In this document: piece by piece, positions 1 to 64,000 of the stretch
Numbering within the stretch: the stretch's first letter is position 1
How the letters are laid out: every line of letters begins with the position of its first letter
NCBI GenBank assembly: GCA_016212505.1
Contig: JACRGB010000003.1
Coordinates: forward strand, 27,561 to 91,560
DNA length: 64,000 nt
From: Candidatus Micrarchaeota archaeon
Lineage (GTDB): Archaea; Micrarchaeota; Micrarchaeia; Anstonellales; Bilamarchaeaceae
Direction: 5' to 3'
Made by a program: the position numbers and the translations under genes
The notes under the pieces: generated by a model
The model's database searches: none
What the model was told of the DNA's origin: nothing
Seen by the model: the letters and a program-made list of their open reading frames with translations, nothing else

Positions 1-1261
1 TGCACCAAACCCACAAGTTCCATTTTTTTATTGCTGCGCCAGGCATTGGAGCAATTGGAATAACTTCGGTAAATGCCAAGCCCGAAGCTATTGCTATGAA
101 TACTTGTAAAATTTTATCTGGTGATTCCAAATTAATGAAAAAGATAATTACTGCGAGTAGCATTGTTATGAAAGTTATTGAAAACTTCATAAGCGCTAGT
201 TTCTTTTGATTCTCAGTATTTGCTTCTTCTAGTTCATAACCAGTAGTCTGCAAAGTATTTCCCAAAACTGCAGATACCAAACAAATGCCGCAGCCTTCTT
301 TCCATAAGCTAAATACCGATTTCAGCTTGAAGAAGCGCTCGAACAAAAATCGTATGACAGTCCTTAAAGAAAAAAGGGCTCCTGCGAAAATGATTGCATA
401 AAAAAGGATCTCAAAATCGACCTCCAGCCCAGTGAATGCATATGATACTGCAATACCATACACTAATGTGGCAATCAAAAGACCCAAGATCTCTTTCAAA
501 CGGATTGTAAAACCAAACTTGTTTGCATGTTCGGCAACTTCTTCAATGGATGTTTTTTCTTTTGCTTTTGACTTGAGAAAACCTGCAGAATACACTTTTA
601 GAAAAGTACCGGATATGATCAGAATATTGGGCCAAAGTAAAAGTAATGCTGAGGATATTGCACTGGCTACAAGAGGAACATAATCGGGTGAAAGACCCAA
701 AGTAACTAGGGGAGATTTATGCCGGGCCTGCATTTTTATGTTTTTATAACCTCTTAAGTCAGAGAAAATAACTACAGTCTGACCAGAACGAAGGGTAGTT
801 GATTTTACTAGAAAAGAATTAGATCTGGCAGTGTTATTGAAGATTAGATCTTTTTTGGTTATTTGTTCAGTTATACTGTTCTTATTCGGCCCACCTACCA
901 ATATAATGACTTTTTTAGATTTTAGCAATTCTTCAAGATGTACAGATTTTGCAGTTATTGCCTTTACGGAGTTTAAAATAGGATACTTCTTTTTGGCAGA
1001 AGATAATAGCTCTTGTTCCATTATGCTAATTTCTTCGCCCTTTACGATTATCATTTGCTGCTCAGCAACCGATTTGGTTATCTCTCGTTCGCCAAGCGTG
1101 TCTTTTATTTGGTTAAAAATTATACTCAAATTTTTATTGAAAGCCGGGCTAAATTTCAACACACCATCAGAAGTGACATTTTCTGCTGCATAGCTAAGAG
1201 TTAGCAGTATAGAAAAAATAAAGGTTAGGATAAGTATAAGTCGCATTTGGATACGTAGCAT
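1..1261 (-). CDS. Membrane protein, tandem paralog of 1283..2611 (extracellular GGPxxN domain + M50-like membrane domain); 3' end runs off the window
   Basis: Not in the ORF track. Both ends translated by hand lie in the same frame: MLRIQMRLILILTFIFSILL... and ...PIAPMPGAAIKKWNLWVW, matching PIKPMPGVSIKKWNWIIW of the neighbour. GAGGGAG RBS upstream of ATG 1261. Confidence 0.8.
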   Translation of the reverse strand, partial: MLRIQMRLILILTFIFSILLTLSYAAENVTSDGVLKFSPAFNKNLSIIFNQIKDTLGEREITKSVAEQQMIIVKGEEISIMEQELLSSAKKKYPILNSVKAITAKSVHLEELLKSKKVIILVGGPNKNSITEQITKKDLIFNNTARSNSFLVKSTTLRSGQTVVIFSDLRGYKNIKMQARHKSPLVTLGLSPDYVPLVASAISSALLLLWPNILIISGTFLKVYSAGFLKSKAKEKTSIEEVAEHANKFGFTIRLKEILGLLIATLVYGIAVSYAFTGLEVDFEILFYAIIFAGALFSLRTVIRFLFERFFKLKSVFSLWKEGCGICLVSAVLGNTLQTTGYELEEANTENQKKLALMKFSITFITMLLAVIIFFINLESPDKILQVFIAIASGLAFTEVIPIAPMPGAAIKKWNLWVWC

Positions 1262-1282
1262 TTGGCTTCTCCCTCATCTTGA

Positions 1283-2611
1283 TTACAGATAGAAGTTTAT
1301 CAGGAAATAAGTCGGAACGATTAGCAAAAACAACAAGATCCAGATTATCCAGTTCCATTTTTTTATCGACACTCCTGGCATAGGCTTTATTGGCATTATC
1401 TCAGTAAGTGCAAGACCTGAGGCAATCATCCTAAATAGTTGTAGTGTCTTAGTCGGGTGAACAAAATTCGCAACAAAAAGTGCTATCCCGAGCACCATAG
1501 TTATCAGAATAATAAATGCCTTCATTTTTGCAAGCTTGCCTTGGTTTTCAGGAGTGGCATCTTCAAGTTCATAGCCAGTAGTCTGTAAAGTATTTCCTAA
1601 AATCGCGGATATCCAGCAAATTCCGCAGCCACTTTTCCATACGTGGAACTCGGATCTTAGTTTGTATATGCGCTCAAACAGCATCCGCATAAGGGTCCTT
1701 GCGTAGTATAGAATTGTTGCAAATGCGATTGCATAAAAAACAAGAAGAAAATCAATTTTGAATCCCTTAAATGTATATGACACTGCTAAACCATATACTA
1801 TTGCACCTATTACAAGCGCAACAAACTCCCTTAAGCGAATGGTAAATCCAAGGATTTTGGTGCCTTTATCAATCAGTTCGGATGGTTTTTTTCCTTCTTT
1901 TGCTTTTGATTTAAGGAAGCCTGCAGCATAAACTTTTAGAAAACCAGTAAGCGCAGTAAGCAGATTCGGTAAAAATGCGAGCAATACGAGCGAAACCGCA
2001 GTAGCAACAGGAGGGACATATTTTGGAGGAATGCCTAAAGCAACCAAGGGCGAATTTTCAATCCCTTCCATCCGCATATTTTCATAGCCTTTTAGGTCGG
2101 ACAATACAAGAACATCTGCGCCGTGCTTGATCCGGAACATTTTCACTATTCCAACATTAGGAAGTTCTGCCACATAAGTAACTTCTTCGTGCTGCTCAAC
2201 ATAATCGGTTATTTTGTTTTGGCTCGGTCCACCAATTAAGATCAAGGTAGTATTTGACTGTTTTATGATTTCACTTGGAACAACTGAACCCACAGTAACT
2301 TCGGTAAATTGGTTAAAAACCGGATAACTATTTTTAGCAAAAGAAAACAGCTGTTTTTCGGTAAGGGTGGATCCTTCACCTCGGATTATTATTCCCTGAT
2401 ATTTGCTAGGAAGAGTGAGATTAGAAGGAAAGTTTTCATTTATAATATTATACATTTGGGTTAGGTTTTTGGAAAATTCAGGGTTGCTCTTCAAAGCATC
2501 TGAAATAAATGGCAAATCTTCTGCGCCGGCTGCATAAACAAAAGTAGTAAGGCTGATCATACCGAGCAGGAGAAAAAGGAAAAGCATCGAAAATACAGAT
2601 GTTACTTTCAT
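1283..2611 (-). CDS. Signal peptide + LILIGGPxxN extracellular domain + multi-TM domain resembling M50 site-2 protease lacking HExxH
   Basis: 442-aa ORF. SEFHVWKSG and TEIMPIKPMPG align with archaeal M50 AEFRxWxxG and FNLLPxxPLDG. Confidence 0.7.
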   Translation of the reverse strand: MKVTSVFSMLFLFLLLGMISLTTFVYAAGAEDLPFISDALKSNPEFSKNLTQMYNIINENFPSNLTLPSKYQGIIIRGEGSTLTEKQLFSFAKNSYPVFNQFTEVTVGSVVPSEIIKQSNTTLILIGGPSQNKITDYVEQHEEVTYVAELPNVGIVKMFRIKHGADVLVLSDLKGYENMRMEGIENSPLVALGIPPKYVPPVATAVSLVLLAFLPNLLTALTGFLKVYAAGFLKSKAKEGKKPSELIDKGTKILGFTIRLREFVALVIGAIVYGLAVSYTFKGFKIDFLLVFYAIAFATILYYARTLMRMLFERIYKLRSEFHVWKSGCGICWISAILGNTLQTTGYELEDATPENQGKLAKMKAFIILITMVLGIALFVANFVHPTKTLQLFRMIASGLALTEIMPIKPMPGVSIKKWNWIIWILLFLLIVPTYFLINFYL

Positions 2612-2657
2612 CGTTTGCTATTCACCGGTTGAATTATTAAAAAGGTTTGGATTTTCA

Positions 2658-4859
2658 TTATGCAGCTTCAGCAACTAGATGAGTTTCTTCATAGAGTTCA
2701 AATACAAATGGGTAGAGCGGTTTGGTATGGAGCTGGGAATCTATAACGCGCCAGTCTAGGGCAGGTTTTTTTGTATGAGCTTTGGGCTTTCTCATAGACG
2801 TAACAGCATGAGAAAGTTTCACTATTTCAGCTATAAGATCCAAAGCATCACCTTCGAGATTAGGTATTCTTACATTTACCTGGCCCAAATTAATATGTTC
2901 CATTACCTTCAGAGTATCAGAAGAAAATACAGGAGCCTCTCCTCGAGCTTCCATTTCTGAGTTTATTTCCTGAAGAAGAGTTCTTGATTCATTGTCCAAT
3001 CGCAATAATTTCTTTCTTATTTCAATATCGTCGTGTCTAAAATCTGCAAACTGTTTAGCTGAAAGCATTGCTATGAAATCTAGCCGCTCGGCCCGATTTT
3101 CCTCTCCGTTATCCATGATTAAGTTAAGAAGGCCGATATCGGAAAGAAGGGCAGGCAAGACAACATTATCAGCAATAAAATTTTGTAGTTTGTCTTGGTC
3201 AAAACCAATTATTTTTGTCGCATCATTTGGATCCACTTTGTAAAGTCCCCTTTGAATAAGATCACCTACTACTTTTGCCAAAAACCGGTCTTGTGGGGCT
3301 TCATTCATCAGTTTCTCCAAAGTGTATAGAGTCACTGCAGTTGCCCTGCAGGCAGCCTCATAAGGGAGTGTGGGGGAACCAGAAATCTGAGCCACATTCA
3401 TGGCATATAAAAATGCACTTAAATTGAAATCAGTTTTTGGTGAGATCCCATAGGCCCTTGCAACAGCGGTAACAAAGGAAGTAACATTTGCGCTATGCAA
3501 GATTTTTTGAGTTTGCGAAGCTCTTGGAATTGCATCATCATCCTCTTCTAGCGGCTTCTTGCCAATGATCTCGCACATGCCGTCAAAATCGTCTTTTGAA
3601 AGGCCTTTAGTCTTCAGTTTAAGTAATTGCTTGTATTTTTCAGCAGAGTAAAGGCTTTCTACAGCTGACTCACGCTCAACTATTTGATTCTCTAAAAGGT
3701 CAGGCCAAGTTGAACCAATATAAGAAAGAAGCTTTACTTTTGCATGCCAGTATGCCAGCATTTTGGTCTTAAAAGGTTGGTCGGTTTTGCTAAAGTAAGG
3801 TTCCCCAACATTCGGGTCTTCGAAACAACCTTTTAAAATTCGATAAAGTGCTATAAGTCGGGCAAGAGTTTCAAATTTCTCAAGAGCTTCAACAGAATTT
3901 GCTGGTTTTGAAGATTGTCCTCCAAGTTTTGCTTCTAGCTCTTCAACTTCCCTAAATACTTCTTCGCCAATTTTTAATGGTTTGAGTTTAAAATAAGGCC
4001 GAAGCAGCTCTGCACCACGGGCATTGACAACAAGACCCATACGCTCAGGCAAACCATTCATTCTTGCGGCATGATTCATAAGATTGCAAATTGCTGTCGG
4101 TTTAATTGGATTATCATTTATTCCAACCTGCAAATCTTCCTTATCTCCAACTGCCATAGATCCGCGAATTTCTAGTTTTATATATTTGGATCCACCGAAT
4201 TGCCTATTTTCCATTTCAACAAGATGATTGTGGGTCCTAAAAAGATCCCTCAGAGTCACAAGGAACCTTGCAGATTCAATTGCACTTAATTTGATATTAT
4301 CATTAGGGGCTTTTGATACAAAACTTACAGCATCACCTATGAGTGTATCGGTTATGATTCTAAATGGAGCCATTGCTACCATAAAGTAAAGATGCATCAG
4401 CCTAACTGTTGGATCCAGCTGCTCTTTTGATTTTCCATGTGCATTTCCAGTTGAACCAGATTGATCAACAAAAATGCAAGCGCCAGGAAACTCAAGTTTG
4501 GCAAAATCTTCTTTCACATATTCTTCTATAGATTTAAAGAAATTAAGATCAATGCAGTCTAGAGTTTTTTCAAGCCGATAAACGAATTCTGCAACTGGAG
4601 AATCAATGCCATGCAAGCACCTTGGAATTCGCTCTTCCCTGTTCCAAGTTGAAAGATTAATCATATCAAGTGGAGAGGTACTAAAAAAGCGCCTCACATG
4701 ATCCTTTTCGCCTTCACTAGCCATATTATGGATACTTTCGTATAATGCATTTACCTTAGTCCGGTCTATGAAAGGCGCCCTTACTCCCCCTGACCAGGGA
4801 GGCGAACGTTGTTCAAATTGTTTAGGATCTAGCTTAAATGTAGCAGCACGCATCAACAA
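2658..4859 (-). CDS. Class III nucleotidyl cyclase domain fused to degenerate HD-GYP-like domain
   Basis: Cyclase motifs IFVDQSGST, LIGDAV, LEIRGSMAVG, MNHAAR; HD-GYP-like HSANV, ALLSDIG, LEGDALDLIAEIVKLSHAVTSM. Confidence 0.65.
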   Translation of the reverse strand: MLMRAATFKLDPKQFEQRSPPWSGGVRAPFIDRTKVNALYESIHNMASEGEKDHVRRFFSTSPLDMINLSTWNREERIPRCLHGIDSPVAEFVYRLEKTLDCIDLNFFKSIEEYVKEDFAKLEFPGACIFVDQSGSTGNAHGKSKEQLDPTVRLMHLYFMVAMAPFRIITDTLIGDAVSFVSKAPNDNIKLSAIESARFLVTLRDLFRTHNHLVEMENRQFGGSKYIKLEIRGSMAVGDKEDLQVGINDNPIKPTAICNLMNHAARMNGLPERMGLVVNARGAELLRPYFKLKPLKIGEEVFREVEELEAKLGGQSSKPANSVEALEKFETLARLIALYRILKGCFEDPNVGEPYFSKTDQPFKTKMLAYWHAKVKLLSYIGSTWPDLLENQIVERESAVESLYSAEKYKQLLKLKTKGLSKDDFDGMCEIIGKKPLEEDDDAIPRASQTQKILHSANVTSFVTAVARAYGISPKTDFNLSAFLYAMNVAQISGSPTLPYEAACRATAVTLYTLEKLMNEAPQDRFLAKVVGDLIQRGLYKVDPNDATKIIGFDQDKLQNFIADNVVLPALLSDIGLLNLIMDNGEENRAERLDFIAMLSAKQFADFRHDDIEIRKKLLRLDNESRTLLQEINSEMEARGEAPVFSSDTLKVMEHINLGQVNVRIPNLEGDALDLIAEIVKLSHAVTSMRKPKAHTKKPALDWRVIDSQLHTKPLYPFVFELYEETHLVAEAA

Positions 4860-4967
4860 AAAATCTACTTCCGGAAATTTACCTCTTCCACCTGCTGAAT
4901 AATATAACGAGGAATTTATAAAACTGCACTTTCTAACACTAAAAGGGAAAACCCACCGCCATTATGC

Positions 4968-5348
4968 TTATTTTGGCTGGGTTTTTTCGATATTTTCAAT
5001 AAACTGGATTAGTTTTGTTAAAGTTTCTTCGCTCAACTGATGCTCCAGATAGCATGCATCCATAAACGCGGTTTTAGGAGATACACCGGCCATGTCGAAC
5101 AATTTAAGAAAAACCTGGTAGCGGCTCTTTAAGGCAGACGCACTCTGTTTGCCTTGCTCAGTTAGTGTTACTGCACCATGCTTCTCATAATTAACAAGGC
5201 CCTGCTTTGCTAATTTCTGGAGCATTTGGGTAACACTTGGCGGCGAGATATCGAGTGTAGTTGATATGTCTTTTGGCCGCGCATAGCCTTTTCGCTCGAT
5301 TATTTCGTAAATTACGCGAAGATAATTTTCAGAAGTCCGGGAAAGCAT
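4968..5348 (-). CDS. DtxR/MntR-family metal-dependent transcriptional regulator
   Basis: SENYLRVIY, ISPPSVTQMLQKL, LTEQG, DACYLEH motifs. Confidence 0.9.
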   Translation of the reverse strand: MLSRTSENYLRVIYEIIERKGYARPKDISTTLDISPPSVTQMLQKLAKQGLVNYEKHGAVTLTEQGKQSASALKSRYQVFLKLFDMAGVSPKTAFMDACYLEHQLSEETLTKLIQFIENIEKTQPK

Positions 5349-5456
5349 AGTTATGTTTAATAGTTAAAAGAATTTATAACCTTAGTCCAAATCTTGCCGA
5401 TGGGGTTATAAATCTCGTCTACAATAGATAGTTCCACTATTTCTAAGAGGGGCTTT

Positions 5457-7493
5457 ATGGAGGTAGACCTTTCAGCATCAATATCTGCATTCACTGATTT
5501 CTTCACTACTACTTATAAGGCTAAGATCGACCATCTTGCAACCATATACCCAAAACAGCGAAGTTTGGTGGTCGATTATTCGGATTTGGAAAAGTTCGAC
5601 CCGGACCTATCAGACGCGCTAATCAAAACTCCGGAGCTGATAATCGACGCAGCAGAGGAGTCAATAAAAAAATTAAATCTCTCGATTGCAACTGGGGCGG
5701 TGTTTGCACCCCATATCCGGTTCAGTAACCTGCCCACAGAAGATATGCTGATTGAGCAGGTCAGTTCGAAAAACATCAAGGAGTTCGTTGCATTTAAGGG
5801 AGTGGTAACTAAACGCGCGGAAATAATGCACCGGACCAAGGTTGCACTATTCAAATGCACCTTATGCGATAGCGAGATCAAGTTGTTTGTGGGAAGAAAT
5901 TTCACCCCACCAAAAAGATGCGACAGCTGCGGAAAATTCGCCTTAAAGCAGATGGAAGAGGAAAGCACTTACACTGACATCCAAAGGGCAGAGGTGCAGG
6001 AATTGCTAGAGCGCGTAAAAGGCGGGGCACCGGCAGCGCATATTGAATTGTTGCTAGAGGATGATCTGGTCAATAGTTTGGCCCCAGGAGACAATGTTGA
6101 AATTGCTGGTATACTCCGGCTAAAGCCGCCGATGAAAATGCGCCAGAAGCAGGATATGATTTACAGCCGCTATATTGAGGTAAACAGCATAACGAGCATG
6201 AGGAAAGATTTTGAAGAAATTGAAATAACCAAGGAAGAGGAAAGGCGGTTTAAGGAAATGGGTAACGATCCTAAAATAACAGAAACGATAGTAAATTCCA
6301 TAGCGCCTTCGATTTATGGCCATTACGAAGTAAAAAAAGCCCTGGCACTCCAATTATTTGGAGGAACCCATGGAAAAACCATGCGTGGCGGAATGACGAT
6401 CCGAGATGATATCCATATTTTGCTTATTGGAGACCCAGGTTCTGCAAAATCCAGGTGCCTGCAAAGTGTTTCTGAAATAGCACCAAAGTCGATTTATGTA
6501 AGCGGAAAATCAGTCAGCTCGGCCGGGCTCACGGTTGCGGCGGAAAAAGACGAATTAGGCGAAGGAGGCTGGACTCTAAAGGCAGGTGCTCTTGTTCTTG
6601 CGAGCGGCGGAACTGCACAAATTGATGAGTTTGATAAGATAGAAGATGAGGATCGTGCAGCCCTTCATGAGGCAATGGAATCGCAATCGATCAGTGTGGC
6701 AAAGGCGGGAATTGTGGCAAAATTTCGGACAAAAACCGCAATACTTGCAGCAGCAAACCCAAAATACGGAAGGTTTGACCAGACAAAAAATCTGGCAGAG
6801 CAGTTTGAAATCCCTCCAACGCTTCTTTCAAGGTTTGATTTGATTTTCCCGATAGTAGATGTACTAGATGAAGAAAAGGATGCAAAACTGGCAGACCACA
6901 TACTATCTACCCATATGGGAAAGGAAAAAATTGAAACAGAGTCAGTGGATAAGGACATTTTGAGAAAATATATCGCATATGCAAGGAGAAAAATTTTCCC
7001 AAAGCTTATGCCCGCAGCTTCTGAAAAAATAAAGCAGTTCTATGTTGAATTAAGGGGCAGGAGCAAGGACTCTGGATCAGTTGCAATAACCCCAAGGTAC
7101 CTTGAAGGGCTGGTAAGATTAGCCGAAGCCCATGCGAAAATACACTTAAGTGAGACAGTGGAAGAAACAGACGCCGAAGTTGCGATTAACTTATTCAAAT
7201 ATGTCATGGGCCAGATCATGACCGATAAGGCAACCGGGATGTTTGATATCGATGTAGTTACTACTGGAAAACCGAAATCCGAGCGGGAAAAGCTCCAGAA
7301 AGCAGATACCATCCTTGAAATTATCCGCGAGCATTTACGGACAAAGGACAGTGCCCCAGTTGAAGAAGTCATTGGCGATGCTAAAAGCTATGATATTGAT
7401 GAACCTAGCGCAAGAAGGATCATTTCTGAATTACTAAGGCGCGGGGTAGTTTACGAAAAGGAATACGGGCATATAAAGATTGTTGGGGAATGA
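5457..7493 (+). CDS. mcm: Replicative DNA helicase MCM
   Basis: C4 zinc finger, Walker A GDPGSAKS, IDEFDK, SRFD arginine finger, C-terminal wHTH. Confidence 0.97.
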   Translation: MEVDLSASISAFTDFFTTTYKAKIDHLATIYPKQRSLVVDYSDLEKFDPDLSDALIKTPELIIDAAEESIKKLNLSIATGAVFAPHIRFSNLPTEDMLIEQVSSKNIKEFVAFKGVVTKRAEIMHRTKVALFKCTLCDSEIKLFVGRNFTPPKRCDSCGKFALKQMEEESTYTDIQRAEVQELLERVKGGAPAAHIELLLEDDLVNSLAPGDNVEIAGILRLKPPMKMRQKQDMIYSRYIEVNSITSMRKDFEEIEITKEEERRFKEMGNDPKITETIVNSIAPSIYGHYEVKKALALQLFGGTHGKTMRGGMTIRDDIHILLIGDPGSAKSRCLQSVSEIAPKSIYVSGKSVSSAGLTVAAEKDELGEGGWTLKAGALVLASGGTAQIDEFDKIEDEDRAALHEAMESQSISVAKAGIVAKFRTKTAILAAANPKYGRFDQTKNLAEQFEIPPTLLSRFDLIFPIVDVLDEEKDAKLADHILSTHMGKEKIETESVDKDILRKYIAYARRKIFPKLMPAASEKIKQFYVELRGRSKDSGSVAITPRYLEGLVRLAEAHAKIHLSETVEETDAEVAINLFKYVMGQIMTDKATGMFDIDVVTTGKPKSEREKLQKADTILEIIREHLRTKDSAPVEEVIGDAKSYDIDEPSARRIISELLRRGVVYEKEYGHIKIVGE

Positions 7494-7551
7494 AGTAATT
7501 GAATAAACTACATTTATAAGCGATAAAGAATACTGGTTAGTTAGTGAATTT

Positions 7552-8391
7552 ATGATACGCCCAACTACAATGATCATAATATTTTTTGTTATTGCCCAGC
7601 TTCTTGGAATTTATGTCGGTTCCGTAATAATCAAAGATGTCAATAGCAATCCATATGTCAGCAGCATGGTAGTTACATCGGATGCAAATGATGCATCCAA
7701 CGCAATAGTTTTTATGCTCTACATTCTTTTGGGCGCAGTAATGATGATAGTGCTCATAAAATTCAAATTGCCCGCAATAATTCTTAGGGTAATGGAATTT
7801 CTCCTTATTGCAAGCGCAAGCTCGATAGTTTTCTACGCATTTTTCAGGATATTTACCGGCTATGACATAAGCACGACTGCAGGAATAATTTTTGGGTTAG
7901 TTTTTTCTGGAGTGCGGATAGCACTACCATACCTGAAGAATGCCGCGGCCATACTTGCAACTGCAGGAGTTGGGGTCATTTTCGGAATTTCGTTAGGCGT
8001 GCTTCCTGCTCTTGTTTTCCTGATCCTCCTTGCAATTTATGATTTTCTTGCGGTCTTTATCACAAAGCATATGGTTGAGATGGCGAAATTTGTTGTTGAA
8101 AAGGATTTGGCATTTACAATAACTGCAAAATCGCCAAGTGCGGTCCCTGGCAAAAAAGAAGACCGGATTGATTTGGGAACTGGTGATATGATTGCACCAA
8201 TAATGCTCGAGGTTTCAGTACTTAGCTGGAACCCAATTGCAGCATTATTTGTATTTGTCGGTGCATCAGTTTCTTTGCTGTTATTTTTGAATTTGGTCTG
8301 GAAGAAGAAAATGGTTTTGCCAGCGCTTCCGCCGATTGTTGCTGGAATGATTGTTGCGCTCGTGATCGGATTTGTAGTTAAGGCGTTTTAG
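7552..8391 (+). CDS. Presenilin/signal-peptide-peptidase family intramembrane aspartyl protease
   Basis: Multiple TM segments; YD, LGTGD and PALP motifs. Confidence 0.9.
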   Translation: MIRPTTMIIIFFVIAQLLGIYVGSVIIKDVNSNPYVSSMVVTSDANDASNAIVFMLYILLGAVMMIVLIKFKLPAIILRVMEFLLIASASSIVFYAFFRIFTGYDISTTAGIIFGLVFSGVRIALPYLKNAAAILATAGVGVIFGISLGVLPALVFLILLAIYDFLAVFITKHMVEMAKFVVEKDLAFTITAKSPSAVPGKKEDRIDLGTGDMIAPIMLEVSVLSWNPIAALFVFVGASVSLLLFLNLVWKKKMVLPALPPIVAGMIVALVIGFVVKAF

Positions 8392-9413
8392 GGTTTTGAT
8401 ATGAGCAAATCCAAAACAACCTGAACTTTCGATGGAGAATAAGGCCGAACGACTCTTTTATGTTGTATTTCAATTCGCACGCCAGATTCTTTTGCTTTTT
8501 GCTCTGCTTTTTCTATTGCTTCCTCAAACGCTTTATATGAGCTAACTATTGTGTAGAAATGGATTATACCGCTGTCTTTAATCAGCTCAAAAGCAACATC
8601 AAGAAAATCTTCTGCACTTTTTGGAAGTGGCATGAGTATTCTGTCAAAGAAGTTTCTATATTTTTTGTTTTGTGAAATGATTTGTCTGGCATCTCCTTCG
8701 ATTGGTTCGATATTCTTGAATTTGTTTAATTTTATGTTTTCGCGCAAGTAGAGTACTGCATCAGGATTCAATTCGTTTGCAAAAATCCTTGCCTCTGGGT
8801 GTTCTTTGGCAATTGCAAAGGCAAATGGCCCAATTCCGGCAAAAAGAACAAGCACTTGCTCTTTATCGCTAACCAAATCAGCAATTCGTTTTCGCTCAGT
8901 TGCAAGCCGTGGCGAAAAATAAACTTTGGCAAGATCTAATTTCATCAGTACTCCATTTTCTTTGTAAATGGTTTTGGTTGTCTTAATGCCCGCAATACAC
9001 TCAAACCTGCGTACCCGAAACTCGCCTTCCATTGCACCAAGTTTTTTTAGCACAGTGTGGATGTTTTTGTGAACTCTGAGCAGGGCATCGCCTATTTGGT
9101 TTTCCTTAGCAACCAGTTCATCAGGAATTTCAACTATTGCAATGTCTCCAACAATATCAAATGAAGTTTTTAGGGAGGCTAATTGGTCAGATGAGAGGGT
9201 TTTGGAAAGCGCATCTTCCAGACTAAGTGGAATTTTTTCCCGTTTGCTAACCTTTCGTTCAACTAACTGGAAAGTTTTCCATTTTTTTGTTACAGGAAAA
9301 AGAATGAGTAAGTCTTCGGAAATAATCGGATAATCTGAAACAAAAAGTCCTTCTTCAATAAGTTCTTTCCTGACTTTTTCGCCTTTTGCTCTTGGAACTT
9401 TTAGGTATTTCAT
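8388..9413 (-). CDS. trm5: tRNA (guanine37-N1) methyltransferase, Trm5/Taw2 family
   Basis: FDIVGDIAI, KVYFSPRLATER, FAGIGPFA, ELNPDA, RILMPLP. Confidence 0.88.
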   Translation of the reverse strand: MKYLKVPRAKGEKVRKELIEEGLFVSDYPIISEDLLILFPVTKKWKTFQLVERKVSKREKIPLSLEDALSKTLSSDQLASLKTSFDIVGDIAIVEIPDELVAKENQIGDALLRVHKNIHTVLKKLGAMEGEFRVRRFECIAGIKTTKTIYKENGVLMKLDLAKVYFSPRLATERKRIADLVSDKEQVLVLFAGIGPFAFAIAKEHPEARIFANELNPDAVLYLRENIKLNKFKNIEPIEGDARQIISQNKKYRNFFDRILMPLPKSAEDFLDVAFELIKDSGIIHFYTIVSSYKAFEEAIEKAEQKAKESGVRIEIQHKRVVRPYSPSKVQVVLDLLISKP

Positions 9414-9434
9414 AACAAAATCACAGAAAATTGC

Positions 9435-9857
9435 TTAAACTTTTTTAAAAGGATTTATAACTTTTATTCCGGGAACTTTCTTGAAATCTTTTTCGTTTTC
9501 AGTAATTATGGTATCTATGTTGTTTGAATTCATAGTTGCAAGAATTAGTGCATCAAAAAAATGAACTTTATAAGTTTCAAAAAGATGATTGGCTTTTTTT
9601 ATCTCTTCAGTAGAATAAGAAACAACTGAAAAAGAAGATTGATAATCAGAAATTCTTTGGTTAATTTCATTAGCAGATAACTGAGTTCTGACTTGATTTG
9701 AAAACTCAGCCAAAACCTGAGTACTGACTACCCCTCCATTAGTTTGTTGAAGTTCTTTTGTAACTCTAATTGCTACTTCGTGTTTTTGAGGATCATCAAA
9801 ATCTTCCAAGTAGAGGAGCACATTAGTGTCTACGAATTTTTTCCATACGCTCGGCAT
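9435..9857 (-). CDS. vapC: PIN-domain (VapC-like) toxin
   Basis: FVDTNVL, STQVLAE, FFDALI, TENEKDF. Confidence 0.9.
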   Translation of the reverse strand: MPSVWKKFVDTNVLLYLEDFDDPQKHEVAIRVTKELQQTNGGVVSTQVLAEFSNQVRTQLSANEINQRISDYQSSFSVVSYSTEEIKKANHLFETYKVHFFDALILATMNSNNIDTIITENEKDFKKVPGIKVINPFKKV

Positions 9858-10122
9858 AAATTTCCTCCCTTGAAGAGTATACTTTCCCTTCCTTATTCAG
9901 AATACCTAGTTTTTTTGCGTGTTTAGCCCTTTCCAAGATTCTTTCAAAAGCAGCGTTTCGTTCCTGTTCTTTTTTGGTTTCTGATATGTAATGGGCTATT
10001 GCCTGCCACACGAATTCACTAAGCGATCCTTTTTTGCCACCTGAAATCTGCTGGGCATACTTTCTAAGTTCCTTTTCATCATCGTCCTCTAGTGAAATCA
10101 TCACATTTCCCATAACAATCAA
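9823..10122 (-). CDS. Ribbon-helix-helix antitoxin paired with PIN toxin (likely start 10113)
   Basis: VMISLEDDDEKELR...KGSLSEFVWQAI; overlaps the PIN gene. Confidence 0.75.
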   Translation of the reverse strand: MIVMGNVMISLEDDDEKELRKYAQQISGGKKGSLSEFVWQAIAHYISETKKEQERNAAFERILERAKHAKKLGILNKEGKVYSSREEIYAERMEKIRRH

Positions 10123-10158
10123 ATATAGATATATATGAAAAAATTTATATATCTATAT
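10123..10158. promoter_or_regulatory. Inverted-repeat operator over the TATA region of the TA operon
   Basis: ATATAGATATATA-N10-TATATATCTATAT directly upstream of the antitoxin. Confidence 0.55.
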
Positions 10159-10165
10159 ATTACTA

Positions 10166-12988
10166 TCATTCAATAATTATCGCAGGCTTATCCGGCATTG
10201 CGTTTTTGGCCTTTTCGTGCTTTGATTTTGCCTCTGGCAGCACTTCGACTTTGCATGAAAACTCAGATTCAAGGAATTTAACTGCATCTTCTAAAGTTTC
10301 CAGCTCATCCTGCTCTGGAAGAGGTTTTTGTATGCTGTGGACATTTTTCATAATATTCTTTGCCACCGTTGATACCATTTTCATGTCCATCTTCTGCGCT
10401 GCTGCTTCCTTCATCAGCCCTTCGAAGGATTTTTTCTCTTTTGCAATTTCAACTAGCTGTCTTTTTTGTTCATTTGCTATGCAGAGGGTAACTTTTTGTG
10501 GTTTCTTTCCTATGATACCAGAAATTTTCTCAATATCAGCATGAACTGTTTTGATTAGTTCTTCTCCATGCTCAACTAGATCATCAATTGCTTTTTCATC
10601 AGCATCTGGTATTTTTGCAAGTGAAACAAAGGGCTTTCCCCCAATTTGCTCCCAATACTCTTCAGCAATATGAGGCATAAATGGAGAAATCAAAACAATC
10701 CATTTGTGGAAAAAGTCATGAAGATTAACTTTTCCTGCTGATCTTTTGGAATACCATTGAAGATCTGATACAACATCGTAAAATAGTTCAAGGGCTAATT
10801 CGCGTATGGCAAGTTCTTCATAAAGGTCATGTGCTTTTGAAATTTTGCGATTTAATCTAGATAAGAGCCAAAGGTCGATTCTGCTGTGAGTTTTTTGACC
10901 TTTTTTTGCGGGTTTTTTGGTTTTACTAGATTCTTCAATTAATTTGCTAATTAACGCAAGCCTTGAGCGAACTCCTTCAGCCACAGTTCTATTGAAATCA
11001 GTATCACTAGAAATTTCGGCGCCAGCAACAACAGAAAACCGGATAACATCTGCACCATACTCTGCAATTGCCTTTCTTAATGGAAGAATATTGCCCATAG
11101 ATTTGCTCATCTTCTTTCCGTCCATTAAGACAAAACCATTTGTTACAATCTGTTTTGGCCAGAGTTTTTTCTCGAAGATTGCCACATGGTTCAGTATGAA
11201 AAATGGCAAATGGTTCCGTATAAGGTCAGCGCCGCTATGACGTGAATCTAAAGGATACCAGTAAAGGAAACTTGCCCGCATGCCTTCTGCCTGCTTATCC
11301 GGAGGGGTACCCTTTCCAAGGAGCACATAGTCAAAGAACTGCTCGTCAAGTTGCTCATGCTTGCGGCCATGGAGTAAATGCGAAATGGTATAGAATGCCA
11401 TGTAGATTGTCGAATCGCTTAAGGCTTCAATAACTAATTTTTCATCGAACGGAAACCGCGTTCCTAAACCCTGGCTTCTTGCACATGCTTTTTGCTTTAG
11501 CCAGTCAATTGTGGCAAGATATTCTGCCCTGGTTTTTTCCGGAATTATATTCATTTGACTAAGGCATTCCTTTGCTTTTACCTTCCAGGATTCGTTTGAA
11601 TAATCAATGAACCATTGGTTGCCCAGGAGTTTGACGATTAAGTGAGTTCCGCAGCGGCAATAAATCGGCTTGTTATTAAGCTCCCAAAACATAACTGCAT
11701 CACGGGATTTTAGCAAATCCACTTTAATTGCTTCCTGACATTTTGGTACAGTCATCCCTGAATATTTCCCGCAGCTCTTGTTCATAACACCTTTACGGAA
11801 AACACGGCGATTAAGTTCTCCTTTTGCTTCTTCTAATTTTTCCTTTTGATCTGCAGAAGTAATTCCAAATTCCTTTCCAATTGAATCTCCTAAATCCTGG
11901 CCCATGCCTTCTATGTTTATGATAGGAATTGGCTTTAGTTTTGCAACAATATTCTGATCAAGACTGTATTCCTTAACCCGATCTGGAGCAGATTGTAATT
12001 TTCGTAACTCGTATAAGTCAACCGGGTCCTCAAGTGCAGAATATACTAACCCGGATCCAACAGAACTGTCAATAAAATCTGCAGGAAGAGTATAAAGTTC
12101 ATAATCAACTATTGGACCGCTAACCCATTTGCCAATTAGTTCCTTTGGGCTAATTTCGCCAATTACTTTTGCATTGGGATCGCATTGGTCATATACTTTC
12201 TCTACTGCACCTTCTCCAACTACCCATTTTTCTTTTTTTACCTGAACGATTTTGTACTTGCCATGTGGATCAACCCAAAGGTTGGATTGGCCTAAAAGCG
12301 CATCGGGTCTCGTAGTACCGGTCATTAAAATTAAATCCGATCCTTTTAGGTGAAATTTTATCCAGATAAAATCTTTTAGCTCCGGATCAGCATCGCCTTT
12401 GGTATCATGACCTCCCACTGCCTGATTGTCTTTTGGGCACCATGCAATAGGATGCTCACCCTGCACCAGAAGGCCGAGCTGTTTTAACTTAAGGAATTGC
12501 CATTGGATAAATCGGTTGAATATCGGATCAAAAGAGTAGAATTTTCTTCGCCAGTCAATCGAAAAGCCCATTTCCTTCATTCCGACTTCGATTTCTTTCG
12601 AAAAATGCATAACTAAGGTTTTTGGATCAGATAAAGTTTTGGTTTTTTCAGGAGGAATGCCATAAATTTTATCAAAAATTTCATAAACTTCCTTATCCCC
12701 TTCGCCAATTCTTCTTGCCATTGCAAGTATTGGTGTTCCGGTTACATGGAATGCCATTGGAAAAAGGACGTTGTAACCTTTGAGCCTTAAGTAGCGGGCG
12801 TAAATATCAGTAGTTGTATAGGTACGGGCATGACCTATGTGCTGGGGTGAATTTGGATAAGGAAATGCTGGAGTAAGGAAACGCTTTTCCCGCTCTTCTG
12901 GGTTAGATTCGAAAACTTTTTCAGCACTCCATCTCTCGGACCATTTCTTTTCAATTTCCGCAAAATTGGTTGAACTAGAACTATCCAT
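10166..12988 (-). CDS. leuS: Leucyl-tRNA synthetase (archaeal type)
   Basis: PYPNSPQHIGH, KMSKS, C-terminal AMPDKPAIIIE. Start moved to MDSSS (12988) to avoid overlapping the divergent gene. Confidence 0.96.
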   Translation of the reverse strand: MDSSSSTNFAEIEKKWSERWSAEKVFESNPEEREKRFLTPAFPYPNSPQHIGHARTYTTTDIYARYLRLKGYNVLFPMAFHVTGTPILAMARRIGEGDKEVYEIFDKIYGIPPEKTKTLSDPKTLVMHFSKEIEVGMKEMGFSIDWRRKFYSFDPIFNRFIQWQFLKLKQLGLLVQGEHPIAWCPKDNQAVGGHDTKGDADPELKDFIWIKFHLKGSDLILMTGTTRPDALLGQSNLWVDPHGKYKIVQVKKEKWVVGEGAVEKVYDQCDPNAKVIGEISPKELIGKWVSGPIVDYELYTLPADFIDSSVGSGLVYSALEDPVDLYELRKLQSAPDRVKEYSLDQNIVAKLKPIPIINIEGMGQDLGDSIGKEFGITSADQKEKLEEAKGELNRRVFRKGVMNKSCGKYSGMTVPKCQEAIKVDLLKSRDAVMFWELNNKPIYCRCGTHLIVKLLGNQWFIDYSNESWKVKAKECLSQMNIIPEKTRAEYLATIDWLKQKACARSQGLGTRFPFDEKLVIEALSDSTIYMAFYTISHLLHGRKHEQLDEQFFDYVLLGKGTPPDKQAEGMRASFLYWYPLDSRHSGADLIRNHLPFFILNHVAIFEKKLWPKQIVTNGFVLMDGKKMSKSMGNILPLRKAIAEYGADVIRFSVVAGAEISSDTDFNRTVAEGVRSRLALISKLIEESSKTKKPAKKGQKTHSRIDLWLLSRLNRKISKAHDLYEELAIRELALELFYDVVSDLQWYSKRSAGKVNLHDFFHKWIVLISPFMPHIAEEYWEQIGGKPFVSLAKIPDADEKAIDDLVEHGEELIKTVHADIEKISGIIGKKPQKVTLCIANEQKRQLVEIAKEKKSFEGLMKEAAAQKMDMKMVSTVAKNIMKNVHSIQKPLPEQDELETLEDAVKFLESEFSCKVEVLPEAKSKHEKAKNAMPDKPAIIIE

Positions 12989-13058
12989 ATAGAAAACCTG
13001 CTTTGATGAGAAAAGATTGTTTCGGAGAATTTTTAAGGAAATGTTTCGATAGTCTTCC

Positions 13059-13412
13059 ATGACCAGTAGCGCAATCCACCATCTCCACAAAAGGAAGAGG
13101 ATCCATCAGAAGCACGAAAAATATCCGCATCCGGACAAATGGAAAAATAGGCTCGATCTGATTGTTTTTGGAATCGGGTTATTTGCAGTTTTTATGACTA
13201 TTCCGCAGGTTATAGAGGTTTGGACGAATAAGAACGTTGCAGGGGTTTCACCAGCTACATGGATAACTTATGCCTTGGCATCATTTTGCTGGATGATTTA
13301 CGGGGTGGTCCATAAGGAGGATAAGATAGTAGTCGTAAATGCTCTTTATGTCGTCCTGAATTTGCTAGTAGTTGCCGGAGTATGGGTGAGCATAGGACAT
13401 CTGGCGCTTTAA
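13059..13412 (+). CDS. SemiSWEET/PQ-loop family small transporter
   Basis: TIPQV...KNVAGVS...WMIYG, three TM segments. Confidence 0.85.
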   Translation: MTSSAIHHLHKRKRIHQKHEKYPHPDKWKNRLDLIVFGIGLFAVFMTIPQVIEVWTNKNVAGVSPATWITYALASFCWMIYGVVHKEDKIVVVNALYVVLNLLVVAGVWVSIGHLAL

Positions 13413-13480
13413 TCAACAATAGCCATCAAACCCCACTAAAAAACCACTCTTTTTAAATACTTCCACAGTAGTTCCTAGTT

Positions 13481-13915
13481 ATGGGGTCAGATTTAAGAGT
13501 GGGAGACATTATGACCAAGAAAGTCGCGGTCGCTCCATTTGGAACTTCTGTCATAGACGTAGCCAAGCTCATGAAAAAACTTGAGATTGGTTCTGTGATA
13601 GTTGTCCAAGATAAAGAAGGCAAACACGCTAAAGGCATAATCACTGAAAGGGATTTGGTACATAAAATCCTTGCCCAGAGCAAGGATGGCCAGAAGATGA
13701 TGGTTGAAGAAGTTATGTCAAAACCTCTTAGGGTGATTAAGTCAAGTACAACTATAGAAGAAGCTGCCAAAGCGATGCGCGAAAATAAGATAAAACGACT
13801 TCCGGTCGTAAACGAGCATAATGAACTTATTGGCATATTAAGTGAAAATGACATCATGAAGATATTCCCAGTTGTTGTTGACCTCCTTGAAGAGAGGGCA
13901 TCGCTACTGGAATAA
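13481..13915 (+). CDS. CBS-domain pair protein
   Basis: VGDIMT, GIITERD, IKRLPVV, GILSEND. Confidence 0.93.
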   Translation: MGSDLRVGDIMTKKVAVAPFGTSVIDVAKLMKKLEIGSVIVVQDKEGKHAKGIITERDLVHKILAQSKDGQKMMVEEVMSKPLRVIKSSTTIEEAAKAMRENKIKRLPVVNEHNELIGILSENDIMKIFPVVVDLLEERASLLE

Positions 13916-13922
13916 GATAGTC

Positions 13923-14029
13923 ATACTGCTGTGCACGGATGGCCACCTGAGCTTTATAGCGATGAGGGAAAGAGGCGGTTGAAAGATCGCCCGCCTGAAA
14001 ATGGCGGTCAACAGTGCACAGCAATTATG
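13923..14029 (+). ncRNA. Candidate structured ncRNA (multi-way junction with K-turn, GAAA tetraloop and T-loop-like hairpin)
   Basis: Closing stem TGCTGTGCAC/GTGCACAGCA, inner TGGCC/GGTCA, three hairpins; G-U pairs favour the + strand. Confidence 0.6.
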
Positions 14030-14047
14030 TCGTAAATATGTCTCCGA

Positions 14048-14091
14048 TCTTCAGCGCATGGCGCTGGAGAGTAGAGAAACAAGGTTTCTCT
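14048..14091. repeat. Mini-palindrome array I (2 units)
   Basis: TCTTCAGCGC-ATG-GCGCTGGAGA; AGAGAAAC-AAG-GTTTCTCT. Confidence 0.6.
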
Positions 14092-14113
14092 GAGCCCATG
14101 GAGAAGAAATAAA

Positions 14114-14497
14114 GTGGAGATTAAGAAAAAAATAAAGATATTAAAACAAATACTCGAGCAACTTCGGGAACACTATGTGTTTGTAGAAGGTAAACGGGAT
14201 AAAATAGCAATGCGGGCATTAGGTTGCCTGGATGTGCTTACGATTGCCGGAAACCTCAACATAAGTTGCGATAAAGTCCAAAAACTTAGCGTAGCTGGGC
14301 CTATTTTTGTGCTTACTGATCTTGATGAACCTGGGAACGAGCTGGCAATCCTAGCTAGGGATGAATTAGAATCACGGTCAATAAAAGCAGACATCAGCAC
14401 ACGCAGGACACTTGGACGAATTTTGAATATTAGGCAGTTTGAAGATGCGAAAAGAGGATATGATGAACTAATGAAAGAATATGAGGATAATAATTGA
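14114..14497 (+). CDS. Small Toprim-domain protein (COG1658-like)
   Basis: VFVEGKRD and VLTDLDEPG Toprim motifs. Confidence 0.85.
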   Translation: MEIKKKIKILKQILEQLREHYVFVEGKRDKIAMRALGCLDVLTIAGNLNISCDKVQKLSVAGPIFVLTDLDEPGNELAILARDELESRSIKADISTRRTLGRILNIRQFEDAKRGYDELMKEYEDNN

Positions 14498-14518
14498 AGA
14501 AAATGACGAATAAATAAT

Positions 14519-14569
14519 GGACAAAATTTCATAAATTTTGTCCGAATTGGAATTTATACAAATTCCAAT
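14519..14569. repeat. Mini-palindrome array II (2 units)
   Basis: GGACAAAATTT-CAT-AAATTTTGTCC; ATTGGAATTT-ATAC-AAATTCCAAT. Confidence 0.85.
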
Positions 14570-14655
14570 ACGATAAAAAAACGAATGAAATTATAAAAAA
14601 AGAATTTATGAACGAAATGATGCGAAATATGAATAGAAAACAAAGGTGATTAACT

Positions 14656-16002
14656 ATGGCAAAAACATACATTGATACAGTAAAATATTTGGTTTATACG
14701 AATTTGGAAATTGACGGTCTTGTTGAAAAACCAGACGTAGTTGGTGCGATATTTGGCCAGACAGAAGGCCTCTTAGGCGATGAATTAGACCTTCGGGACC
14801 TGCAAAAAAACGGCAGGATCGGAAGAATCGAGGTCGACCTCATACCAAGAGACGGCAAGACAACCGGGATAATCAAAATCCCAAGCTCGCTCGACATGGT
14901 TGAAACCTGCATTATTGCTGCGGCACTGGAAACGGTTGACCGTGTTGGCCCATGCGAAGCAAGGTTTAGGATCACAAAAGTTGAAGATACAAGAAGCGTA
15001 AAGAGAAAAACACTCGTGGACAGGGCAAAGAGCCTACTTAAGTTGCTTCTTAATACCGAAATTCCGGAAAGCAAGGAAATATCCGAAATGGTCCGGGACG
15101 AAGTAAAAACTTCAGAAGTAGTTGAATACGGTCACGACCGCTTATCAGCTGGTCCTGGAATCGATAAGAGCGAGGAGCTCGTTTTTGTTGAAGGACGGGC
15201 AGATGTCGTTAACCTGCTAAAGAATGATATTACCAATGTCATTGCAATAGGCGGGGCAAAGGTAACCAAAACAATAATCGACGTTTCCAAAAGAAAGGAA
15301 GTGACGGTTTTCTTGGACGGTGACCGTGGCGGGGACATCATACTCAATGAGCTTGTCCAAAATGGTGTGGATATTGACTTTATTGCACGCGCGCCAGCGG
15401 GCGTTGAAGTTGAGGAACTAACAAGAAAAGAAATCATCAAGTACTTGAGGAACAAGGCTCCGTTCGAGCAATCCGGCCCGCGCAAAGGCCCTGAACGAAG
15501 AAAGATGGACATTCCAAAATTCAGGCAGGACTTTATGCAGAGCCAGGTAGCCCAGGAAAGCGAGCCCCAATCGATACGGGAAGCTGTAATGGACCAGGTG
15601 GACTTGCCAAGACGAAAACCGGTTGATGATTTGCCTTTGGAAAAGACCGAAATAGACATTCCGGAAGCAGACAAACATAGCCACGTACATCCGCATGCTG
15701 CAAATGACTCCCATCATTTCAATAAGGATGAACTAGTTAAGGAGCTTGATACACTTGCAAACAGCCTGCGGGCAAGGTTCTACAACAGCAGCATGCAGAA
15801 GATTTCTGAGGTAGCGGTTAGGGATGTTATAAAGGCCCTAAGCGAGACCAAAGATGTCAATGCAATTGTCTTTGACGGCATAATCACCCAAAGATTGGTT
15901 GATCTGGCTGCAAGGCAGGGAGTACATGTCCTGGTCGGTATAAAGATCGGGAACGTGAATAAGACTCCGGAATCGATTGAGATAATTACTAAGAATAAGT
16001 AG
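14656..16002 (+). CDS. dnaG: Archaeal DnaG (bacterial-type primase / exosome-associated)
   Basis: VEKPDVVGAIFGQTEGLLG, VEGRADV, FLDGDRGG, FDGIITQRL; GGTGA RBS. Confidence 0.96.
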   Translation: MAKTYIDTVKYLVYTNLEIDGLVEKPDVVGAIFGQTEGLLGDELDLRDLQKNGRIGRIEVDLIPRDGKTTGIIKIPSSLDMVETCIIAAALETVDRVGPCEARFRITKVEDTRSVKRKTLVDRAKSLLKLLLNTEIPESKEISEMVRDEVKTSEVVEYGHDRLSAGPGIDKSEELVFVEGRADVVNLLKNDITNVIAIGGAKVTKTIIDVSKRKEVTVFLDGDRGGDIILNELVQNGVDIDFIARAPAGVEVEELTRKEIIKYLRNKAPFEQSGPRKGPERRKMDIPKFRQDFMQSQVAQESEPQSIREAVMDQVDLPRRKPVDDLPLEKTEIDIPEADKHSHVHPHAANDSHHFNKDELVKELDTLANSLRARFYNSSMQKISEVAVRDVIKALSETKDVNAIVFDGIITQRLVDLAARQGVHVLVGIKIGNVNKTPESIEIITKNK

Positions 16003-16132
16003 TAAGCAGTCGATTAATAATAAATGAAAAAATTATTTTTTTTATTTTTTATCTTTTTTATTTATTTTAATTTTATTCTTTGATTTACTTTATCTTTTTC
16101 TAAAATCTTTTCCATATCTGAAAAAATAAAAT

Positions 16133-17425
16133 TTAAGTGTGAACTCTTGCTGCTTGCACTCGAGATGCTGCAACAGGTGATGATCGCCGCTCAGAAGTGG
16201 CTGCGCGCAATTCAATCAGTTCTATTGCATGCGCAACAGAGCTTCTTAGGCTGGTTTTAATATATGAGGTGGAATTGTGGGAATCGCCATGCCATTGACC
16301 GCCTCTATCCGTCTCTGGCCCGCCCAACTGGCGGCTAACTTCAAGGATAGTATTTCTGTCTCCGGAGTCCCTGCATTCCACAATCATCTCTTTAAGAGAA
16401 TAACCTGCTGAGCTTCGGGTCTTTGGATCATCGTGTGTTTGGATTAAGTTGATCAAAATGCTTATTGCAGCAGAATTATGATAAAGCCGAAGCGCACTAA
16501 CTGCAGCAGACCGAATAGCAGGTTCTTCAGAAGAAACCAAAGCAGTAATTTTTTCCTGAGAGCCTTCTTTTGCCAAATGGGCCATAGCATAAATGGCGCC
16601 AGTTTTTTTATCTTGAGAATCACCGGCAAGCATTGTTTCGATTTTAGCATATTGCCCATCAGTTACTCCAACAGATGCAAGCGATTGTGCGGCAAACCAT
16701 TTCAAAATAAAGGCGCTGCCGTCTACCGAAGACCCTTTTTCAAAAGTTTGGCCCAAAAAATCAATAAGGGCATCTGCAACAGTTGTCTCGTTAGTAAATG
16801 TACCTAATGCCTTAGTCGATTCGGAAAGTACTGAAGAATGGTACTTATCGTTTAAAGTTCCAATCAAAGCAGCCGTGGCAGTTGGTTTGGTTTGGGCTGA
16901 ACAAACAATTTGGCCAAGTGCCTTTGCTGCAGCAGGTGCAACCAGGCCTTCAGTTGCACTTTTTGGCTCAGGGCTTTTTAGAACTTCTGCTAACCGATCA
17001 ACGGCTCGCTCGTCTCCAATAGTTCCTAGCGCACCGTAGATTTGTGTTTGGTCATACCAGCCTGCAACTTTGGAAGCTTCGACAAGGCTCGGAACGTCAC
17101 CAAAGTCAATCAATGCCCGAACTGCAGAAAAACCACAAAAACGGCCCGCACTTGCACGAACAAGAGCAGGCAAACAGGAGATATCACCTATCAGCACCAA
17201 AGCTTCGATAGCAGCTCTTTTGATATCCAATTCTGCCTGTAATTTATATCTATTGTCAGATCCTGGATTATTTATGGCCATTGAATTCCAGGAAGCATCA
17301 ACAAACTCAATTAGTTTTGGCACAGCACCAACTTCTTTTGCTTTGCCAAGCGCAGAAATAGCAGCAATCCGCTCTCCGGAATCAGGACTGTCCAAATGAG
17401 CCATAAGAACTTCTGTTTCATTCAT
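16133..17425 (-). CDS. HEAT/PBS-lyase repeat protein with basic low-complexity C-tail
   Basis: Repeated RxxAxxALG motifs (ERIAAISALG, ALGTIGDERAV, IRSAAVSAL). Confidence 0.8.
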   Translation of the reverse strand: MNETEVLMAHLDSPDSGERIAAISALGKAKEVGAVPKLIEFVDASWNSMAINNPGSDNRYKLQAELDIKRAAIEALVLIGDISCLPALVRASAGRFCGFSAVRALIDFGDVPSLVEASKVAGWYDQTQIYGALGTIGDERAVDRLAEVLKSPEPKSATEGLVAPAAAKALGQIVCSAQTKPTATAALIGTLNDKYHSSVLSESTKALGTFTNETTVADALIDFLGQTFEKGSSVDGSAFILKWFAAQSLASVGVTDGQYAKIETMLAGDSQDKKTGAIYAMAHLAKEGSQEKITALVSSEEPAIRSAAVSALRLYHNSAAISILINLIQTHDDPKTRSSAGYSLKEMIVECRDSGDRNTILEVSRQLGGPETDRGGQWHGDSHNSTSYIKTSLRSSVAHAIELIELRAATSERRSSPVAASRVQAARVHT

Positions 17426-17534
17426 AAGATCACCGTTTGAATGACGGTATCATGCACCAAACCGTTTAAAAGGACATCTTTTACCACTAAGGGTTAGGCA
17501 AAATGTTTAAATTAACTTAATTCTAATTAAAATC

Positions 17535-17810
17535 ATGGAAAGGAAGAAAGTCATAGATATAGTAAGGAAAATTATGTCTAAAAGTCATATAAAAAGAGCC
17601 TACCTCTTCGGCAGCTTTGCCAGGGGACAAAAAAAATATAACGACATAGACATAGCAATAGACCCCCCGAAAGGCTTTACTCTGCTTGATTTGTCAAGAA
17701 TAGCCAATAGCATAGAAGATCAAACAGGACGTAATATTGATCTGGTTACTATTCGTGCAATGAACCCGAAGATTAAAAATGCCATCAAAAAAGAGATGGT
17801 AGCGATATGA
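17535..17810 (+). CDS. mntA: Minimal nucleotidyltransferase (MNT) antitoxin
   Basis: LFGSFARG...DIDI motif. Confidence 0.9.
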   Translation: MERKKVIDIVRKIMSKSHIKRAYLFGSFARGQKKYNDIDIAIDPPKGFTLLDLSRIANSIEDQTGRNIDLVTIRAMNPKIKNAIKKEMVAI

Positions 17811-18139
17811 GTAAGGATCCGAATTTTTATCTGGGTCATGTGATTGAAGCCATAGAAAAGATTCAGAAATACACTAAAGGTTTTGATAGATCAGATTTCT
17901 TAGAAAATGAACTGGTGCAGGATGCAGTAGTCCGGAACATTGAAATAATTGGAGAAGCAGTTAAGAATCTGCCAAATGACTTTAAGAAAAAACATTCAAA
18001 TGTCCCTTGGAGGGATATTGCAGGAATGCGTGACCGGATCGTTCATTTTTATTTTGGCATAGATTTCGAATTAGTGTGGGATACTATCGAAACGGACATA
18101 CCAGAACTTGAGAAAAAGATCAGTAAACTGATTAAATAG
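17807..18139 (+). CDS. hepT: HEPN/DUF86 ribonuclease toxin
   Basis: DAVVRNIEIIGEA, GMRDRIVHFYFG (RxxxxH). Confidence 0.92.
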   Translation: MSKDPNFYLGHVIEAIEKIQKYTKGFDRSDFLENELVQDAVVRNIEIIGEAVKNLPNDFKKKHSNVPWRDIAGMRDRIVHFYFGIDFELVWDTIETDIPELEKKISKLIK

Positions 18140-18164
18140 ATCAAAAAAACGATTCAGTTAACAG

Positions 18165-18680
18165 TTAACGATATAGCGCCACTTCCATCCAAGCAAGATA
18201 GGTCTTTTTTACTCCTTTTGAATCGTTGTAAATGGAAACTACGCGCCTTATTTTAACGACCTCGTTCGGCGCATCTGGCAGGTTGCCACCAATTGAGAAA
18301 ACGATTGGTTTTTGCGAATTTGAAGAATCGGAAAGTTCAGTTACATTGATCGAAACATTATACGGAGTTCCAAGCTTCTGCTTTAGCCAGTCCTGGTTAC
18401 CCTGGCCTTTCTTTAATGCACATTCCATAGTTGATGCATTTAGCCTTCGGTCGTCCACGCTGAGGGCAAAGCCTAAGCTTTCAAGGTCCTGGCAGTTAGC
18501 GGATGAGCCGGAAACAGAAAGAAGCTGGTTGGAAATGCGCACAGAGTCTTTGGAAAGTGATGCACCCTGATAATCAAGATAGTTCTTTACTGAGTGCCAG
18601 TATGAGAGCAAGGCAACAAGTGCAAGAACAAAGATTACAGAGGCAACAATTGCATCAAAACTGAAATATTGACCACGCAT
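18165..18680 (-). CDS. Class III signal-peptide (pilin-like) protein
   Basis: MRG/QYFSFD followed by a hydrophobic helix. Confidence 0.75.
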   Translation of the reverse strand: MRGQYFSFDAIVASVIFVLALVALLSYWHSVKNYLDYQGASLSKDSVRISNQLLSVSGSSANCQDLESLGFALSVDDRRLNASTMECALKKGQGNQDWLKQKLGTPYNVSINVTELSDSSNSQKPIVFSIGGNLPDAPNEVVKIRRVVSIYNDSKGVKKTYLAWMEVALYR

Positions 18681-19355
18681 TTATTCACCCTCAAGCTGTG
18701 ATATAGTTAATTTTTCACCGTCGTTATTTAATATTAGAAGGTTAGTGCATTTATTGCTTTGGATAATATATTGCCCAAGCTCCTGGGCAATGCACCCATT
18801 GCCATTATCAACTTGATAATCATAAGCAGGCACCTTATATGAATAACTAAAAGTTCCGTAAGGGCCCTGCCAATCAAGAACTAGGTTATAATTTTTATTC
18901 GGTAGGGTAATATTATAGGGATAACCAAGTATGGTTTTTGGGAAAGTATAGTTATAGGAAAATCCGCGGCCGCCCTGGACGCCAAGAGCAATTGCATTGG
19001 AAAACCCTTCACCAACGCCTTGCGCAACAGTATTTTGCCGTAGGGGAATTTCTGAGGATTGTATATTGTTAATGACAATAAAGGCAGCTATAACTAGCAC
19101 CATAAAAACAGAGATGTATAACATGAATTCGGCAGCCACCTGTGCGCGCAGGTGGCTGGCAGCGAACGGAGTTCGCTCAACCGCGACTTGCCCACGCAAG
19201 TTGCGGGCATGGCAAGAAATACCTTGTATTTCTTGACAGTCTTGAACGGATCGCCGTTCAAGGACAGAAAACGAAGTTTTCTCAACAGCGACCTGGCCTC
19301 GAAAGTAGCTGACTTGCGCCTTTTTAGAATTGTTTTTTTGTTTAACCTGGTGCAC
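18681..19355 (-). CDS. Class III signal-peptide protein with palindrome-derived N-terminal extension
   Basis: RA/QVAAEF + hydrophobic helix, preceded by KAQVS and two RGQVAVE copies. Confidence 0.75.
   Translation of the reverse strand: MHQVKQKNNSKKAQVSYFRGQVAVEKTSFSVLERRSVQDCQEIQGISCHARNLRGQVAVERTPFAASHLRAQVAAEFMLYISVFMVLVIAAFIVINNIQSSEIPLRQNTVAQGVGEGFSNAIALGVQGGRGFSYNYTFPKTILGYPYNITLPNKNYNLVLDWQGPYGTFSYSYKVPAYDYQVDNGNGCIAQELGQYIIQSNKCTNLLILNNDGEKLTISQLEGE
19133..19282. repeat. Mini-palindrome array III (6 units), in-frame within the pilin-like gene
   Basis: CAGCCACCTG/CAGGTGGCTG; AGCGAAC-GGA-GTTCGCT; CCGCGACTTG/CAAGTTGCGG; CAAGAAATAC-CTT-GTATTTCTTG; CTTGAACGG-ATCG-CCGTTCAAG; AGAAAAC-GAA-GTTTTCT. 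Confidence 0.85.
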
Positions 19356-19776
19356 TAAGTTCCACCTTACCGTTATTGTTCACCAGAGTAATTGGTAGAA
19401 GTCCGCTCTTTGCCTTAAGGTTCTGCTCGTAGTAGTTATTTTTATTATTACTAGAGATATTCGCGATCGTTGGGGAAACTGCCTCAAAATTACCTGACGA
19501 GGTTTTTATGGTGATAATGATTTCGCCACTTTTAGCCTGGAGAGATTCTGTGGACGAAGGAAGGTTCAGTACGACAACGCGCTTTGCACCATTTCCCTGC
19601 GCAAAAACAAAATCAGCGGCTTCAGCTAGAGAGCGGCTCGATGATTCTGCCTGGGCCTTGGCAGTATTCTCATAACCTACTGAATTTAGCGAGAATAAAA
19701 GGAACAGGACCGGCACGGTAAATGCTAGCACAATTGCGATTGTGACAAAAAGTTCCATTGAAGATTGGCCCTTCAT
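19342..19776 (-). CDS. Class III signal-peptide (pilin-like) protein
   Basis: MKG/QSSMEL followed by a hydrophobic helix. Confidence 0.8.
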   Translation of the reverse strand: MKGQSSMELFVTIAIVLAFTVPVLFLLFSLNSVGYENTAKAQAESSSRSLAEAADFVFAQGNGAKRVVVLNLPSSTESLQAKSGEIIITIKTSSGNFEAVSPTIANISSNNKNNYYEQNLKAKSGLLPITLVNNNGKVELSAPG

Positions 19777-21392
19777 TGCTTACACCCCGCACCGCTTTTG
19801 CATGAAAGTGGATCCAAAACATAGTCCTTTATTGCAGTATCGCTGAGGGTAAATATTCCAGTTGTAGGGCTATCCGAACACACTTCGGCATTTCTGCAAC
19901 CAGGAAGGCCACGAAGCGGGGAGTATACTGGTTGTGAGCTAAACAGCTCGCGATCGAGCCTGCTGCGGCCAAATAAGACCTTATTTGAATATTCACCGAC
20001 GACAAAAGTTTCGATACCGAATTTCTTATCAGATAAAGAATATGAACCAACCATAAGATGCTGTAAATAGGATGGCGCTTTTTCATTGTGGGTATAGTAG
20101 CCACACATTACAAAATCACGCAGCGGCTCGATATTGAAGATCCCTGTTGAGGAATCGGATTTGTACGTTTTCTTATCCGGATCGCTCAAAACATCGGATG
20201 GAGAGGATTTAGCGATTATAAGAGCACAGCGGCGCTGTTTGGTAGGGTCTGATGAGGAATCAGGACAAATGCCTGCAGAAAGCGGATCAAAGCCAAACGA
20301 AATCACAAATGGTTTTCCCATATAATCTGGGCCGCCCCATTTTATTGGTTTGCAGTTCTTATCATACTTAAGGGGGTTGAACGTAGTTGCAGGATCCTCA
20401 TCTTGCTTAGGGCAAAGGGAAGGAGGTTCAAGGAGGGGATTGGAAGTAATGATGTAGCCTCCAAAAAGTTTATAGATTTCTGGTTTAAGCTTGATTATAT
20501 CATCATATTTACCGACAATTATGTATTGGCTGGCATTGCCCAGAACTTCTGGATCCTTTGCGAATTTGACTGACGGATCATTACTGGGAGTTGCACTCGC
20601 CAGATAACCGTAAAACCATCCCTGGCCTTCTTCGCTTGGTTTAATTTGACTAACAGATACTTTTGATTTATCAGGATACTCGCTCGTGTTAAAGAAAAAT
20701 TGCCTTCCAAAGTGCTGGTTTAAATTTGAGTCTATACTTGCCTTTGCAAGGGCAGGATCAATCAGTCCGGTAACCTCAAGATCCCCGCTAAGAGGATAAG
20801 TCCTTGAAACTGAGGAACTATTCGAAGTATCTTTTAATTCCAAATGAAGGACCAGAGAATAGTTGACTTTGTCAATAGCGCTTTGGTTTAATGCGAAACC
20901 GGAAATTTGGTAAGAGCTGACATAAACTCCGGTTGAAAGCAATGAGGCATTTAGGCCACTTATCCAGGCAGTAAGGGAAGAATTCTCATTGGAGGGATTT
21001 GCCTGATCAGGCGGAAGCCCCTGGAAATCCTTTTTATCTGCAACTCCGCTCAGCAGCATCTGGTACATGGCATTTCTTATGTGGATGTTTTGGTCATTAT
21101 CCGGGCCTTTCAATAGAGGATATTGTATTGCATTTTGGTTTAGCTTGAAGAGGTTTCGGGCCATTATCTCATGTGTAATATTTCCGACTTTGGCTGGAGT
21201 TATCTGGCTGATTGCAAGCTCAACTGCAGATTGCTTATAGAAATCTGAAAATGAGCGCTCGGATGTTTCCACTGCCTTGACCCATACGGATATGGAAAGC
21301 AGGATGTATGCGAGAATAAGGAATACGGTAACGGTAAAGAGGAACCCTTTCCGGTCATTTTTTTTGTTATTTGTTTTCTTATTGCTGCGCAT
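19773..21392 (-). CDS. Large class III signal-peptide protein (minor pilin/adhesin-like)
   Basis: RKG/FLFT + hydrophobic helix; Cys-containing extracellular region. Confidence 0.7.
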   Translation of the reverse strand: MRSNKKTNNKKNDRKGFLFTVTVFLILAYILLSISVWVKAVETSERSFSDFYKQSAVELAISQITPAKVGNITHEIMARNLFKLNQNAIQYPLLKGPDNDQNIHIRNAMYQMLLSGVADKKDFQGLPPDQANPSNENSSLTAWISGLNASLLSTGVYVSSYQISGFALNQSAIDKVNYSLVLHLELKDTSNSSSVSRTYPLSGDLEVTGLIDPALAKASIDSNLNQHFGRQFFFNTSEYPDKSKVSVSQIKPSEEGQGWFYGYLASATPSNDPSVKFAKDPEVLGNASQYIIVGKYDDIIKLKPEIYKLFGGYIITSNPLLEPPSLCPKQDEDPATTFNPLKYDKNCKPIKWGGPDYMGKPFVISFGFDPLSAGICPDSSSDPTKQRRCALIIAKSSPSDVLSDPDKKTYKSDSSTGIFNIEPLRDFVMCGYYTHNEKAPSYLQHLMVGSYSLSDKKFGIETFVVGEYSNKVLFGRSRLDRELFSSQPVYSPLRGLPGCRNAEVCSDSPTTGIFTLSDTAIKDYVLDPLSCKSGAGCKQ

Positions 21393-21405
21393 GGTTAACT
21401 ATCAC

Positions 21406-22056
21406 CTAAATGAAAATGGTTAATTTTACCACCCGGGGATTAAGGGAAGGCACAACTTCAGGATTTTTGAGGTTGTCATTTACCGAATTCCCGCAGGTAA
21501 GCAGTCCATAGCCGCCATTGCAGCTGTTATAGGAATATTTTGAAGCTGGAGGCTTGGTTGATTTGCCTGAGCCAAAAGTAACTACTTGGGATGAAACAGA
21601 AAGCTTTCTGCTTGATTTGGCGTGGCTCTCATACTGATCATTTATCGCCTCAGCACTTGAAGTATCATAGAGCGTAGCCCAAGTCTTGCCACCATCACCG
21701 CTAAGTTCGACACGATAACCATATTGGGGAGGAATTAGCACCCCGATGGTATTTTTTATCATGTTTTTGTTGGCATTGTTTGGATTGCCTAAATCATTTG
21801 AAGCAAGATCATCCAGAAGACTTATGCTGTTTTTAGTTTCCTTATCATAACCAGTACAGCCATATGAGGGCTGGGTATATTGGTCACACACCGAAGATGA
21901 TAGGGAGATAAGGACATCTTTAGAGAGGTAGTGGGCCTGGGTGAGAAGGTAATAGTAAGATGAGGGGATGCTTGAGAAGAAAATTAGCGAATAAATTGCG
22001 ATAAGGGCCAAAGTAAATGCTACGAAAGAGTCGAGTGAGAATATGAATGCCCGCAT
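21406..22056 (-). CDS. Class III signal-peptide (pilin-like) protein
   Basis: MRA/FIFSLD followed by a hydrophobic helix. Confidence 0.75.
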   Translation of the reverse strand: MRAFIFSLDSFVAFTLALIAIYSLIFFSSIPSSYYYLLTQAHYLSKDVLISLSSSVCDQYTQPSYGCTGYDKETKNSISLLDDLASNDLGNPNNANKNMIKNTIGVLIPPQYGYRVELSGDGGKTWATLYDTSSAEAINDQYESHAKSSRKLSVSSQVVTFGSGKSTKPPASKYSYNSCNGGYGLLTCGNSVNDNLKNPEVVPSLNPRVVKLTIFI

Positions 22057-22101
22057 GGAATAGACTATGCTGGGCTATTCTTTAAAAACCATAGGTAAAA
22101 G

Positions 22102-22136
22102 GCAGTTACGGGTTACCAGTTTCGGGTTTCCGGTTT
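22102..22136. repeat. Degenerate 7-bp tandem repeat (5 units)
   Basis: GCAGTTA CGGGTTA CCAGTTT CGGGTTT CCGGTTT. Confidence 0.6.
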
Positions 22137-22184
22137 TTTCTTTCTGCGGATTCGTTTCTGGCACGATCGCGATTAAAAAACCAT

Positions 22185-22619
22185 TTAATTTGAAGGCAAA
22201 CACTTCCCATACCCAGTCCCGCACGCATTGCAGGTCTTATATGTTGAAGCGCAGCCATTTTCCAGGCAAGGAGCGATTGATCCCGGAGCACAAGCCTGCT
22301 GAGAGTTACAACCGTTCCAAACGCCGTTGATACAGGTCGTAACCCCACCGCATCCATTATATGTGCAAGAGCGGGTTTGACCACTTTCACAAAATGGGGC
22401 AAGGGAATCTGCAGATATTTTTACATTCTGCAGGGAAGAAAGGGCCAAAAATGCAATTGTCGCAATCATAAGCAGGCCGAAGAATAATAGTAGTGGTTTG
22501 TGTATGTCCATCAGATTTTCCCCTCTTGCAGGCCCGCCTCCAGAGGATTTGGATTCGGTTTTGACAGATTCGGATTTTGGAACTTGCCCTTTCTTATTAA
22601 ATTTTTTCATTTTTTTCAT
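22185..22619 (-). CDS. Membrane-anchored protein with two Cys-rich repeats
   Basis: One TM helix, then CESGQTRSC...C and CAPGSIAPC...C. Confidence 0.7.
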   Translation of the reverse strand: MKKMKKFNKKGQVPKSESVKTESKSSGGGPARGENLMDIHKPLLLFFGLLMIATIAFLALSSLQNVKISADSLAPFCESGQTRSCTYNGCGGVTTCINGVWNGCNSQQACAPGSIAPCLENGCASTYKTCNACGTGYGKCLPSN

Positions 22620-22642
22620 TTAGTTCACGATGGTTTTTTACG

Positions 22643-23584
22643 TTACCTAAAATTCAGGGAAAAACCGGATTTTGCATTAAGCTGCCTGAGCATTGCTGCC
22701 AGGTTGAAAAGCCCGCTTTGCTGCTCGCCAAAACTTACGGGGCACAGGGTAACTTCATCGGAAGAACGTGCGGATGAATTGGCCAATTGCGCAGCTTTTA
22801 GGATTGCATCTTTTTTCGAGCCAACCTGGTCTATAAGACCGACCGCCAAAGCCTGCCGCCCATCCATAATCCGGCCATCGGACATCTTCTCGAAAAGCTG
22901 CATGTTCAAGTGCTTGCCACGGTTGGCAACTACAACTGAGCGGAATTCGCCATAAACATCATCAATTAGGGATTGTAATATCTCGCGCTCTTCCGGAGTC
23001 AAGTTCCTAAACTCGGAACCAATATCCTTGTGCGGGCCGGATTTTATTGCAGTGACATTTACGCCAACTTTTTCCATGAGTCCGCTAAGGTCGGAAAATG
23101 TTGCAATCACCCCGATACTACCGGTTATCGCATCAGGGTCAGAAATTATATAGTCAGTGCCAGTTGCAGAATAATATGCACCAGATGCTGCAACTTCACG
23201 GAAATATGCAACTTTTGGCTTGTTAAGTGATTTAATTGAGCTGTAAATTTCCCTTGTAGCTACTACCGAGCCACCAGGCGAGTTAAATACAAATAAAACA
23301 GAACCGATATCATCGCGCTTATTGAGCGCATCGATCGCAGATGCAATATCTTCAGAACCTGGCGCGCCTGCTGAAAATAAGCTTGGAGAGGCGGATGCAG
23401 TAGTGAGTTCACCATCAATATTTACCACGGCAACGCATTTTCCCAAAAAGCTTGGCGCTGCCCAGGAAAATGCAAAGAAAAGCAGCAGGATTATAATAAA
23501 GCCGGCTACAAGCACGGCTGCAGTGCCAAATAAGAGATTATTGTTCCTAGACCGGTCTGGCTTTCGGGTATTGAGTGGTTCCAT
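22643..23584 (-). CDS. sppA: Signal peptide peptidase SppA (S49)
   Basis: NSPGGS, AASGAYY, TGSIGV, KSGPHKD, DGRIMDGRQA. Confidence 0.95.
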   Translation of the reverse strand: MEPLNTRKPDRSRNNNLLFGTAAVLVAGFIIILLLFFAFSWAAPSFLGKCVAVVNIDGELTTASASPSLFSAGAPGSEDIASAIDALNKRDDIGSVLFVFNSPGGSVVATREIYSSIKSLNKPKVAYFREVAASGAYYSATGTDYIISDPDAITGSIGVIATFSDLSGLMEKVGVNVTAIKSGPHKDIGSEFRNLTPEEREILQSLIDDVYGEFRSVVVANRGKHLNMQLFEKMSDGRIMDGRQALAVGLIDQVGSKKDAILKAAQLANSSARSSDEVTLCPVSFGEQQSGLFNLAAMLRQLNAKSGFSLNFR

Positions 23585-23636
23585 AGGATCGGTTTACCAA
23601 CATACAAATATAATGTTTTCGTGGCACTAAAAACAC

Positions 23637-24161
23637 ATGCTTGACCTAAATGGCATTTTTAGTCTCCTAATTTTTCTCATTCCCCCATACATAGCAAATT
23701 CATCACCAGTAGTCCTTGGCGGAGGGGCACCACTTGATCAAAACATAAAACTTGGTGATGGCCAGAGATTGTTCGGAGATGGGAAAACCATCCGTGGTTT
23801 TTTAGGAGGCACCATTGCAGGGGCTGTTGCCGGGGGAATTGTTGCACTGTATTATCCGCTCCCTTTTTTCCCAAATCCGCAGGTCCAGTTTATTGCAGGA
23901 TTTGCACTTGCTTTTGGGACCTTATTTGGCGATGCGGCCGGAAGCTTCATAAAAAGAAGGACACAAACAGCGCCTGGAAGGCCATTCATATTAGACTCAG
24001 TAGCATTCCTATTTTTTGCACTTCTATTTACCTATCCTTTTGCTAGCAGCAGTCTTTATGATCTGCAAAATTTGGCTTTTTTCCTCGTACTCACTCTGAT
24101 AATCCACCCCCTGACAAACGCTTTAGCTAATAAAGCTGGGCTGAAAAATGTGCCGTGGTAA
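23637..24161 (+). CDS. carS: CDP-archaeol synthase
   Basis: PYIANSSP, RLFGDGKTIRG, GDAAGSFIKRR, C-terminal KNVPW. Confidence 0.93.
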   Translation: MLDLNGIFSLLIFLIPPYIANSSPVVLGGGAPLDQNIKLGDGQRLFGDGKTIRGFLGGTIAGAVAGGIVALYYPLPFFPNPQVQFIAGFALAFGTLFGDAAGSFIKRRTQTAPGRPFILDSVAFLFFALLFTYPFASSSLYDLQNLAFFLVLTLIIHPLTNALANKAGLKNVPW

Positions 24162-24165
24162 TTAA

Positions 24166-25278
24166 ATGGCTGAAAATAATAATTTTGAAGAAGTGATTGC
24201 AAAAGGATTAAGCAGGAGAAAGATGGAAAAACAGCAATCGGATTTTGAATATTATAGGGTCAGGGAACATTTTGGGAAATTGGAGCGAGGGACAATTTTT
24301 GTAGATGGTTTGCTAATACCCAGTTATCCTCACATAAAAAGAATTTTCACCCTTGAGAAGGGACTACTCAAAAACATTGGAGATGATGTTGAAATTTATG
24401 TTGAGGAAAAAATTGACGGGTTCAATGTCCGCATTGCCCTGATAAGGAATAAGGTCTGCGCATTTTCCCGGGGCGGATTTCTTGACCTTTTTGTAACTGA
24501 AAAACTGGCGGAAGAGCCAGGCCTTGCTAAATTTTTCAAAGAAAACCCAGGATACATAGTTTGCGGGGAGATGATCGGGAACACTCCGCATACCAGTCCA
24601 ACAAAAGAATTTGACACTAAGTTTTTTGTTTTTGATATTGCCAATCCTGATGGCACTTTGATAGGCACTAAGGAGCGGTACAAAATACTAAAAAAATACG
24701 GCATTTTAGGAGTCCCGCTCCTTGGAAAAATGAAAAGCAGCGATTTTGCCAGGCTAAAAAAAATAATTCTCCGGTTGAATAAAGAGAAAAAAGAAGGGAT
24801 GGTCATAAAAACCGCGGACCGAACCAAAGTTGTCAAATACGTCACTGCATTTTCAGATATCCAGGATATCGCCCAGAGCAGCGAGCAGTTTTTCGATATG
24901 CCCCTTGGCTTTTACTACCAGCGAATTTTGCGATCGGCAATTTTTGTGGATGATTTTGGATTTGATAGGAAGAAATTTTTCACCATGCTTGGCAAGGCAT
25001 TCTACGAGGGGCTTATTAATTCTATAAAAAATGCCAAATCAGGAAAGGACATAAGCGAGGAATTTGAAATTTCCATAAAAGATGAGCGGATTTGGGGCGA
25101 TATCCTCCACCATATGGGCAAGGAAGTGCGGGTGGAAGAAATTTGGAGGAAGAAGGAGCCGCAAGGTGATGGGAAAGGGGGATCGGCAGCAAAAACCAGG
25201 ATACGGTTTAGGAAAATCTACAGGGAAACCAGCAAAAAACTAAAATCTTATTTAGGCGGAAAAGGAATTGCGGATTGA
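24166..25278 (+). CDS. ATP-dependent RNA ligase (Pab1020/Rnl3 family)
   Basis: YPHIKRI, EEKIDGFNVR, FSRGG, EGMVIK, VKY. Confidence 0.9.
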   Translation: MAENNNFEEVIAKGLSRRKMEKQQSDFEYYRVREHFGKLERGTIFVDGLLIPSYPHIKRIFTLEKGLLKNIGDDVEIYVEEKIDGFNVRIALIRNKVCAFSRGGFLDLFVTEKLAEEPGLAKFFKENPGYIVCGEMIGNTPHTSPTKEFDTKFFVFDIANPDGTLIGTKERYKILKKYGILGVPLLGKMKSSDFARLKKIILRLNKEKKEGMVIKTADRTKVVKYVTAFSDIQDIAQSSEQFFDMPLGFYYQRILRSAIFVDDFGFDRKKFFTMLGKAFYEGLINSIKNAKSGKDISEEFEISIKDERIWGDILHHMGKEVRVEEIWRKKEPQGDGKGGSAAKTRIRFRKIYRETSKKLKSYLGGKGIAD

Positions 25279-25301
25279 TTATTACTAATTAATATTGCAG
25301 A

Positions 25302-25877
25302 TTAATTTTTGGCCTTTTTAATTTTCTTCAGAAGAGCATGAAACTTTTCCGCATTAAGGTAGGTGCACCCGATCTCAGATGCAAATTTCAGCACCCCTTC
25401 ATCTGAAGAAATAAGTGTTGCATCAAGCTCTTTTGTAAGCAGGACCAATTCCACATCTTCCTTGGAATCTATTATTCCGGTGCGCATCGCATCACGGTAT
25501 TTTTCCCGGAGCTTCCCCAATTTTATATCATTATCCGGATGGTTATCTTTTGCAAATTCTTCAGCAAGGCGCATGCCCTTATTTATCCGGGTGCGGATAT
25601 CATCAATAAAATCATAAAGGACTGCTGCCGGAAGGTAAATCGAATACATATTAGGCGCGCGCTTCTTGATGTGTAGCTCGAGTTCATCAGTTGTTTTCTT
25701 TTCAATAAAATTTTTCATTTCGTTAAATACCGAAGGCGGGATAAAAAGCTCAATGTTCATTTTTGCGATTATCTTGAGGAATGCCTTAACTGCCGCAGTA
25801 GGACTCTTGCCAAAATGACCCCGGGCATGGGGATTGACAAACAAGGACGTATCGATAACAAAAACTCGGTTGGGCAT
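25302..25877 (-). CDS. RNA-free RNase P (HARP; PIN_5 'RNA ligase partner')
   Basis: FVIDTS, RINKGMRLAE, LREKYRDAMRTGIIDSKED, SDEG. Start reassigned to MPNR. Confidence 0.9.
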   Translation of the reverse strand: MPNRVFVIDTSLFVNPHARGHFGKSPTAAVKAFLKIIAKMNIELFIPPSVFNEMKNFIEKKTTDELELHIKKRAPNMYSIYLPAAVLYDFIDDIRTRINKGMRLAEEFAKDNHPDNDIKLGKLREKYRDAMRTGIIDSKEDVELVLLTKELDATLISSDEGVLKFASEIGCTYLNAEKFHALLKKIKKAKN

Positions 25878-25960
25878 ATGTAATAGCATAAAAAGACGTG
25901 GAATAAAAAGGTTTGCTAGGGAAAAGATATTTGGACATAAAAACATAAGGAAGGAATCAA

Positions 25961-26500
25961 ATGAAAAAAGAAGAACGGGTAGTACGAGTTCAGATCCGAC
26001 CAACTGATTCCGAACAAAAACCAGCACTGGGAAAAAGAAGAGCTCCCATGAACAGCAGTGTAACGATAACGGCAACTGAAGTAATTGAGAGATTGAAAGC
26101 AACTGCAAGTGGCTGGGATCACATCGTAGCTAACATGATCGGACTTATCAGGTTAGAAAAAGAAGAAGTAAAACTTTTCGTAAAGGAAGGAGAAAAAACC
26201 AAAATTTATTCTCTCGATGATGATGATCAGATGTTTGGGATTCTTCAGGCGCTTTCACTGGGAAGCTCATTGCCAAAAAGCCTTCCAAAATTTGCAATTG
26301 CAGTTGTAGAAGAAACAACCAACATATATTTTGTATTGGTATCGATAAATGAGAGGAGAAAAATCATAGTAAAGGCACTACTTTCTAGTTACATGGATCG
26401 AAATGAGAGTGAGTGGAGAGAGGTATTTGTTGCAATAAGGGCAGCTGAGCAGGAGTATCTCATGCCAGGAAATAGGGGCAACCTTGTCATTTCAACTTAA
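25961..26500 (+). CDS. Hypothetical protein convergent with the giant kinase-tailed protein
   Basis: 179-aa ORF with an AGGAAGGA RBS-like sequence; no motif recognised. Confidence 0.65.
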   Translation: MKKEERVVRVQIRPTDSEQKPALGKRRAPMNSSVTITATEVIERLKATASGWDHIVANMIGLIRLEKEEVKLFVKEGEKTKIYSLDDDDQMFGILQALSLGSSLPKSLPKFAIAVVEETTNIYFVLVSINERRKIIVKALLSSYMDRNESEWREVFVAIRAAEQEYLMPGNRGNLVIST

Positions 26501-26515
26501 TAAAAATAGTTAAAA

Positions 26516-29500
26516 CTATCTAGATGCACGCAATGCTTTTTCCGCCATAGCTTGGGCATCAGGGAGAATATCAGCCCAGATATTTTGGAAACCGTCTTTG
26601 CCACCTATAGTAAGCAAGTGACTGAATATATCCGTTGCTTCAGGTGCATCAAACACGACACGACCATGCCGATCAGCCATAACATAATCACGCTGACCAT
26701 TTATCGGCATACCGACCATCACCTGCGGAGGGTCTCCCTTTTGGCCGCCCGCATAGTATGCTTCAATTTCTTTTATCGCAGTTGGGGAAAGTGATTGCCC
26801 AGCTCCAACCATCTGGCCATCATTTTTAGCAAAAGCAGTCACCAGGTTGCGTTCAAAATCAGGGGTACTCCCAACTTCAGTATGCCATTTTTTAGCCCCC
26901 TCTTTTATGGAATGGGTTGCTGATTGGGCCACTTCAGAAACGGGGCGGCCAGACAAACGCGCAAGGCTTATAAAAACTGGAGCTAAATCTTTTGAATATT
27001 GGGGGATTAGGTGTTCTTTGGAGGAATAAAGTTCATATCCCCCTCGTGTATTTTTAGTTACCCGAAAATGGCCTGCGGCATCAGTATCTATCCGCCCGAT
27101 TTTGAATATTGCAGACTCTCCCCTAACATCTACAACAGTATAACCTTCACTCTTAAGTAATGCAACCTTTGAAGGAGGCACTTTCAGCAACATACCCTGA
27201 AGGTTTCCAGAATGATTATCCCAGGAACCTCCCATCATGAGTCCAGTGCATGCATAACCAATTTCCTGATGAACTACCTCGGGATGTTCTTTATAAAATT
27301 TGGTTAATTCGGTATTGCCTTTCATTCTAGATAAACTAGCTGCTTCCATAGTTGAAGTTTGAATTGGTTCACCCCCAAGGTTGAGAGTACCGCTAAAGTA
27401 TTTGATATGGTCTATCAAACCCCATTTAACCGCCCCACCCTCCGGAGAGGAGAACGTAAGCGGTTTACTATTTGATTCGCTAACCACTCCGGCAGTTGGA
27501 ACATTTGCTATTTGCCCGGTTTTTGCCCCGAAAGCAGCAGGCCGTAAATCCTCGGCTTTTGCAATAAATGCTCGCTCTTCACCCGAAGGGGCAACTACTT
27601 TTATCTCGTACGCTCCAACCATACCATCATGGCCGATTATCCGAGTAATTTTACTGCCTTCTGGAACTTTGGCAAGGACAGTTTCAGAAAGATTACCGGA
27701 TAATAAAAGAGATCCGATTGTAGAAACCTGCTGATGATAGTTACCCGACCTAGGATCAAAAGAATGAGAGTAGAGTCCTTTTTTCTCTAAATAAGAGCTT
27801 ACATCAGCCACAGCCGCTTCATTGCTCTTTGCATTAAGATAGACATTTTTTAATTCACCTGAAGATAAGCCAAGTGCTTTCTCAGATGCAGGCACTCCCT
27901 TAAGGTTTTCCAAATAAGTTGCAGCCGAGTGTTCTCCGGCAAGAGTTAGAGTTCTGATGCTTTGTTCTTGTTGGGCAGGAGGAGCTGCTAAAAATGACTC
28001 TGCGGATTTTGTGCGTTCTGTGACGGCTGGGGATCTTAATGATGCTCCTAATTTCTGTGCCTCTGAACGCTCTGCGCCAGTGAGTTCGTGCTGCTGCGCA
28101 CGAGGTTCAGCTGGAGTTTCTAATGCCCGAGGCAATTCTTGCACCGGAACTGCACGTTCTTGAGCCGGAGAATGCCCCGTGGCTTTATTAAGTTCAACAA
28201 CCTTTGGCGCAGTCGTCAAGGAGGTGCGTTTCTTTATTTCACTATCAAGACCATTTGCAGCCTTTTCTAATGCAACTGCCAAAAGAGGATTTGTTTTTTG
28301 ACCGCTTTCTTTAGGGGGATTACGCCAGAACTTTGCTTCATCTCGCAAAGAGCCGGCACGCTCGGATAGCTCCCCAACTTCGATTTTAGGGTTATCAATC
28401 AAACGTTGGGTCTGGAGCTTTGCCGTAGCCTCAAGGGTCACGGAGTCATTCTGCAACTGGGGAATATGCCCTTCATATATGGCCAAACCCGCTTCGTTTA
28501 ATGCGAGATTAAATTCTTGGTTTTGCCTTGGAAGTCTTTCGGTTCCGGAAACGTGTTCCCGATAAGATCTGGCGAGATTGCCTGCAGCACGGGCAGTCCG
28601 TTCTGCTTCTCCCACACCCATGCCCGAATTGATCAAACGATCCTTAAGTTCGGAAAATGCACTTTTCTCTGCGAATTTATGTGCCTCTGCTGCGACCTGT
28701 TCTTGAGGAAGAGGTTTTGCGGATTGGTCAGAGGGATGCGCCAATTCGAATTCCGCAGCTCGCCTAACCGTTTCAAATTTTTCATTAATTGCTCTAGCGT
28801 GAACATCAAGTGCACTTGCAAGTTTTACCTGCTGCTCCCGCACAGGTATTGCTTCTGCGCCTTTTCCTAGGGTATAGACAGTACCTTCTGGAGAAACGGA
28901 ACTATCTGAAAATCGCGACCGAAATCTTGTTTCATTACGAGTAAATTCAAAGTTAGGAGTTTTGAATCCATCAAAAAGTGAGACGGGTTGGCTGCTGGTT
29001 TTTTCCTGAGCCACTAAAACATCCGCACTTTGACGCAATTGCTTTGCGTCAGCAGTAAGTTGTGCAGCCCGATCTTCGAGTACTTGCGCCCCTGCAGAAT
29101 CCCCCTGGCGGTTCAATCTTCGCATTTCTGTTAATGCGTCTGTTGCTTGGGCAGTAATATGATCTGCCTGAGCAAGCAATTGTTGCGAACTTGGAACTTC
29201 TGCTTGATGGGCCATAGGCCGTACTGGAGCTGCTGACCTATTCGTCCGTTCAACTGCCAAACGCCTGGAGATGGCTCTGGAAAAATTAATTCCAAATCGG
29301 CCAACTGCACCAACATCAATACCAGCATTTGCATAAACTGGGGTCCGGTCTACGGCCTCGACAAAAGCAGCCCCAAAAACTCTAGCCCCGAATTTTACTT
29401 TATCAAAACCCTTACTCGCTGCTGATTTAGTTTTGTCTTTAGCAATCCGTGCTGCTTCTCCGGCGGTTTCTGCAGCTACGGCCATTCTTCCAACAACCCG

Positions 29501-32137
29501 CTCAGGCATAGCAACTTGAACATTAGGCCCAGTAGTGACTTTTGGGGCAGATTTTCTAGAGTTAACCGTAATTTCTCCGGAAACAACATCTCCTGCATTA
29601 ACTCCTTGAGGCATCCGGCTAGCCATAGAGTTTGGAATTTTACTTTGAGGCAGTTTCAAGGTTGGAATTTCGAAAGTTGATCCGAAGGCAGCAGTGCGCA
29701 CTTTACTGGAAAAACCTTCAATAACAAATGAGCTGGTCCTCCTATAAGAGGATTTAGCCAGATTAAAAGCACTTTTACGTGAATGCCACAAGGGCAGTGC
29801 ATTATAGAGCAAATCAGCCCCGCCACTTGCCCAGTCACCTTGACGGATCTGACTATACGCGCTACCAACTCCTTCTACAGAAAAACCGAGATTGATACCC
29901 GTTTCTGCCACCCTAAATGCCACGCCGGCATGGCCTAAATTAAACGCATTTGCAGATCCTTTGAGAAGCGGGTTAAATCTAAGCCCAACTACGCTAGTGA
30001 TAAGCATGAGTTGGGTTTTCCACGAAACATCCCCGGTAAAGTATTGCTCCCGAGCAGCGCCCCGGAATGCACTTGCAACACCAAAAAATTGGCCGATAAC
30101 CGGAATAAATGCAACTAGCCTCTCGGCCCATTCATTCAACTTATCTGCAACGTGCATTTTATGTTTTAGTTCATCAAATCGGATTTGAAGCTCTTCCCCG
30201 GCCTGATCAGCAAGTGCCTGAGCACGGTAATTCTGCTTAACTCCGCTATAATATCCTATCAGCTTTTTTGATTGGGCAACAATGGCATCTTGGAGCTTGC
30301 CTTCACCAACTGCAAAAACACGGGAACTTGAGGTGCACACGGAAGCTTCAAAGCGGGCCATAACTTCTGCAAGTTTCTGGTTGTTTTTATCAAAACCCTT
30401 CCCTTCCAGATGTTGATCAAGCAAATGCAACGAAGCATCCATAAAAAATCCAAAATTATTTCTCACAGGATCTATTTTCCCGCTCCTATCAAGAAGGGCA
30501 GCTGCAGAAGCATTGTATTGTTCACCCATCGAACGGGTATCTATCCGAAGCATATTCATTGCAGCGGCCTTAGCCCTAACCGCATCCGTGAATGATCGCC
30601 TGACGGTTTCAGACATTCCTCCAGAAAGATAGGAACTTAGGGCAGCATCATAGGATTTTCTCATAGTGTCAAGACTTTCCATACCGCGAAATTCTTTGGT
30701 TTCTTTCCAGTCGCCCTGACGAACTGCCTCGTAATATCCTGAAGCATTCCTGGTTTCATTCATCAAAAAGATCCCGGTAGAGACAAAAGCAACGGCTTCG
30801 TTTCTGGATTTATAAAATTCTGCAATTTTAGCACTGGCTGCAGATAAATCAGAAAGTTTTCCGCTTTTTTTTGCTTTTTCTATTTCACCCTTAAGTTTTG
30901 CAGATTCTGCCTCTACAGATTCTAATCGTGCAATGAATTTTGGGATTTCATACCGAAATGAGTCTCCAAACTGTGAATGTACGAATTTCTTTAGTTCATC
31001 AGTACTGGCCAATTCGCCCAATTGTTTTTCCTGTGCATTTACATATTCGAGTTGTTTTTTTGTTATGAACTCATTGGTTTTTTTATCAAACTCAGGAAGT
31101 AGTTTGTTTACCTTAGCAACATCTCTTTTTTCTATAGCCAATTTCACTTCATCAAGGGATTTTTGAAGCTCGGGGATTTCGCCGTAACTGGCAGATAGTT
31201 GCATATATGCTTCTCTGCGTTGTTCCAGAACAGATTTCGTCGTAGGAATTTTGCCGTCCTTATCTTTCTTGCCAGGCTGTGGCTGCGTAAGGCTAATACA
31301 ATATTTTGCATCCTCAAATTTTTTCATGCCATGTGCAAATGCAGCTTCTGCATTCTGAATATCGCCCTTAAGGTGTAATGAAACTGCTTCTTTTAGGTCG
31401 TCTAGGCCGTCTGATTTTTTTATGCCCTTAATATTTAGGGCATCTTCGTAACTCATAAGGCGGTCAAGTGCAGCATCTGCTTGGGCAAAGATTTGGTGTG
31501 CTGATTGTGGATTTTTTTCTTCTGGTGCAGAATCATAAAGTTTTTTGATTTGTAATGCAGCACTTTTGATGAAGGGGTCAGATGAGGCCAGAAGTTTTGG
31601 AACAGTGGAACGAAAATCACCGAGTGCTTTTGACTGCTCTACTTCATTAACACGGGAATTCATCTGCCCGATAAGTGCCCCTGCAGCGCCTCTTAGACTA
31701 TCATCAACCTTGTTTTGTTTAAACTGTAAAAGTAAATAATCAGTTTGGGACTTAAACTGCTCAAAAAGATTTACAGAGTGATCAGCTGGATCGATTTTGG
31801 CTTTCCCTAAGTCATTCATACGGGTAAGCAACTCCGCAAGTGCAAGGCAAACCTGCCCATTTGCATAACTAACATCGGTTAGGCCTTCTTTTTGAGCGCG
31901 GACAAAAAAAGCATTAGCCCGTTTGCCGAGTTCACTTACGCGCACATCGTCAGATCTCGCATACCCTCTTGCAGAAGCCCTTAATGCGTCAGGAGCACTG
32001 TTCAGCTTAACATCTTGAATATCTTTAATGGCAGTCTCTTGTGCACGGGCAGCAACTGCACCTAATACGGGGGCAAGTGCACTAACTTGTCTTGTCGGGT
32101 CATTTTCCTGAGGGTTGTAGAAGTGGGGCATAGGCAT
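26516..32137 (-). CDS. 1873-aa toxin/effector-like protein with C-terminal atypical (PI3/4K/HipA-like) kinase domain
   Basis: Helical N-terminus; central Gly/Ala hydrophobic helices; C-terminal GMVGAY..FIAK, GSWDNHSGN, GRIDTD. Confidence 0.6.
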   Translation of the reverse strand: MPMPHFYNPQENDPTRQVSALAPVLGAVAARAQETAIKDIQDVKLNSAPDALRASARGYARSDDVRVSELGKRANAFFVRAQKEGLTDVSYANGQVCLALAELLTRMNDLGKAKIDPADHSVNLFEQFKSQTDYLLLQFKQNKVDDSLRGAAGALIGQMNSRVNEVEQSKALGDFRSTVPKLLASSDPFIKSAALQIKKLYDSAPEEKNPQSAHQIFAQADAALDRLMSYEDALNIKGIKKSDGLDDLKEAVSLHLKGDIQNAEAAFAHGMKKFEDAKYCISLTQPQPGKKDKDGKIPTTKSVLEQRREAYMQLSASYGEIPELQKSLDEVKLAIEKRDVAKVNKLLPEFDKKTNEFITKKQLEYVNAQEKQLGELASTDELKKFVHSQFGDSFRYEIPKFIARLESVEAESAKLKGEIEKAKKSGKLSDLSAASAKIAEFYKSRNEAVAFVSTGIFLMNETRNASGYYEAVRQGDWKETKEFRGMESLDTMRKSYDAALSSYLSGGMSETVRRSFTDAVRAKAAAMNMLRIDTRSMGEQYNASAAALLDRSGKIDPVRNNFGFFMDASLHLLDQHLEGKGFDKNNQKLAEVMARFEASVCTSSSRVFAVGEGKLQDAIVAQSKKLIGYYSGVKQNYRAQALADQAGEELQIRFDELKHKMHVADKLNEWAERLVAFIPVIGQFFGVASAFRGAAREQYFTGDVSWKTQLMLITSVVGLRFNPLLKGSANAFNLGHAGVAFRVAETGINLGFSVEGVGSAYSQIRQGDWASGGADLLYNALPLWHSRKSAFNLAKSSYRRTSSFVIEGFSSKVRTAAFGSTFEIPTLKLPQSKIPNSMASRMPQGVNAGDVVSGEITVNSRKSAPKVTTGPNVQVAMPERVVGRMAVAAETAGEAARIAKDKTKSAASKGFDKVKFGARVFGAAFVEAVDRTPVYANAGIDVGAVGRFGINFSRAISRRLAVERTNRSAAPVRPMAHQAEVPSSQQLLAQADHITAQATDALTEMRRLNRQGDSAGAQVLEDRAAQLTADAKQLRQSADVLVAQEKTSSQPVSLFDGFKTPNFEFTRNETRFRSRFSDSSVSPEGTVYTLGKGAEAIPVREQQVKLASALDVHARAINEKFETVRRAAEFELAHPSDQSAKPLPQEQVAAEAHKFAEKSAFSELKDRLINSGMGVGEAERTARAAGNLARSYREHVSGTERLPRQNQEFNLALNEAGLAIYEGHIPQLQNDSVTLEATAKLQTQRLIDNPKIEVGELSERAGSLRDEAKFWRNPPKESGQKTNPLLAVALEKAANGLDSEIKKRTSLTTAPKVVELNKATGHSPAQERAVPVQELPRALETPAEPRAQQHELTGAERSEAQKLGASLRSPAVTERTKSAESFLAAPPAQQEQSIRTLTLAGEHSAATYLENLKGVPASEKALGLSSGELKNVYLNAKSNEAAVADVSSYLEKKGLYSHSFDPRSGNYHQQVSTIGSLLLSGNLSETVLAKVPEGSKITRIIGHDGMVGAYEIKVVAPSGEERAFIAKAEDLRPAAFGAKTGQIANVPTAGVVSESNSKPLTFSSPEGGAVKWGLIDHIKYFSGTLNLGGEPIQTSTMEAASLSRMKGNTELTKFYKEHPEVVHQEIGYACTGLMMGGSWDNHSGNLQGMLLKVPPSKVALLKSEGYTVVDVRGESAIFKIGRIDTDAAGHFRVTKNTRGGYELYSSKEHLIPQYSKDLAPVFISLARLSGRPVSEVAQSATHSIKEGAKKWHTEVGSTPDFERNLVTAFAKNDGQMVGAGQSLSPTAIKEIEAYYAGGQKGDPPQVMVGMPINGQRDYVMADRHGRVVFDAPEATDIFSHLLTIGGKDGFQNIWADILPDAQAMAEKALRASR

Positions 32138-32146
32138 TACCGATAA

Positions 32147-32422
32147 TCAGGGAGAAGGCAACTCACGACAGAGTTCATCCAAAACGCCAAGACTTTCTGA
32201 AATAAGTTCTAAATCAGTACTATTGCCATAAACATCTCTCCAGTATTCCAGTGCGCTTTTCCATTTTTCAAGCCGTACGAGTTCTTCAGGAGGAGTTTTG
32301 GACTTAAATTTAGGGTTATTTAGGTTTAATGCGATGGATATTGACTTAATACTTTTATCAACTCGGTAGATAGAATTACCGTAAAGTTTGAGCAATTCGG
32401 AATCTAAATTCTGATCTGCCAT
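32147..32422 (-). CDS. Small helical hypothetical protein directly upstream of the giant protein
   Basis: 91-aa ORF, 9-bp gap to the next ATG. Confidence 0.65.
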   Translation of the reverse strand: MADQNLDSELLKLYGNSIYRVDKSIKSISIALNLNNPKFKSKTPPEELVRLEKWKSALEYWRDVYGNSTDLELISESLGVLDELCRELPSP

Positions 32423-32495
32423 AATTGTGGTATCACAGAACGTAAATAAAAAACCACCTTATGAGTAGGACTCAATGGACCCATAATAAAAAGAC

Positions 32496-33596
32496 CTAGA
32501 TCAGTTTCACCAGTCCCCTTCCTATTTCCGGGATGTTTCCCCCAAATAAGTTCGCTGCGTTAAGGGTGAATGTCATAAATACCACCATTGCGATTAATGG
32601 GAAGAGGCAAATTGCTGAAAGCAGATGGAGGGCAAGATCCGAAAGATGGTAGGTCACCAATTCAGTAAGCTGGCCATAGTTTGCTCTTAATCGGACTACG
32701 GATTCGCTTAAGCTGCCGACGCTGGGGCTCTGGCAGGCATAAGTTGAAAGATCATCTGGAACAGATGGAAGCATGCAGTCGTATTTGAACGAGCTTTCAA
32801 GGGGCGCGGGATTTGGGTTTGCAACAAGCAGAGAGGTCTGCACATGGGGAAGCGACATAGTTGCCACTAGGATATAAGTAAGGGGAAATACGAAATATAT
32901 GCCTACTGAAATTGCCATCATAAATGCGCCGGCACCGCGCACTGGGGGAAAGGCACGGAGTGCAACCCCAACAGAAAAGAAGAAACCAGCATAATATTTG
33001 ATGAAGGTGAAGGTATGGACAATAAGATAATACATGTACATGTAAAATGACATTGATTTTGTTGCGGTTGCAATTCTTTCTGAAAGCCATTTTATACCAA
33101 ATCCCGAGGCCACTTCGGACATGAAAATTTCCATATAAACAGATGAAATGGCCTCCACAGGGATGCTGAGGCCATAAAGGACTTTCATAAAACCGCTAAC
33201 GCATCTTGCCGGGGTTTCCATATAAAGGATCATCCAGTCGATGAGCGTGTTTTGGCTAAATACCACGCCATTCCAGGGAAAATCGTTCGAGTTGAGCTGG
33301 AAGGTAGAAAGATAAAGTGACTTTGCAACAGAACTGTGGAGTCCTGGCAGGGGCGCTCCTTGGGCAAGCAGGGGTTCGCCAACCTGGGCAAGCGCGGCCA
33401 CCATAATCACAATAAGCACGGTGGATACTGCATAAACAAATTCCGTTTTCGCTGTCTGCTCGAGGTTACGTAGGGAAAAGAGCCGGGAAAACATAATCAG
33501 CATGGCAGCAACTACTACTGATAGTGATGCTGCGGCAACCGCAAGCAATTCCCAGCCTGCATAGAAAGACGAACAGAAAAAAGTTGTACAAACCAT
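32496..33596 (-). CDS. CedA/VirB6-like polytopic membrane protein, paralog 6
   Basis: GVALRAFPPVRGAGAFMMAI..YFVFP; C-terminal FGGNIPEIGRGLVKLI. Confidence 0.65.
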   Translation of the reverse strand: MVCTTFFCSSFYAGWELLAVAAASLSVVVAAMLIMFSRLFSLRNLEQTAKTEFVYAVSTVLIVIMVAALAQVGEPLLAQGAPLPGLHSSVAKSLYLSTFQLNSNDFPWNGVVFSQNTLIDWMILYMETPARCVSGFMKVLYGLSIPVEAISSVYMEIFMSEVASGFGIKWLSERIATATKSMSFYMYMYYLIVHTFTFIKYYAGFFFSVGVALRAFPPVRGAGAFMMAISVGIYFVFPLTYILVATMSLPHVQTSLLVANPNPAPLESSFKYDCMLPSVPDDLSTYACQSPSVGSLSESVVRLRANYGQLTELVTYHLSDLALHLLSAICLFPLIAMVVFMTFTLNAANLFGGNIPEIGRGLVKLI

Positions 33597-34847
33597 CTAG
33601 ATCATCCTCGTTAATGAACTTATATCTACTTCTTCGCCGAAAATTGCGCTGAACCTCCTTGCAGCTTCAATAAACACAAGGACATTTAGGGCAGGGGCAA
33701 GAAACGCGAATAAAAATGCAAGTGCTACCACGGAAATTGGGATCATTATAATTATTGTAAATGTATCCCCAACAATGGACTGGAGGATGGAGCCAACTCC
33801 GCCATAAGTACCGCTTACAATGTCAGTAATGCCTCCATTGCCAAAACCTTTGGAGAAAAAATCGCTTGCATGCTTCATGAAACCGCCCGGGGTCAGGTCG
33901 CTAAAGAAATTGCGGAGGAAATCTGTCCAGTTAACTAAAGGATTCCCAAGACCGCTTAACATGACACTAAAGGTAAGGACGGTAAGGAGGGGAAATACAA
34001 GGAGGAATGCTGCGGAAATCCCAATCAGGGTCCCTCCAACCCTCCGGGTCGGGGTAAAGCAGCGGAGGAAAATACCTGCTGGCAGATAATAGTGAAGGAA
34101 TGCCTGTAATGAAAATAGGTAAACAAATAGCTGCGCATACATTATGATATATGCAACAGATAATGCAACCGACATATTATACAGCAGTTGTTTTATAGGG
34201 GAGAAAAATCCTGCAAAGGGAGTTGCTACAAGCCCAACGCCAAGAGGCCGGGCATAGGGAGTAACCGAAGCGAACTGGTCTACAATCACATTTAGCAGGT
34301 AGCTCATATCCAGCCAACTGCCGACATAGTATCCACCAAGTTCAAAAAATGCCCCTGCGACCTTATATACTGAATCTCCGGCCACAACACCAGTAAAACC
34401 AGAACCTAGTGGAGTTGCTTTTGGGAAAAAGTCTTCTGGAAGGGAGGATCCCATATCAATATTTGCAAGGACAGCAATTGAGCCCAAAATGATAACTGCA
34501 AGAAAACCGGAAATGACAAGTTCGAGAAGTTCCTGCTTTACGAAATTTATGACCATCTGGTTCCTTAGCAGGGTACCAAAAATATAAAATAATGCAAGAA
34601 GCACTGCTGAAACCATTAAAGCTAAACCCGATGGGGCAACCCAGTCCCACATGCCGGCAAACTGGGTGGAAACTATTGAATCAGCATCAAGCTTGAACAT
34701 TCCTGCAGTTCCCTGCGGGGGGGAGGGGTTTTGGAAAGGCGGGGCCTGCACACAGCCCGAGCTGATAAGAAATAGGAAAATGGCGGCGAGGAGGATGAAT
34801 ATTTTGGTTTTTTTGTTGCCGATCATACGCATAGTAAATCTCCCCAT
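33597..34847 (-). CDS. CedA/VirB6-like polytopic membrane protein, paralog 5
   Basis: PAGIFLRCFTPTRRVGGTLIGI..LVFP; C-terminal FGEEVDISSLTRMI. Confidence 0.65.
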   Translation of the reverse strand: MGRFTMRMIGNKKTKIFILLAAIFLFLISSGCVQAPPFQNPSPPQGTAGMFKLDADSIVSTQFAGMWDWVAPSGLALMVSAVLLALFYIFGTLLRNQMVINFVKQELLELVISGFLAVIILGSIAVLANIDMGSSLPEDFFPKATPLGSGFTGVVAGDSVYKVAGAFFELGGYYVGSWLDMSYLLNVIVDQFASVTPYARPLGVGLVATPFAGFFSPIKQLLYNMSVALSVAYIIMYAQLFVYLFSLQAFLHYYLPAGIFLRCFTPTRRVGGTLIGISAAFLLVFPLLTVLTFSVMLSGLGNPLVNWTDFLRNFFSDLTPGGFMKHASDFFSKGFGNGGITDIVSGTYGGVGSILQSIVGDTFTIIIMIPISVVALAFLFAFLAPALNVLVFIEAARRFSAIFGEEVDISSLTRMI

Positions 34848-36110
34848 TCATATAAGTTTTAAGAACCCAAAGAAATTAACATTAACTCCGAAGAACTTTG
34901 CAGTTTCCTTTGCTGCAGTAAGGGTAACGAAAATATTAAAGAACGGCAGCAGTACGGCCATCATGACGATATAGTATACGGACCCCCGCACAAGCTCAAA
35001 GGCCAGTGAAACTATCCCTCCCATGAAGAATGGCACCAGCACGCCGCTCGTAAGCAGCATTGAAATAACCGCAGTCCCAAAGACATTGAAGATCCCGCTG
35101 TTGGTAATGAAGCTGTTTATTGCTTTTTGGGCATCGATGATATTTCCACGCATTAGCTTGTGGACCTCATAGTCAATCAGGAACATGAACGGGTAAACGA
35201 GCGCGAGCGAAAATGCAATTGCGATCAAGGCTTCGCCTGCATTCCGCGTAAAAGGTATTGCACGAAGAAGGATGCCTAGCGGAATGAATAAGCTCCATGT
35301 CCACTTTTTGATTATGCATAGGGTGACAAGGTGGAGCAGCCATTCGCTAATGCCAAGGGAAAGGAACTGCAACGACGTACCGATAACATCAATAAGGGGC
35401 TTGAGTATGGGACCCATGTTAAACGAATACATTGCACGCCAGGTAACGCCAAACCACATTGTAGATGAATAGATCGTATGGACTACGGTGTTGTAAAGAA
35501 GGAGCATGCTGTAGTCGGTTGACATTTCGGTTATCATAACCCGGGTGAACTGTAGCGCGGCATCCATCATATTTGAATTGAAACGTGGATTGCCATAAAT
35601 AGGGTCGGCACTTGCATTCCCTGCACTAAATGAAAACCATAGCCCGCCCATGCCAATTGCCACAAGGATGACCATCACCCTGCGGATGGTGATTGTGGTC
35701 TGGTAAAGCTCATCTTTTGCAAGTGCGATTAATGAGGGCGAACTGAGAAGCTGGCCGAGCATATAAAATGCAGCGATTCCAAAAAAAACTACAAAAAGTG
35801 CAAGAATTGTAGGTGCAATCCAAAGTACATTTACAGTATCAGGAGAAATTGCAGGATTCGGGTTGGGGTTTTGGACTGAGAGGAAAGGATCATCGCAAGA
35901 GCTTCCCTTAAGGGTGTCAAAGAGGCTGTTGATGCCTACTGCGGCAGCTCCGGCGGGTGCCACTGCAGTATTTTTTATGTCATCCCAGCCCTTGTTCATA
36001 TTGTCGACGAATTTTTGGAATGCAGTGCTCCCAGCATTTTGGTCTGGCGGGTCGGCAAATAGGATGGAGGTGGAGAAGATCAGGATCAGGAATATGGGTA
36101 GCACCTTCAT
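34848..36110 (-). CDS. CedA/VirB6-like polytopic membrane protein, paralog 4
   Basis: PLGILLRAIPFTRNAGEALIAI..LVYP; C-terminal FFGVNVNFFGFLKLI. Confidence 0.65.
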   Translation of the reverse strand: MKVLPIFLILIFSTSILFADPPDQNAGSTAFQKFVDNMNKGWDDIKNTAVAPAGAAAVGINSLFDTLKGSSCDDPFLSVQNPNPNPAISPDTVNVLWIAPTILALFVVFFGIAAFYMLGQLLSSPSLIALAKDELYQTTITIRRVMVILVAIGMGGLWFSFSAGNASADPIYGNPRFNSNMMDAALQFTRVMITEMSTDYSMLLLYNTVVHTIYSSTMWFGVTWRAMYSFNMGPILKPLIDVIGTSLQFLSLGISEWLLHLVTLCIIKKWTWSLFIPLGILLRAIPFTRNAGEALIAIAFSLALVYPFMFLIDYEVHKLMRGNIIDAQKAINSFITNSGIFNVFGTAVISMLLTSGVLVPFFMGGIVSLAFELVRGSVYYIVMMAVLLPFFNIFVTLTAAKETAKFFGVNVNFFGFLKLI

Positions 36111-36111
36111 A

Positions 36112-37611
36112 TCAAATCAGCCTCGTAAGTCCTGCTATTTCTATATCCCCGCCAAAGGTCATGGAAAGCGAACGTATTGCGGCAATAGTGGAAATTATTG
36201 CAAGCAATGAAAAGAACATTGACCAGAAACTAAGCCTTGCAAGGATATCGAGCGGGCCATTTGGTTCCCAGGAAAAATTAATCCAGCTATCTTGCTTGCT
36301 CGCTTGGGAGAGTTGGCCGAACCAGCTATCCCGGTCGGTAGGATCGAACGCTTTTTCTGCCGCGGCAAGCGCTTTCTGCTGTTCTGCAACTACTGCCGGA
36401 TCCTTGCTGGCAGGATCATCACCTGGGCCTGCATTGAATCTGGGAATTAACTTATTGGTGGCTGGATCATTTTTTTCGATAGTTTCAAGATAGGCCAAAT
36501 CATAGGGATTGACCCCTTCCTTGGCAACACCCGAATACCCTTGTATATTTGCAAGAGTCTGCTGAGCACCCCGGGTGTCGAGCTTATTGCCCCCTCCTAT
36601 TACAGGTACAAAACCCAGTATATACATGGTGTTTGCAATTGGAGGGTCGGGATTGAGTTTGCCAAGAGGATTGGCTTTTACATTTAGGGGAGAAACCCAA
36701 TCATCACGGACATTATCCTTGAGCTGGATCATTACCAGCCCGGCAAAAGCATAGAAGGTCGGATAGATGAAATAGAGGGCAATTGCAATTGCAAGCATAA
36801 GGCCACCAAGGCGCCGGGTAAATGTGAATGTACGCAGAAGGGTCCCGGCAACAAAGAACGAAGGGAATATGGCAAGTGCGATAAAGCGCAGGAAAATTTC
36901 CTGCATCTTAGTGATCATAAGGATTTTCATGGCCCATTCAAATGCCAGAGATTTGACATTATTGCCCATTGTGAAGAATCCCCTCCAGGGGTTGAATGTG
37001 ATGAACCCGGTTTTTTCAAAAATAGTTTCAAAGTTTATAGTAAATTCTGCGGCCATAGAAGTCCAGATATAGTCGATATAGGTATTGAATGCAAAAGTAC
37101 TAGTTTCATCAAACACTTCCCGCAGGTGCCAGATGCCCATACGTACAGAACAGGAGGAAATGCCATTGTAAACAGAATATTGGTTTTCAGCAATATCGTC
37201 CCCGCATATGTCTATACACGCATAGTCACGTATGCCATTGTTTACCAGCGGGATCTGACCTGCACGAAATTGTTGGACGTAAGTTGTAGTTGCAGTAGTT
37301 GCGCCAGGGCAGAGGGTCCCAGGAGAAGGTTGGGGATTATTTCCGATACCCTGGTGCGGCATCAGGAGAATAGCCCCATGCACAACACCATCAACAAGCG
37401 GAAGGCTGGTTATTGCAAAAGAAAGGATTATCGCTGAATAAAATAATTCTGCTAGTTCCATTTTGGCCCATGCCTTTATTTTATCGTTCATGAGCATGCT
37501 GCCGATCATATACACTCCGCCAATTAGGCAAGTAACTATTCCGAATGCAATTCCGGCAAAAGCGAGCCAGTCGCCCCAGAACAATTTTATAGTTGTAAAT
37601 ACATCGACCAT
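36112..37611 (-). CDS. CedA/VirB6-like polytopic membrane protein, paralog 3
   Basis: AGTLLRTFTFTRRLGGLMLAI..YFIYP; C-terminal FGGDIEIAGLTRLI. Confidence 0.65.
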   Translation of the reverse strand: MVDVFTTIKLFWGDWLAFAGIAFGIVTCLIGGVYMIGSMLMNDKIKAWAKMELAELFYSAIILSFAITSLPLVDGVVHGAILLMPHQGIGNNPQPSPGTLCPGATTATTTYVQQFRAGQIPLVNNGIRDYACIDICGDDIAENQYSVYNGISSCSVRMGIWHLREVFDETSTFAFNTYIDYIWTSMAAEFTINFETIFEKTGFITFNPWRGFFTMGNNVKSLAFEWAMKILMITKMQEIFLRFIALAIFPSFFVAGTLLRTFTFTRRLGGLMLAIAIALYFIYPTFYAFAGLVMIQLKDNVRDDWVSPLNVKANPLGKLNPDPPIANTMYILGFVPVIGGGNKLDTRGAQQTLANIQGYSGVAKEGVNPYDLAYLETIEKNDPATNKLIPRFNAGPGDDPASKDPAVVAEQQKALAAAEKAFDPTDRDSWFGQLSQASKQDSWINFSWEPNGPLDILARLSFWSMFFSLLAIISTIAAIRSLSMTFGGDIEIAGLTRLI

Positions 37612-37652
37612 ATTGCATCCTCAGAGGTTTACTCATAAATTCTTCAAAATAC

Positions 37653-39416
37653 CTACATTTTCATCAGTATAAATTTCGTCATCGCATTTATGAATGCTAT
37701 AGTGACCATAATTGAGAGTGCGGGCATAAATAATGATAGAAGGGTAAGTACCGCAAAGTGCCGCATGATTATTGTAAATTCCGGCATGGGCAGGAGCCCC
37801 AGTACCCCTTCTGAGAAAAAATTACCCAGTGACTTTTGCACCGCAGTCCCTTTGGGAAGGTATTCGAATATTTTCCCCGGTGCAGTAGCGGGATTAAAGA
37901 AATAGCCAAATGCACCGTATTTTACCGGCCCGCATATTGAGTAAATTAAGGTGTTGGGGCTTTGGTATCCCGAAGGCCCAAGGTCCTCATACGCTTTCTT
38001 ATCGATCAGATAACCCATCGGAAAAACAATTTGGAAGCCTAATGCAAATGCCATAAGGAATGCACCTGCATCGCGGGTGGGCGGGAAAAAGTGCAGGATA
38101 AGCCCCGCAGGGAGGAAAAAATTACCCATAGTAGAATCTATGAAATAGAGAAGGCTGATTTGCGCAGATAAGCTGCCATAAACAGCTACGAGCCCATAGG
38201 AAAGGACATTGGAAATAGAAACAAAAGTATCGATTCCAGGAAAAACCTTATAGGTACGGGTAAGCACGGATTCTCCGATCCTTCTTGCATAAACGCTGAG
38301 CATGGAAGTGCAGGACTGTATCGAGTAAACATCATATATGCCGTTTAGTACTGGATCAAGTGCCTTCTCTTGCAGGAAATTTATTGCGGCAAGGGAAGGC
38401 GAGTTGGTATGGTAAGCATCATTTGCCCAAGCTGAAACGATCTGGCTGCCTACAACGAAAAGTCCTGCCACAAAGAGGACAAGAAGGAATGAGCGGAAAA
38501 GGTTGGAAAGTTCGACATTGAGGTAGCCCTCCCATTCAGGAACCCGGAAAACTTTTGAAACTATATAAGTCAGGAAAATTATCAGGGAAACAAAAAAGAA
38601 TACGTTGATCATCAGGTCAGCGTAGGGAGAAATGGATGCGGCAGTGCCTATTTTTGTCTGAAGTATCGAATCAAATGCGCCACCTTTAGCTAAAAAGACC
38701 TTGAATACGACGAAATAGACTATTGCTACAATAAAAGTACTTGCAAGGAGATTATTCGCAAATCCGGTTGCCCTGGCCCGGGTTTCTGCGCCAAACATCA
38801 TCCCGGCAGCATAGAAAACCGCTGCAAGAATAGCAAAGACGATTGTCAGGAATGCAAGTGAATTTTCGGATATGGTTTTTAGGTCGCTGAAGATTTTTAA
38901 GAAATCGACGGATGATGGCTCGCCACCGGCATTAAGGCTGGGCTGGATGATCGAGAGGAGGAAGAACATTATGATTATTACTAACGCCGAAACACCAACC
39001 GCAGTAAGCATGCTTTCAGTCCAGGTAGATGCTTTTGCTCTTAAGTCTGCACCAAACATCTGGCCAATAACATAAACTGAAGCCGCTATTACGATCATGG
39101 TGATTAGGAGAATCCCCATGACAGAAAGGGCAAAGGGAAGTAGGGAATTAGGGGAACTGTTAAGGGCGGATAAGGGATCAATTGGTGGATTGGCGGCAAA
39201 TGAAAATGAGGGCAGGAGTAGCGATAGAAATAGCACAAGCAGGAAGAGCGAGAAAGGAGTTTTTATGTTTTTTATTATATTGGAATTTGCAAATTCCAAT
39301 GCGTGGAGAAATTCTTTGGAATTTCTCCTGTAGCGAACCGTGTTCGCTACGGACAAATTTTTGCGAAAATTTGTCCTTGTAGTCTTCGTGAAGTCCATTA
39401 ATAGCACCCTTTTCAT
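37653..39416 (-). CDS. CedA/VirB6-like protein, paralog 2, with two N-terminal VirB2/TrbC pilin-like repeats
   Basis: Repeats AASVYVIGQMFGADLRAKA and AAVFYAAGMMFGAETRARA; core PAGLILHFFPPTRDAGAFLMA. Confidence 0.6.
   Translation of the reverse strand: MKRVLLMDFTKTTRTNFRKNLSVANTVRYRRNSKEFLHALEFANSNIIKNIKTPFSLFLLVLFLSLLLPSFSFAANPPIDPLSALNSSPNSLLPFALSVMGILLITMIVIAASVYVIGQMFGADLRAKASTWTESMLTAVGVSALVIIIMFFLLSIIQPSLNAGGEPSSVDFLKIFSDLKTISENSLAFLTIVFAILAAVFYAAGMMFGAETRARATGFANNLLASTFIVAIVYFVVFKVFLAKGGAFDSILQTKIGTAASISPYADLMINVFFFVSLIIFLTYIVSKVFRVPEWEGYLNVELSNLFRSFLLVLFVAGLFVVGSQIVSAWANDAYHTNSPSLAAINFLQEKALDPVLNGIYDVYSIQSCTSMLSVYARRIGESVLTRTYKVFPGIDTFVSISNVLSYGLVAVYGSLSAQISLLYFIDSTMGNFFLPAGLILHFFPPTRDAGAFLMAFALGFQIVFPMGYLIDKKAYEDLGPSGYQSPNTLIYSICGPVKYGAFGYFFNPATAPGKIFEYLPKGTAVQKSLGNFFSEGVLGLLPMPEFTIIMRHFAVLTLLSLFMPALSIMVTIAFINAMTKFILMKM
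39279..39376. repeat. Mini-palindrome array IV (4 units), in-frame in the 5' end of the 587-aa gene
   Basis: ATTGGAATTT-GC-AAATTCCAAT; GGAGAAATTC-TTTG-GAATTTCTCC; GTAGCGAAC-CGT-GTTCGCTAC; GGACAAATTT-TTGCGA-AAATTTGTCC. Confidence 0.85.
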
Positions 39417-40690
39417 ACCACTTTTGTTAAACCGACCAATTCAGCTTCACCGCCAATTAGCATAGAAATGCTGCGGTACATTGTCACGGTGATTATTATT
39501 TCCAGGACAGTGGTGAGTATCACAAGCACAATAAATGGTGAAATGGTCCCAACTTCGTTCAATATGAAGTAATAGAGCCCGGCTGAAGAACTCGTAGGAA
39601 GGAAAGTTGATTTGGACCCAAAGAGGCTGGGGTAAAAATCGCCGGTTGTGCCTACCATAAAGAGCCAGATATTTCTTACAGTTGCAGCCAAAGATCCTCC
39701 TGTATTCCAGGCTGCACGAGCCATATTTTTGAGACTGCAAAGCAGACCAGTAACCCCATCACATCCGAGAGTTGGGGTTTTTGTTGCATCTGCAAGCTTG
39801 TCTGCTTCTTGAAATTCCTTGGTGATCGCATCGGTCCTACTCCCCTCCCTCCATTCAGTTATGAGTTTGGTCCAATAACCCTCATCATGATGAGTTGCAA
39901 GGTAAGATGGAGTTTGCGGGGTGTAAACAAAATCCGCTGGTTTGTACATGGAAAAAATCAGATAATGTGAAAAAATTGTGGCAAAGGGAAGGACAAAATA
40001 CATTGCAAAACAAATTGCGAGGATGCTTGAACCTGTGGTCCGGTAAAAGGGAAATGCACGGAGGATGAGGCCAAAGGGAAGGATAATTAATGGGATTGCG
40101 TCTTTAGTGAAAATGAGTATAAATTCCTTGGCCATTAAAACAGTAACAAGATAACTGATAGTCTCTACGATTATGGTGTGGGCATCACTAAGAAGGGTTA
40201 GTCCGGTAAATGGTGCAAATGAAAATGAGATAATGGCTACTGAGGGTATGGGCGAGCTGACCGGGAAACTGACTGTGGAAAGGAAACCTATCAGGGCTTC
40301 AAAAAGATAAAGGTCAATATACTGGGAGAAAAGCTTTTCTTTTAGGATAGTTAACACGCCAAGGGCAAGGTTGATATGTGCAGAGGTATAAACCTGATTT
40401 GGGTTTGCATTATTTATTACCCCACCAAGCCCTGAAGTACTTGATTGCAGCGCACCCTGGACCAGGGCATTTAAGGTGGTATCGAGGCTAAGCCAAAAGA
40501 AAATGATTACTGCAGAAAAAATTAAAGCAGCCAGTTCTTCCTTTGCAATAGCAGTAATTGAAGGGCTTTGTAAAAAATAAGCCACAAGAAATATTGAGCC
40601 GGTTAACCCCGTGGCAAAACCAAGGGAAACAAATATCATAGACCAGGCTGCTGGCGGTAAAGTTATTGCCAATAGCAGGGGAAGTAGCAT
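39413..40690 (-). CDS. CedA/VirB6-like polytopic membrane protein, paralog 1
   Basis: PFGLILRAFPFYRTTGSSILAI..YFVLP; C-terminal IGGEAELVGLTKVV. Confidence 0.65.
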   Translation of the reverse strand: MLLPLLLAITLPPAAWSMIFVSLGFATGLTGSIFLVAYFLQSPSITAIAKEELAALIFSAVIIFFWLSLDTTLNALVQGALQSSTSGLGGVINNANPNQVYTSAHINLALGVLTILKEKLFSQYIDLYLFEALIGFLSTVSFPVSSPIPSVAIISFSFAPFTGLTLLSDAHTIIVETISYLVTVLMAKEFILIFTKDAIPLIILPFGLILRAFPFYRTTGSSILAICFAMYFVLPFATIFSHYLIFSMYKPADFVYTPQTPSYLATHHDEGYWTKLITEWREGSRTDAITKEFQEADKLADATKTPTLGCDGVTGLLCSLKNMARAAWNTGGSLAATVRNIWLFMVGTTGDFYPSLFGSKSTFLPTSSSAGLYYFILNEVGTISPFIVLVILTTVLEIIITVTMYRSISMLIGGEAELVGLTKVV

Positions 40691-40707
40691 AAATAAACTA
40701 CTTCAGC

Positions 40708-40722
40708 ACTTTTTATAAAAGC
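40708..40722. promoter_or_regulatory. Shared bidirectional TATA box for aspS and the membrane-protein array
   Basis: TTTTTATAAAA centred in a 51-bp divergent gap, about 25 bp from each ATG. Confidence 0.6.
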
Positions 40723-40741
40723 ACCTGATATTATTCTATTT

Positions 40742-42034
40742 ATGCACAGAACACATTACGTTACAGAAGCTAAAAAGGCTGTTGGGTCGATTGTTAGGAT
40801 TGCAGGATGGGTACATGATGTCCGTGACTTGGGGAAAATGCGGTTTGTCATAGTAAGGGACATTACCGGCCTGATGCAGGTTACTATAAAGAAAGGGTTG
40901 GTGCCTGATGATCTGCTCGAGCGGACCAAAGTTAATAAGGAGGATGTTGTCAGTTTTTTTGGCTTGCTAAAGGAAAATAAGATTGCTCCGGATGGAGTCG
41001 AACTTATACCTGAAGAATTCGAGCATCTGAATAAGGTTGAAGTTAAGCTGCCGGTCGATCCGACAGGAGTGGTTCCTGCTGAAATCGATACGAGACTTGA
41101 CAATCGATGCATTGATTTACGGAGAAAAGAAACTACCCTTATCTTTAGGGTCAAATCAGTTGCAGCAAATGCATTCAAAGAAAAGCTCCTGGAGAAAAAA
41201 TTTATTGAAATCCATACTTCCGCGATAACAGGTACTGCAACCGAAGGCGGATCGGATGTTTTTGAAGTTCAGTATTTTGAAAATAAGGCATATCTTGTGC
41301 AATCGCCACAGCTCTATAAGCAGCTCGCGGTGATTGGGGGGCTGGACCGGGTGATGATGAGCGTTCCAGTTTTTCGGGCTGAAAAACACAACACTACAAC
41401 TCATTTGAATGAAGTAACGCAGATGGATATCGAGATGGGTTTTGCTGACCATAATGATGCGATGGAAATTTTAGAAGAAGTTGTTTTGCACATGCTTAGC
41501 GTAGTAAAGAGAGAATTGGGCGAAGAAATTGAAAAAACATTTGGCGAACTTGTTGTGCCAACAAAAGTCCCAAGATACAGCTATACAGAATTAGTCAAGA
41601 AGCTTAACGAAAATAATTTTGAAATGAAACACGGATGGGACTTTACCAAAGAAGCAGAGAAAAAACTTCATGAACTTCTTGGCGATGAACTTTACTTTAT
41701 CTATGACTGGCCGACTTCGGTTCGCGCATTTTATTCAATGCCGGATTCAAAAAATCCGGAAATCTGCCATGCATTTGATTTGATGTATAGGGGACTTGAA
41801 ATATCTAGTGGTGCAATGCGCATCCATATTCCAGCATTAATTGAAGAGCAATTAAAGAAGCGCGGTTTGGACCCAAATAATTTTGAATTCTACATTAACG
41901 CGTTTCGAGTGGGTGCACCGCCACATGCTGGCTGGTCGATAGGTTTAGAGCGATTAGTCATGAAAATGTGCAAGCAGGAGAATATCAGAGAATGCATGCT
42001 TTTCCCAAGGGATAGGAATAGGCTGATGCCGTAA
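40742..42034 (+). CDS. aspS: Aspartyl-tRNA synthetase, archaeal, probably non-discriminating
   Basis: GWVHDVRDLG (His), KIAPDG (Pro), YLVQSPQLYKQ, FRAE, PPHAGWSIGLER. Confidence 0.95.
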   Translation: MHRTHYVTEAKKAVGSIVRIAGWVHDVRDLGKMRFVIVRDITGLMQVTIKKGLVPDDLLERTKVNKEDVVSFFGLLKENKIAPDGVELIPEEFEHLNKVEVKLPVDPTGVVPAEIDTRLDNRCIDLRRKETTLIFRVKSVAANAFKEKLLEKKFIEIHTSAITGTATEGGSDVFEVQYFENKAYLVQSPQLYKQLAVIGGLDRVMMSVPVFRAEKHNTTTHLNEVTQMDIEMGFADHNDAMEILEEVVLHMLSVVKRELGEEIEKTFGELVVPTKVPRYSYTELVKKLNENNFEMKHGWDFTKEAEKKLHELLGDELYFIYDWPTSVRAFYSMPDSKNPEICHAFDLMYRGLEISSGAMRIHIPALIEEQLKKRGLDPNNFEFYINAFRVGAPPHAGWSIGLERLVMKMCKQENIRECMLFPRDRNRLMP

Positions 42035-42106
42035 ACAGAAAAAAGTGATTGAGATGTTATGTCAGATCTTTGATTCAAAAGAAGTGAAAAAAATTGAACA
42101 ATGTAC

Positions 42107-42502
42107 TCAATAGTTTTCCGCAGTAATTCCAGGAATCCTTGAAAAATGCTTTACATTTTCAGTTATTATAACGTTTTCTCCATTGGTTAATGCAATTGCG
42201 GCAATTAGAGCATCAGTTTCATTCACATCTTGGCCTTTTTGTTTAAGTTCTGCAGAGATACGCGCAGCACCATCGGTGCTTGTGGCATCTAATTCAAGTA
42301 TGGTTATTGAATCAAGAAAAGCATAAAAAATTTTAAGTTCTTTCTCTTTTACATCGGATTTTTGAAAATATATTCCAACTAGCACTTCAAAAACATTTAT
42401 TCTCGTAGTAAAAACATCTGAAGAAAGTGTTTTTACCTTACGTAGTGCGCTTTGCTTATTTTTTAAAAAATGAATAATGAAGGTCGTATCAAGAACTACC
42501 AT
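42107..42502 (-). CDS. vapC: VapC PIN toxin
   Basis: VLDTTFII, DALIAAIAL, TENVKHFSRIPG. Confidence 0.93.
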   Translation of the reverse strand: MVVLDTTFIIHFLKNKQSALRKVKTLSSDVFTTRINVFEVLVGIYFQKSDVKEKELKIFYAFLDSITILELDATSTDGAARISAELKQKGQDVNETDALIAAIALTNGENVIITENVKHFSRIPGITAENY

Positions 42503-42732
42503 TTTAGAGGCACCTTTCTCCAGTTTTTCCTTACTTTCTTTACTACGGTTTCCATTTCTTTTGTCTCTTTTTCAGACATAAAGCTCCATGAGCCTGCAAA
42601 GTCCATAAAGTTTTTTTTACTCTTTTGCGGATGTATGAACTTGTGGATCACCTTACTATAACTTTCGCCAGGCCTTTTAAGGGTGGTAAGTTCCTTGTAA
42701 ACTGCATCAGAAATCATTATTGCATGGGCCAT
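42496..42732 (-). CDS. vapB: VapB-like antitoxin
   Basis: IMISDAVYKELTTLKRPGESYSKVI, DFAGSW. GGTGA RBS before ATG 42732; palindrome TATATATAC-ATA-GTATATATA at 42742-42762 is a likely operator. Confidence 0.85.
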   Translation of the reverse strand: MAHAIMISDAVYKELTTLKRPGESYSKVIHKFIHPQKSKKNFMDFAGSWSFMSEKETKEMETVVKKVRKNWRKVPLKW

Positions 42733-42847
42733 CAAGTCACCTATATATACATAGTATATATACATTTAAAATAGTTTCGAAAACAGGAGAACTACTAAAT
42801 TTAGGAGAGATAGAAGTAGATTAATGCTATAAATTAATGAAGCAAAA

Positions 42848-43669
42848 TCAGGGTTTGGTTTTGATTCTAAACGGAGCATCCGGACTGCGCATAAATTCTT
42901 CAAAACCGGTAAGATCTAAATCGGTAATTCTCTTAGGGAGATTGTCTTCGAAGTTTCCTTTACCAAATTTGTCGCCATAATAACGTATTATCTGCTCTGC
43001 CCTCATAATATTCAGCCTAGCCAACCGTCCTGGATCGCATTCAGTTTTATCCACAAAATCCACAAGAAAAAAAGATTCTTTTGGAGGTTTAGCAGAGGGA
43101 TCAAAAGCTTTCCAAAGGGCTGAATCTTTGGGAACTAATACAAAAAGCGTTAATTTGGAGGGATCTTTGGCAACTTCTTCGCTTTTGCGAACTGGGAGTA
43201 CATCTGCGAGAAAATTTTGCCTACCATAAGCGTCAGTATAGCAAGAAATTTCAATTTTTAGCACCCCGAAAGAACAGTTTTGGGCGGCATCGAAAAGGAG
43301 AACTTTTTGTACCATCACCTCAGGTACTATCGGCCAATCGGAAAGATTGCCGGAACTTATTGAAACTTTTGTTACCGCGCCGCCAGTGTTTTCGAATATC
43401 GCTGCGCCAGTAGGGCTCAGCTCGAGTGTTAGGTCCCTATCAACAACACAGATAGACTCAATCGAAGGTGGCTTATCTTTTTGAAGGTCTAATTGTATTG
43501 AAACCGCTCGGCCTTTTTGGCGGAGTGATTGTGAAGGCATCTCAGGGGCCAGGATATGAAATTTGCCCACTTCTCTTTGGGGCGAAGGAGGCAAACCAGT
43601 AGTCTTCCTTGTTGGGCCAGTATAAGATGCTATTGAGTGTTGAAAAGCATCGGATAATCTTGCCATCAT
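42848..43669 (-). CDS. Hypothetical protein (orphan)
   Basis: Long ORF; start reassigned to ATG 43669, about 25 bp downstream of TTTATAAA. Confidence 0.6.
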   Translation of the reverse strand: MMARLSDAFQHSIASYTGPTRKTTGLPPSPQREVGKFHILAPEMPSQSLRQKGRAVSIQLDLQKDKPPSIESICVVDRDLTLELSPTGAAIFENTGGAVTKVSISSGNLSDWPIVPEVMVQKVLLFDAAQNCSFGVLKIEISCYTDAYGRQNFLADVLPVRKSEEVAKDPSKLTLFVLVPKDSALWKAFDPSAKPPKESFFLVDFVDKTECDPGRLARLNIMRAEQIIRYYGDKFGKGNFEDNLPKRITDLDLTGFEEFMRSPDAPFRIKTKP

Positions 43670-43718
43670 ATATACTTGGTAAAAACAGTTTATAAATGTT
43701 ACTAAAAATGATGAAAAC

Positions 43719-43816
43719 TGTAATGTGGGGGGTAGTAGCCTAGGGGGCAGCGCCCCCTGGCCCTGCACACTTGTTCAACCGCTTTTTCATTGCTTGAAGC
43801 TCAAAGGGCCATTACA
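43719..43816 (+). ncRNA. Candidate small structured RNA or REP-like element
   Basis: Ends pair (TGTAATG/CATTACA); hairpin CTAGGGGGC-AGC-GCCCCCTGG; arm CCCT..TTCAA..TTGAA..AGGG; starts about 25 bp after TTTATAAA. Confidence 0.4.
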
Positions 43817-43880
43817 TGTGCAAAGGAATGATGATAAGAACAGATTAAAAATAGGGAAAAGAAGAGAAAAAAAGAAACGA

Positions 43881-45101
43881 CTATCGTTTCTTCTTGCCCA
43901 TGAACATGAATGCCGCACCGCCCACAATAACCACAAGGACGATCAATCCGATTATGATGGGAATAAGAAGATCGGTTTTTGGAGCGGGTTTAGCAACAGG
44001 AGCAGATGGAGCGGATTTTGCCAGCTGGCCTGCAACTGAAGAAACAGATTTGGCAAGGCTCAACGCGGTGGCGTAGTCTCCCTTATTGAATGCAATAACA
44101 GCATCATTTAGTTTTGATTGTAATGAAGAAGTATCCTGGCCTGCTGCTTTTGCTTTTGCAATGTCGCTCCTTGCCTGTGAAATGGCCACTTGGGCGCTTG
44201 ACTGTGCTTCCAGATTAGGGGACGGGTCTTCGGGGGGAGAAAGCGGAACAGGTGTGGGATTAACTGAAGGGGATGAATTGTTTTGCGGAGTAGGTTGGGG
44301 GGTTGGAGCAGGTGTTGGAGTAGGTGTTGGTGATGGAGTCGGGGCAGGTGTTGTTGGTGAAGTTGAGGTATTTGTAGAAGTAGAAGAACTGCTTGATGAA
44401 CTGCCAGAAGAACCAGAAGATGGAGGAGTTATACTCAAAGTAAGTGCAGCAGCACTTATTGTGTTACCGTTAACATCAAAGCTTACTGAACCAGAAGTGG
44501 TTGGAGTTATGGTCCATGAGAGTGAAGAGGAACTTCCACCTGGAATAGAAACTGAACCAGATGTCGAACCACCTGAAATACTAGCTCCGGAAGCACTTAA
44601 AGAATAACTGGCAGTTGCCGTGCTACCACCAGTATTGGTTATAGTAACAGAGTAAGTAACCGACTGGGTTGAAGTTAATGTAGATGATGAAGGGGAGTTT
44701 TTAGAAACTGAGAACTGATCTCCAGCCACAAACTCAATTGCCTGCTGGGTACCAGTTGCAGGGGTGCCAGATGATGGAGTAACTTGAGCATTAAAATTAT
44801 AAGTTCCTGCAGATGAAGCAGTGATAGTAAAAGTTTTAGAATCGCCAGTCTGAACTCCGGAATATTGATACGAAGAAGATGCAGAGGGATCAGTTACGCT
44901 GAGTCCGGAAGTAAGATCATAAAGTTGGAGGGTTGCGCCACTACAATCAGAGTCTCCGCCAACGATTACAGTTACAGATACGGAATTACCAACAGTAGCG
45001 CTTGCAGCAGCAGATATTGAAGAAATGCTGCAAGTTGAAAAAGCCGCTAGAGATAGCAATAACAAACCAAAAAGAAAAACTTTAGTAGACATCATAATCA
45101 C
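43881..45101 (-). CDS. Ser/Thr/Pro-rich cell-surface protein with Ig-like domains and C-terminal TM anchor
   Basis: Signal peptide, beta-rich repeats, PT linker, C-terminal TM + KKKR. Confidence 0.8.
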   Translation of the reverse strand: MIMMSTKVFLFGLLLLSLAAFSTCSISSISAAASATVGNSVSVTVIVGGDSDCSGATLQLYDLTSGLSVTDPSASSSYQYSGVQTGDSKTFTITASSAGTYNFNAQVTPSSGTPATGTQQAIEFVAGDQFSVSKNSPSSSTLTSTQSVTYSVTITNTGGSTATASYSLSASGASISGGSTSGSVSIPGGSSSSLSWTITPTTSGSVSFDVNGNTISAAALTLSITPPSSGSSGSSSSSSSTSTNTSTSPTTPAPTPSPTPTPTPAPTPQPTPQNNSSPSVNPTPVPLSPPEDPSPNLEAQSSAQVAISQARSDIAKAKAAGQDTSSLQSKLNDAVIAFNKGDYATALSLAKSVSSVAGQLAKSAPSAPVAKPAPKTDLLIPIIIGLIVLVVIVGGAAFMFMGKKKR

Positions 45102-48100
45102 CTGACAAAAACATTAATCATCCTATCCATTGAGTTCGTATCCTCAATAGAACCAGTATTGTTAATTGTAAAGTAGACCTGGGTAGGTGGACCGAAATTG
45201 GAAGAAGGCCATACATCTCCGGATAAACCACGTGGACTGAGAGTAATTAACGCGCAGCCTGAAGGGCCAGTTGCAATAGAACTTATTGATTGATTGGTAT
45301 ACGGATCAAACATCGCCAATGCAGTAGTCTGAGGCGGAGAATTCTGTGAGAACGTCATTGCAGTCGCATTTGTGATGTTTGCATTTGATAGAGGAAGTGG
45401 CGGGAAGGCATAGCTTTCAGCGCAAACCAGCACAGAAACATTTTGAGCAGAGTTATTGACATTTGCAAATGGAGTTGTGTCAGTTCTTGCCCTATAACTT
45501 CCGAATTTTAGGAAAGATAGATTACCGGAACTTGAATTTTGCATTACTGCAAGTTTTAGCTGGTCCTGGAATGGGATCTGGAAGAACTGGAATACAGATG
45601 AAATGGTGCAGTTTGCGCCATCGCAGAATGCGGGAGTGGAGGTGTTCATATTGCTAACATAATTTATTGAAATGGACTTATCAGTTGAATTGAAAGTGAC
45701 ATTGGAGGTCTTGTTTCCAAAATTGTAGGAGAAGAGGGAGAGGTTTGTGGCGTTGAAAAGTTCTACGTTGCCTGTAGATGCATTTGAAAGGGTTACATTC
45801 ATATCATTAGTTACTTCCCGTATTTGCCTGAAATTATCAGCACCAAGGGTAGAGGCATAAGGCCTGAAGTTACGGGCCACAATAGTCGGATTTGTTGACA
45901 TACCGAATTGGTTGCCTCCGGGGCTGGAACTGTCGTTATAGGTAGTGCCGTTGATTCTCCAGAATATAGTGTACACTCCGGAAGTCGTTAGGTTAAGGGT
46001 AAGAAGCGCAAGGCCATTTGAGTCAGTAACATTTGTAACTACAGTATAATTAGAAGGATCGACAAGAGTCCCAATTCCAAAACTATTTCCAGTGCGTCTA
46101 TATAACGAGGTTATGTTTGCAGTAGAGCCATTGGCTGATAGAGATCCAGCTTTGAATACTAACGGGACAGTTATGTTGGTATTGACACCATATTCACCTA
46201 GATTAAACATGGAAGAAAATAATGAGCCAGAACTTATTGGTCCAGAATAAACTGCCCTGAAATAGCTGCAGCTGTCAATTGAAACCAACGAATAATTGGC
46301 ACCGATAGAACGATTTGTCACATTAACGATAGTGAAGGCAGAAGCATTGTTCATACTATTCGGAGTTGTTTTATTTCGTACAAGTAAAGTATCAAATCGA
46401 CCGGTATTGGCAGAATCAAGAATCATAAATGATACGTTCGGGAAGAATGAGGTATCAGCGGGTTGATTCATCGTAACATCCTTTAATGGAATGAAGAAAT
46501 AGTCATTTTGGCCGCCGAATGCAGAAATATTATTATAACAAACAGTATCACTGAAACTAAGGTTGCCACCTAGAAGAGTTTGATTAATAAATGACATATT
46601 CCATCCATATTGAAGCAACTGCATATCCATGAACTGTGGTATTGCCATGCCGCCATTCCCTTGTCTAAGATCGCCACCGTATAAAGGCACATAAGCAAGA
46701 ACATTTGCTACGGTAATATGATAAAAGATAGTGGAACGATCACCGCTTGCACCAACCACTTCAATCATTATATTATTTGAACCTTTTGATATGCTCGTTG
46801 GTATTGTCATATTAAGTTCATATAGCATAAATGAGCGGTTATCAAAGAATCGAGTATTATTTCGAAGATAGGACATATTATAAGAGGTTACTGTAGTTGG
46901 AGGAAACGGACCTTCTTTGTTCATTCTTATTGAAGTTATATTTGTAAGATTGGCAAAGGAGGCAATTCTTAGAGTTATATTTGAACCAATGTTCCCAGTC
47001 TGCGGTTGTTGGAAAGGGTTGCTCTGATTTCCAGCATCTGGACCAAACGGTATATACGTTTCTAAACTAGAACCAACTGGAACGCCGCTATCAAAGTCTT
47101 GGCAAGCGACATCGCCAGAAGTACAAACTCTAGGTCTTATGGCAAGGAAGCCACTCCCTGATCCCCATGAGGAAGCTTGAGAGCCATTTGATGTGGTGAA
47201 GTTTTGCGGGCAAATTATTAGAGAGCCGCCGCTTTGGTTAAGACTTGCATTTAAGGTACTCGCACTAGAACTAAGAGAATCAGGCCTTTGACCTCCTGAA
47301 CCTCCGAAGAAATTCATAAATGATACTTGTGGGACAGATAGAGTGCCTGCAGTAAAGTTAGAGCCATTTGTTAAACCTACAGAAGTTGTGTTGAGTAAAA
47401 TACAGCCAGATTTTGAAACTTGGAAGAAAAAACCTCCGCCAGAAGATGATGTCCCAACGGGGGTGGCCTGAATATTGGCACTAATCACACTGCAAGAGAA
47501 GAAACCAGGAATAATCTCATTCCTAACTACTCCACCATCAGGATAAGAAGCATTAAACATGACAACATATCGACCTGGAGGCAAAGAGCAACTATAGGAA
47601 ATGTTTGCAGCAATTGAACCATTTGAATCACTAGTACTCGAAGCATTCATAGAAAGACAGGAAGAGACATCTCTGCCACTTAATTCAGAAATTACTTTAG
47701 ATAAATTACTTGTAAATGATACGCCACTTATGGCTGAACCAGTTTCTACGAGATTTACTCTACCATTAAAGGCTACAATGTCGCCAGAAGCGCAACGAAT
47801 TTGACCAGAACCCCCAAATCCGCCAGGTCCCCCAGGAGGCGGAGGATTTTCGCCAGTTTTATTTGCAAGGCCACCACCAACAGCAGGTGCCATAAAACCA
47901 ACAAGGCGTTTTGCAATTATCGGAACATTTGAAGTGAGACTGTCTCCATAAATCGTAGTTGCCGAAACACCTACGAGCATAATATCGGTATAATTAGGAG
48001 GAAGAGTTATTGTAACTGTGTTTGTAGTATTACTTACACTATTGTTGAATCCATACTGACCAGGCAAAATATTTGTACCAGAAACAAAGTGTAAAATATT

Positions 48101-49624
48101 TGTGGCATTCATCATGGAAAATGCATTTGAGATTTCTGCACCCTCGTTGGAAATATTATAAAGTTGGAATAGTAAAGTAATATTAGATCCTGGTTTAAGA
48201 AGCATCTGGAAAGAGTCTTGGCCAGAGCCTCCTGAACTTAATGGAACTACTTTTAGAAGATATCTTTGAACTTGAAAAGTATACACTCCAGAATAATTTC
48301 TTCCCTGATAGGTAACTTGCGCAGTGGTTTTATAGAATCCAGTATCATTTGGTGCAGCAAAAGTCAGTGCACAGATAGTTGAACCCAGATAACTAGTATT
48401 AGTAAAGTTGAAACTTCCCACATAAGATCGATAATCAGTATTATTTTGAAGACGAAGTAGAGAAGTTACAGTTACTGCTGAACAATTAACGGTATTATTA
48501 TCTGAAGGGAAAGAACTATGAGATAGGAATTGATTATTACTGAGATTGGTGAGCAGGAAAAACAAAGTCATATTAGCACCTGGTTTTGCGCCATTAAATC
48601 CAAGGTCAGATAATTCAACAAATTTGCCTTCATCTGCATTTGTAGGTTGAAGAGAGGCAGATAACGAGGTTATACTAAATTTAAATGATGATTCCAAAAC
48701 GTTACTAGAAACAGTTGATTGGGCAATTAGTTTATACGTACCTTCGGTAGAAGGAAGAGTTATGTTTTTCTCATAAACACCTGGAGAAGTTTCACTAAAA
48801 CTACTAATTGAGGAAGCAGTACCATCTGGATAGGTTAAAGTTGCAGCCACGGTTTGACTACTAAATACCGAACCATTTGAATTTGATCTAAGAAGAACAC
48901 TGACAGTAGCATTTTCAGAAGGTGAAAATAAATTTGAAGCAAAACCGGATCTCTTTAGGGTTACGATAAGTTGACTATCTGAGATTAAATTAATGAAAAG
49001 AGTTCCCGCACCATGGCCAATTACAATAAAGTAAGACCCTGAATTGTTAGTAGGAGTAACTGTGTAATTTATATTTCCATTAGAAGCACTGCCATTTGAA
49101 AGATTGGTAAAGACCCAGTCAGTCCCATTAGCAAAACTTGATGCTGAAAATGCATTGATATTTGGAAGGATATTAGCAACTCCCCCGCCAGAGGAATTTG
49201 TAAGATTTATCGATATATTGAATGGTGTTCCTGGAGAAAAGGAAGGCGAACCAATAAAAGCAATTGAAACATTTGATATGTTAGAAACAATTAAGGGAAA
49301 TATAACAGTTAGTGCGGAAGAATTTGAGGTAATTGTTATGTTATAGATACCTTCTGAAGAAGGTGAAGTCAGATACACCCTAAATGTTCCGTCACTTCCG
49401 CTCAGATTGGATGCAACAGACATGCTACTATTTGAAGAATTACCTATAGTTACGGTTACATTAACATTAGAATAATTTTGTGAAGATGAGTTCAGTGCCT
49501 GGCCTCCCACACTAAAAGCAGTGGAAGGGGCAACAAACGGGGGGGCATTTGGTATAACCGCATCAGCAAAAGAGACAGCACAAAAAACCACTAAAACCGA
49601 AAACAATAATAAAATTGGGCGCAT
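45098..49624 (-). CDS. Large secreted surface glycoprotein (S-layer-like)
   Basis: Signal peptide; very many N-x-S/T sequons; beta-rich. Confidence 0.75.
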   Translation of the reverse strand: MRPILLLFSVLVVFCAVSFADAVIPNAPPFVAPSTAFSVGGQALNSSSQNYSNVNVTVTIGNSSNSSMSVASNLSGSDGTFRVYLTSPSSEGIYNITITSNSSALTVIFPLIVSNISNVSIAFIGSPSFSPGTPFNISINLTNSSGGGVANILPNINAFSASSFANGTDWVFTNLSNGSASNGNINYTVTPTNNSGSYFIVIGHGAGTLFINLISDSQLIVTLKRSGFASNLFSPSENATVSVLLRSNSNGSVFSSQTVAATLTYPDGTASSISSFSETSPGVYEKNITLPSTEGTYKLIAQSTVSSNVLESSFKFSITSLSASLQPTNADEGKFVELSDLGFNGAKPGANMTLFFLLTNLSNNQFLSHSSFPSDNNTVNCSAVTVTSLLRLQNNTDYRSYVGSFNFTNTSYLGSTICALTFAAPNDTGFYKTTAQVTYQGRNYSGVYTFQVQRYLLKVVPLSSGGSGQDSFQMLLKPGSNITLLFQLYNISNEGAEISNAFSMMNATNILHFVSGTNILPGQYGFNNSVSNTTNTVTITLPPNYTDIMLVGVSATTIYGDSLTSNVPIIAKRLVGFMAPAVGGGLANKTGENPPPPGGPGGFGGSGQIRCASGDIVAFNGRVNLVETGSAISGVSFTSNLSKVISELSGRDVSSCLSMNASSTSDSNGSIAANISYSCSLPPGRYVVMFNASYPDGGVVRNEIIPGFFSCSVISANIQATPVGTSSSGGGFFFQVSKSGCILLNTTSVGLTNGSNFTAGTLSVPQVSFMNFFGGSGGQRPDSLSSSASTLNASLNQSGGSLIICPQNFTTSNGSQASSWGSGSGFLAIRPRVCTSGDVACQDFDSGVPVGSSLETYIPFGPDAGNQSNPFQQPQTGNIGSNITLRIASFANLTNITSIRMNKEGPFPPTTVTSYNMSYLRNNTRFFDNRSFMLYELNMTIPTSISKGSNNIMIEVVGASGDRSTIFYHITVANVLAYVPLYGGDLRQGNGGMAIPQFMDMQLLQYGWNMSFINQTLLGGNLSFSDTVCYNNISAFGGQNDYFFIPLKDVTMNQPADTSFFPNVSFMILDSANTGRFDTLLVRNKTTPNSMNNASAFTIVNVTNRSIGANYSLVSIDSCSYFRAVYSGPISSGSLFSSMFNLGEYGVNTNITVPLVFKAGSLSANGSTANITSLYRRTGNSFGIGTLVDPSNYTVVTNVTDSNGLALLTLNLTTSGVYTIFWRINGTTYNDSSSPGGNQFGMSTNPTIVARNFRPYASTLGADNFRQIREVTNDMNVTLSNASTGNVELFNATNLSLFSYNFGNKTSNVTFNSTDKSISINYVSNMNTSTPAFCDGANCTISSVFQFFQIPFQDQLKLAVMQNSSSGNLSFLKFGSYRARTDTTPFANVNNSAQNVSVLVCAESYAFPPLPLSNANITNATAMTFSQNSPPQTTALAMFDPYTNQSISSIATGPSGCALITLSPRGLSGDVWPSSNFGPPTQVYFTINNTGSIEDTNSMDRMINVFVR

Positions 49625-49752
49625 GACTGAACAAAAAGAATAAAATATATAAAGCTATCGTTGAGTTGTCGGCGATTGTAAAGAAAAACGGTGAACAGAA
49701 CATAAAAGATTCGGAAAGAATTCTGTATGCATTCGGAGCGGCACCTAAAACA

Positions 49753-50154
49753 TTATTTTGTTTGTATTCGTCTCGCAACCTCTTTCAGATGCCCGAACCG
49801 TCTGTCCATATCATTCTGCATTTCGCTCAATGTCTGCTCGAGGTTATCTCCTCGAAGACGATAGATGCGTCCGTCCCGAATTACTAGGCCAGATCGCTGG
49901 AACATATTAAGATGATAAATAACTGCAGCCTGACTTACTTCGCTTAGTTCCATAATATCTTTAGAAGAAATACCAGTTCCTTGCCCGCTTGCTTTGACCA
50001 AAGCCCGGAAAACTAAAAGGCCAACGTCGTCCCGTTCATCCCCAAGCCCAAGACACTGATATATATAGTCTATTTCAGCATTCTCATCCTGCTCCTGCTG
50101 AGGGAGGGCGATATAACGGATAATGATCTGACGGTAATATTTTCTTTGCGTCAT
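49753..50154 (-). CDS. Winged-helix (ArsR-like) regulator divergent from grpE-dnaK
   Basis: ISSKDIMELSEVSQAAVIYHLNMFQRSGLV HTH. Confidence 0.75.
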   Translation of the reverse strand: MTQRKYYRQIIIRYIALPQQEQDENAEIDYIYQCLGLGDERDDVGLLVFRALVKASGQGTGISSKDIMELSEVSQAAVIYHLNMFQRSGLVIRDGRIYRLRGDNLEQTLSEMQNDMDRRFGHLKEVARRIQTK

Positions 50155-50206
50155 AGGTAATGAATTTAACCTAAATATTTAAAAATCCTTCTAAATATTA
50201 AACAAT

Positions 50207-50806
50207 TTGTTAAAAAAATCAACAGAACATGAAATGGTGATTACTATAGCTGATGATAAAAAAACAATAGGAAATCAAAAATTTGATGAACTCAAAGCAC
50301 CACCAGAAGAAAAGTTAGTTGAACATGAAAAACAAGACTTGCTAGAAGAAAAGTCCGGAACGCATGAGAAAGATCAGAAACTCAAGGAGTTAGCAGATCG
50401 AATGTTAAGAATGCAGGCAGATTTTGAAAATTACAAAAAAAGGACTGCCAAGGAAAACGAATCGATGCGCGAATTTGCAAATGTGGATTTGCTTCTCAAA
50501 CTACTAACTATTGTGGATGATTTTGAAATCGCCTTAGACCATGTTGAGCAGTCCAAATCCAAAGAGTTCAAAACAGGAATGGAGCTTTTGTATGCCAAAT
50601 TTTTAGACTTACTAAAAAAAGAAGGAGTAGACGGGATGAAGGTAGCCGGAGAAAAATTTGATCCATACAAACATGAGGCGCTTCGGCAAGGTGAAGGTGA
50701 GGAAGGGAAGATAGTTGAAGTAATGCAAAAAGGATATTTGTTTAGGGGAAAAGTACTCCGGCATGCTAAAGTAGTTGTCGGAATGGGCCAGGGTGAGAAA
50801 AAGTAA
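50207..50806 (+). CDS. grpE: Nucleotide exchange factor GrpE (exact start uncertain)
   Basis: LRMQADFENYKKR, FDPYKHEA, QKGY..VLRHAKVVV. Confidence 0.95.
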   Translation: MLKKSTEHEMVITIADDKKTIGNQKFDELKAPPEEKLVEHEKQDLLEEKSGTHEKDQKLKELADRMLRMQADFENYKKRTAKENESMREFANVDLLLKLLTIVDDFEIALDHVEQSKSKEFKTGMELLYAKFLDLLKKEGVDGMKVAGEKFDPYKHEALRQGEGEEGKIVEVMQKGYLFRGKVLRHAKVVVGMGQGEKK

Positions 50807-50817
50807 GAGGTGTTGGC

Positions 50818-50949
50818 ATGAATCGCCAGATTATGAGCATGGATAAATTAGCTGAAATGGGATTCGATAGCGAAAAGCAGTTAATAGAATATTTGAAAAT
50901 AATGCGATCACTGCAAAAGCAAAAAATACTGGTGGGTATCGCAAGTTAG
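50818..50949 (+). CDS. 43-aa small protein between grpE and dnaK
   Basis: GAGGTG RBS + ATG; MNRQIMSMDKLAEMGFDSEKQLIEYLKIMRSLQKQKILVGIAS. Confidence 0.45.
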   Translation: MNRQIMSMDKLAEMGFDSEKQLIEYLKIMRSLQKQKILVGIAS

Positions 50950-51011
50950 TTTGGTTATGCTAAATTGAATTATGTTAAAAAAAATGAAGTGTAATAAGGA
51001 GGGAAATTTTT

Positions 51012-52877
51012 ATGGGAAGAATAATTGGTATTGATTTAGGAACAAGTAATTCAGCAGCAGCATATTTGGAAAATGGAAGGCCGAAAATTATTCCAAGTGC
51101 TGAAGGAATAACTCAATATGGGAAAGCATTTCCAAGTTATGTTGCACTTACAAAAGATGGCCAAAGAATAATTGGTGAACCAGCCAGAAGGCAGGCAGTA
51201 ACAAATGCTGAAGGAACGGTTTCAGCATTCAAAAGAAAAATGGGAACCGACTATAAATACCAGATTTTTGGGAAAGAATATCGGCCGCAGGAATTATCTG
51301 CATTTATTTTGCAGAAGATAAAAAAAGATGCAGAAGAGTTCTTGGGCGAAACTGTTGATAAAGTTGTGATCACAGTTCCTGCTTACTTTAATGATAATCA
51401 GAGGCAGGCGACCAAAGATGCCGGGTCAATTGCAGGTTTAGAAGTGACCAGGCTAGTTAACGAGCCAACTGCAGCATGCCTTGCATATGGGTTGGATAAA
51501 GTCGGCAAGGACATGAAGATCCTTGTTTTCGATTTAGGCGGAGGAACCTTAGATGTAACCATCATGGATTTTGGTGGGGGCGTTTTCGAAGTAAAATCCA
51601 CAAATGGAGATACACAATTAGGCGGAACGGATATGGATAGAATAATTTCAGAATATCTTACCGATCAATTTAGGAAGGAGAGTGGTGTCGATGTCAGTAA
51701 AGATAAGCAAGCACAGCGCAGAATCTTGGAAGCAGCTGAGAAGGCGAAAATTGAGTTATCAACAACTCTTGAATCTGAGGTCAATTTGCCTTTCCTTACT
51801 TCAGTAAATAATGAGCCGAAACATTTTGTGCACAAATTAACCAAGGCAAAACTTGAGGACCTTATAAGGCCGATTATTGAAAAATGCCGTGGCCCAATTG
51901 AGCAGGCAATGAGGGATGCAAAACTATCGCCTGCCCAGATTGACAAAATAATTATGGTCGGTGGTCCGACAAGAATGCCAATTGTGCAGAAATTCGTTGA
52001 AGATACTGTTGGCAAGAAAGTGGAAAGAGGAATCGACCCGATGGAATGTGTTGCAATGGGCGCAGCAATCCAGGGAGGAGTTCTTTCTGGCGAAGTAAAA
52101 GACATTCTTTTGTTAGATGTTACTCCACTTTCATTAGGCCTTGAAACAATGGGTGGCGTTTCAACAAAATTGATTGAAAGGAATACAACAATACCAACCA
52201 AAAAGAGCCAGGTATTCTCTACCGCAAGCGACATGCAGACCGCAGTCGATATCCACATCTTACAGGGCGAGCGACCGATGGCAAAGGACAATGTTTCACT
52301 AGGTAAATTTACCTTAGTTGGGATACCACCAGCGCCACGAGGAGTACCGCAAGTTGAGGTTACATTTGATATTGATGCAAATGGTATTTTGCATGTTAGC
52401 GCAAAAGATAAGGCTAGCAACAAGGAACAGAGTATGAGGGTTAGTTCGCCAATGAAAATGTCTGATAGCGAAATAAAAGCAAAAATGGGAGACGCGGATA
52501 AATTTGCTGAAGAAGATAAGAAAGCATTTGAACTGGCGACTGCCAAAAACGAAGCTGAATCCATGCTTTATTTGGTCAAGAAAACTGAGGAAGAATTCAA
52601 GGCTAAAATGTCCAAGGAGCAGTTTGATAAAATTGAAGAAGCCAAAAAGAGACTTGAAGATGCTTTAATTAGCGAAGACGTTGCGAAGATTCGAAGCGAA
52701 ACTGAAGCGCTCAAAAAAGTTTTGGAAGAAGTTGGCGGATCATTCTACCAGCAGGCAGGAGGCCCGAACATGGGCGGAGAGGGACAGCCACCTCCGGGCG
52801 GAAACGAAGGAGGGGAAAAGCAGGGAAACGGGCCGGACGAAAAAGTTGTCGACGGGAAGTACGAGAATGTTAAATAG
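51012..52877 (+). CDS. dnaK: Chaperone DnaK (Hsp70)
   Basis: [37 protein letters not shown]. Confidence 0.98.
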
Positions 52878-52925
52878 GATTAACTATTAGAAATTTCGAA
52901 AATTGGATGAGGAAAGAGGCAAAAA

Positions 52926-53573
52926 ATGTCCAAAAAAAAGAATAACGCAAAAGAATCAATTCCTGGAATTGTCGACGAGTTAAAGAAACTTAACACGAAA
53001 ATGGGCAATATTGAAAAAAATATGCGAAAAGATAACTTAGACAGGTTGTTTGGCAAACTCGAATTTCCTGCAACATTCTTTTTAGGAATTTTGACCCTCT
53101 GGATACTCTATAATCAAAACGCCATACTTCAATATGAGAAGACTCCGATTGTCGATGTGGCTTATTCTTCTTGCCCTCTTAGCTTTACAGGCTATTATGT
53201 TCTGGATGACATTACCTTGCTTCCGAGAGGAGTACGAACCACCCACAAAGTGAAGATAGAATCGAATGAATTAAATAAAGCGTGCGTAAACATTTTCGGT
53301 TCGCCCATTAATACCACGCCTCCAGTTGGTTGTGAGTATGACAAGGCAGAAACATTTTGGTTTTCTGCGGCAGATAATCAAATAAACTATTATTTCATCA
53401 TCTCTCCGAAAAATTGGGGAGACTATCTCCAATATAATATTAGTTACGAATATCACGATAGAATTCAGTTTGGGGATAACAGTTCTATAGGCAAAGCGTA
53501 TCGAACTTGCGAGTATAAGTCTACGAATGGTACATACATATTAAAAAATCAAAGTGGATGGGTATTCGGTTAA
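52926..53573 (+). CDS. Hypothetical single-TM protein inside the chaperone cluster
   Basis: Coiled N-terminus, one TM helix, extracellular Cys-containing domain. Confidence 0.65.
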   Translation: MSKKKNNAKESIPGIVDELKKLNTKMGNIEKNMRKDNLDRLFGKLEFPATFFLGILTLWILYNQNAILQYEKTPIVDVAYSSCPLSFTGYYVLDDITLLPRGVRTTHKVKIESNELNKACVNIFGSPINTTPPVGCEYDKAETFWFSAADNQINYYFIISPKNWGDYLQYNISYEYHDRIQFGDNSSIGKAYRTCEYKSTNGTYILKNQSGWVFG

Positions 53574-53593
53574 AATTTATATGAGGCGAAAGT

Positions 53594-53908
53594 ATGCCAA
53601 AAAACTACCGTTCTGTGCTTGGAGTTTCCAAAGATGCTAGCGAAGAGGACATAAAAAAAGCATACCGAAAACTGGCACTCTTGTACCACCCGGACCGAAA
53701 TCCAGGTGATAAAAAAGCTGAAGAAAAATTCAAAGAGATAAGTGAAGCTTACGCAATACTTACTGGAAAAGAAAAAGAAGCTCCGGAAATAATTGTAAGA
53801 AGATCGCGAAGCAGGGCAAGAGAAGGCGAAATATTCTCCTGGCAAACCGAAGTGGTCCAGATATGGGACGAGATAATAAATCAAAGGGACAATAACATGT
53901 ATCGCTAA
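53594..53908 (+). CDS. Stand-alone J-domain protein
   Basis: [17 protein letters not shown]...[10 protein letters not shown]. Confidence 0.9.
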
Positions 53909-53927
53909 GATAAAGGTAAGTGAGAGG

Positions 53928-54044
53928 ATGAAAAAACCCATACAAAAACCCGCTGATTTGATGGATGCCATGGATCGGTTAGTCAGTAAAACCAAAACAC
54001 CAGATATATTGGAAAAACTTAAGAAAAGCAGGCAGGAATGGTAG
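53928..54044 (+). CDS. 38-aa small ORF resembling an antitoxin C-terminal fragment
   Basis: MKKPIQKPADLMDAMDRLVSKTKTPDILEKLKKSRQEW. Confidence 0.35.
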   Translation: MKKPIQKPADLMDAMDRLVSKTKTPDILEKLKKSRQEW

Positions 54045-54163
54045 GCTGAAAATAGCATTAGTTAGTTTTCCTCGAAAATGTTTTTTTAAATGACCTAACT
54101 AGGGATTCGGGTTGGATGGTTGGGTAAATATGAAACAGTAGATATGATGAATTTGTGATATTT

Positions 54164-55300
54164 ATGGCCGAAAAAAGAGATTATTATGAAGTCCTAGGTG
54201 TCGCGAAGGCGGCCAACAAAGAGCAGATCAAGGATGCTTATCGGAAATTAGCGCTAAAATACCATCCTGACCGAAACCCAGGCGATAAGGCATCAGAAGA
54301 AAAATTCAAGGAGCTTAGCGAAGCATATGCTGTTCTTAGTGATGATGGGAAGAGAAGTCAGTACGACCAATATGGCCATGCTGGCTTTGACCAAAGATAT
54401 TCGCAGGAAGATATTTTCCGAGGTGCGGATTTTTCTGATTTTGAGGATATGGTGAAAGGATTTGGTTTTGGTGGCGGCGGAGGTTCGCCATTTGGGGACA
54501 TGTTCGGTTCAATGTTTGGTGGCGGATTTGGCCAAGGGGGAAGGCGAGGCGAGTATGGAGCGGATCTGCAAACCAGAGTGGAAATAACTCTTGAAGAAGC
54601 AGCAAAAGGCGTAAAAAAAGAAATTAGTTATCATCATTCTAAGGCGTGCAACAAGTGTTCGGGAAGCGGAAGCGAACCAGGGAGTAGAAGGACAACCTGC
54701 AGCACCTGCCATGGCCGTGGCCAAGTGCAGCAAGCGCGGCGTGCTGGGCCAATGGCATTTTACACAGTAACCACCTGCAACAAATGCAGTGGAGAGGGCC
54801 AGATGGTTGAGAAACCATGCAAAAACTGTAATGGTTCTGGGAAAATGAGCGGGAATGAGCACATCAACGTGGATATTCCTGCAGGAATTGAAAACGGGAT
54901 GCGCATGAGGCTCGAAAACCTAGGTGAATTTGGCAAAGACGGATCCGGCGACCTTTATGTAGATGTTTATGTCAAAAAACACCAGACATTTGAGCGGGAA
55001 GGGGAAAATATTTGGATAAATAAGGAAATTACTTTCCCAGAAGCAGCACTTGGCGGAGAAGTTGAAGTGCCAACACTCTTTGGAAAGGCAAAACTAAATG
55101 TCCCGGTTGGAACAGCGTCGCATACGGTTTTCCGCCTTAAGGGAGAGGGAATGCCAAAGCTTAGGAGAGGCGGAAAAGGGGATGAGATGGTTCGGGTAAT
55201 TGTTAGCATCCCAAAAAAGCTGACAAAAAAACAAAAGGAACTTTTGGCAGAATTTGAAAAAGAAGGGGAAAAGAAAAGCGGGATATTCGGGGTATTTTAA
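54164..55300 (+). CDS. dnaJ: Chaperone DnaJ
   Basis: J domain HPD, G/F-rich region, four CxxCxGxG repeats. Confidence 0.97.
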
Positions 55301-55312
55301 AAGTGAAAAAAA

Positions 55313-55702
55313 CTACTCGTGCTCGACCATATAGACAGTGACTTTAGCAGTTCCTGGTTCTGATCCTCGTTCTACCTTTATACGCATTCCATCACTTATT
55401 TGATGGGTGCCGTAAGAATAGCGTTTTCTTTCGGTCTCACCTCTAGTTAGAACTTCGATCCCTTTATCATCCACTTTATCAACAATTCCGGCATGAAGAA
55501 ATATGCGGGAGTCTTGCTTCATCTGAATAACTACAAATTCACTTCTTTGTCCAACGATTCGGGTTCCGAAATCTTCATATTTTTGACAACCGCATAGGGT
55601 TCCCGCCATAAGCGCCGTACTAAATAAAGCAGCTCGAGTTAGAATTCTGGCTGTCGAATAGGTACGGAAAACAATATTGGATCTTTGTAATACTCCACTC
55701 AT
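55313..55702 (-). CDS. Hypothetical membrane-anchored protein
   Basis: GAGGTG RBS before ATG 55702; hydrophobic helix ending in LCGC. Confidence 0.6.
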   Translation of the reverse strand: MSGVLQRSNIVFRTYSTARILTRAALFSTALMAGTLCGCQKYEDFGTRIVGQRSEFVVIQMKQDSRIFLHAGIVDKVDDKGIEVLTRGETERKRYSYGTHQISDGMRIKVERGSEPGTAKVTVYMVEHE

Positions 55703-55846
55703 TAAGTCCACCTCAATGAAATAGTATATCGACAAATGTATTTAAAAGACCACCGTTATCTTTTGTATTTCTATTGAAGGTAACTTACAAGAAAAACAGA
55801 AAGTCGACGGTGCTGCACAATTAGAAGCAAACTTCGGCACAGCCAA

Positions 55847-56824
55847 TCAATTTTTCAGGAAATTGCGTATAAGATCGCTAAGGGATGGCGAGCTGCTGTT
55901 TGTGCTTTCAAACATATCAGTTCCATGTGCCGATCCATCATAAATTTTTGTTGTGGTTTCCGGAGTGTTCCTAACCGAAGCAATTGTTGAAGCTGCCTGG
56001 GCAGAATAGCGGTCATTAGTTGTTGCAACCACAAGAATATCATGCCTATAATCAGAAAGCGAGGATTGTATATTAACATCCTGATAACTCATACCAGGAG
56101 ATAACATGACTATTTTTCCTATATAATTATCCTGCGCACCAGCCAAAATAGCAGCAGTTGAGCCAATGCTCGCACCAACAACATAAAATGATTTGACGGT
56201 CGGGTATTTTTCTGCAAAATATTTCCTTGCGCTTAGTATGTCGGTTTTCATATCCATAAAGCCAGCACTATCGAAGCTTTTCCAGCTGCCCAGGTTTGTG
56301 CTTTTCCCATTTCCCCGCGCATCAATTGCAAGGATCATGGCATCGGGAATTTCATCATGAAGTCTTTCGATAAATCTTTGGGGGTAACTATCGCGGGTCT
56401 TATCGAGCATTGGTACCAGCAGGATGAGCTTGGTTGCAGACTGGGAATTCTTGTTAGGGTAAAGGGTGCCAAAAATTGTCCAGCCTGAAGAATAATAGGA
56501 AATTTCCTGCGAGGGTATTGTGCTAGCACCAGGAGTTGGGACCGGGGGAAGGGAATTGTTTATCGTATTAGCTGGGTTAATGGGCTGGGATGGCGGAACG
56601 ATCGTAGGTTGATTAGGCGGAACGGTTGGAGGCGGAGCAGATGGTGATGTGGGAGTTTGATTTACTGAAGGTTGCGGAGTTGGTTCGCTGGGAGTGATAG
56701 ATCCAGTTTGATTATTTGGTAATGGGGAGTTATTTGCAGGGTTTTCAGTAAGATTGACAGCGGATTTCTGGCCGATACAGCCAAACAGCAGGACAACAGA
56801 TAACAACAATACTACAAAACGCAT
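55847..56824 (-). CDS. Lipoprotein alpha/beta hydrolase with Pro-rich linker
   Basis: LLFGC lipobox, IDARGNGKS, GASIG nucleophile elbow, AHGT. Confidence 0.85.
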   Translation of the reverse strand: MRFVVLLLSVVLLFGCIGQKSAVNLTENPANNSPLPNNQTGSITPSEPTPQPSVNQTPTSPSAPPPTVPPNQPTIVPPSQPINPANTINNSLPPVPTPGASTIPSQEISYYSSGWTIFGTLYPNKNSQSATKLILLVPMLDKTRDSYPQRFIERLHDEIPDAMILAIDARGNGKSTNLGSWKSFDSAGFMDMKTDILSARKYFAEKYPTVKSFYVVGASIGSTAAILAGAQDNYIGKIVMLSPGMSYQDVNIQSSLSDYRHDILVVATTNDRYSAQAASTIASVRNTPETTTKIYDGSAHGTDMFESTNSSSPSLSDLIRNFLKN

Positions 56825-56848
56825 GATAGTGGTTCGCCTTTTGGCTTT

Positions 56849-57619
56849 TTATCCATTTGGATTTTCAACTAAAGCGGCAATTTCCAAGCATTCCTCTTTT
56901 GAAAGGGTTCTTGGCCTTCTTGATGCAAAGGCACCAAGCGCTCCTAATTGTTCCTTGCTAAATAGTTTTGAATTTTCGAGCGCATTTTTGGTCGTCTTGT
57001 TACGATGCTGGAACAATGAGCGTACAACATCTTCCTGGAGCTTTGTCATTTTGAAGTTTGTTGGCTTAAGCAGAATTATTGCAGAATCAACTTTTGGCCG
57101 TGGGGTAAAAAGGCCTTTGGAAACATACCTTTCAATTTTAATTTCAAAGGCCAGCTGCGAAGTAACACTGAGCCTTCCATAATTTTTATCCCCTGCTTTT
57201 GCGATCATTTTCTGTGCAAATTCTTTTTGAACCATTAGCAGAGCATTATTGAACTTGAGGTTTGGCAAGCTGAAGATAATATCTGATGAGATGTAGTATG
57301 GGATATTTCCCACAATCACATCGGCTTCGGGCAACTTGCCTAGCAAGTTGAGAAAATCGCCTTCAATTATTTCGACTTTTGTAACGGTATTTTTCTGCTC
57401 AAAATCAAAAAACTTCTCGCGCAATATTGATACGAACCGGTGGTCGAACTCGACAATGAATAAATTTTTTGGTTTTTGTTCGAGTAATTTTTCGCTTAAA
57501 CGTCCGTCTCCTCCGCCAATTTCAAGCACTCGTTTGTCAGTAACTTGGGCTAAGCGCGCTTCAAGCGAAAGCATGTTCGGGTCAGTTAGGAAGTTCTGGC
57601 CGAGGCTTTTCTTAAGCAT
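56849..57619 (-). CDS. ksgA: 16S rRNA adenine dimethyltransferase KsgA/Dim1
   Basis: KKSLGQNFL, VLEIGGGDG, GNIPYYISS, YGRLSV. Confidence 0.95.
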   Translation of the reverse strand: MLKKSLGQNFLTDPNMLSLEARLAQVTDKRVLEIGGGDGRLSEKLLEQKPKNLFIVEFDHRFVSILREKFFDFEQKNTVTKVEIIEGDFLNLLGKLPEADVIVGNIPYYISSDIIFSLPNLKFNNALLMVQKEFAQKMIAKAGDKNYGRLSVTSQLAFEIKIERYVSKGLFTPRPKVDSAIILLKPTNFKMTKLQEDVVRSLFQHRNKTTKNALENSKLFSKEQLGALGAFASRRPRTLSKEECLEIAALVENPNG

Positions 57620-57860
57620 GCGTTTCCTCTTTTTTTCCTTCGATTAAAAGTATGGCATCGATAAAGCCATATGCATAATTAGCAGCAGCAAAGGAAGTGA
57701 AATAGTCGCCTTTATCAAAAAAATGCTTTGAATCATCATAGTAGTTGGAAGCATAGTCAAGAATTTGAGGATATTTATTAGCAAGACCGAAATTTTTGAA
57801 AACTTCGATTATTCGCTCGAGTTTTTGGATATCTTTCAAAACGCGGTCTTTTTCGTCCAT
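57612..57860 (-). CDS. DUF357 family protein
   Basis: YYDDSKHFFDKGDYFTSFAAANYAYGFIDA. Confidence 0.88.
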   Translation of the reverse strand: MDEKDRVLKDIQKLERIIEVFKNFGLANKYPQILDYASNYYDDSKHFFDKGDYFTSFAAANYAYGFIDAILLIEGKKEETHA

Positions 57861-57879
57861 GAGAAACAAAACCCATTCA

Positions 57880-57921
57880 AAACAGGAAACTTAAAACTCA
57901 AAACGCGAAACCCGAGACACA
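57880..57921. repeat. Degenerate 7-bp tandem repeat (6 units)
   Basis: AAACAGG AAACTTA AAACTCA AAACGCG AAACCCG AGACACA. Confidence 0.6.
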
Positions 57922-57944
57922 AAAAGATCATCGGATAAATATAG

Positions 57945-58062
57945 GTGTCAGCAGCAGCGTACCTTCCCGATCAGAGATCAGTACAAGTATTGCCGTGAAA
58001 GGTCTTCACTTCTGAGTTCGGTATGGGATCAGGTGTTACCCCCTTCCTATGACCGCTGACAG
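57945..58062 (-). rRNA. rrf: 5S rRNA, unlinked from 16S/23S
   Basis: Reverse complement contains GCGGUCAUAG...AACACCUGAUCCCAUACCGAACUCAGAAGUGAAG; termini pair (UGUCAGC/GCUGACA); TATA at 58081-58090. Confidence 0.93.
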
Positions 58063-58113
58063 GATATCTATGAGTATAAGTATTTAAAAAGCTAGGCGAG
58101 GCAATAATTATAC

Positions 58114-59145
58114 ATGCCAAATGACGAAAAAGCTAGTCCTACCAGCGCAAAAAAGCCAACTTTATTAGACCAGGCAACAAACCTAATTAGCCCGACAATT
58201 GAATTTGGGAAAAAGAACTTTAAGGACCTGTTTGTTAAAATGCTAAAAGTCCAGTTATTAAGTTCAGCTGTAGCAGTTTTATTGCTCATCATATTTGGCC
58301 TCTTGACACTGGGTTTTCTTCTAGCACTAGGAATATCCACTTCGAAGGGTTTTGAGATAGAAAGAATATTTGCAAGCGTGGCAACAATAGTAGCGCTGGT
58401 AGTTTGGGCAGTATTTGCCCTGCTTGTATTCGGAATCGTCAATAAGACAATAACATTAACCAGGCTAAAAATAATAAAATGCCAATACGAGGGCACTTAT
58501 CCGGGGATAAGGAAAACTTTTGGGGAAATTTTGGTGCCGGTCATCAAGGCATCAGTAATAGATCTGATAATAAACGCAGTTGCGCTCGGAATTCCGATCA
58601 TCATTTTAGTTCTCCTTGCAAGCATGCCACTGGTTTTGGTGTTAGGAATATTCGTATTCATCATTTATGCAATACTGTTCATTGTGATCTACCGGTTTTT
58701 CGCACAATTCTGGTATTGGGAACTTGTGATTGACCAAAATGATGCTTATACTGCTCTTATGAGATCCATTTCCCTTGTTAAAAGCGATATCGTAGCCGTA
58801 CTTATTTACGATATAATAGAATTTTTTGGGGCAGTAATAATCTCGATCCCGTTCATCATCCTATCAACAATTGTTGAAATAATATTCAGGGCAGGAGCAC
58901 TGGTATCCGCGCTTGCTTCACCCCTAGGAGGAATCGCGATAGTAGGATTGTTGATCCCGTATATTATATTCAAGGTTGTTGTTGCACTCGTCCAGAGCGG
59001 AACTTCAGACGTTTTTGTCCTTCCATATAAATATTCTTTCTGGATGATCCTGAAAAATGCACCAAAAGAAGACACGAAACAAAAAACAACACCAGAAAGT
59101 AAACAGTTAAAACAGAAAACTACGGAAAAGCCGAAAAACGCCTGA
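58114..59145 (+). CDS. Polytopic membrane protein of unknown function
   Basis: About six TM segments; ALMRSISLVK motif. Confidence 0.75.
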   Translation: MPNDEKASPTSAKKPTLLDQATNLISPTIEFGKKNFKDLFVKMLKVQLLSSAVAVLLLIIFGLLTLGFLLALGISTSKGFEIERIFASVATIVALVVWAVFALLVFGIVNKTITLTRLKIIKCQYEGTYPGIRKTFGEILVPVIKASVIDLIINAVALGIPIIILVLLASMPLVLVLGIFVFIIYAILFIVIYRFFAQFWYWELVIDQNDAYTALMRSISLVKSDIVAVLIYDIIEFFGAVIISIPFIILSTIVEIIFRAGALVSALASPLGGIAIVGLLIPYIIFKVVVALVQSGTSDVFVLPYKYSFWMILKNAPKEDTKQKTTPESKQLKQKTTEKPKNA

Positions 59146-59230
59146 GTTTTATTGAATATTGGGAGTTACTAATCAATAAAAAGCTGAGTATATCATAATA
59201 ACCATGATCTAATTCAAGAGGATTTAATTC

Positions 59231-60781
59231 ATGTCTGAACACAAACACTGGTCAGAGTGGCTGGCAGAGCGGGTAATTGAGGAAAAGAAAGAGCCCTATG
59301 CCATAAGCGGTGGCATGACTACTTCAGGCCCGGCACATTTGGGAACCTTATGCGAATTCATGTTCCCATCAGTAATACAAAAGGCAATTGAAAAGAAAGG
59401 TAAAAAATGCGCATTTTACTTTGTAGCAGACATACTGGACGCTTTTGATGGGGTTCCAGTTGCAATGGAGCAATATACCAAGGAATTGGAGCCGCATTTT
59501 GGAAAGCCCTTATGCAACGTCCCTGATCCAACTGGAAAAACCAAAAGTTTTGGTGACCATTATCTTGATGAAGCACGCGAGCTGATGAAGAAATTTGGCG
59601 TCGGATGCCAGCTCATTAGGATAAACGAGTACTATGAAGAGGGCAAATTCGATGAGTACATAAGTTTTTTCCTTGAGCATGCACCAGAGGCAAGGAAAAT
59701 AGTTGAAGAAACCAGCGGCAAGGAGGAGAAAAAGGACTGGTCTCCGATAATGCCAATTTGCCAAAACTGTGGAAAGGTAGCTACTACTAGAGTAGTTTCG
59801 CACACAAATGAGGAATACGAATACATTTGCGATAAGGATGTCAAATATACCAAAGGCTGTGGCTACAGAGGCAAAAACAAAATCAGCGACCACAAATGCA
59901 AGCTCGTCTGGAGGCTGCATTGGCCGGCATGGAAACAGATTTTTGGGACCTCTATTGAAGGGGCTGGAATAGATCATCATACACAGGGCGGAAGCGAAGA
60001 CACATGCCGAGAGGTCACATTGAATCTTATGAAAAAAGACTACCATATCCCCTATCGGTACGGGTTCATTTTATTCCAAGGCCGAAAATACTCAAAATCA
60101 AAAGGAATCGGGATGGGCGTAACGGATTTGGTCAAATTGTTACCGGTTGAAATTGTCAAATATATATTGGTAAAGCCAGATCTGGAAGAAAACATCGACA
60201 TTAATCCAACGCCGGAAAATTTGCTAAGGACAGTGGAGGATTTTGAAGGCGCGGGCAAATTCGATCAGTCAAAACTAAATGAGATGACCCGGGCGGACCG
60301 TAAGAGGGCTATTGCATATTCGATTAGCGTTGGCACTGGCGATAACGGCAACAATAACCAAGAGAATAAAGTGAACTGGAAAAGCTCGTTTTTGGATACA
60401 TTACTTTACTACCAGCTCTACAAGGACTGGGGCGAAGTTGCAAAAAGAACTAATGACCCAGATGGAGTAGCCTATCTTAGGCCATATATCGAAGCGTGGA
60501 TAGAGAAGGGATTTGTTCCGCAGGATTATGATTTCAAATACCAGCCAACAAACAGCCCGAGTGAGAATGTGAAAAAATTCGTAGCGACATTGAATGATAA
60601 TATGGACGCGCTCGCCATACATAATGCTGTTTTCGAATTTGCAAAAGCAAACGGAATCGAGCCAAAAGCTTTTTTTGCTGAACTTTACCAGGCACTGCTC
60701 GGAAAAGAAAAAGGGCCAAAGATGGGAAAATTGCTTTCTGCATTAAAACCAAGCAAAGTCCAGAAAGATCTGGGAATCTGA
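59231..60781 (+). CDS. lysS: Lysyl-tRNA synthetase class I
   Basis: HW, GMTTSGPAHLG, KLVWRLHWPAW, KYSKSKG, LLGKEKGPKMG. Confidence 0.95.
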   Translation: MSEHKHWSEWLAERVIEEKKEPYAISGGMTTSGPAHLGTLCEFMFPSVIQKAIEKKGKKCAFYFVADILDAFDGVPVAMEQYTKELEPHFGKPLCNVPDPTGKTKSFGDHYLDEARELMKKFGVGCQLIRINEYYEEGKFDEYISFFLEHAPEARKIVEETSGKEEKKDWSPIMPICQNCGKVATTRVVSHTNEEYEYICDKDVKYTKGCGYRGKNKISDHKCKLVWRLHWPAWKQIFGTSIEGAGIDHHTQGGSEDTCREVTLNLMKKDYHIPYRYGFILFQGRKYSKSKGIGMGVTDLVKLLPVEIVKYILVKPDLEENIDINPTPENLLRTVEDFEGAGKFDQSKLNEMTRADRKRAIAYSISVGTGDNGNNNQENKVNWKSSFLDTLLYYQLYKDWGEVAKRTNDPDGVAYLRPYIEAWIEKGFVPQDYDFKYQPTNSPSENVKKFVATLNDNMDALAIHNAVFEFAKANGIEPKAFFAELYQALLGKEKGPKMGKLLSALKPSKVQKDLGI

Positions 60782-60798
60782 GGTTATTTTGTTTTTGT

Positions 60799-60861
60799 AT
60801 GGTAAATTTGATAATTTACCATGCAGACAAATTTTTTCAAATTTGTCCTTTCTAGCAGAAA
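60799..60861. repeat. Mini-palindrome array V (2-3 units)
   Basis: ATGGTAAATT-TGAT-AATTTACCAT; GACAAATTT-TTTC-AAATTTGTC; TTTCT-AGC-AGAAA. Confidence 0.8.
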
Positions 60862-60943
60862 TGGCAAAGGTAATGGCACAATAATGACAAAATGATACAA
60901 ACATTTAAATACATATTTAGCAAAGTAATGAATCAGTGGACCC

Positions 60944-61405
60944 ATGCCACCATTTACCCCCGTTGAACAAAGGTATGTAGTGTACGAAGGTACAGGAGTA
61001 ATAAACGAAAGAGGGGGACCAAATTTATACGACATTTCTGTAGTTTGTTGTTCTACTTCTGGCAATTGGAAAACTGATGCAATAAGAGCGGCCCACAAGG
61101 CAGGCGTGTCCATTCATATGTTAAATGAAGGAACAGAAGTAGGAAAACCTAATTTTGGAGAAACCGGGGTTTTCAAAGGAAATTCATTTGCAGTTTCAAT
61201 AACACCAAATGGAAGAATAACAAAACATTATAGCGAAAAGCGACCAAAAACAGTAGTGGTTGAAAAAGTAGCTGAAGGTGGATTTAGGATTGCATATACG
61301 CTTCATGATGGTCAATCCTTAGGTCATTCTTTTAGGGGGCCAGCTGGTTCAATTGGAGCGGCATTACCAGCCAGAAGGGCAGTGGCTGGAGGAAGACGGC
61401 CATAA
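60944..61405 (+). CDS. Hypothetical protein with Arg-rich C-tail
   Basis: 153-aa ORF downstream of TTTAAATA; ends ALPARRAVAGGRRP. Confidence 0.6.
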   Translation: MPPFTPVEQRYVVYEGTGVINERGGPNLYDISVVCCSTSGNWKTDAIRAAHKAGVSIHMLNEGTEVGKPNFGETGVFKGNSFAVSITPNGRITKHYSEKRPKTVVVEKVAEGGFRIAYTLHDGQSLGHSFRGPAGSIGAALPARRAVAGGRRP

Positions 61406-61434
61406 TAACTAGATCATTCATTCAAATCGAATTT

Positions 61435-62388
61435 TTAAGGGCAGCACACCGGATGTAAGAGCTTATTGAGTCCTACAGCACCGCCAAATTCCAGTTCATG
61501 GACAAAATCACTATGCGTAGCGATCGCAGAACCAAGATCATCATGAAAACAAAATGGATTGCGTTTATAGGCAGCATATCTTGAGCGGAAAACAGTTTCG
61601 TACGGGGCCGAAGTGTCTCCAGGTTTTGTTTCTAGTTCAAGATCAGAACCATTGAGGGTAAAACAGGTGGTATGGCTAAAAGGCCGCTCGCGTATTTTTT
61701 CCCTTCCTTTTCTTAAATCACCATTTCTGAGCATTTGTTTTTGAGGCTCGAAAAAAAGCATATTGCCCGAGCTTTGGGTCCTGGGCATAACAAAAGCGAG
61801 AAAGGCCGGCAAATCCAGAAGGATCGGAAGTGCGATCACTCCCAAATCTGAGACTGACGGGGGGTTTGAAGGGGAAGCAAGTTCCTGGATTGGCCAGAAA
61901 CGAGAGGTGCCAAGAAGTTCGTAAATAACCAGATACATTGAAGCTATGGGCGAGCCAGGTTCTTGGCCACATCGCAATATTCTCCCCATTTGGGCAGGAC
62001 TATCAGTAGGGCAAACCAGGAAAGGAACTCCAGCTTCATCAATTAGAGGGATTTCGGTACGGGCATCATGGGCAAGGATTTTTGGTCCCTTTCCAGTAAG
62101 TTTTATTGCAATGCCGTCGCGATCAACAAGGCTTAGCGAAAGCCTTCCGGTTGCCTTATCATCTTTGAAAGCCAACACTTTTGGCACATTTGTCGGGGCT
62201 GATGGGCCGGCAGCCATAATATCTTTGAGGAGAGTAAATTGTCCAAACGGCCTTGAAGAGGCAGATCCATGGGCAATAGGCGGAACAAATGATGTTGCAG
62301 AGGAAGAATGGTGAGGGACAAAATGAGTGCCGGGTCGAGTTGGAAGTGTAACCATAAAATCAGTTTTATCAAAGTGTTTAGAAAACAA
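61435..62388 (-). CDS. Hypothetical protein (orphan; start probably 62355)
   Basis: 317-aa ORF with a low-complexity N-terminus. Confidence 0.55.
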   Translation of the reverse strand: MFSKHFDKTDFMVTLPTRPGTHFVPHHSSSATSFVPPIAHGSASSRPFGQFTLLKDIMAAGPSAPTNVPKVLAFKDDKATGRLSLSLVDRDGIAIKLTGKGPKILAHDARTEIPLIDEAGVPFLVCPTDSPAQMGRILRCGQEPGSPIASMYLVIYELLGTSRFWPIQELASPSNPPSVSDLGVIALPILLDLPAFLAFVMPRTQSSGNMLFFEPQKQMLRNGDLRKGREKIRERPFSHTTCFTLNGSDLELETKPGDTSAPYETVFRSRYAAYKRNPFCFHDDLGSAIATHSDFVHELEFGGAVGLNKLLHPVCCP

Positions 62389-62459
62389 ATATTATGGCAA
62401 GGGGGTTTTAAATATTGGCATTTTGATTCTGTTATTTGCTCGAATTGATAATCAAAATT

Positions 62460-63419
62460 TCATTCAAAAGGATAGAAATCTATTTTGTATTGCTGTACGA
62501 TTTGTAATGAGTCAACGTTACGGATAATTTCGTAGAATTTGTTGGCTAAATCCCGAAGGAATATGTCCAGTTGCTCCTGATTTTCTACCTCTACTTCAAG
62601 ATCAATATCATGATCCCCAAGGATATTAACAAGATAAACTGAATTCGGATGGCTCTTGCAATAATCTTGTATCTTTTTCCTTGCGGTTTCAGAAGCATTG
62701 GATAAATTTATTGAGATAATGTAAAACAGTACGCCTAATTTTGAATAACGGAATGTGAGTTTATGCCCCCGAATTATACCGGATGCTTCCATCTTTTTGA
62801 TATGTGATTTTATTGTCTCCACGCTTGCTCCTGCGTTTCTTGCAAGGTCAATTATCTTTGTTCTGGAATTTTTAGATAAATCTTTGAGAATTATGTGATC
62901 TGTTTTATCTATAGGCAGGTTTTCAGTAACTCCTCCATAGACTGAATCAATACTTCCTTCAGAATCACTTAGGTAATCCCTAGTCGAAAATAATACATTT
63001 TGAACCAACACGATTTTTTTGGCCAGGATGTTGCCTTCAAATTCTTCTACGATATTTTGGTATGTTTTGGCTAGTTGATCCGTATCTTTCGCATAGATAC
63101 TTACGACTAAATCCCAGGAACCCCTGCATTTTACTACCCAGGTCGTAAAAGAATTACTGACAAAAGCGTCTATTAGCGATTGTTCCTTGTTTGAACTTAT
63201 GCGCTGAAACTTAAGATAAATACGGAAATACAGGTAACCTAATTTTACGCCGTTTATTATTGTATAAAATTTTTCTATCAGGCCTTCGTTTACCAGTTTT
63301 TCGATCCGATATGCGACTAATTGCTTGGAAATGCCCATTTTCTTCGCTATTTCAGCATTTGAGGTCCGGCTGTTCTTATCGAGAATCTTTATAAGTTTTC
63401 GGTCTTTGGCATTGAGCAT
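62460..63419 (-). CDS. Duplicated Lrp/AsnC-family regulator
   Basis: Two HTH+RAM modules (KDRKLIKILDKNSR..GSWDL; TDHIILKDLSKNSR..GDHDI). Confidence 0.9.
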   Translation of the reverse strand: MLNAKDRKLIKILDKNSRTSNAEIAKKMGISKQLVAYRIEKLVNEGLIEKFYTIINGVKLGYLYFRIYLKFQRISSNKEQSLIDAFVSNSFTTWVVKCRGSWDLVVSIYAKDTDQLAKTYQNIVEEFEGNILAKKIVLVQNVLFSTRDYLSDSEGSIDSVYGGVTENLPIDKTDHIILKDLSKNSRTKIIDLARNAGASVETIKSHIKKMEASGIIRGHKLTFRYSKLGVLFYIISINLSNASETARKKIQDYCKSHPNSVYLVNILGDHDIDLEVEVENQEQLDIFLRDLANKFYEIIRNVDSLQIVQQYKIDFYPFE

Positions 63420-63591
63420 ATTTTTACTTTAATACAAAAAAGGTTAAAAAGGCTAGTTTTTAGTAAAAAAAATTATCAAAAAGTTTTAAATAACTAAGAA
63501 GTGTTAGTAATCTGTCAAGAAGTGTTTATAGATCAAAAATGAGGTGTTCAGATGAATAAAACGGAAAAGGGTTTACTTCCATCGAAATGAA

Positions 63592-64000
63592 TTGAAAAAC
63601 TGCAGGAGAATAGTTGTAAAAGTTGGCAGCTCAACAATGGTGGATCAGGAACGCAGGTTTAAATCACATGTTGCAAGTCGCCTTGCAGAAGACATTGCAT
63701 GGTTAAGGCAACAAGGAAAGGAAGTGCTGCTTGTATCTAGTGGGGCAGTGGCCCTTGGCAAGAGAGGAAATGAAGGACTTAAGCGTGAGCTTGCGGCCGG
63801 CAAAGGGCAGCGGCTCTTGATGGAGGGCTGGGCAGCAGCATTTGCACCTTTTGGACTAGATGTTTGCCAAGTCCTGGTCAATGAAAATGATTCAATTGAC
63901 TTTAGCTTGCTAATGCAGGCTGAGCTCCAGGCGATTATAAATGGTAATGATTTATCCTGCATAACGAACAATGATTTAATCGCAAGTGCAATAGCAACAA
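63592..64000 (+). CDS. proB: Glutamate 5-kinase-like (amino-acid kinase family), partial
   Basis: Manual translation: RRIVVKVGSST, EVLLVSSGAVALG, AAGKGQRLLM, IINGND; runs off the window. Confidence 0.75.
   Translation, partial: MKNCRRIVVKVGSSTMVDQERRFKSHVASRLAEDIAWLRQQGKEVLLVSSGAVALGKRGNEGLKRELAAGKGQRLLMEGWAAAFAPFGLDVCQVLVNENDSIDFSLLMQAELQAIINGNDLSCITNNDLIASAIAT

Follow-up and report, generated by a model that had tools for sequence, protein, structure and literature searches.

A stack of 48-bp, probably mobile double hairpins appears to rebuild the class III cleavage site of a micrarchaeal pilin-like gene

How does a pilin-like gene come to begin with several copies of a peptidase cleavage site, each written in a DNA palindrome? 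The gene in question lies on the minus strand of a 64,000-nucleotide stretch (the window, C29:27561-91560) of a Candidatus Micrarchaeota genome (G000; loci, genomes and contigs are numbered L, G and C below), and its open reading frame, from a GTG at 19355 to 18681, has the N-terminus MHQVKQKNNSKKAQVSYFRGQVAVEKTSFSVLERRSVQDCQEIQGISCHARNLRGQVAVERTPFAASHLRAQVAAEFMLYISVFMVLVIAAF. Class III signals carry Glu at +5. The full pattern of such a signal, Lys or Arg followed by Gly or Ala, Gln at +1, Glu at +5 and then a hydrophobic helix, is present here once, with RA preceding the cut and QVAAEFMLYISVFMVLVIAAF following it. EppA-type class III signals of Methanococcus pilins, as the accessible parts of three sources describe them, share the basic residue, Gly or Ala at -1, Gln at +1 and the helix behind it (PMC4390842, PMC4858521, PMC10117864). 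The Gln, Ala, Glu and Phe of the site are invariant across 22 orthologs, and orthologs come mostly from Candidatus Micrarchaeota. Its neighbours in the same run of genes likewise have class III-like N-termini. The gene does not match the Pfam family Class_IIIsignal (PF04021), which two other genes match below cut-off, and Pfam and NCBIfam hold no curated family for these proteins, so we call them pilin-like on the strength of motif and helix. Two separate observations concern the surroundings. A small hairpin cluster in the mature domain of the same gene (window 18770-18820) encodes GNGCIAQELGQY; in the alignment it appears as short insertions relative to most orthologs, and L008 and L016 also have insertions at that loop. 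Two small adjacent genes (window 17535-18139), which we take to resemble a nucleotidyltransferase/HEPN toxin-antitoxin pair, converge on the run of pilin-like genes.

The palindromes are not products of chance. Six hairpins of at least 6 perfect base pairs lie within 19133-19311, against a mean of 0.29 and a maximum of 3 in dinucleotide shuffles, none of which (0/1000) reaches 6. Read along the gene, the order is KKAQV, A1, TTG-B1-(57-bp C/D)-GC-A2, TTG-B2-GC-A3 and native sequence, that is, two whole units and one remnant, with a 57-bp C/D double hairpin nested in the array (Table 1). The original prediction had read three GQVA-type motifs as hairpin-encoded with the third decayed, had noted further stop-free hairpin units between them, and had found a hydrophobic stretch behind the last motif only. 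All of this is borne out: pairing in the three stems is 10/10, 9/10 and 7/10, the B1, B2 and C/D regions are read in frame with no stop between A1, A2 and A3, and in translation only the last motif precedes the helix. The hairpins also lie where they had been placed; the structure as a whole, however, occupies 19133-19325 once the old KKAQV site is counted. At that remnant the Gln-to-Gln distance is 21 nt instead of 48, and the 48-nt period suggests that 27 nt were lost from the first unit. The C/D module belongs to a family dispersed in the source genome, with six related modules including this one. An Rfam search of 18500-20000 returned nothing near a gathering score. Over that same interval a public contig is identical to the window and shows no joints or variants; it may be the very source of this DNA and so gives no independent confirmation, and assembled contigs lose rare forms.

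Table 1. Features of the pilin-like gene and its hairpin array (window coordinates).
Feature	Position	Strand	Remarks
Upstream class III-like gene (MKGQSSMELF...)	19342..19776	-	Overlaps the start of the focal gene; without unit
SD-like AAGGTGG, putative	19362..19368	-	6 nt before the GTG start, within the end of the upstream gene
Pilin-like gene, class III (Q+1, E+5) signal	18681..19355	-	224 aa; 71-aa leader if GTG 19355 is the start
Older cleavage-site remnant (KKAQV)	19311..19325	-	TTG-B-GC part of the first unit missing in frame
Hairpin A1	19286..19311	-	Decayed, 7/10 pairs; encodes SYFRGQVA
Unit 2	19181..19285	-	105 nt = 48 + nested 57
TTG of unit 2	19283..19285	-	
Hairpin B1 (unit 2)	19266..19282	-	
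C/D double-hairpin module, 57 bp	19209..19265	+	Nested in frame between B1 and A2, opposite orientation
GC of unit 2	19207..19208	-	
Hairpin A2 (unit 2)	19181..19206	-	9/10 pairs; encodes RNLRGQVA
Unit 3	19133..19180	-	Clean 48 bp, with GC between B2 and A3
TTG of unit 3	19178..19180	-	
Hairpin B2 (unit 3)	19161..19177	-	
Hairpin A3 (unit 3)	19133..19158	-	10/10 pairs; encodes SHLRAQVA
Predicted prepilin-peptidase cut	19142..19143	-	Ala (19145-19143) / Gln (19142-19140); empty orthologs have their one site at the aligned position
Native sequence again	19070..19132	-	Rest of codon +4, Glu+5, hydrophobic helix EFMLYISVFMVLVIAAFIVI

Comparison with orthologs allowed us to deduce the plan of the unit, which is TTG, a 7-bp hairpin B, GC and a 10-bp hairpin A, 48 bp in total. 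The 3' arm of hairpin A, GGN CAR GNN GCN R, encodes the class III site (G or A, the cut, then Q-x-A), and loop and 3' arm together encode residue -2 through the first base of codon +4. Twenty-seven clean units align at 48 bp without a gap. Among them 90.2% of stem cells pair, compared with 73.9% after shuffling (0/500 shuffles reach the observed value, in a test that relatedness among the units inflates) and 30-44% in slid controls, and compensatory change on both sides is seen in 12 of 17 stem pairs, including all seven of hairpin B. The loop of hairpin B itself harbours further double hairpins, 45-51 nt long, at five loci (L040, L047, L100, L123, L140); one family of these is common to two pilin gene families.

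Units are found in 22 of 76 distinct orthologs, in one to three copies; by inspection they are absent from the other 54, and a short leader with a single site is thus the usual state. On an ortholog tree of 66 rows (20 filled, 10 truncated rows omitted), which does not polarise gain versus loss, at least 15 gains or losses are required, 14 of them forced by well-supported branches, and filled rows cluster no better than shuffles (58/500). Close relatives can differ: L009 and L083 are separated by a clean 48-bp indel at 93% nucleotide identity, and L224 and L225 have a filled and an empty site. Scars that retain hairpin A only also exist (L063). The leaders of L021, L066 and L071 hold repeats of another kind, short tandem repeats, which indicates that the leader tolerates inserts in general.

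This distribution bears on the idea that the host keeps the units, as mRNA hairpins or leader peptides that tune pilin translation, export or timing. Such a role is argued for by the strong covariation, by the concentration of units at the 5' ends of one functional class and, chiefly, by the sister pair L011/L012, in which 4 of 51 unit positions differ, yet only 20 of 38 fourfold sites agree. The insert is thus better kept than silent sites, which counts against plain neutrality at that pair. A host function is nonetheless hard to reconcile with 54 of 76 orthologs lacking units and at least 15 changes on the tree, with copy numbers from 0 to 3 and other repeats nested inside units, with units at a tRNA end that are antisense and outside the gene, and with L091 and L093, whose units differ though the loci are 94% identical in nucleotide sequence. 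We regard it as distinctly improbable.

Where, then, does a unit join the gene? TTG follows site position 10 in 49 of 73 upstream copies; among terminal copies it does so in 4 of 59 and among empty sites in 5 of 81. The GC linker is likewise present in 49 of 73. Residue +4 is Ile in 40 of 51 first copies, whereas terminal copies keep the Thr or Met of their family. Placement of the TTG and this Ile together put the junction a single base inside codon +4; the unit's own TTG-AG foot accounts for the Glu of the upstream pseudo-sites. Where neighbouring copies differ, the arm follows the downstream copy by 49:1 at the third base of the Gln codon and 45:0 at that of the Ala codon, which argues that the downstream copy arrives with the unit. 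The original prediction took the leader for the landing site; the unit apparently lands at +4 of the mature protein instead, and it ends up in the leader by virtue of the site that it carries.

At the third base of the Gln codon, 20 of 73 neighbouring pairs of copies agree, compared with 35 after shuffling; seen from the other side, 53 of 73 differ there, as if perfect direct repeats were lost or avoided. The likeness of units is 0.69 within one array and 0.65 between loci. In two genomes (G137, G101) paralogous genes have units that are 98% and 90% alike, followed by 90 nt that are 63% and 59% alike. The silent-site and within-array comparisons rule out plain local tandem duplication as the chief origin of the units, the exceptions being L277 and L236, where identical or near-identical neighbouring units fit local duplication. 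At the same time, residue +2 agrees between copies in 70 of 73 cases and position 10 in 69 of 73. The former indicates that units do not move freely between pilin families, and both, together with the identical neighbours, imply either that the target must match the arm or that arrays are locally homogenised.

It is also conceivable, and in our judgement unlikely, that no dedicated mobile unit exists and that ordinary homologous recombination, together with gene conversion and slippage, has carried one old insertion from strain to strain and between pilin paralogs, the pairing of the stems being maintained through template-switch repair. The agreement at residue +2 within arrays (70/73), the identical neighbours in L277, the A-only scars that show loss through deletion and the lack of a linked enzyme would all suit such a history, and yeast GC42 clusters are described, in the part of the source available, as crossing species via homologous recombination (PMC4478555). 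What it accommodates poorly is the fixed junction, with TTG after position 10, silent sites that differ between adjacent copies more often than chance, a TTG-B-GC-A plan that recurs with other targets (the tRNA end at L212, dispersed modules in G000), and a pilin-type unit in a LeuRS-like gene at a place with only a few matching bases.

Reading frame is strictly kept. With a frame-blind DNA pattern, all 62 spacings between copies (45-105 nt) are multiples of 3; with a looser pattern that also catches the focal locus, 72 of 73 are in frame, and its false steps (L108, 68 nt; L086, 99 nt) include both the sole out-of-frame step and the sole stop. The single stop across 58 arrays is thus a false match, and 21 and 44 of these arrays have stops in the two other frames. 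The frame is also preserved by the nested inserts, which add 45-57 nt. Other modules of G000 have lengths free of frame (11 at 54, 7 at 55, 6 at 56); as a control for frame, the C/D family is of little value, since five of the six lengths it has in G000 are divisible by 3. The original prediction would have been undone by a true start downstream of the array, and spacings that keep frame in 62 of 62 cases speak against one. The long leader therefore appears, as far as sequence can tell, to be translated.

The start codon deserves comment nonetheless. Of 35 genes found with the covariance model, 31 have an ATG ahead of the first copy, and in the focal family (n=21) the starts are 5 ATG, 4 GTG and 8 TTG, with 3 rows having none and 1 running off the contig end. 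Translation could also begin internally, at an in-frame TTG that the arm encodes three codons before the Gln in 26 of 59 terminal copies. One could accordingly see the array as untranslated 5' sequence, with translation restarting at such a TTG (at the focal locus, 19199) to give a short MRG leader, a view to which the scarcity of ATG in the focal family (5/21) also lends itself. Yet an internal TTG would not explain frame keeping, which extends to the nested inserts, nor does it sit well with the lack of stops in any true array or the upstream ATG in 31 of 35 genes; at the focal locus the last arm has CTG, and the only SD-like motif seen stands before 19355, within the end of the upstream gene, an arrangement that orthologs share. 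An internal restart is, in our estimation, highly improbable.

If the leader is translated, at which site would it be cut? The last copy of the site aligns with the one site of empty orthologs. In the focal family all 21 terminal copies have Glu+5, as do 11 of the 21 first copies (one false row included); in a wider set the counts are 51/51 and 29/51, partly by construction, since 33 of the 51 terminal copies were chosen by a pattern that requires Glu+5. We propose that cleavage occurs at the last site only and that pseudo-sites without a following helix would be skipped by the peptidase. A candidate A24-like peptidase of 283 aa is encoded in the genome, on C15 (PF01478, E 1.9e-5, 25.3 bits against a cut-off of 26.5); its gene has no NCBIfam match. 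Prepilin peptidase takes off only the charged part preceding the helix (PMC4858521, in the portion available), and Gln at +1 has been suggested to be essential for EppA (PMC4390842, likewise). Leaders of the Methanococcus, EppA type measure 3-12 aa, with no upper limit stated in the accessible part of the source (PMC10117864), whereas the focal leader would have 71 aa and repeated pseudo-sites. The earlier proposal, that the cleaved-off leader is a neutral site at which units recreate the peptidase site, is supported, with refinements. Hairpin A carries the site codons; removal and neutrality are presumptive, the latter with L011/L012 against it.

The unit extends well beyond one gene family. 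A search with the A-hairpin pattern revealed units in 6 of 30 loci of a second pilin-like family, where five of the six filled loci have a clear upstream ATG and the sixth is cut by a contig end; as an example, an empty site reads MRKGQAAVEY and a filled one MGKGQAAIE...RRFRGQAAIEY. A covariance model trained on pilin units found matches at three ranks: within the genus, in 19 of 40 genomes (E up to 0.05); within the order, in 40 of 151 (E up to 0.01); and within the phylum, in 12 of 151 (E up to 0.005). Read in context, 54 of 70 matches are class III leaders of several families and 16 of 70 lie elsewhere and are mostly weak (a count that omits three weak order-level matches and a few genus-level ones), and in two further families of the class 7 of 7 matches read, out of 10, are class III leaders; training on pilin units means that both figures overstate target preference. 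The leader families with matches include GQAAME-YL.TYGW, GQGATE-YLVLL, GQAATE-YLIIAG, GQSATE-TMVVL and others. Arrays in other class III leaders, which the original prediction had proposed as a check, thus show up across genomes; within the source genome one of the seven class III-like genes found has units. Long leaders with repeated sites consist of covarying hairpins, so that the other refutation named with the prediction, orthologs with the same long leader and no DNA-level palindromy, does not apply. One unit (L249:550-612, G086) precedes a pilin-like ORF that stops 20 codons into the helix region and is possibly a pseudogene or a stray gene fragment. A viral carrier was also considered; one exact-pattern scan of viral contigs gave 0 matches, and a single strict pattern shows little.

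Units also occur outside pilin-like genes. At L212 an array stands directly behind a tRNA; two of its units follow the TTG-B-GC plan with an A arm that is an inverted copy of the tRNA end, the third is of pilin type, and all lie on the antisense strand of the tRNA, outside the gene. At L257 the N-terminus of a presumably LeuRS-like gene holds a pilin-type unit in frame, at a place where few bases match. Close relatives with filled and empty sites (L009/L083, L224/L225) and unlinked copies (L212, L257) are what is expected of a mobile element.

Double hairpins are, moreover, common in the source genome, which has 192 arrays of at least two hairpins (20 and 41 in two shuffles) and 51 of at least three (1 and 1). 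Relatives of hairpins B, C and D are found at other places in G000; hairpin A has no other copy there and recurs only across genomes, so it is not a dispersed repeat of this genome. Many dispersed double hairpins fit T(T/G)G-B-C-A. Their left flank matches the A end at 3.9 of 10 positions, against 2.8 in shuffled pairs, a comparison that tandem arrays confound, and a strict search for target-matched units gave 4 against 1 in one shuffle, too few to generalise. The pilin unit looks like one specialised member of this wider family.

Several individual cases are recorded here for their own sake. At C36:47963-48040 of G000 a unit at the 3' end of a gene has its target matched by hairpin B, not A, with the EWVQP-stop codons duplicated on its two sides; target matching is here seen in mirror image. 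A 587-aa gene has four in-frame hairpins early in its sequence, ahead of the first hydrophobic stretch (window 39279-39376), and C42:11925 is a similar case. A GGACAAA/ATTGG double hairpin stands between a 127-aa ORF and a dnaG-like gene (window 14520-14575, C29:42080). ARAGORN reports only 7 tRNAs in all in G000, and its long-intron tRNAs (57-193 nt) overlap hairpin clusters (C38:39825-40053, C43:26950-27217, C36:7796-7938, C44:27342-27471).

Which enzyme might move such a unit? Among the Y1 transposases and tyrosine integrases compared across genomes, none is tied to it. PF01797 (Y1/HUH transposase) has no match in G000, an assembly that is 90% complete and whose contigs break at IS-like ends, and Y1 transposases occur in 12 of 40 unit-positive and 29 of 111 other genomes (p 0.68), which lends them no support as mobiliser. 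A family of 406-aa tyrosine integrases is found in 22 of 40 unit-positive and 27 of 111 other genomes (p 0.0007), or 22 of 39 and 25 of 77 within the two main families of genomes (p 0.017), kin not being independent in either comparison; 18 unit-positive genomes lack it, and we set it aside as a weak, lineage-confounded association. Many contigs of G000 end in the same IS-like hairpin ends, CCCCACC...GGTGGGG (e.g. C1:35-114, C2:71-129), probably from a multicopy IS collapsed in assembly, and a transposase may be hidden from the family search in this way. The two tyrosine integrases of G000 (406-407 aa; L266:1084-2304 on C14 and L267:1204-2427 on C38) have a C-terminal CxxC pair; hairpin arrays lie close to them, as does a 24-bp perfect palindrome that the two share.

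We propose that the array probably consists of stacked 48-bp mobile units without genes of their own, which would insert at sites matched by their arm and rebuild them, the added peptide being cut off with the leader. The unit is likely a selfish mobile element that would move as a whole. It would insert into a class III pilin-like gene, one base inside codon +4; its last hairpin would bring a copy of the cleavage-site codons, such that the mature protein is left intact; and the prepilin peptidase of the host would cut the added peptide off along with the leader. Units would thus survive in class III genes because frame and site are restored and the extra peptide is removable. Most speculatively, the unit may travel as a 48-nt single-stranded dumbbell circle, with the 5' arm of hairpin A pairing with the matching target and setting the crossover at the arm end, and with a recombinase of host or element acting in trans; the circle and its crossover at the end of the A stem are suggested by the junction only. 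A bolder version, which we consider doubtful at present, is that the 48-nt dumbbell is a complete DNA-guided mobile element, made of a hairpin as enzyme handle and a 10-base arm by which the target is specified (a pilin site, a tRNA end), that it has colonised class III signals across Micrarchaeota because the host peptidase erases the peptide, and that a change of arm retargets it.

Known systems share parts of this picture. Rickettsia palindromic elements (RPEs) are single stem-loops of 105-146 bp, and their peptide stays in the protein. The unit is, like them, an in-frame, stop-free insertion (62/62 spacings), but it has 48 bp, two separate hairpins and no terminal inverted repeats, and it rebuilds one targeted codon motif, which makes its peptide removable. 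RPEs and intragenic bacterial MITEs are likewise gene-less palindromes that are translated in frame and also occur beside RNA genes; YPAL can help to form a signal peptide and is not described, in the accessible portions of these sources, as restoring a cut site (PMC2229807, PMC10969869). In place of the terminal inverted repeats and short target-site duplication of a classic MITE, the ends of the unit are TTG and the end of the A arm, and its repeated site departs from the upstream copy at silent positions more than chance would have it. Coding palindromes of Methanocaldococcus were reportedly treated by Suyama in 2005. Mitochondrial double-hairpin elements are very short palindromic units akin to GC42. 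The yeast GC42 clusters, as the available part of their description has it, are also very short and sporadic, have stems under selection and no known enzyme, and merge and shuffle their units; they are organellar and GC-rich with a 2-base target duplication, whereas the unit resides in archaeal chromosomes and has a 10-13 base target match in its stem (PMC4478555).

The foot of the unit is TTG in 49 of 73 cases. In REP/REPIN-RAYT systems, which also have hairpin ends, the 5' foot bears a GTAG or CGTC tag. No class of units is tagged in either way, and the linked Y1 (HUH) transposase expected of REP/REPINs or of non-autonomous IS200/IS605 elements has no match in the G000 assembly. Integron attC sites have invariant AAC/GTT core triplets, and the A-stem triplet of the unit varies (AAC, CAC, AGC and others). 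The natural target of IS608 is 4 nt long and is not duplicated. Elements of the IS200/IS605 group such as IS608 nevertheless offer a likeness, with hairpin ends and a target choice by base pairing that recalls the proposed match of arm and target, and an engineered IS608 is described, in the accessible text, as reading targets of 12-17 nt by pairing of element and target (PMC5934647). The unit at L212 duplicates the 3' end of the tRNA. Integrative elements that target tRNA genes restore the gene end, and inteins render their own insertion harmless. In these, as in IStrons (PMC4227781, as far as its available text goes), the function of the target is likewise restored, but the unit has no cargo, ribozyme or self-splicing domain, and removal would be left to the host peptidase. 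In the open-access literature, excluding subscription journals and supplements, we found no report of the unit; newly added here are the position of the junction, the evidence for a carried copy, the sharing between paralogs and the class-wide census.

If this proposal is right, the rebuilt protease site represents a further harmless route for selfish DNA, in which the insert is removed by the host after translation, and the unit is among the smallest known mobile units with a fixed junction and a target-matched arm. The movement of tiny palindromic repeats, such as RPEs, REP-like sequences and mitochondrial double hairpins, would then become testable with a 48-nt substrate. The FlaFind rule expects the helix near the protein start. 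Pilins of Micrarchaeota may therefore escape predictors of this kind, and their prepilin peptidases are predicted to accept leaders of about 70 aa with decoy sites. Should the bolder version be true, the unit would resemble an intein whose splicing is performed by the host, and a swap of arms would amount to retargeting.

Follow-up and report, generated by a model that had tools for sequence, protein, structure and literature searches.

A giant modular protein with a predicted PI3/4K-like kinase tip in a Micrarchaeota archaeon: a candidate exported toxin with a predicted cognate inhibitor

The window, a stretch of 64,000 nucleotides from a Candidatus Micrarchaeota archaeon analysed here at full length, carries on its reverse strand an array of six paralogous membrane-protein genes (32496..40690), a T-rich spacer of 73 nt (32423..32495), a 91-aa gene that we call U (32147..32422; helical by sequence pattern) and, 9 nt further on, an uninterrupted open reading frame for a giant modular protein of 1,873 aa (26516..32137). 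X, a 179-aa gene on the forward strand (25961..26500), converges on the giant, the two stop codons lying 15 nt apart. U, the giant co-oriented with it and the convergent X form a cassette whose order is conserved across relatives and which is found at differing chromosomal sites among them; the array is context outside this conserved unit. The two small genes that define the cassette had been missed by an earlier note on this DNA, which described the giant and the array. One public contig matches 24408-35000 with 0 differences and, possibly coming from the same source sample, serves as an assembly check only. To judge from its sequence, a terminator or TATA-like box may lie within the T-rich spacer; a sigma-70 promoter scan gave nothing informative. 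GC3 in the cassette (0.32-0.34) is below that of the array (0.40-0.53); as a sign of transfer this was dropped, the giant's GC3 ranking at the genome's 31st percentile. No family is assigned to the giant, U, X or the array by Pfam, NCBIfam or PHROGs (for the giant, no Pfam family, no PHROG for four segments and no credible NCBIfam match), and no earlier description of the cassette was found in the literature searched.

The C-terminal domain of the giant (aa 1455-1873; 26519..27775, reverse strand; subtype A) is predicted to be a PI3/4K-like atypical kinase with intact catalytic residues. Its AlphaFold model is confident (pLDDT 93.6, pTM 0.92), and the top Foldseek and VIA rows are PI3K, PI4K or PIKK enzymes with the two-lobe kinase fold. 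The best VIA match is PI4KIIIβ (Z 13.4, rmsd 5.6, 271 aligned), with VPS34 (12.1), PI4KIIα (12.0), actin-fragmin kinase (10.1), CtkA (9.9) and MavQ (8.3) behind it; Foldseek gives VPS34, DNA-PKcs, mTOR and PI4KIIIβ at E about 1e-4. Fold and motifs are what the domain shares with these enzymes, from which it differs in having 7-14% identity, an rmsd of 4-6 A and no sequence-level match in PDB or Pfam (at E up to 1 the kinase profile retrieved no PDB sequence). The fold bears out a kinase call that the earlier note had drawn from motifs. All six motifs named there are real and located at GMVGAY 1505, FIAK 1524, GSWDNHSGN 1637 and GRIDTD 1681 and, further upstream, AFIPVIG... 676 and GDWASGG... 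767. By analogy with other kinases, GMVGAY (aa 1505-1510) would be the Gly-rich loop leading to an ATP-binding K1527 (27557..27625, reverse strand), and the stretch 27080..27229 on the same strand would hold the DxHxxN catalytic loop and a metal-binding motif. Of the proposed signature, GxxDRHxxN plus IDxG, the kinase assignment stands and the last element does not, the metal-binding motif here being IDxD. Across 41 aligned kinase domains D1640, N1645 and D1684 are invariant, D1686 is kept in 40 and K1527 in 38; H1642 occurs in 26, with F or R in most others. A comparison of 20 sequences found G1508 and K1527 in every one. The motif set is beyond chance, because the pattern DxHxxN...[IL]Dx[DG] is rare in the genome (4 of 3,409 ORFs, two of them the window giant and its paralog) and the residues are conserved in the 41 domains.

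Affiliation within the kinases is less sharply drawn. HipA, HipT and LepB are not among the best 50 structural matches, which does not exclude membership, and Pfam and NCBIfam assign the domain to no Hip family. The nearest named Atlas clusters carry LepB_N (score 0.91, with 149 of 256 features in common), which is no more than a lead; an Atlas cluster with HipA_2 in 21% of its members also scored 0.91, and a search of a viral library returned generic kinases only.

Complex modeling predicts that X sits across the active site of this kinase. In the modeled complex ipSAE is 0.89, against 0.00 for the best of 3 controls; at least 78% of contacts recur between runs, the partner has pLDDT of at least 85, and X residues 118-121 contact D1684, N1645, I1683 and K1527. 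Of 157 solved pairs 116 attain the ipSAE mark, against 2 of 215 mismatched ones, counts that are a rough guide here, where our own alignments were used. None of 43 X members matches a Hip family, X has no Pfam match, and an Atlas search with X gave no usable match, which shows neither absence nor novelty.

Pairing between kinase and X is seen at several levels. The genome has just two X genes, each adjoining a kinase giant, and a kinase-less giant on C28 has no X beside it. Among relatives, X is present in all 22 that are kinase-positive, kinase and X counts per genome are correlated (rho 0.85 over 37 genomes that, being kin, are not independent), and five stand-alone kinase genes of ~800 aa have X beside them. 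Subtype counts of kinase and X are equal in 21 of 27 cassettes; where there is a single kinase, the nearest X is of the matching subtype in 14/14. At held-out loci the subtypes match in 13 of 17, the others comprising two with an ambiguous or mismatched X, one without X and one at a contig edge. The kinase-X Mantel rho is 0.62 over 17 pairs, and among the two-kinase cassettes, six in number, the values are 0.47 and 0.59 for cognate and 0.03 and -0.60 for non-cognate pairs. No subtype-B X was detected in cassette G002:C2, and the X tree has weak support (0.84/0.26) at its root split; like the four unmatched held-out loci, these were counted against the toxin-immunity reading developed below. 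With the predicted binding, this pairing provides an adjacent partner gene that varies with the putative toxin domain. X without a detected kinase occurs in 5 of 14 relatives, and 3 cassettes have extra X genes; such lone and extra copies resemble orphan immunity genes, and orphan X may also be a product of fragmented assemblies.

Ahead of the kinase, the giant begins with a helical region (aa 1-640; 30218..32137, reverse strand) common to P0007, P0009 and P0045 at 21-26% identity. A partial model of aa 380-830 is all-helical, as the earlier note had expected of the N-terminal region, with mean pLDDT 70 and no specific fold match (the best Foldseek E was 0.15, and the best VIA Z, 9.1, is a non-specific value); nor does it match known pore-formers or translocators, which was counted against the toxin-immunity reading developed below. 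Hydropathy shows no signal peptide: within the first 45 aa no 12-mer exceeds 2.05, against 3.3 in a secreted control, again in line with that note. A leader profile shared by these proteins scores 43 of 57 others above 13 bits in leave-one-out; the window giant fits it poorly (1.2 bits), also counted against that reading. Next comes a Gly/Ala-rich hydrophobic segment (aa 643-805; 29723..30211, reverse strand), modest here (peak KD 1.62) and modeled with low confidence, which we infer to be a membrane-inserting or translocation module. Its profile matches 25 related giants with the consensus FxP...EYxxTGxVS; many of the largest giants are missed by this hairpin profile, yet contain hydrophobic stretches. 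A 60-aa stretch with mean KD >=0.5 occurs in 37 of 39 U-linked ORFs of >=1,000 aa, a count that has no background control. The FIP...TG of the segment looks by eye like the pre-toxin domain PT-TG; the PT-TG profile was unmatched, and Pfam, searched at E up to 1, places aa 640-800 in no family. The linker that follows (aa 806-1454; 27776..29722, reverse strand) has no Pfam family and, for most of its length, no detectable relatives, phmmer with aa 801-1400 giving no included match among the collected relatives.

The likely role of U is that of a chaperone or co-export factor. Built from 50 relatives without the window copy, a profile ranks that copy third among the genome's own 3,409 ORFs (E 9e-5), and the two better-scoring ORFs lie ahead of the two further giants of this kind that the genome encodes. 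Fifty-eight of 60 U genes lie directly 5' of a co-oriented ORF of >150 aa, and searching turned up the gene in 44 of the family's 75 genomes and in 1 of the other 325. Neither HTH nor HipS was matched by U.

The kinase was found in 27 of 75 genomes of one Micrarchaeota family and in none of the phylum's 325 other genomes; those homologous records that carry a name belong to Micrarchaeota. A word-index search recovered P0002 alone, and a second such search, insensitive, found none among 169-846-aa proteins though such kinases exist. Relatives range from 0.7 to 8.6 thousand aa, with the hydrophobic segment common and the enzymes different or stacked: one to three kinases, HicA, phosphoesterase, nucleotidyltransferase and GGDEF, the PolyA_pol, Metallophos and GGDEF domains being above cut-off. 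Windowed Pfam scans (140 of 162 windows plus 48 further segments) left most without a family. The clearest exchange is between the giant of G004:C12 and P0002, which are 56% identical over aa 1-622 and share nothing beyond, the former differing in both its C-terminus and its partner gene. Together with the C-terminal tip of L082, which is HicA (31.6 bits against a cut-off of 27), this pair displays a carrier with interchangeable C-terminal domains, and it bears out the toxin- or effector-like modular design that had been suspected, homologs with the same N-terminus and a variable C-terminus having been found. Two candidates were set aside: the tip of P0002, HicA-like by eye, neither matches Pfam nor aligns with the L082 tip in BLASTP and was not counted, and Pfam scans did not confirm a GGDEF domain in a region common to P0002 and the C24 giant. 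The type of C-terminus goes with a particular family of partner genes, tail clusters pairing with F2 (4 tails), F4/F10 (6), F5 (3) and F11 (2). Synonymous sites approach saturation while the proteins stay conserved, which was counted for the toxin-immunity reading.

Several known systems invite comparison. Bacterial polymorphic toxins, as the relevant passages of Zhang et al. 2012 (PMC3482391) describe them, likewise have an N-terminal trafficking region, a central delivery segment and a variable C-terminal enzyme, whose adjacent partner gene varies along with it, and apparent orphan partners; the same passages call such systems scarce in archaea. The cassette differs in that its carrier, U, X and kinase profiles match no curated family, the partner is convergent, and enzymes are stacked in chains of up to 8,600 aa with an X for each kinase. 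The LXG toxins of T7SSb and their Lap proteins (PMC10765036) offer a gene of ~100 aa immediately 5' of a toxin that lacks a signal peptide and has a helical N-terminus, along with adjacent immunity genes in tandem non-identical copies. Here, however, there is one helper rather than two or three, immunity lies on the opposite strand, and the U consensus has a conserved W...KP in the turn, not WxG, Pfam finding no WXG100 or LXG domain in U or the giant's N-terminus at E up to 1. HipBST and HipA, in the portions of PMC10627512 and bioRxiv 10.1101/2021.04.14.439929 concerned, share the atypical kinase with its Gly loop, DxHxxN and metal-binding Asp, and a small protein that reaches, by prediction here, into the active site. 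In the cassette, by contrast, a giant carrier bears the kinase at its tip, X, a protein of ~180 aa, is encoded downstream in convergent orientation, and no HipB-like HTH gene, HipS match or hipB(S)-type operon lies upstream. Giant multi-enzyme chains recur in the Archaeovorins of Omnitrophota (bioRxiv 10.1101/2023.11.21.568195), a paper whose relevant passages mention neither Micrarchaeota or DPANN nor cognate inhibitor genes.

Kinase fold and residues, the predicted binding and pairing of X, the polymorphism of the tails and the apparent orphan X together support the reading that U, giant and X constitute an undescribed exported polymorphic toxin with its cognate immunity, likely aimed at neighbouring cells, kin included, which we regard as modestly probable. 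U would bind the giant's N-terminal leader and license export of a protein that lacks a signal peptide, as Lap does for LXG toxins; the hydrophobic segment would enter the target membrane and pass the C-terminal enzyme or enzymes inside; and X, as predicted and as the co-variation supports, would insert a beta-hairpin turn over the ATP/metal site and keep the producer safe. A broader proposal, plausible if somewhat short of probable, is that the family has a delivery system of its own, in which U and leader address giants and short proteases to an undescribed export machine and each toxic domain has a tail-to-tail antidote. Also counted against the toxin-immunity reading are the following: the convergent X departs from the co-transcribed immunity gene of classical operons, chains as long as 8,600 aa are difficult to export, and kinase, phosphoesterase and GGDEF cargo fits signalling or host manipulation too.

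An alternative that we think unlikely, and still deserving of attention, has the giant reprogram a host cell rather than competitors, with X silencing the kinase before export. MARTX toxins and Legionella effectors are analogies for delivery into a host, and the former are likewise giant chains with several enzyme domains; no RTX repeats or autoprocessing protease were noticed in the cassette giants. The stacking of kinases, calcineurin-like phosphoesterases, GGDEF and nucleotidyltransferase in one chain would suit such a role, as would the occurrence of U before HExxH protease-like proteins with the same leader, the lipid kinases among the best folds, the LepB_N clusters as nearest named Atlas neighbours, and the host association of Micrarchaeota in culture, as far as the source passages describe it. 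Fast swapping of tips with matching partners and the apparent orphan X are better suited to conflict among kin, however; HicA is a growth-arrest RNase family, and the lineage has no known host.

Rather improbable in our view is an intracellular module, a membrane-anchored kinase held by its inhibitor and never exported, acting in toxin-antitoxin, abortive infection or signalling. It would accommodate the missing signal peptide, the lack of linked secretion genes and the five ~800-aa kinase genes that have X and neither a hydrophobic peak nor an adjacent U, and passages of PMC10627512 show that HipBST kinase toxins are held by small active-site inhibitors. It leaves unexplained U, the shared leader and a long hydrophobic-segment carrier before interchangeable enzymes, and no HTH antitoxin gene was seen in the cassette.

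The earlier note had assigned delivery to the array, which does adjoin the giant in the same orientation, 73 nt from U. That the giant is dedicated cargo of this array now seems very improbable: an orthologous array is followed by the cassette in 0/20 relatives, 16 of which have kinase giants elsewhere, and in 18 of the 20 a PIN or RNA-ligase gene lies 3' of it (U, X or kinase in none). The array family occurs in 36/36 genomes, including 10/10 from genera where the kinase was not found, the kinase having been seen in a single family, and the two further giants of this kind in the genome are on contigs without an array match nearby. In its favour are a single array-family gene ~1.5 kb upstream of U, on the opposite strand, in G004:C12, and the presence of four TraG/VirB4-like ATPase matches (PF19044 and PF01935 searched); all four are on other contigs, and no export machine is linked to the cassette, which was counted against the toxin-immunity reading. 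Six array proteins have no Pfam or NCBIfam match and three no PHROG match, and the giant has no trafficking domain known to Pfam, PHROG or NCBIfam. The position of the cassette beside the array is incidental, and the array could serve as a general conduit. Hardly credible is a structural or surface protein, adhesin- or tape-measure-like with the kinase as passenger, which the long helical region, the hydrophobic helices and the giant surface proteins that passages of PMC10266531 report from other DPANN might suggest, and against which stand the lack of Ig-like or internal repeats, of a signal peptide by hydropathy and of a PHROG match, the invariant catalytic residues and the dedicated, co-varying predicted inhibitor.

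The small parts of the toxin-immunity proposal (a kinase domain of 420 aa, a predicted inhibitor of 179 aa and a helper of 91 aa) are testable without culture. The rule that tail type predicts partner family should allow mining of enzyme-inhibitor pairs from unannotated giants, and some 60 candidate cargo genes marked by U, through their co-distribution, could reveal the export machine. To our knowledge, how DPANN archaea act on hosts or rivals is largely open. If the proposal is true, X would be among a new class of active-site inhibitors for PI3K-like kinases, and the cassettes of this family would be the first polymorphic toxin arsenal, with a dedicated effector code, in DPANN archaea.

The giant is encoded by an intact open reading frame of 1,873 aa at 26516-32137 (-), on contig C29 of the 1.48-Mb source genome, and every motif quoted from it in the earlier note is present. 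The same note's call of a C-terminal kinase is borne out: with an AlphaFold model of the domain (41 aligned domains; pLDDT 93.6), PI3K/PI4K/PIKK enzymes come out on top in both Foldseek and VIA-align. Fold matches include PI4KIIIβ (Z 13.4, rmsd 5.6, 271 aligned), VPS34 (Z 12.1), PI4KIIα (Z 12.0), Bud32 (Z 10.9), CotH (Z 10.5), actin-fragmin kinase (Z 10.1) and CtkA (Z 9.9); D1640, N1645 and D1684 are invariant in the alignment, and K1527 is kept in 38/41 rows. On this model it is almost certain that the domain has a kinase fold, at a PI3/4K-like level that implies no assignment to HipA, CtkA or LepB.

Within the genus, 22/36 genomes have a match to the kinase profile, as against 0/24 from other genera of the order; in a phylum-wide draw, the counts are 27/75 within the family and 0/325 outside it. 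Carriers run from about 700 to 8,600 aa with 1-3 kinase domains each, and only 46 proteins, mostly >1,000 aa, were recovered from among 1.84 billion representatives. The C24 giant of the source genome (3,619 aa) ends in a paralog of the window giant's C-terminal ~500 residues (49% identity). The segment 24408-35000 is identical across its full span to one public contig, which may derive from the same sample; homologous cassettes also occur in two records of Candidatus Micrarchaeota. Complete cassettes (upstream gene U, giant, convergent gene X) stand in tandem in two relatives, three at G033:C2:118500-187200 and two on G018:C42, of 5,900-7,700 aa each, and at L093:3796-10100 (genome G109) a single TAG divides a kinase giant into 1,559 + 539 aa. 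Five orthologous stand-alone subtype-B kinase genes (~800 aa; loci L046, L047, L048, L049, L050) have a convergent X, no hydrophobic peak and no adjoining U.

The earlier note judged the kinase and the cargo-like design correctly and overlooked both partner genes. X (25961-26500, +) has its stop 15 nt from that of the giant. The 268-aa PIN ORF listed at 25302-26108 truly begins near 25877 and therefore does not overlap X; the two are divergent, with an 83-nt spacer. The source genome has exactly two X genes, each adjoining a kinase giant, and X is present in all 22 kinase-positive relatives and in 5/14 kinase-negative ones, counts that come from non-independent relatives and incomplete assemblies. 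A complex model of kinase aa 1462-1873 with X aa 25-179 reached a score of 0.89, whereas none of three controls exceeded 0.00, with contact agreement of at least 78% and partner pLDDT of at least 85 across runs; 116/157 solved and 2/215 mismatched pairs reach this mark, a rough calibration since the alignments were made for this analysis. Sequence searches of PDB and Pfam match neither chain, which makes recall of a solved complex an unlikely source of the score. The most confident contacts set X 118-121, where small residues form a hairpin turn, on D1684, I1683, N1645 and K1527, and the Gly loop also lies within the predicted interface. The model supports kinase-X binding, and X is very probably the cognate kinase inhibitor.

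Subtype pairing lends independent genomic support to X as the predicted inhibitor. Kinases divide into subtypes A and B with tree support of 1.0/0.78, and X proteins do so weakly (0.84/0.26). Kinase and X subtype counts agree exactly in 21/27 cassettes; the remainder are three with an extra X, two truncated where a contig or the fetched stretch ends, and one without a B-type X. The nearest X is of matching subtype in 14/14 single-kinase cassettes (seven of each subtype, with five of the B ones orthologous), and giants with A and B domains are usually accompanied by one A-type and one B-type X, for which species history alone is an insufficient explanation. Kinase and X distances correlate (rho 0.62, p 0.0005, 17 A pairs); in six two-kinase cassettes, a small sample, cognate pairs give 0.47 and 0.59 versus 0.03 and -0.60 for non-cognate ones. 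When profiles built from this first set were applied to 17 more loci, the pairing held in 13 and was ambiguous or mismatched in two; of the other two loci, one lacks X and one lies at a contig edge.

The cargo-like modular design proposed earlier has also held, in that a shared N-terminus occurs with different C-termini and partners. The G004:C12 giant, with a kinase tip and X partner, is 56% identical over residues 1-622 to the related giant P0002 and has no alignment with it beyond residue 622; P0002 has a different C-terminus and a different convergent gene, of 155 aa. In L082, a relative of P0002 has a HicA domain at its C-terminal end (31.6 bits against a cut-off of 27). Other giants match a poly(A)-polymerase/CCA head (58 bits), GGDEF (28.1 bits once, 21.2 once) and, weakly, M24 and methyltransferase domains; four of these other giants match calcineurin-like phosphoesterases (36-42 bits). 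When 40 hand-picked giants were clustered on their last 260 residues, ten tails stayed single and six multi-member groups formed, each with one partner type except that families F4 and F10 share a group: X (11 and 4 tails), F4/F10 (6), F2 (4), F5 (3) and F11 (2). The F2 tails probably cluster through a shared region preceding differing tips. In 32/43 cases a kinase giant is immediately followed by a convergent gene.

U (32147-32422) is recovered at E 9e-5 by a 50-sequence profile that excludes it, and at only E 0.02-0.04 by smaller earlier profiles. It is present in 44/75 family genomes versus 1/325 others, and a co-oriented ORF >150 aa directly follows it in 58/60 cases. U-linked ORFs share a weak N-terminal leader (43/57 >13 bits leave-one-out, in a partly redundant set), which the window giant fits poorly (1.2 bits). 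U also precedes 360-450-aa HExxH proteins with a second HEG motif (L124:1395-6018, L125, L126, L127, L129, L131), zincin-like with a weak SprT-like match (22.8 bits); up to three such pairs stand in tandem, their leader shared with the giants, and these proteases are candidates for further cargo. The sole U outside the family (L132:1171-4562, genome G158) lies before a gene for 1,043 aa, whose product combines a hydrophobic segment with a kinase-like region at the C-terminus (DxHxxQ...VDN) missed by the kinase profile. A third U and giant in the source genome (G000:C28:14598-23068, L044) encodes 2,700 aa with the hydrophobic segment shared by giants, no kinase and no X, and is convergent with a 1,922-aa gene; a GDSL-lipase gene comes next after its orthologs in G031 and G033. 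This locus may supply a structural or an export component of the system.

Twenty-five giants conserve a Gly/Ala-rich hydrophobic segment (aa 643-805 of the window giant), and 37/39 long U-linked ORFs have a hydrophobic stretch, a raw count without background comparison. Residues 380-830 model as all-helical, with low confidence over the hydrophobic segment, and a fold search with this model matched nothing specific. A 12-residue stretch >KD 2.0 near the start occurs in only 2/58 U-linked ORFs, the window's (2.05) among them. The U-giant layout recalls the upstream Lap helpers of LXG toxins, as described in PMC10765036, but the cassette has no WXG/LXG match. TraG/VirB4-like ATPase matches lie on four other contigs of the source genome. 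From this architecture we infer that the giant would be exported and cross a membrane.

With rivals, kin and host taken together, delivery into another cell is likely; by judgements that overlap slightly and were not computed, rivals or kin are favoured somewhat as the target, and the host is an unlikely one. Bacterial-looking genes in the source genome (C40:421-7074, C21:9888-13052, C3:49913-50830) may hint at bacterial partners; one product has 2,217 aa with OmpA and TPR domains, another gene has an AAA region that by eye resembles those of sigma-54 activators, and the third has repeats that we take to be like those of myxobacterial proteins. An intracellular toxin-antitoxin or signalling role is less likely than delivery into the host.

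The earlier note had the adjacent array deliver the kinase, and this claim fails. U, X and kinase are found downstream of the orthologous array in 0/20 relatives, 16 of which carry kinase giants elsewhere, and the array family occurs in 36/36 genomes (8-23 matches each), including 10/10 from other genera. In 18/20 the array is followed by the PIN or RNA-ligase gene that comes after the cassette in the window, so that insertion at this site is the best reading of the cassette. A partial counter-example is G004:C12, where a single array-family gene lies on the opposite strand ~1.5 kb upstream of U. A dedicated giant-array link is very improbable; the array could still act as a general conduit. 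Other large genes (C38:3-3665 homologs) are inserted after the array in G011, G018, G021, G033 and G034 (L071, L079, L073, L061, L063), which suggests an insertion hotspot. A recurring giant slot (G000:C24:21405-37108; also G002, G010, G013, G024, G031, G036, G175), with cargo differing by genome, adjoins a homolog of C24:21405-22478, whose product is presumably RNA 3'-phosphate cyclase-like. Fourteen array-family matches lie in the source genome (including window 32496-40690, C31:18149-26249 and C43:38361-39479), and the family has no name in Pfam, NCBIfam or PHROG; it merits separate fold work and study. That the giant itself is structural is, with its catalytic residues conserved, barely credible.

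Archaeal polymorphic toxins are reportedly the subject of a 2019 mBio survey, which could bear on novelty. Full-text literature searches turned up no description of such a system in Micrarchaeota. No occurrence of toxin, secretion, giant or effector came up in PMC12892359, and none of Micrarchaeota or DPANN in bioRxiv 2023.11.21.568195; PMC3482391, PMC10266531, PMC10627512 and bioRxiv 2021.04.14.439929 served for comparison. The cassette is a real, lineage-specific, modular toxin-immunity-like system whose families are named by no library, and it is best classed among polymorphic toxin systems, as a variant of its own.

Follow-up and report, generated by a model that had tools for sequence, protein, structure and literature searches.

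Why would a tiny, likely host-dependent archaeon of the Micrarchaeota keep six related membrane-protein genes side by side on its chromosome? The window, that is, the whole stretch of 64,000 nucleotides analysed, carries such an array, and an earlier note made from the letters alone had read it as part of a type IV secretion system (T4SS)-like machine of a DPANN archaeon, which the source organism indeed is. The explanation we put forward, and give about an even chance, is a chromosomal T4SS-derived machine with a base of six position-specific subunits that probably imports nucleic acid on cell contact. The question bears on how DPANN archaea physically take host material, since such a machine would likely draw nucleic acid from the cells that they touch. 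The array also provides a concrete phylum-wide gene set as a candidate for a symbiont-side structure seen in cryo-tomography, places domesticated T4SS of the Ced/Ted-like kind outside Thermoproteota as well, and presents a channel apparently made of six different subunits, as against the solved homopentameric VirB6.

Six divergent paralogs in a fixed order

The array consists of six minus-strand genes, which we name by position: g1 (39413..40690, 425 aa), g2 (37653..39416, 587 aa as called), g3 (36112..37611, 499 aa), g4 (34848..36110, 420 aa), g5 (33597..34847, 416 aa) and g6 (32496..33596, 366 aa). The gaps from g1 to g6 are -4, 41, 1, 0 and 0 nt, so the genes are co-oriented and mostly abutting, as had been claimed. 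They are also divergent paralogs: of the 15 pairs, 13 match at E<1e-3 one way or both ways, g1-g2 and g2-g3 are weaker (E 0.008 and 0.014), and core identity is 14-23%. The array is intact, has the GC content of the window and is flanked by housekeeping genes. Its divergent neighbour, an aspartyl-tRNA synthetase gene (40742..42034, plus strand), is a conserved landmark and not a component; it is kept beside the array in five relatives' loci (L184, L186, L188, L193 and L203) and lies near the whole operon in two more (L139 and L198). Just downstream in the window lies an ORF of 1,873 aa whose C-terminus gives a kinase-like lead; we rejected it as a core part because it has no homolog beside any of 24 relatives' arrays.

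The motifs that first drew attention to these genes proved looser than described. The N-terminal AKxE(L)-like segment is exact, as AKxE(L/F), in g1, g3, g4 and g6, but reads VKQEL in g5 and LNVEL in g2. Only g1 and g6 have an exact LRxFP core, although its R..R..G and the next P are near-invariant across 85 family members. The GG tail ascribed to five of the genes is exact in g1, g3 and g6, degenerate in g4 and g5, and absent from g2, as it is from gene 2 of a second array in the same genome. Five membrane helices are predicted for every subunit, and the predicted layout runs from a pilin-like hairpin (TM1-TM2) through an outer helical stalk and a conserved cytoplasmic-side LRxFxxTRxxG hairpin to an outer insert that varies and a short tail in the cytoplasm. 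The outer inserts are large (up to 724 aa), variable and enriched in Cys (3.7%); position 3, at 363-1380 aa across 25 orthologs, has the longest. The second subunit stands apart in bearing two N-terminal pilin-like units, at residues 45-161 (38934..39284, minus strand; signal-like helix included) and 152-239 (38700..38963, minus strand), each with a pilin profile E of 6e-11, and the same two units occur in five other array-A gene-2 proteins. Of the six further proteins initially assigned to array-A gene 2, five lack a counterpart of the first ~50 codons of g2, and this 5' extension contains a four-hairpin mini-repeat (39279..39376, no strand assigned) that lies outside the machine.

The family is present in 178 of 201 genomes of the phylum. 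The synteny check, run within Micrarchaeota, recovered six members in all 26 arrays fetched (19 genomes), some of them adjoined by ATPase and 275-aa genes. In a phylogenetic tree, members group mostly by position, in position clades with support of 0.81-0.99 that are older than the families, and arrays A and B represent an en-bloc duplication. Held-out members were assigned to their position in 129/150 cases (41/41 for the source array type); in two families (4 arrays) the tree does not resolve positions 1 and 3, and 14/24 members were assigned to their own position.

Homology to CedA and likeness to VirB6

The claimed likeness to CedA, the channel protein of crenarchaeal DNA import, was upheld by profile-profile comparison. 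The family matches CedA at 96.5-97% (E 9e-10 and 1e-10) over 181-218 columns, while reversed and five column-shuffled controls reached at most 0.25% and an unrelated 6-TM family at most 0.4%. The individual position profiles scored 92, 50, 81, 96, 88 and 96% for positions 1 to 6. The homology spans two hairpins, the N-terminal one and the one with LxxxPxRxGxxxGxxLI, and places the family in the CedA superfamily. By sequence comparison, the six genes are thus homologs of CedA. Curated models see little of this: the NCBIfam CedA model (NF041796, cut-off 330 bits) matched neither the six nor any other protein in the genome, and 5 of 85 family members at best E 3.5e-4, under the curated cut-off. 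A Pfam and NCBIfam scan of the six proteins gave no match, and neither did a PDB sequence search with the 85-row family profile.

For VirB6, the other relative that had been named, the evidence is divided. The folded model of g6 (pLDDT 80) aligned with stalk chain F of the R388 T4SS, which we take to be VirB6, at Z 9.1 and rmsd 5.3 over 243/272 residues, the longest alignment among the 50 rows listed for g6; IncA (Z 9.2) and a designed repeat (9.0) tie with it, and all three fall below the Z of ~13 advised for helical folds. Foldseek with the same model returned nothing at E<=1e-3, with TTYH on top and VirB6 absent among the matches listed, and a wide VIA search gave only short coiled-coil matches, with VirB6 absent from the best 50. 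Profile comparison with 30 bacterial TrbL/VirB6 stayed at or below 2%, but this test is blind, because CedA itself scored at most 1% in it despite the known CedA-VirB6 link. No Pfam match to VirB6/TrbL (PF04610) was found among the six, nor TrbL in the five first genomes searched. The fold-level likeness of the g6 model to the VirB6 stalk chain is therefore suggestive only.

Pilins and ATPases encoded outside the window

The statement that the window holds no VirB4/CedB ATPase agrees with our scans: no VirB4-like gene was found among 19 scanned ORFs (of 85 ORFs of at least 100 aa and some smaller ones), and no match from searches of the whole genome for DUF87 and TraG fell within the window. 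The search of the genome that the earlier note had suggested was more rewarding. It revealed a second six-gene array, a singleton paralog, VirB2-like pilins and CedB/VirB4-like ATPases, so that neither ground on which the T4SS reading might have fallen, lack of CedA/VirB6 similarity and lack of a VirB4-like ATPase, holds. These parts are spread over six contigs, with two arrays and one main ATPase. Among NCBIfam models, both chromosomal ATPases match CedB best (E 9e-21 and 1e-29, under cut-off), and their Walker A and B motifs are intact; one of the two belongs to the singleton operon. Operons of this kind (L145-L148 and L195) join a single paralog to a pilin and an ATPase of their own. Seven proteins of the pilin family, which bears a signal-like leader, were tested: six matched either T4SS_pilin or, with a best E of 4e-6, TrbC/VirB2, and four did so at E<1e-3, all under cut-off; comparison with the CedA1 profile gave 0.3%, no match, so these are not recognisable as CedA1-type pilins.

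In relatives, these genes adjoin the array. In L139-L142 and L198 the array is followed by one or two anchored proteins of ~275 aa and then by the ATPase, itself followed by a coiled-coil/winged-helix-like protein (weak matches), and in L143 by a pair of 275-aa proteins. The best 11 Foldseek matches listed for the 275-aa protein all contain R388 VirB4 (best E 1.3e-3, prob 1.0), and VIA aligned 155 of its residues with VirB4 at Z 8.1; the 275-aa family scored 1.9% against the N-terminal region from integrative and conjugative elements (ICEs). The structural models thus suggest that VirB4 is split, with its N-terminal part made as a separate anchored protein; genes for this part adjoin the array in five other genomes, together with the ATPase in four. 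The ATPase was found in 41/41 and the pilin in 40/41 family-positive genomes, against 0/23 family-negative ones, which sit in eight families and so represent few independent events. Linkage and co-occurrence of the array with a pilin, a VirB4 N-terminal-like protein and an ATPase bear out the T4SS-like machine: the minimal core of VirB2-, VirB4- and VirB6-like proteins is present and, as in Ced, a CedB/VirB4-like ATPase is linked to the channel gene. No conserved CedD/VirD4-like coupling ATPase was found, the sole candidate (C21) having been rejected as a core part because a single-protein query found it in only 11/50 genomes. The second array, the singleton, the gene-2 pilin fusion and the split VirB4 were absent from the earlier note.

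What the machine might do

We propose that the six CedA relatives, one copy each, would assemble into the membrane base of a T4SS-derived machine, recruit VirB2-like pilins and be driven by the split VirB4-like ATPase, and that the machine probably imports nucleic acid from a contacting cell, most likely the host. Confidence differs between the parts. By analogy with VirB6, described as the base of the pilus (PMC9259494), a pilus-base role is probable, and a ring with one of each subunit would be a reasonably good bet. Import of nucleic acid is slightly favoured, while the host as donor may equally be right or wrong. CedA and CedE have been proposed to form a hetero-oligomer (PMC11868833). A complex prediction of trimmed g4, g6 and g5, with one position-5 row (from L187) in its position-6 alignment, scored 0.00 and speaks neither for nor against assembly. 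Against our explanation, the homopentameric R388 VirB6 offers no symmetry onto which six kinds of subunit could be mapped. The paralogs might instead be alternative or sequential parts, forming separate homo-oligomers or a five-membered ring with an accessory such as position 2, and the pentameric VirB6, the tailless, pilin-bearing position 2 and the singleton operons, where one subunit type is apparently enough, speak for this. We find it rather unlikely in view of a number and order fixed in 26/26 arrays, the en-bloc A/B duplication and the abutting or overlapping genes, which fit stoichiometric co-translation.

The direction and partner of transport are harder to settle. The same pilus machine might export proteins into the host or act chiefly as an anchoring pilus, like remodelled Rickettsiales T4SS, for which Rickettsia virB6a-e offers a precedent (PMC2653234). 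The apparent lack of a conserved CedD/VirD4, which is described as essential for Ced import (PMC11823120), the variable, Cys-enriched outer inserts, a Cys-rich protein of 1,150-1,510 aa that follows array B in 10/10 relatives' B loci, and the 1,873-aa ORF would suit this alternative. It is nevertheless unlikely, as the nearest homologs of channel and motor (CedA and CedB) are DNA-import proteins, protein-exporting T4SS usually need a coupling ATPase as well (PMC12102498), and the 1,873-aa ORF has no homolog next to the arrays of the 24 relatives compared. Ced-like DNA exchange among Micrarchaeota cells, for repair or recombination and with no part for the host, would match the known role of Ced (PMC9905601, PMC11823120), the channel and ATPase homologies and the winged-helix-like protein. 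We consider it improbable, because Ced makes do with one or two channel paralogs instead of six and is described as damage-induced (PMC11868833), whereas a cluster of the Micrarchaeota strain ARM-1, matched by size and order only, is abundant in co-culture. That the array is left over from a mobile conjugative element is largely refuted and barely credible. The genome does hold three ICE-like modules (pilins, a 317-aa VirB6-like protein and PrgI-VirB4), and a weak match (52-72%) links the family to the 317-aa protein, but an intact array in 178/201 genomes, with housekeeping neighbours, the GC content of the window and position clades predating the families, is not the patchy distribution of an ICE or plasmid, nor did the operon genes scanned match a relaxase, integrase or coupling protein.

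Comparison with known systems and cultured relatives

The machine proposed here is closest to Ced of Sulfolobales (CedA, CedE, CedA1, CedA2, CedB, CedD) and Ted of Thermoproteales. Like these, it is chromosomal and, as far as the operon genes scanned show, relaxase-less; its ATPase is nearest CedB, and its channel protein is homologous to CedA and predicted to carry a pilin-like hairpin at the N-terminus, a feature that CedA has also been reported to have (PMC9905601). It differs in its six position-specific paralogs, in an array duplicated in order and accompanied by a singleton system, in a TrbC/VirB2-like pilin with a signal-like leader, in a separate, anchored VirB4 N-terminal part, in extra conserved genes and in apparently lacking a conserved CedD. 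With the R388 VirB/D4 T4SS (TrwI/VirB6 stalk, TrwK/VirB4, VirB2) it shares a TrbC-like pilin and the fold-level matches of the g6 and 275-aa models; however, VirB6 is described as a homopentamer there (PMC9259494), VirB4 is split here, and no VirB5, VirB7-VirB11 or VirD4 was recognised in the conserved operon. The rvh T4SS of host-dependent Rickettsiales, set beside the array by description only, has tandem, ~80% diverged virB6a-e genes with variable flanks and adjoining virB3/virB4 (PMC2653234), but five paralogs rather than six archaeal ones of CedA type, and we read the likeness by default as convergence. The T4SS of Patescibacteria, reduced epibionts, is also phylum-wide, chromosomal and mostly relaxase-less, and its virB6 is essential for growth in one strain; it belongs to the bacterial MPF-FATA type, in which a coupling protein and several pilins are the rule, and the portions of that account used here describe no six-paralog VirB6 array (PMC12102498). 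Our literature search found no description of the present machine, so a six-subunit conjugation-like machine is apparently undescribed, although a tree of archaeal CedA/CedE/VirB6 homologs (Fig. S1 of PMC11868833) may include Micrarchaeota.

A bolder version, which we regard as doubtful, would make the array a pilin-fused gate of six different subunits that taps host nucleic acid and is the symbiont-side contact apparatus itself (e.g., the 21-nm barrel in the Microcaldus ARM-1 envelope), an archaeal equivalent of the feeding T4SS of Patescibacteria. A symbiont-side structure with no genes assigned to it has been described by cryo-tomography (PMC11329633). In ARM-1, we rejected BCS90583-90589 as the array because an S-layer gene lies inside and the sizes do not fit, and in the ARM-1 proteome table we did not find the six paralogs. 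For the ARM-1 cluster that agrees only in size and order, the published co-culture proteome shows high abundance, with an ATPase iBAQ of 2.3e9 compared with 3.0-4.9e9 for two ribosomal proteins. The cultured Ca. Mancarchaeum acidiphilum (P0311) encodes an ATPase ortholog 74% identical to the query, which makes the idea testable.

The six paralogs and CedA

The six paralogs g1–g6 (array A, positions 1–6) very probably form the CedA/VirB6-like platform of a domesticated T4SS. The six minus-strand ORFs that the earlier note had proposed as an operon are present at 32496-40690, with gaps of -4, 41, 1, 0 and 0 nt between successive ORFs, and their paralogy is borne out by 13 of 15 pairs at E<1e-3 (core identity 14-23%). 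The motifs described for them exist, although they are looser than had been spelled out, and a Pfam and NCBIfam scan of g1–g6 returned no match. The suspected likeness to CedA is upheld by profile comparison (96.5-97%, controls ≤0.4%). Against 34 crenarchaeal CedA-family proteins (from the first five and the 30 top-ranked loci in a search across 121 genomes), the paralog profile scored 96.5% (E 8.8e-10, 181 columns), versus 0.17% when reversed and ≤0.25% for five shuffles; a larger family alignment reached 97%, each single-position profile 50-96%, and an unrelated 6-TM family ≤0.4%. Comparison with 30 bacterial TrbL/VirB6 proteins gave ≤2% but is insensitive, CedA itself reaching ≤1% there. 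Structural searches with Foldseek and a wide search produced no useful match. A closer alignment to chain F of the R388 stalk, which from its length is presumably TrwI/VirB6, covered 243 of 272 residues (Z 9.1, rmsd 5.3) and was the longest among the matches listed, although unrelated bundles reach an equal Z. The AlphaFold model of g6 is a bundle of long helices (pLDDT 80). The 156 family sequences analyzed have five hydrophobic segments, interspersed with parts that are alternately rich in K/R (loop past TM1, 13%; loop past TM3, 20%; tail, 11%) and poor in K/R (stalk, 4.6%; insert, 5.5%, where Cys makes up 3.7%), and this alternation predicts that the loops and tail are cytoplasmic and the stalk and insert outer.

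Arrays and partner genes

The family is widespread in the phylum: a 13-row paralog profile matched 3,201 cluster representatives and 178 of 201 genomes, where per-genome match counts are lower bounds rather than copy numbers. Atlas neighbors of g6 are chiefly Microcaldota, presumably the newer name for Micrarchaeota, and the main ATPase has its closest named relatives in Ca. Bilamarchaeum/Bilamarchaeaceae, also Micrarchaeota. All 26 arrays examined, 24 from 18 relatives (top matches and near-complete genomes) and two from the own genome, have six members, 21 at once and five after re-inspection. In a tree of 156 sequences, members cluster by position (supports 0.97, 0.81, 0.95, 0.81, 0.96 and 0.99; singleton, i.e., lone paralog, 1.0), positions 1 and 3 being unseparated for four arrays of two families. 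Arrays A and B (the second array type) are sister sets within the position clades, and therefore the six-gene block was duplicated as a unit. With each array type held out, 129 of 150 members were assigned to the position they occupy (A, 41/41; B, 52/63; further types U, 11/11, V, 14/24, and X, 11/11), one miss being a mislabeled row.

The own genome (1.48 Mb) also carries array B (C31:18149-26249), a singleton (C43:38361-39479) and a pilin-like gene split by the ends of contigs C9 and C32. The VirB4/HerA-type ATPase for which a genome search had been suggested finds candidates in two chromosomal ATPases (C4:41634 and C46:21592) with intact Walker motifs; both score best with the CedB family (E 9e-21 and 1e-29, under the cut-off). 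In five relatives' loci (L139-L142, L198), the array is followed by one or two ~275-aa two-helix proteins, the ATPase, a ~100-aa protein, a two-helix protein, a coiled-coil protein and, where the locus extends so far, a ~800-aa anchored protein; in its model, the 275-aa protein corresponds to the N-terminal part of VirB4 as a separate polypeptide. Pilin genes lie upstream of the array in L139, L140, L142, L143 and L198, and in L143 and L144 the ATPase block is located away from the array. The neighbor at relatives' loci is presumably a topoisomerase gene. The singleton operon is smaller (pilin, paralog, anchored protein, ATPase in L145-L148; L195 without a pilin call). Two genomes (G146 C11, G148 C14) in a family otherwise without the system have a single match to the paralogs together with one pilin and an ATPase of singleton type, which hints that this small operon spread separately. 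In a hand-picked set of 64 out of the 201 genomes, in which kin are not independent, the ATPase occurs in 41/41 family-positive versus 0/23 family-negative genomes, and the pilin, with a profile that contained a g2 fragment, in 40/41 versus 0/23. Matches of the pilin family to TrbC/VirB2 and T4SS_pilin lie under the cut-off, and there is none to CedA1. A VirD4/CedD-like candidate, a 786-aa ATPase (C21:29095-31455), is patchy, in only 11/50 genomes; five related 255-529-aa ORFs follow it on the opposite strand. The main ATPase of L198 (genome G006; 1485-4628; 1,047 aa, Walker B shifted to residue ~832) likely contains an intein-sized insertion, and so does that of G116 (1,067 aa).

Two pilin-like units occur in g2 and likewise in five orthologs; since the array has two free pilin genes ahead of it in L139 and L198, fusion or duplication is the suggested origin. 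The 5' extension of g2 holds four perfect hairpins, in frame (window 39279-39376). Three of their arms are found again at numerous sites in the genome, and C3:43144-43240 has all four in the same order. A ~100-nt mini-repeat thus seems to have been inserted before or inside the g2 signal peptide, and the called start is putative.

Proposed mechanism and known systems

In the R388 study, VirB6 is a pentameric base that recruits VirB2 and grows the pilus, driven by VirB4 (PMC9259494); passages on Ced describe DNA import by CedA and CedB and propose a CedA/CedE hetero-oligomer (PMC9905601, PMC11823120, PMC11868833). Because of these precedents, the six gene products may, by analogy, be subunits that cannot replace one another in a single asymmetric pilus base and channel, whose variable outer inserts would face the partner cell and which would import nucleic acid, most likely the host's, upon cell contact. 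We give this whole chain an even chance. The machine would work like a minimal T4SS, and its closest parallels are Ced/Ted, with homology to Ced, the rickettsial virB6a-e array (PMC2653234) and Patescibacteria T4SS (PMC12102498, bioRxiv 10.64898/2026.06.21.733656). However, it falls outside both the CedA equivalog and CedA1 tests. In the literature outside subscription journals, our searches listed no account of a Ced/T4SS-like system in Micrarchaeota; where the Mia14 genome paper deals with secretion, it names only type IV pili, Sec and Tat (PMC5498576).

In the ARM-1 (Microcaldus) co-culture proteome table, a run of 56.5, 12.6, 15.1, 28.3 and 90.9 kDa proteins precedes topoisomerase VI B, and the "HerA" of this run is abundant (PMC11329633). 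The run fits the ATPase block, matched by size and order, without sequences. The six paralogs were not located in the table rows, and the imaging passages leave a 21-nm envelope barrel without assignment and describe the connecting tube as host-derived (PMC11329633). That the barrel is this machine is speculation.

Neighboring and other genes

Three related ICE-like modules (C38:20476-26159, C14:12241-18181 and C6:28138-32918), separate from the arrays, singleton and chromosomal ATPases, encode two TrbC-like pilins, a 380-aa protein, a 317-aa VirB6-like protein and PrgI-VirB4, and adjoin DNA methyltransferases; integrase-like genes probably lie close to two of them. A giant Cys-rich protein follows array B and is conserved in ten relatives' B loci; in the own genome it is lipoprotein-like, 1,416 aa long and without a family match (L001:6899-11149; C31:13898-18148). 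Aspartyl-tRNA synthetase beside array A is kept in five relatives; beyond it lie a VapBC-type toxin-antitoxin pair (window 42107-42765) and two large surface proteins with Ig-like leads (window 43881-49624). A 1,873-aa ORF (window 26516-32137, minus strand), without a family match and non-syntenic with the arrays, is possibly a secreted polymorphic protein; its C-terminal part (~500 aa) matches a protein of 3,619 aa (C24:25933-36792, E 5e-153) and gives a LepB_N-like kinase lead (atlas 0.92, few shared features). At window 24166-26108, a Pab1020-type RNA ligase faces a PIN_5 "RNA ligase partner" gene, which we take to be HARP-type RNase P.
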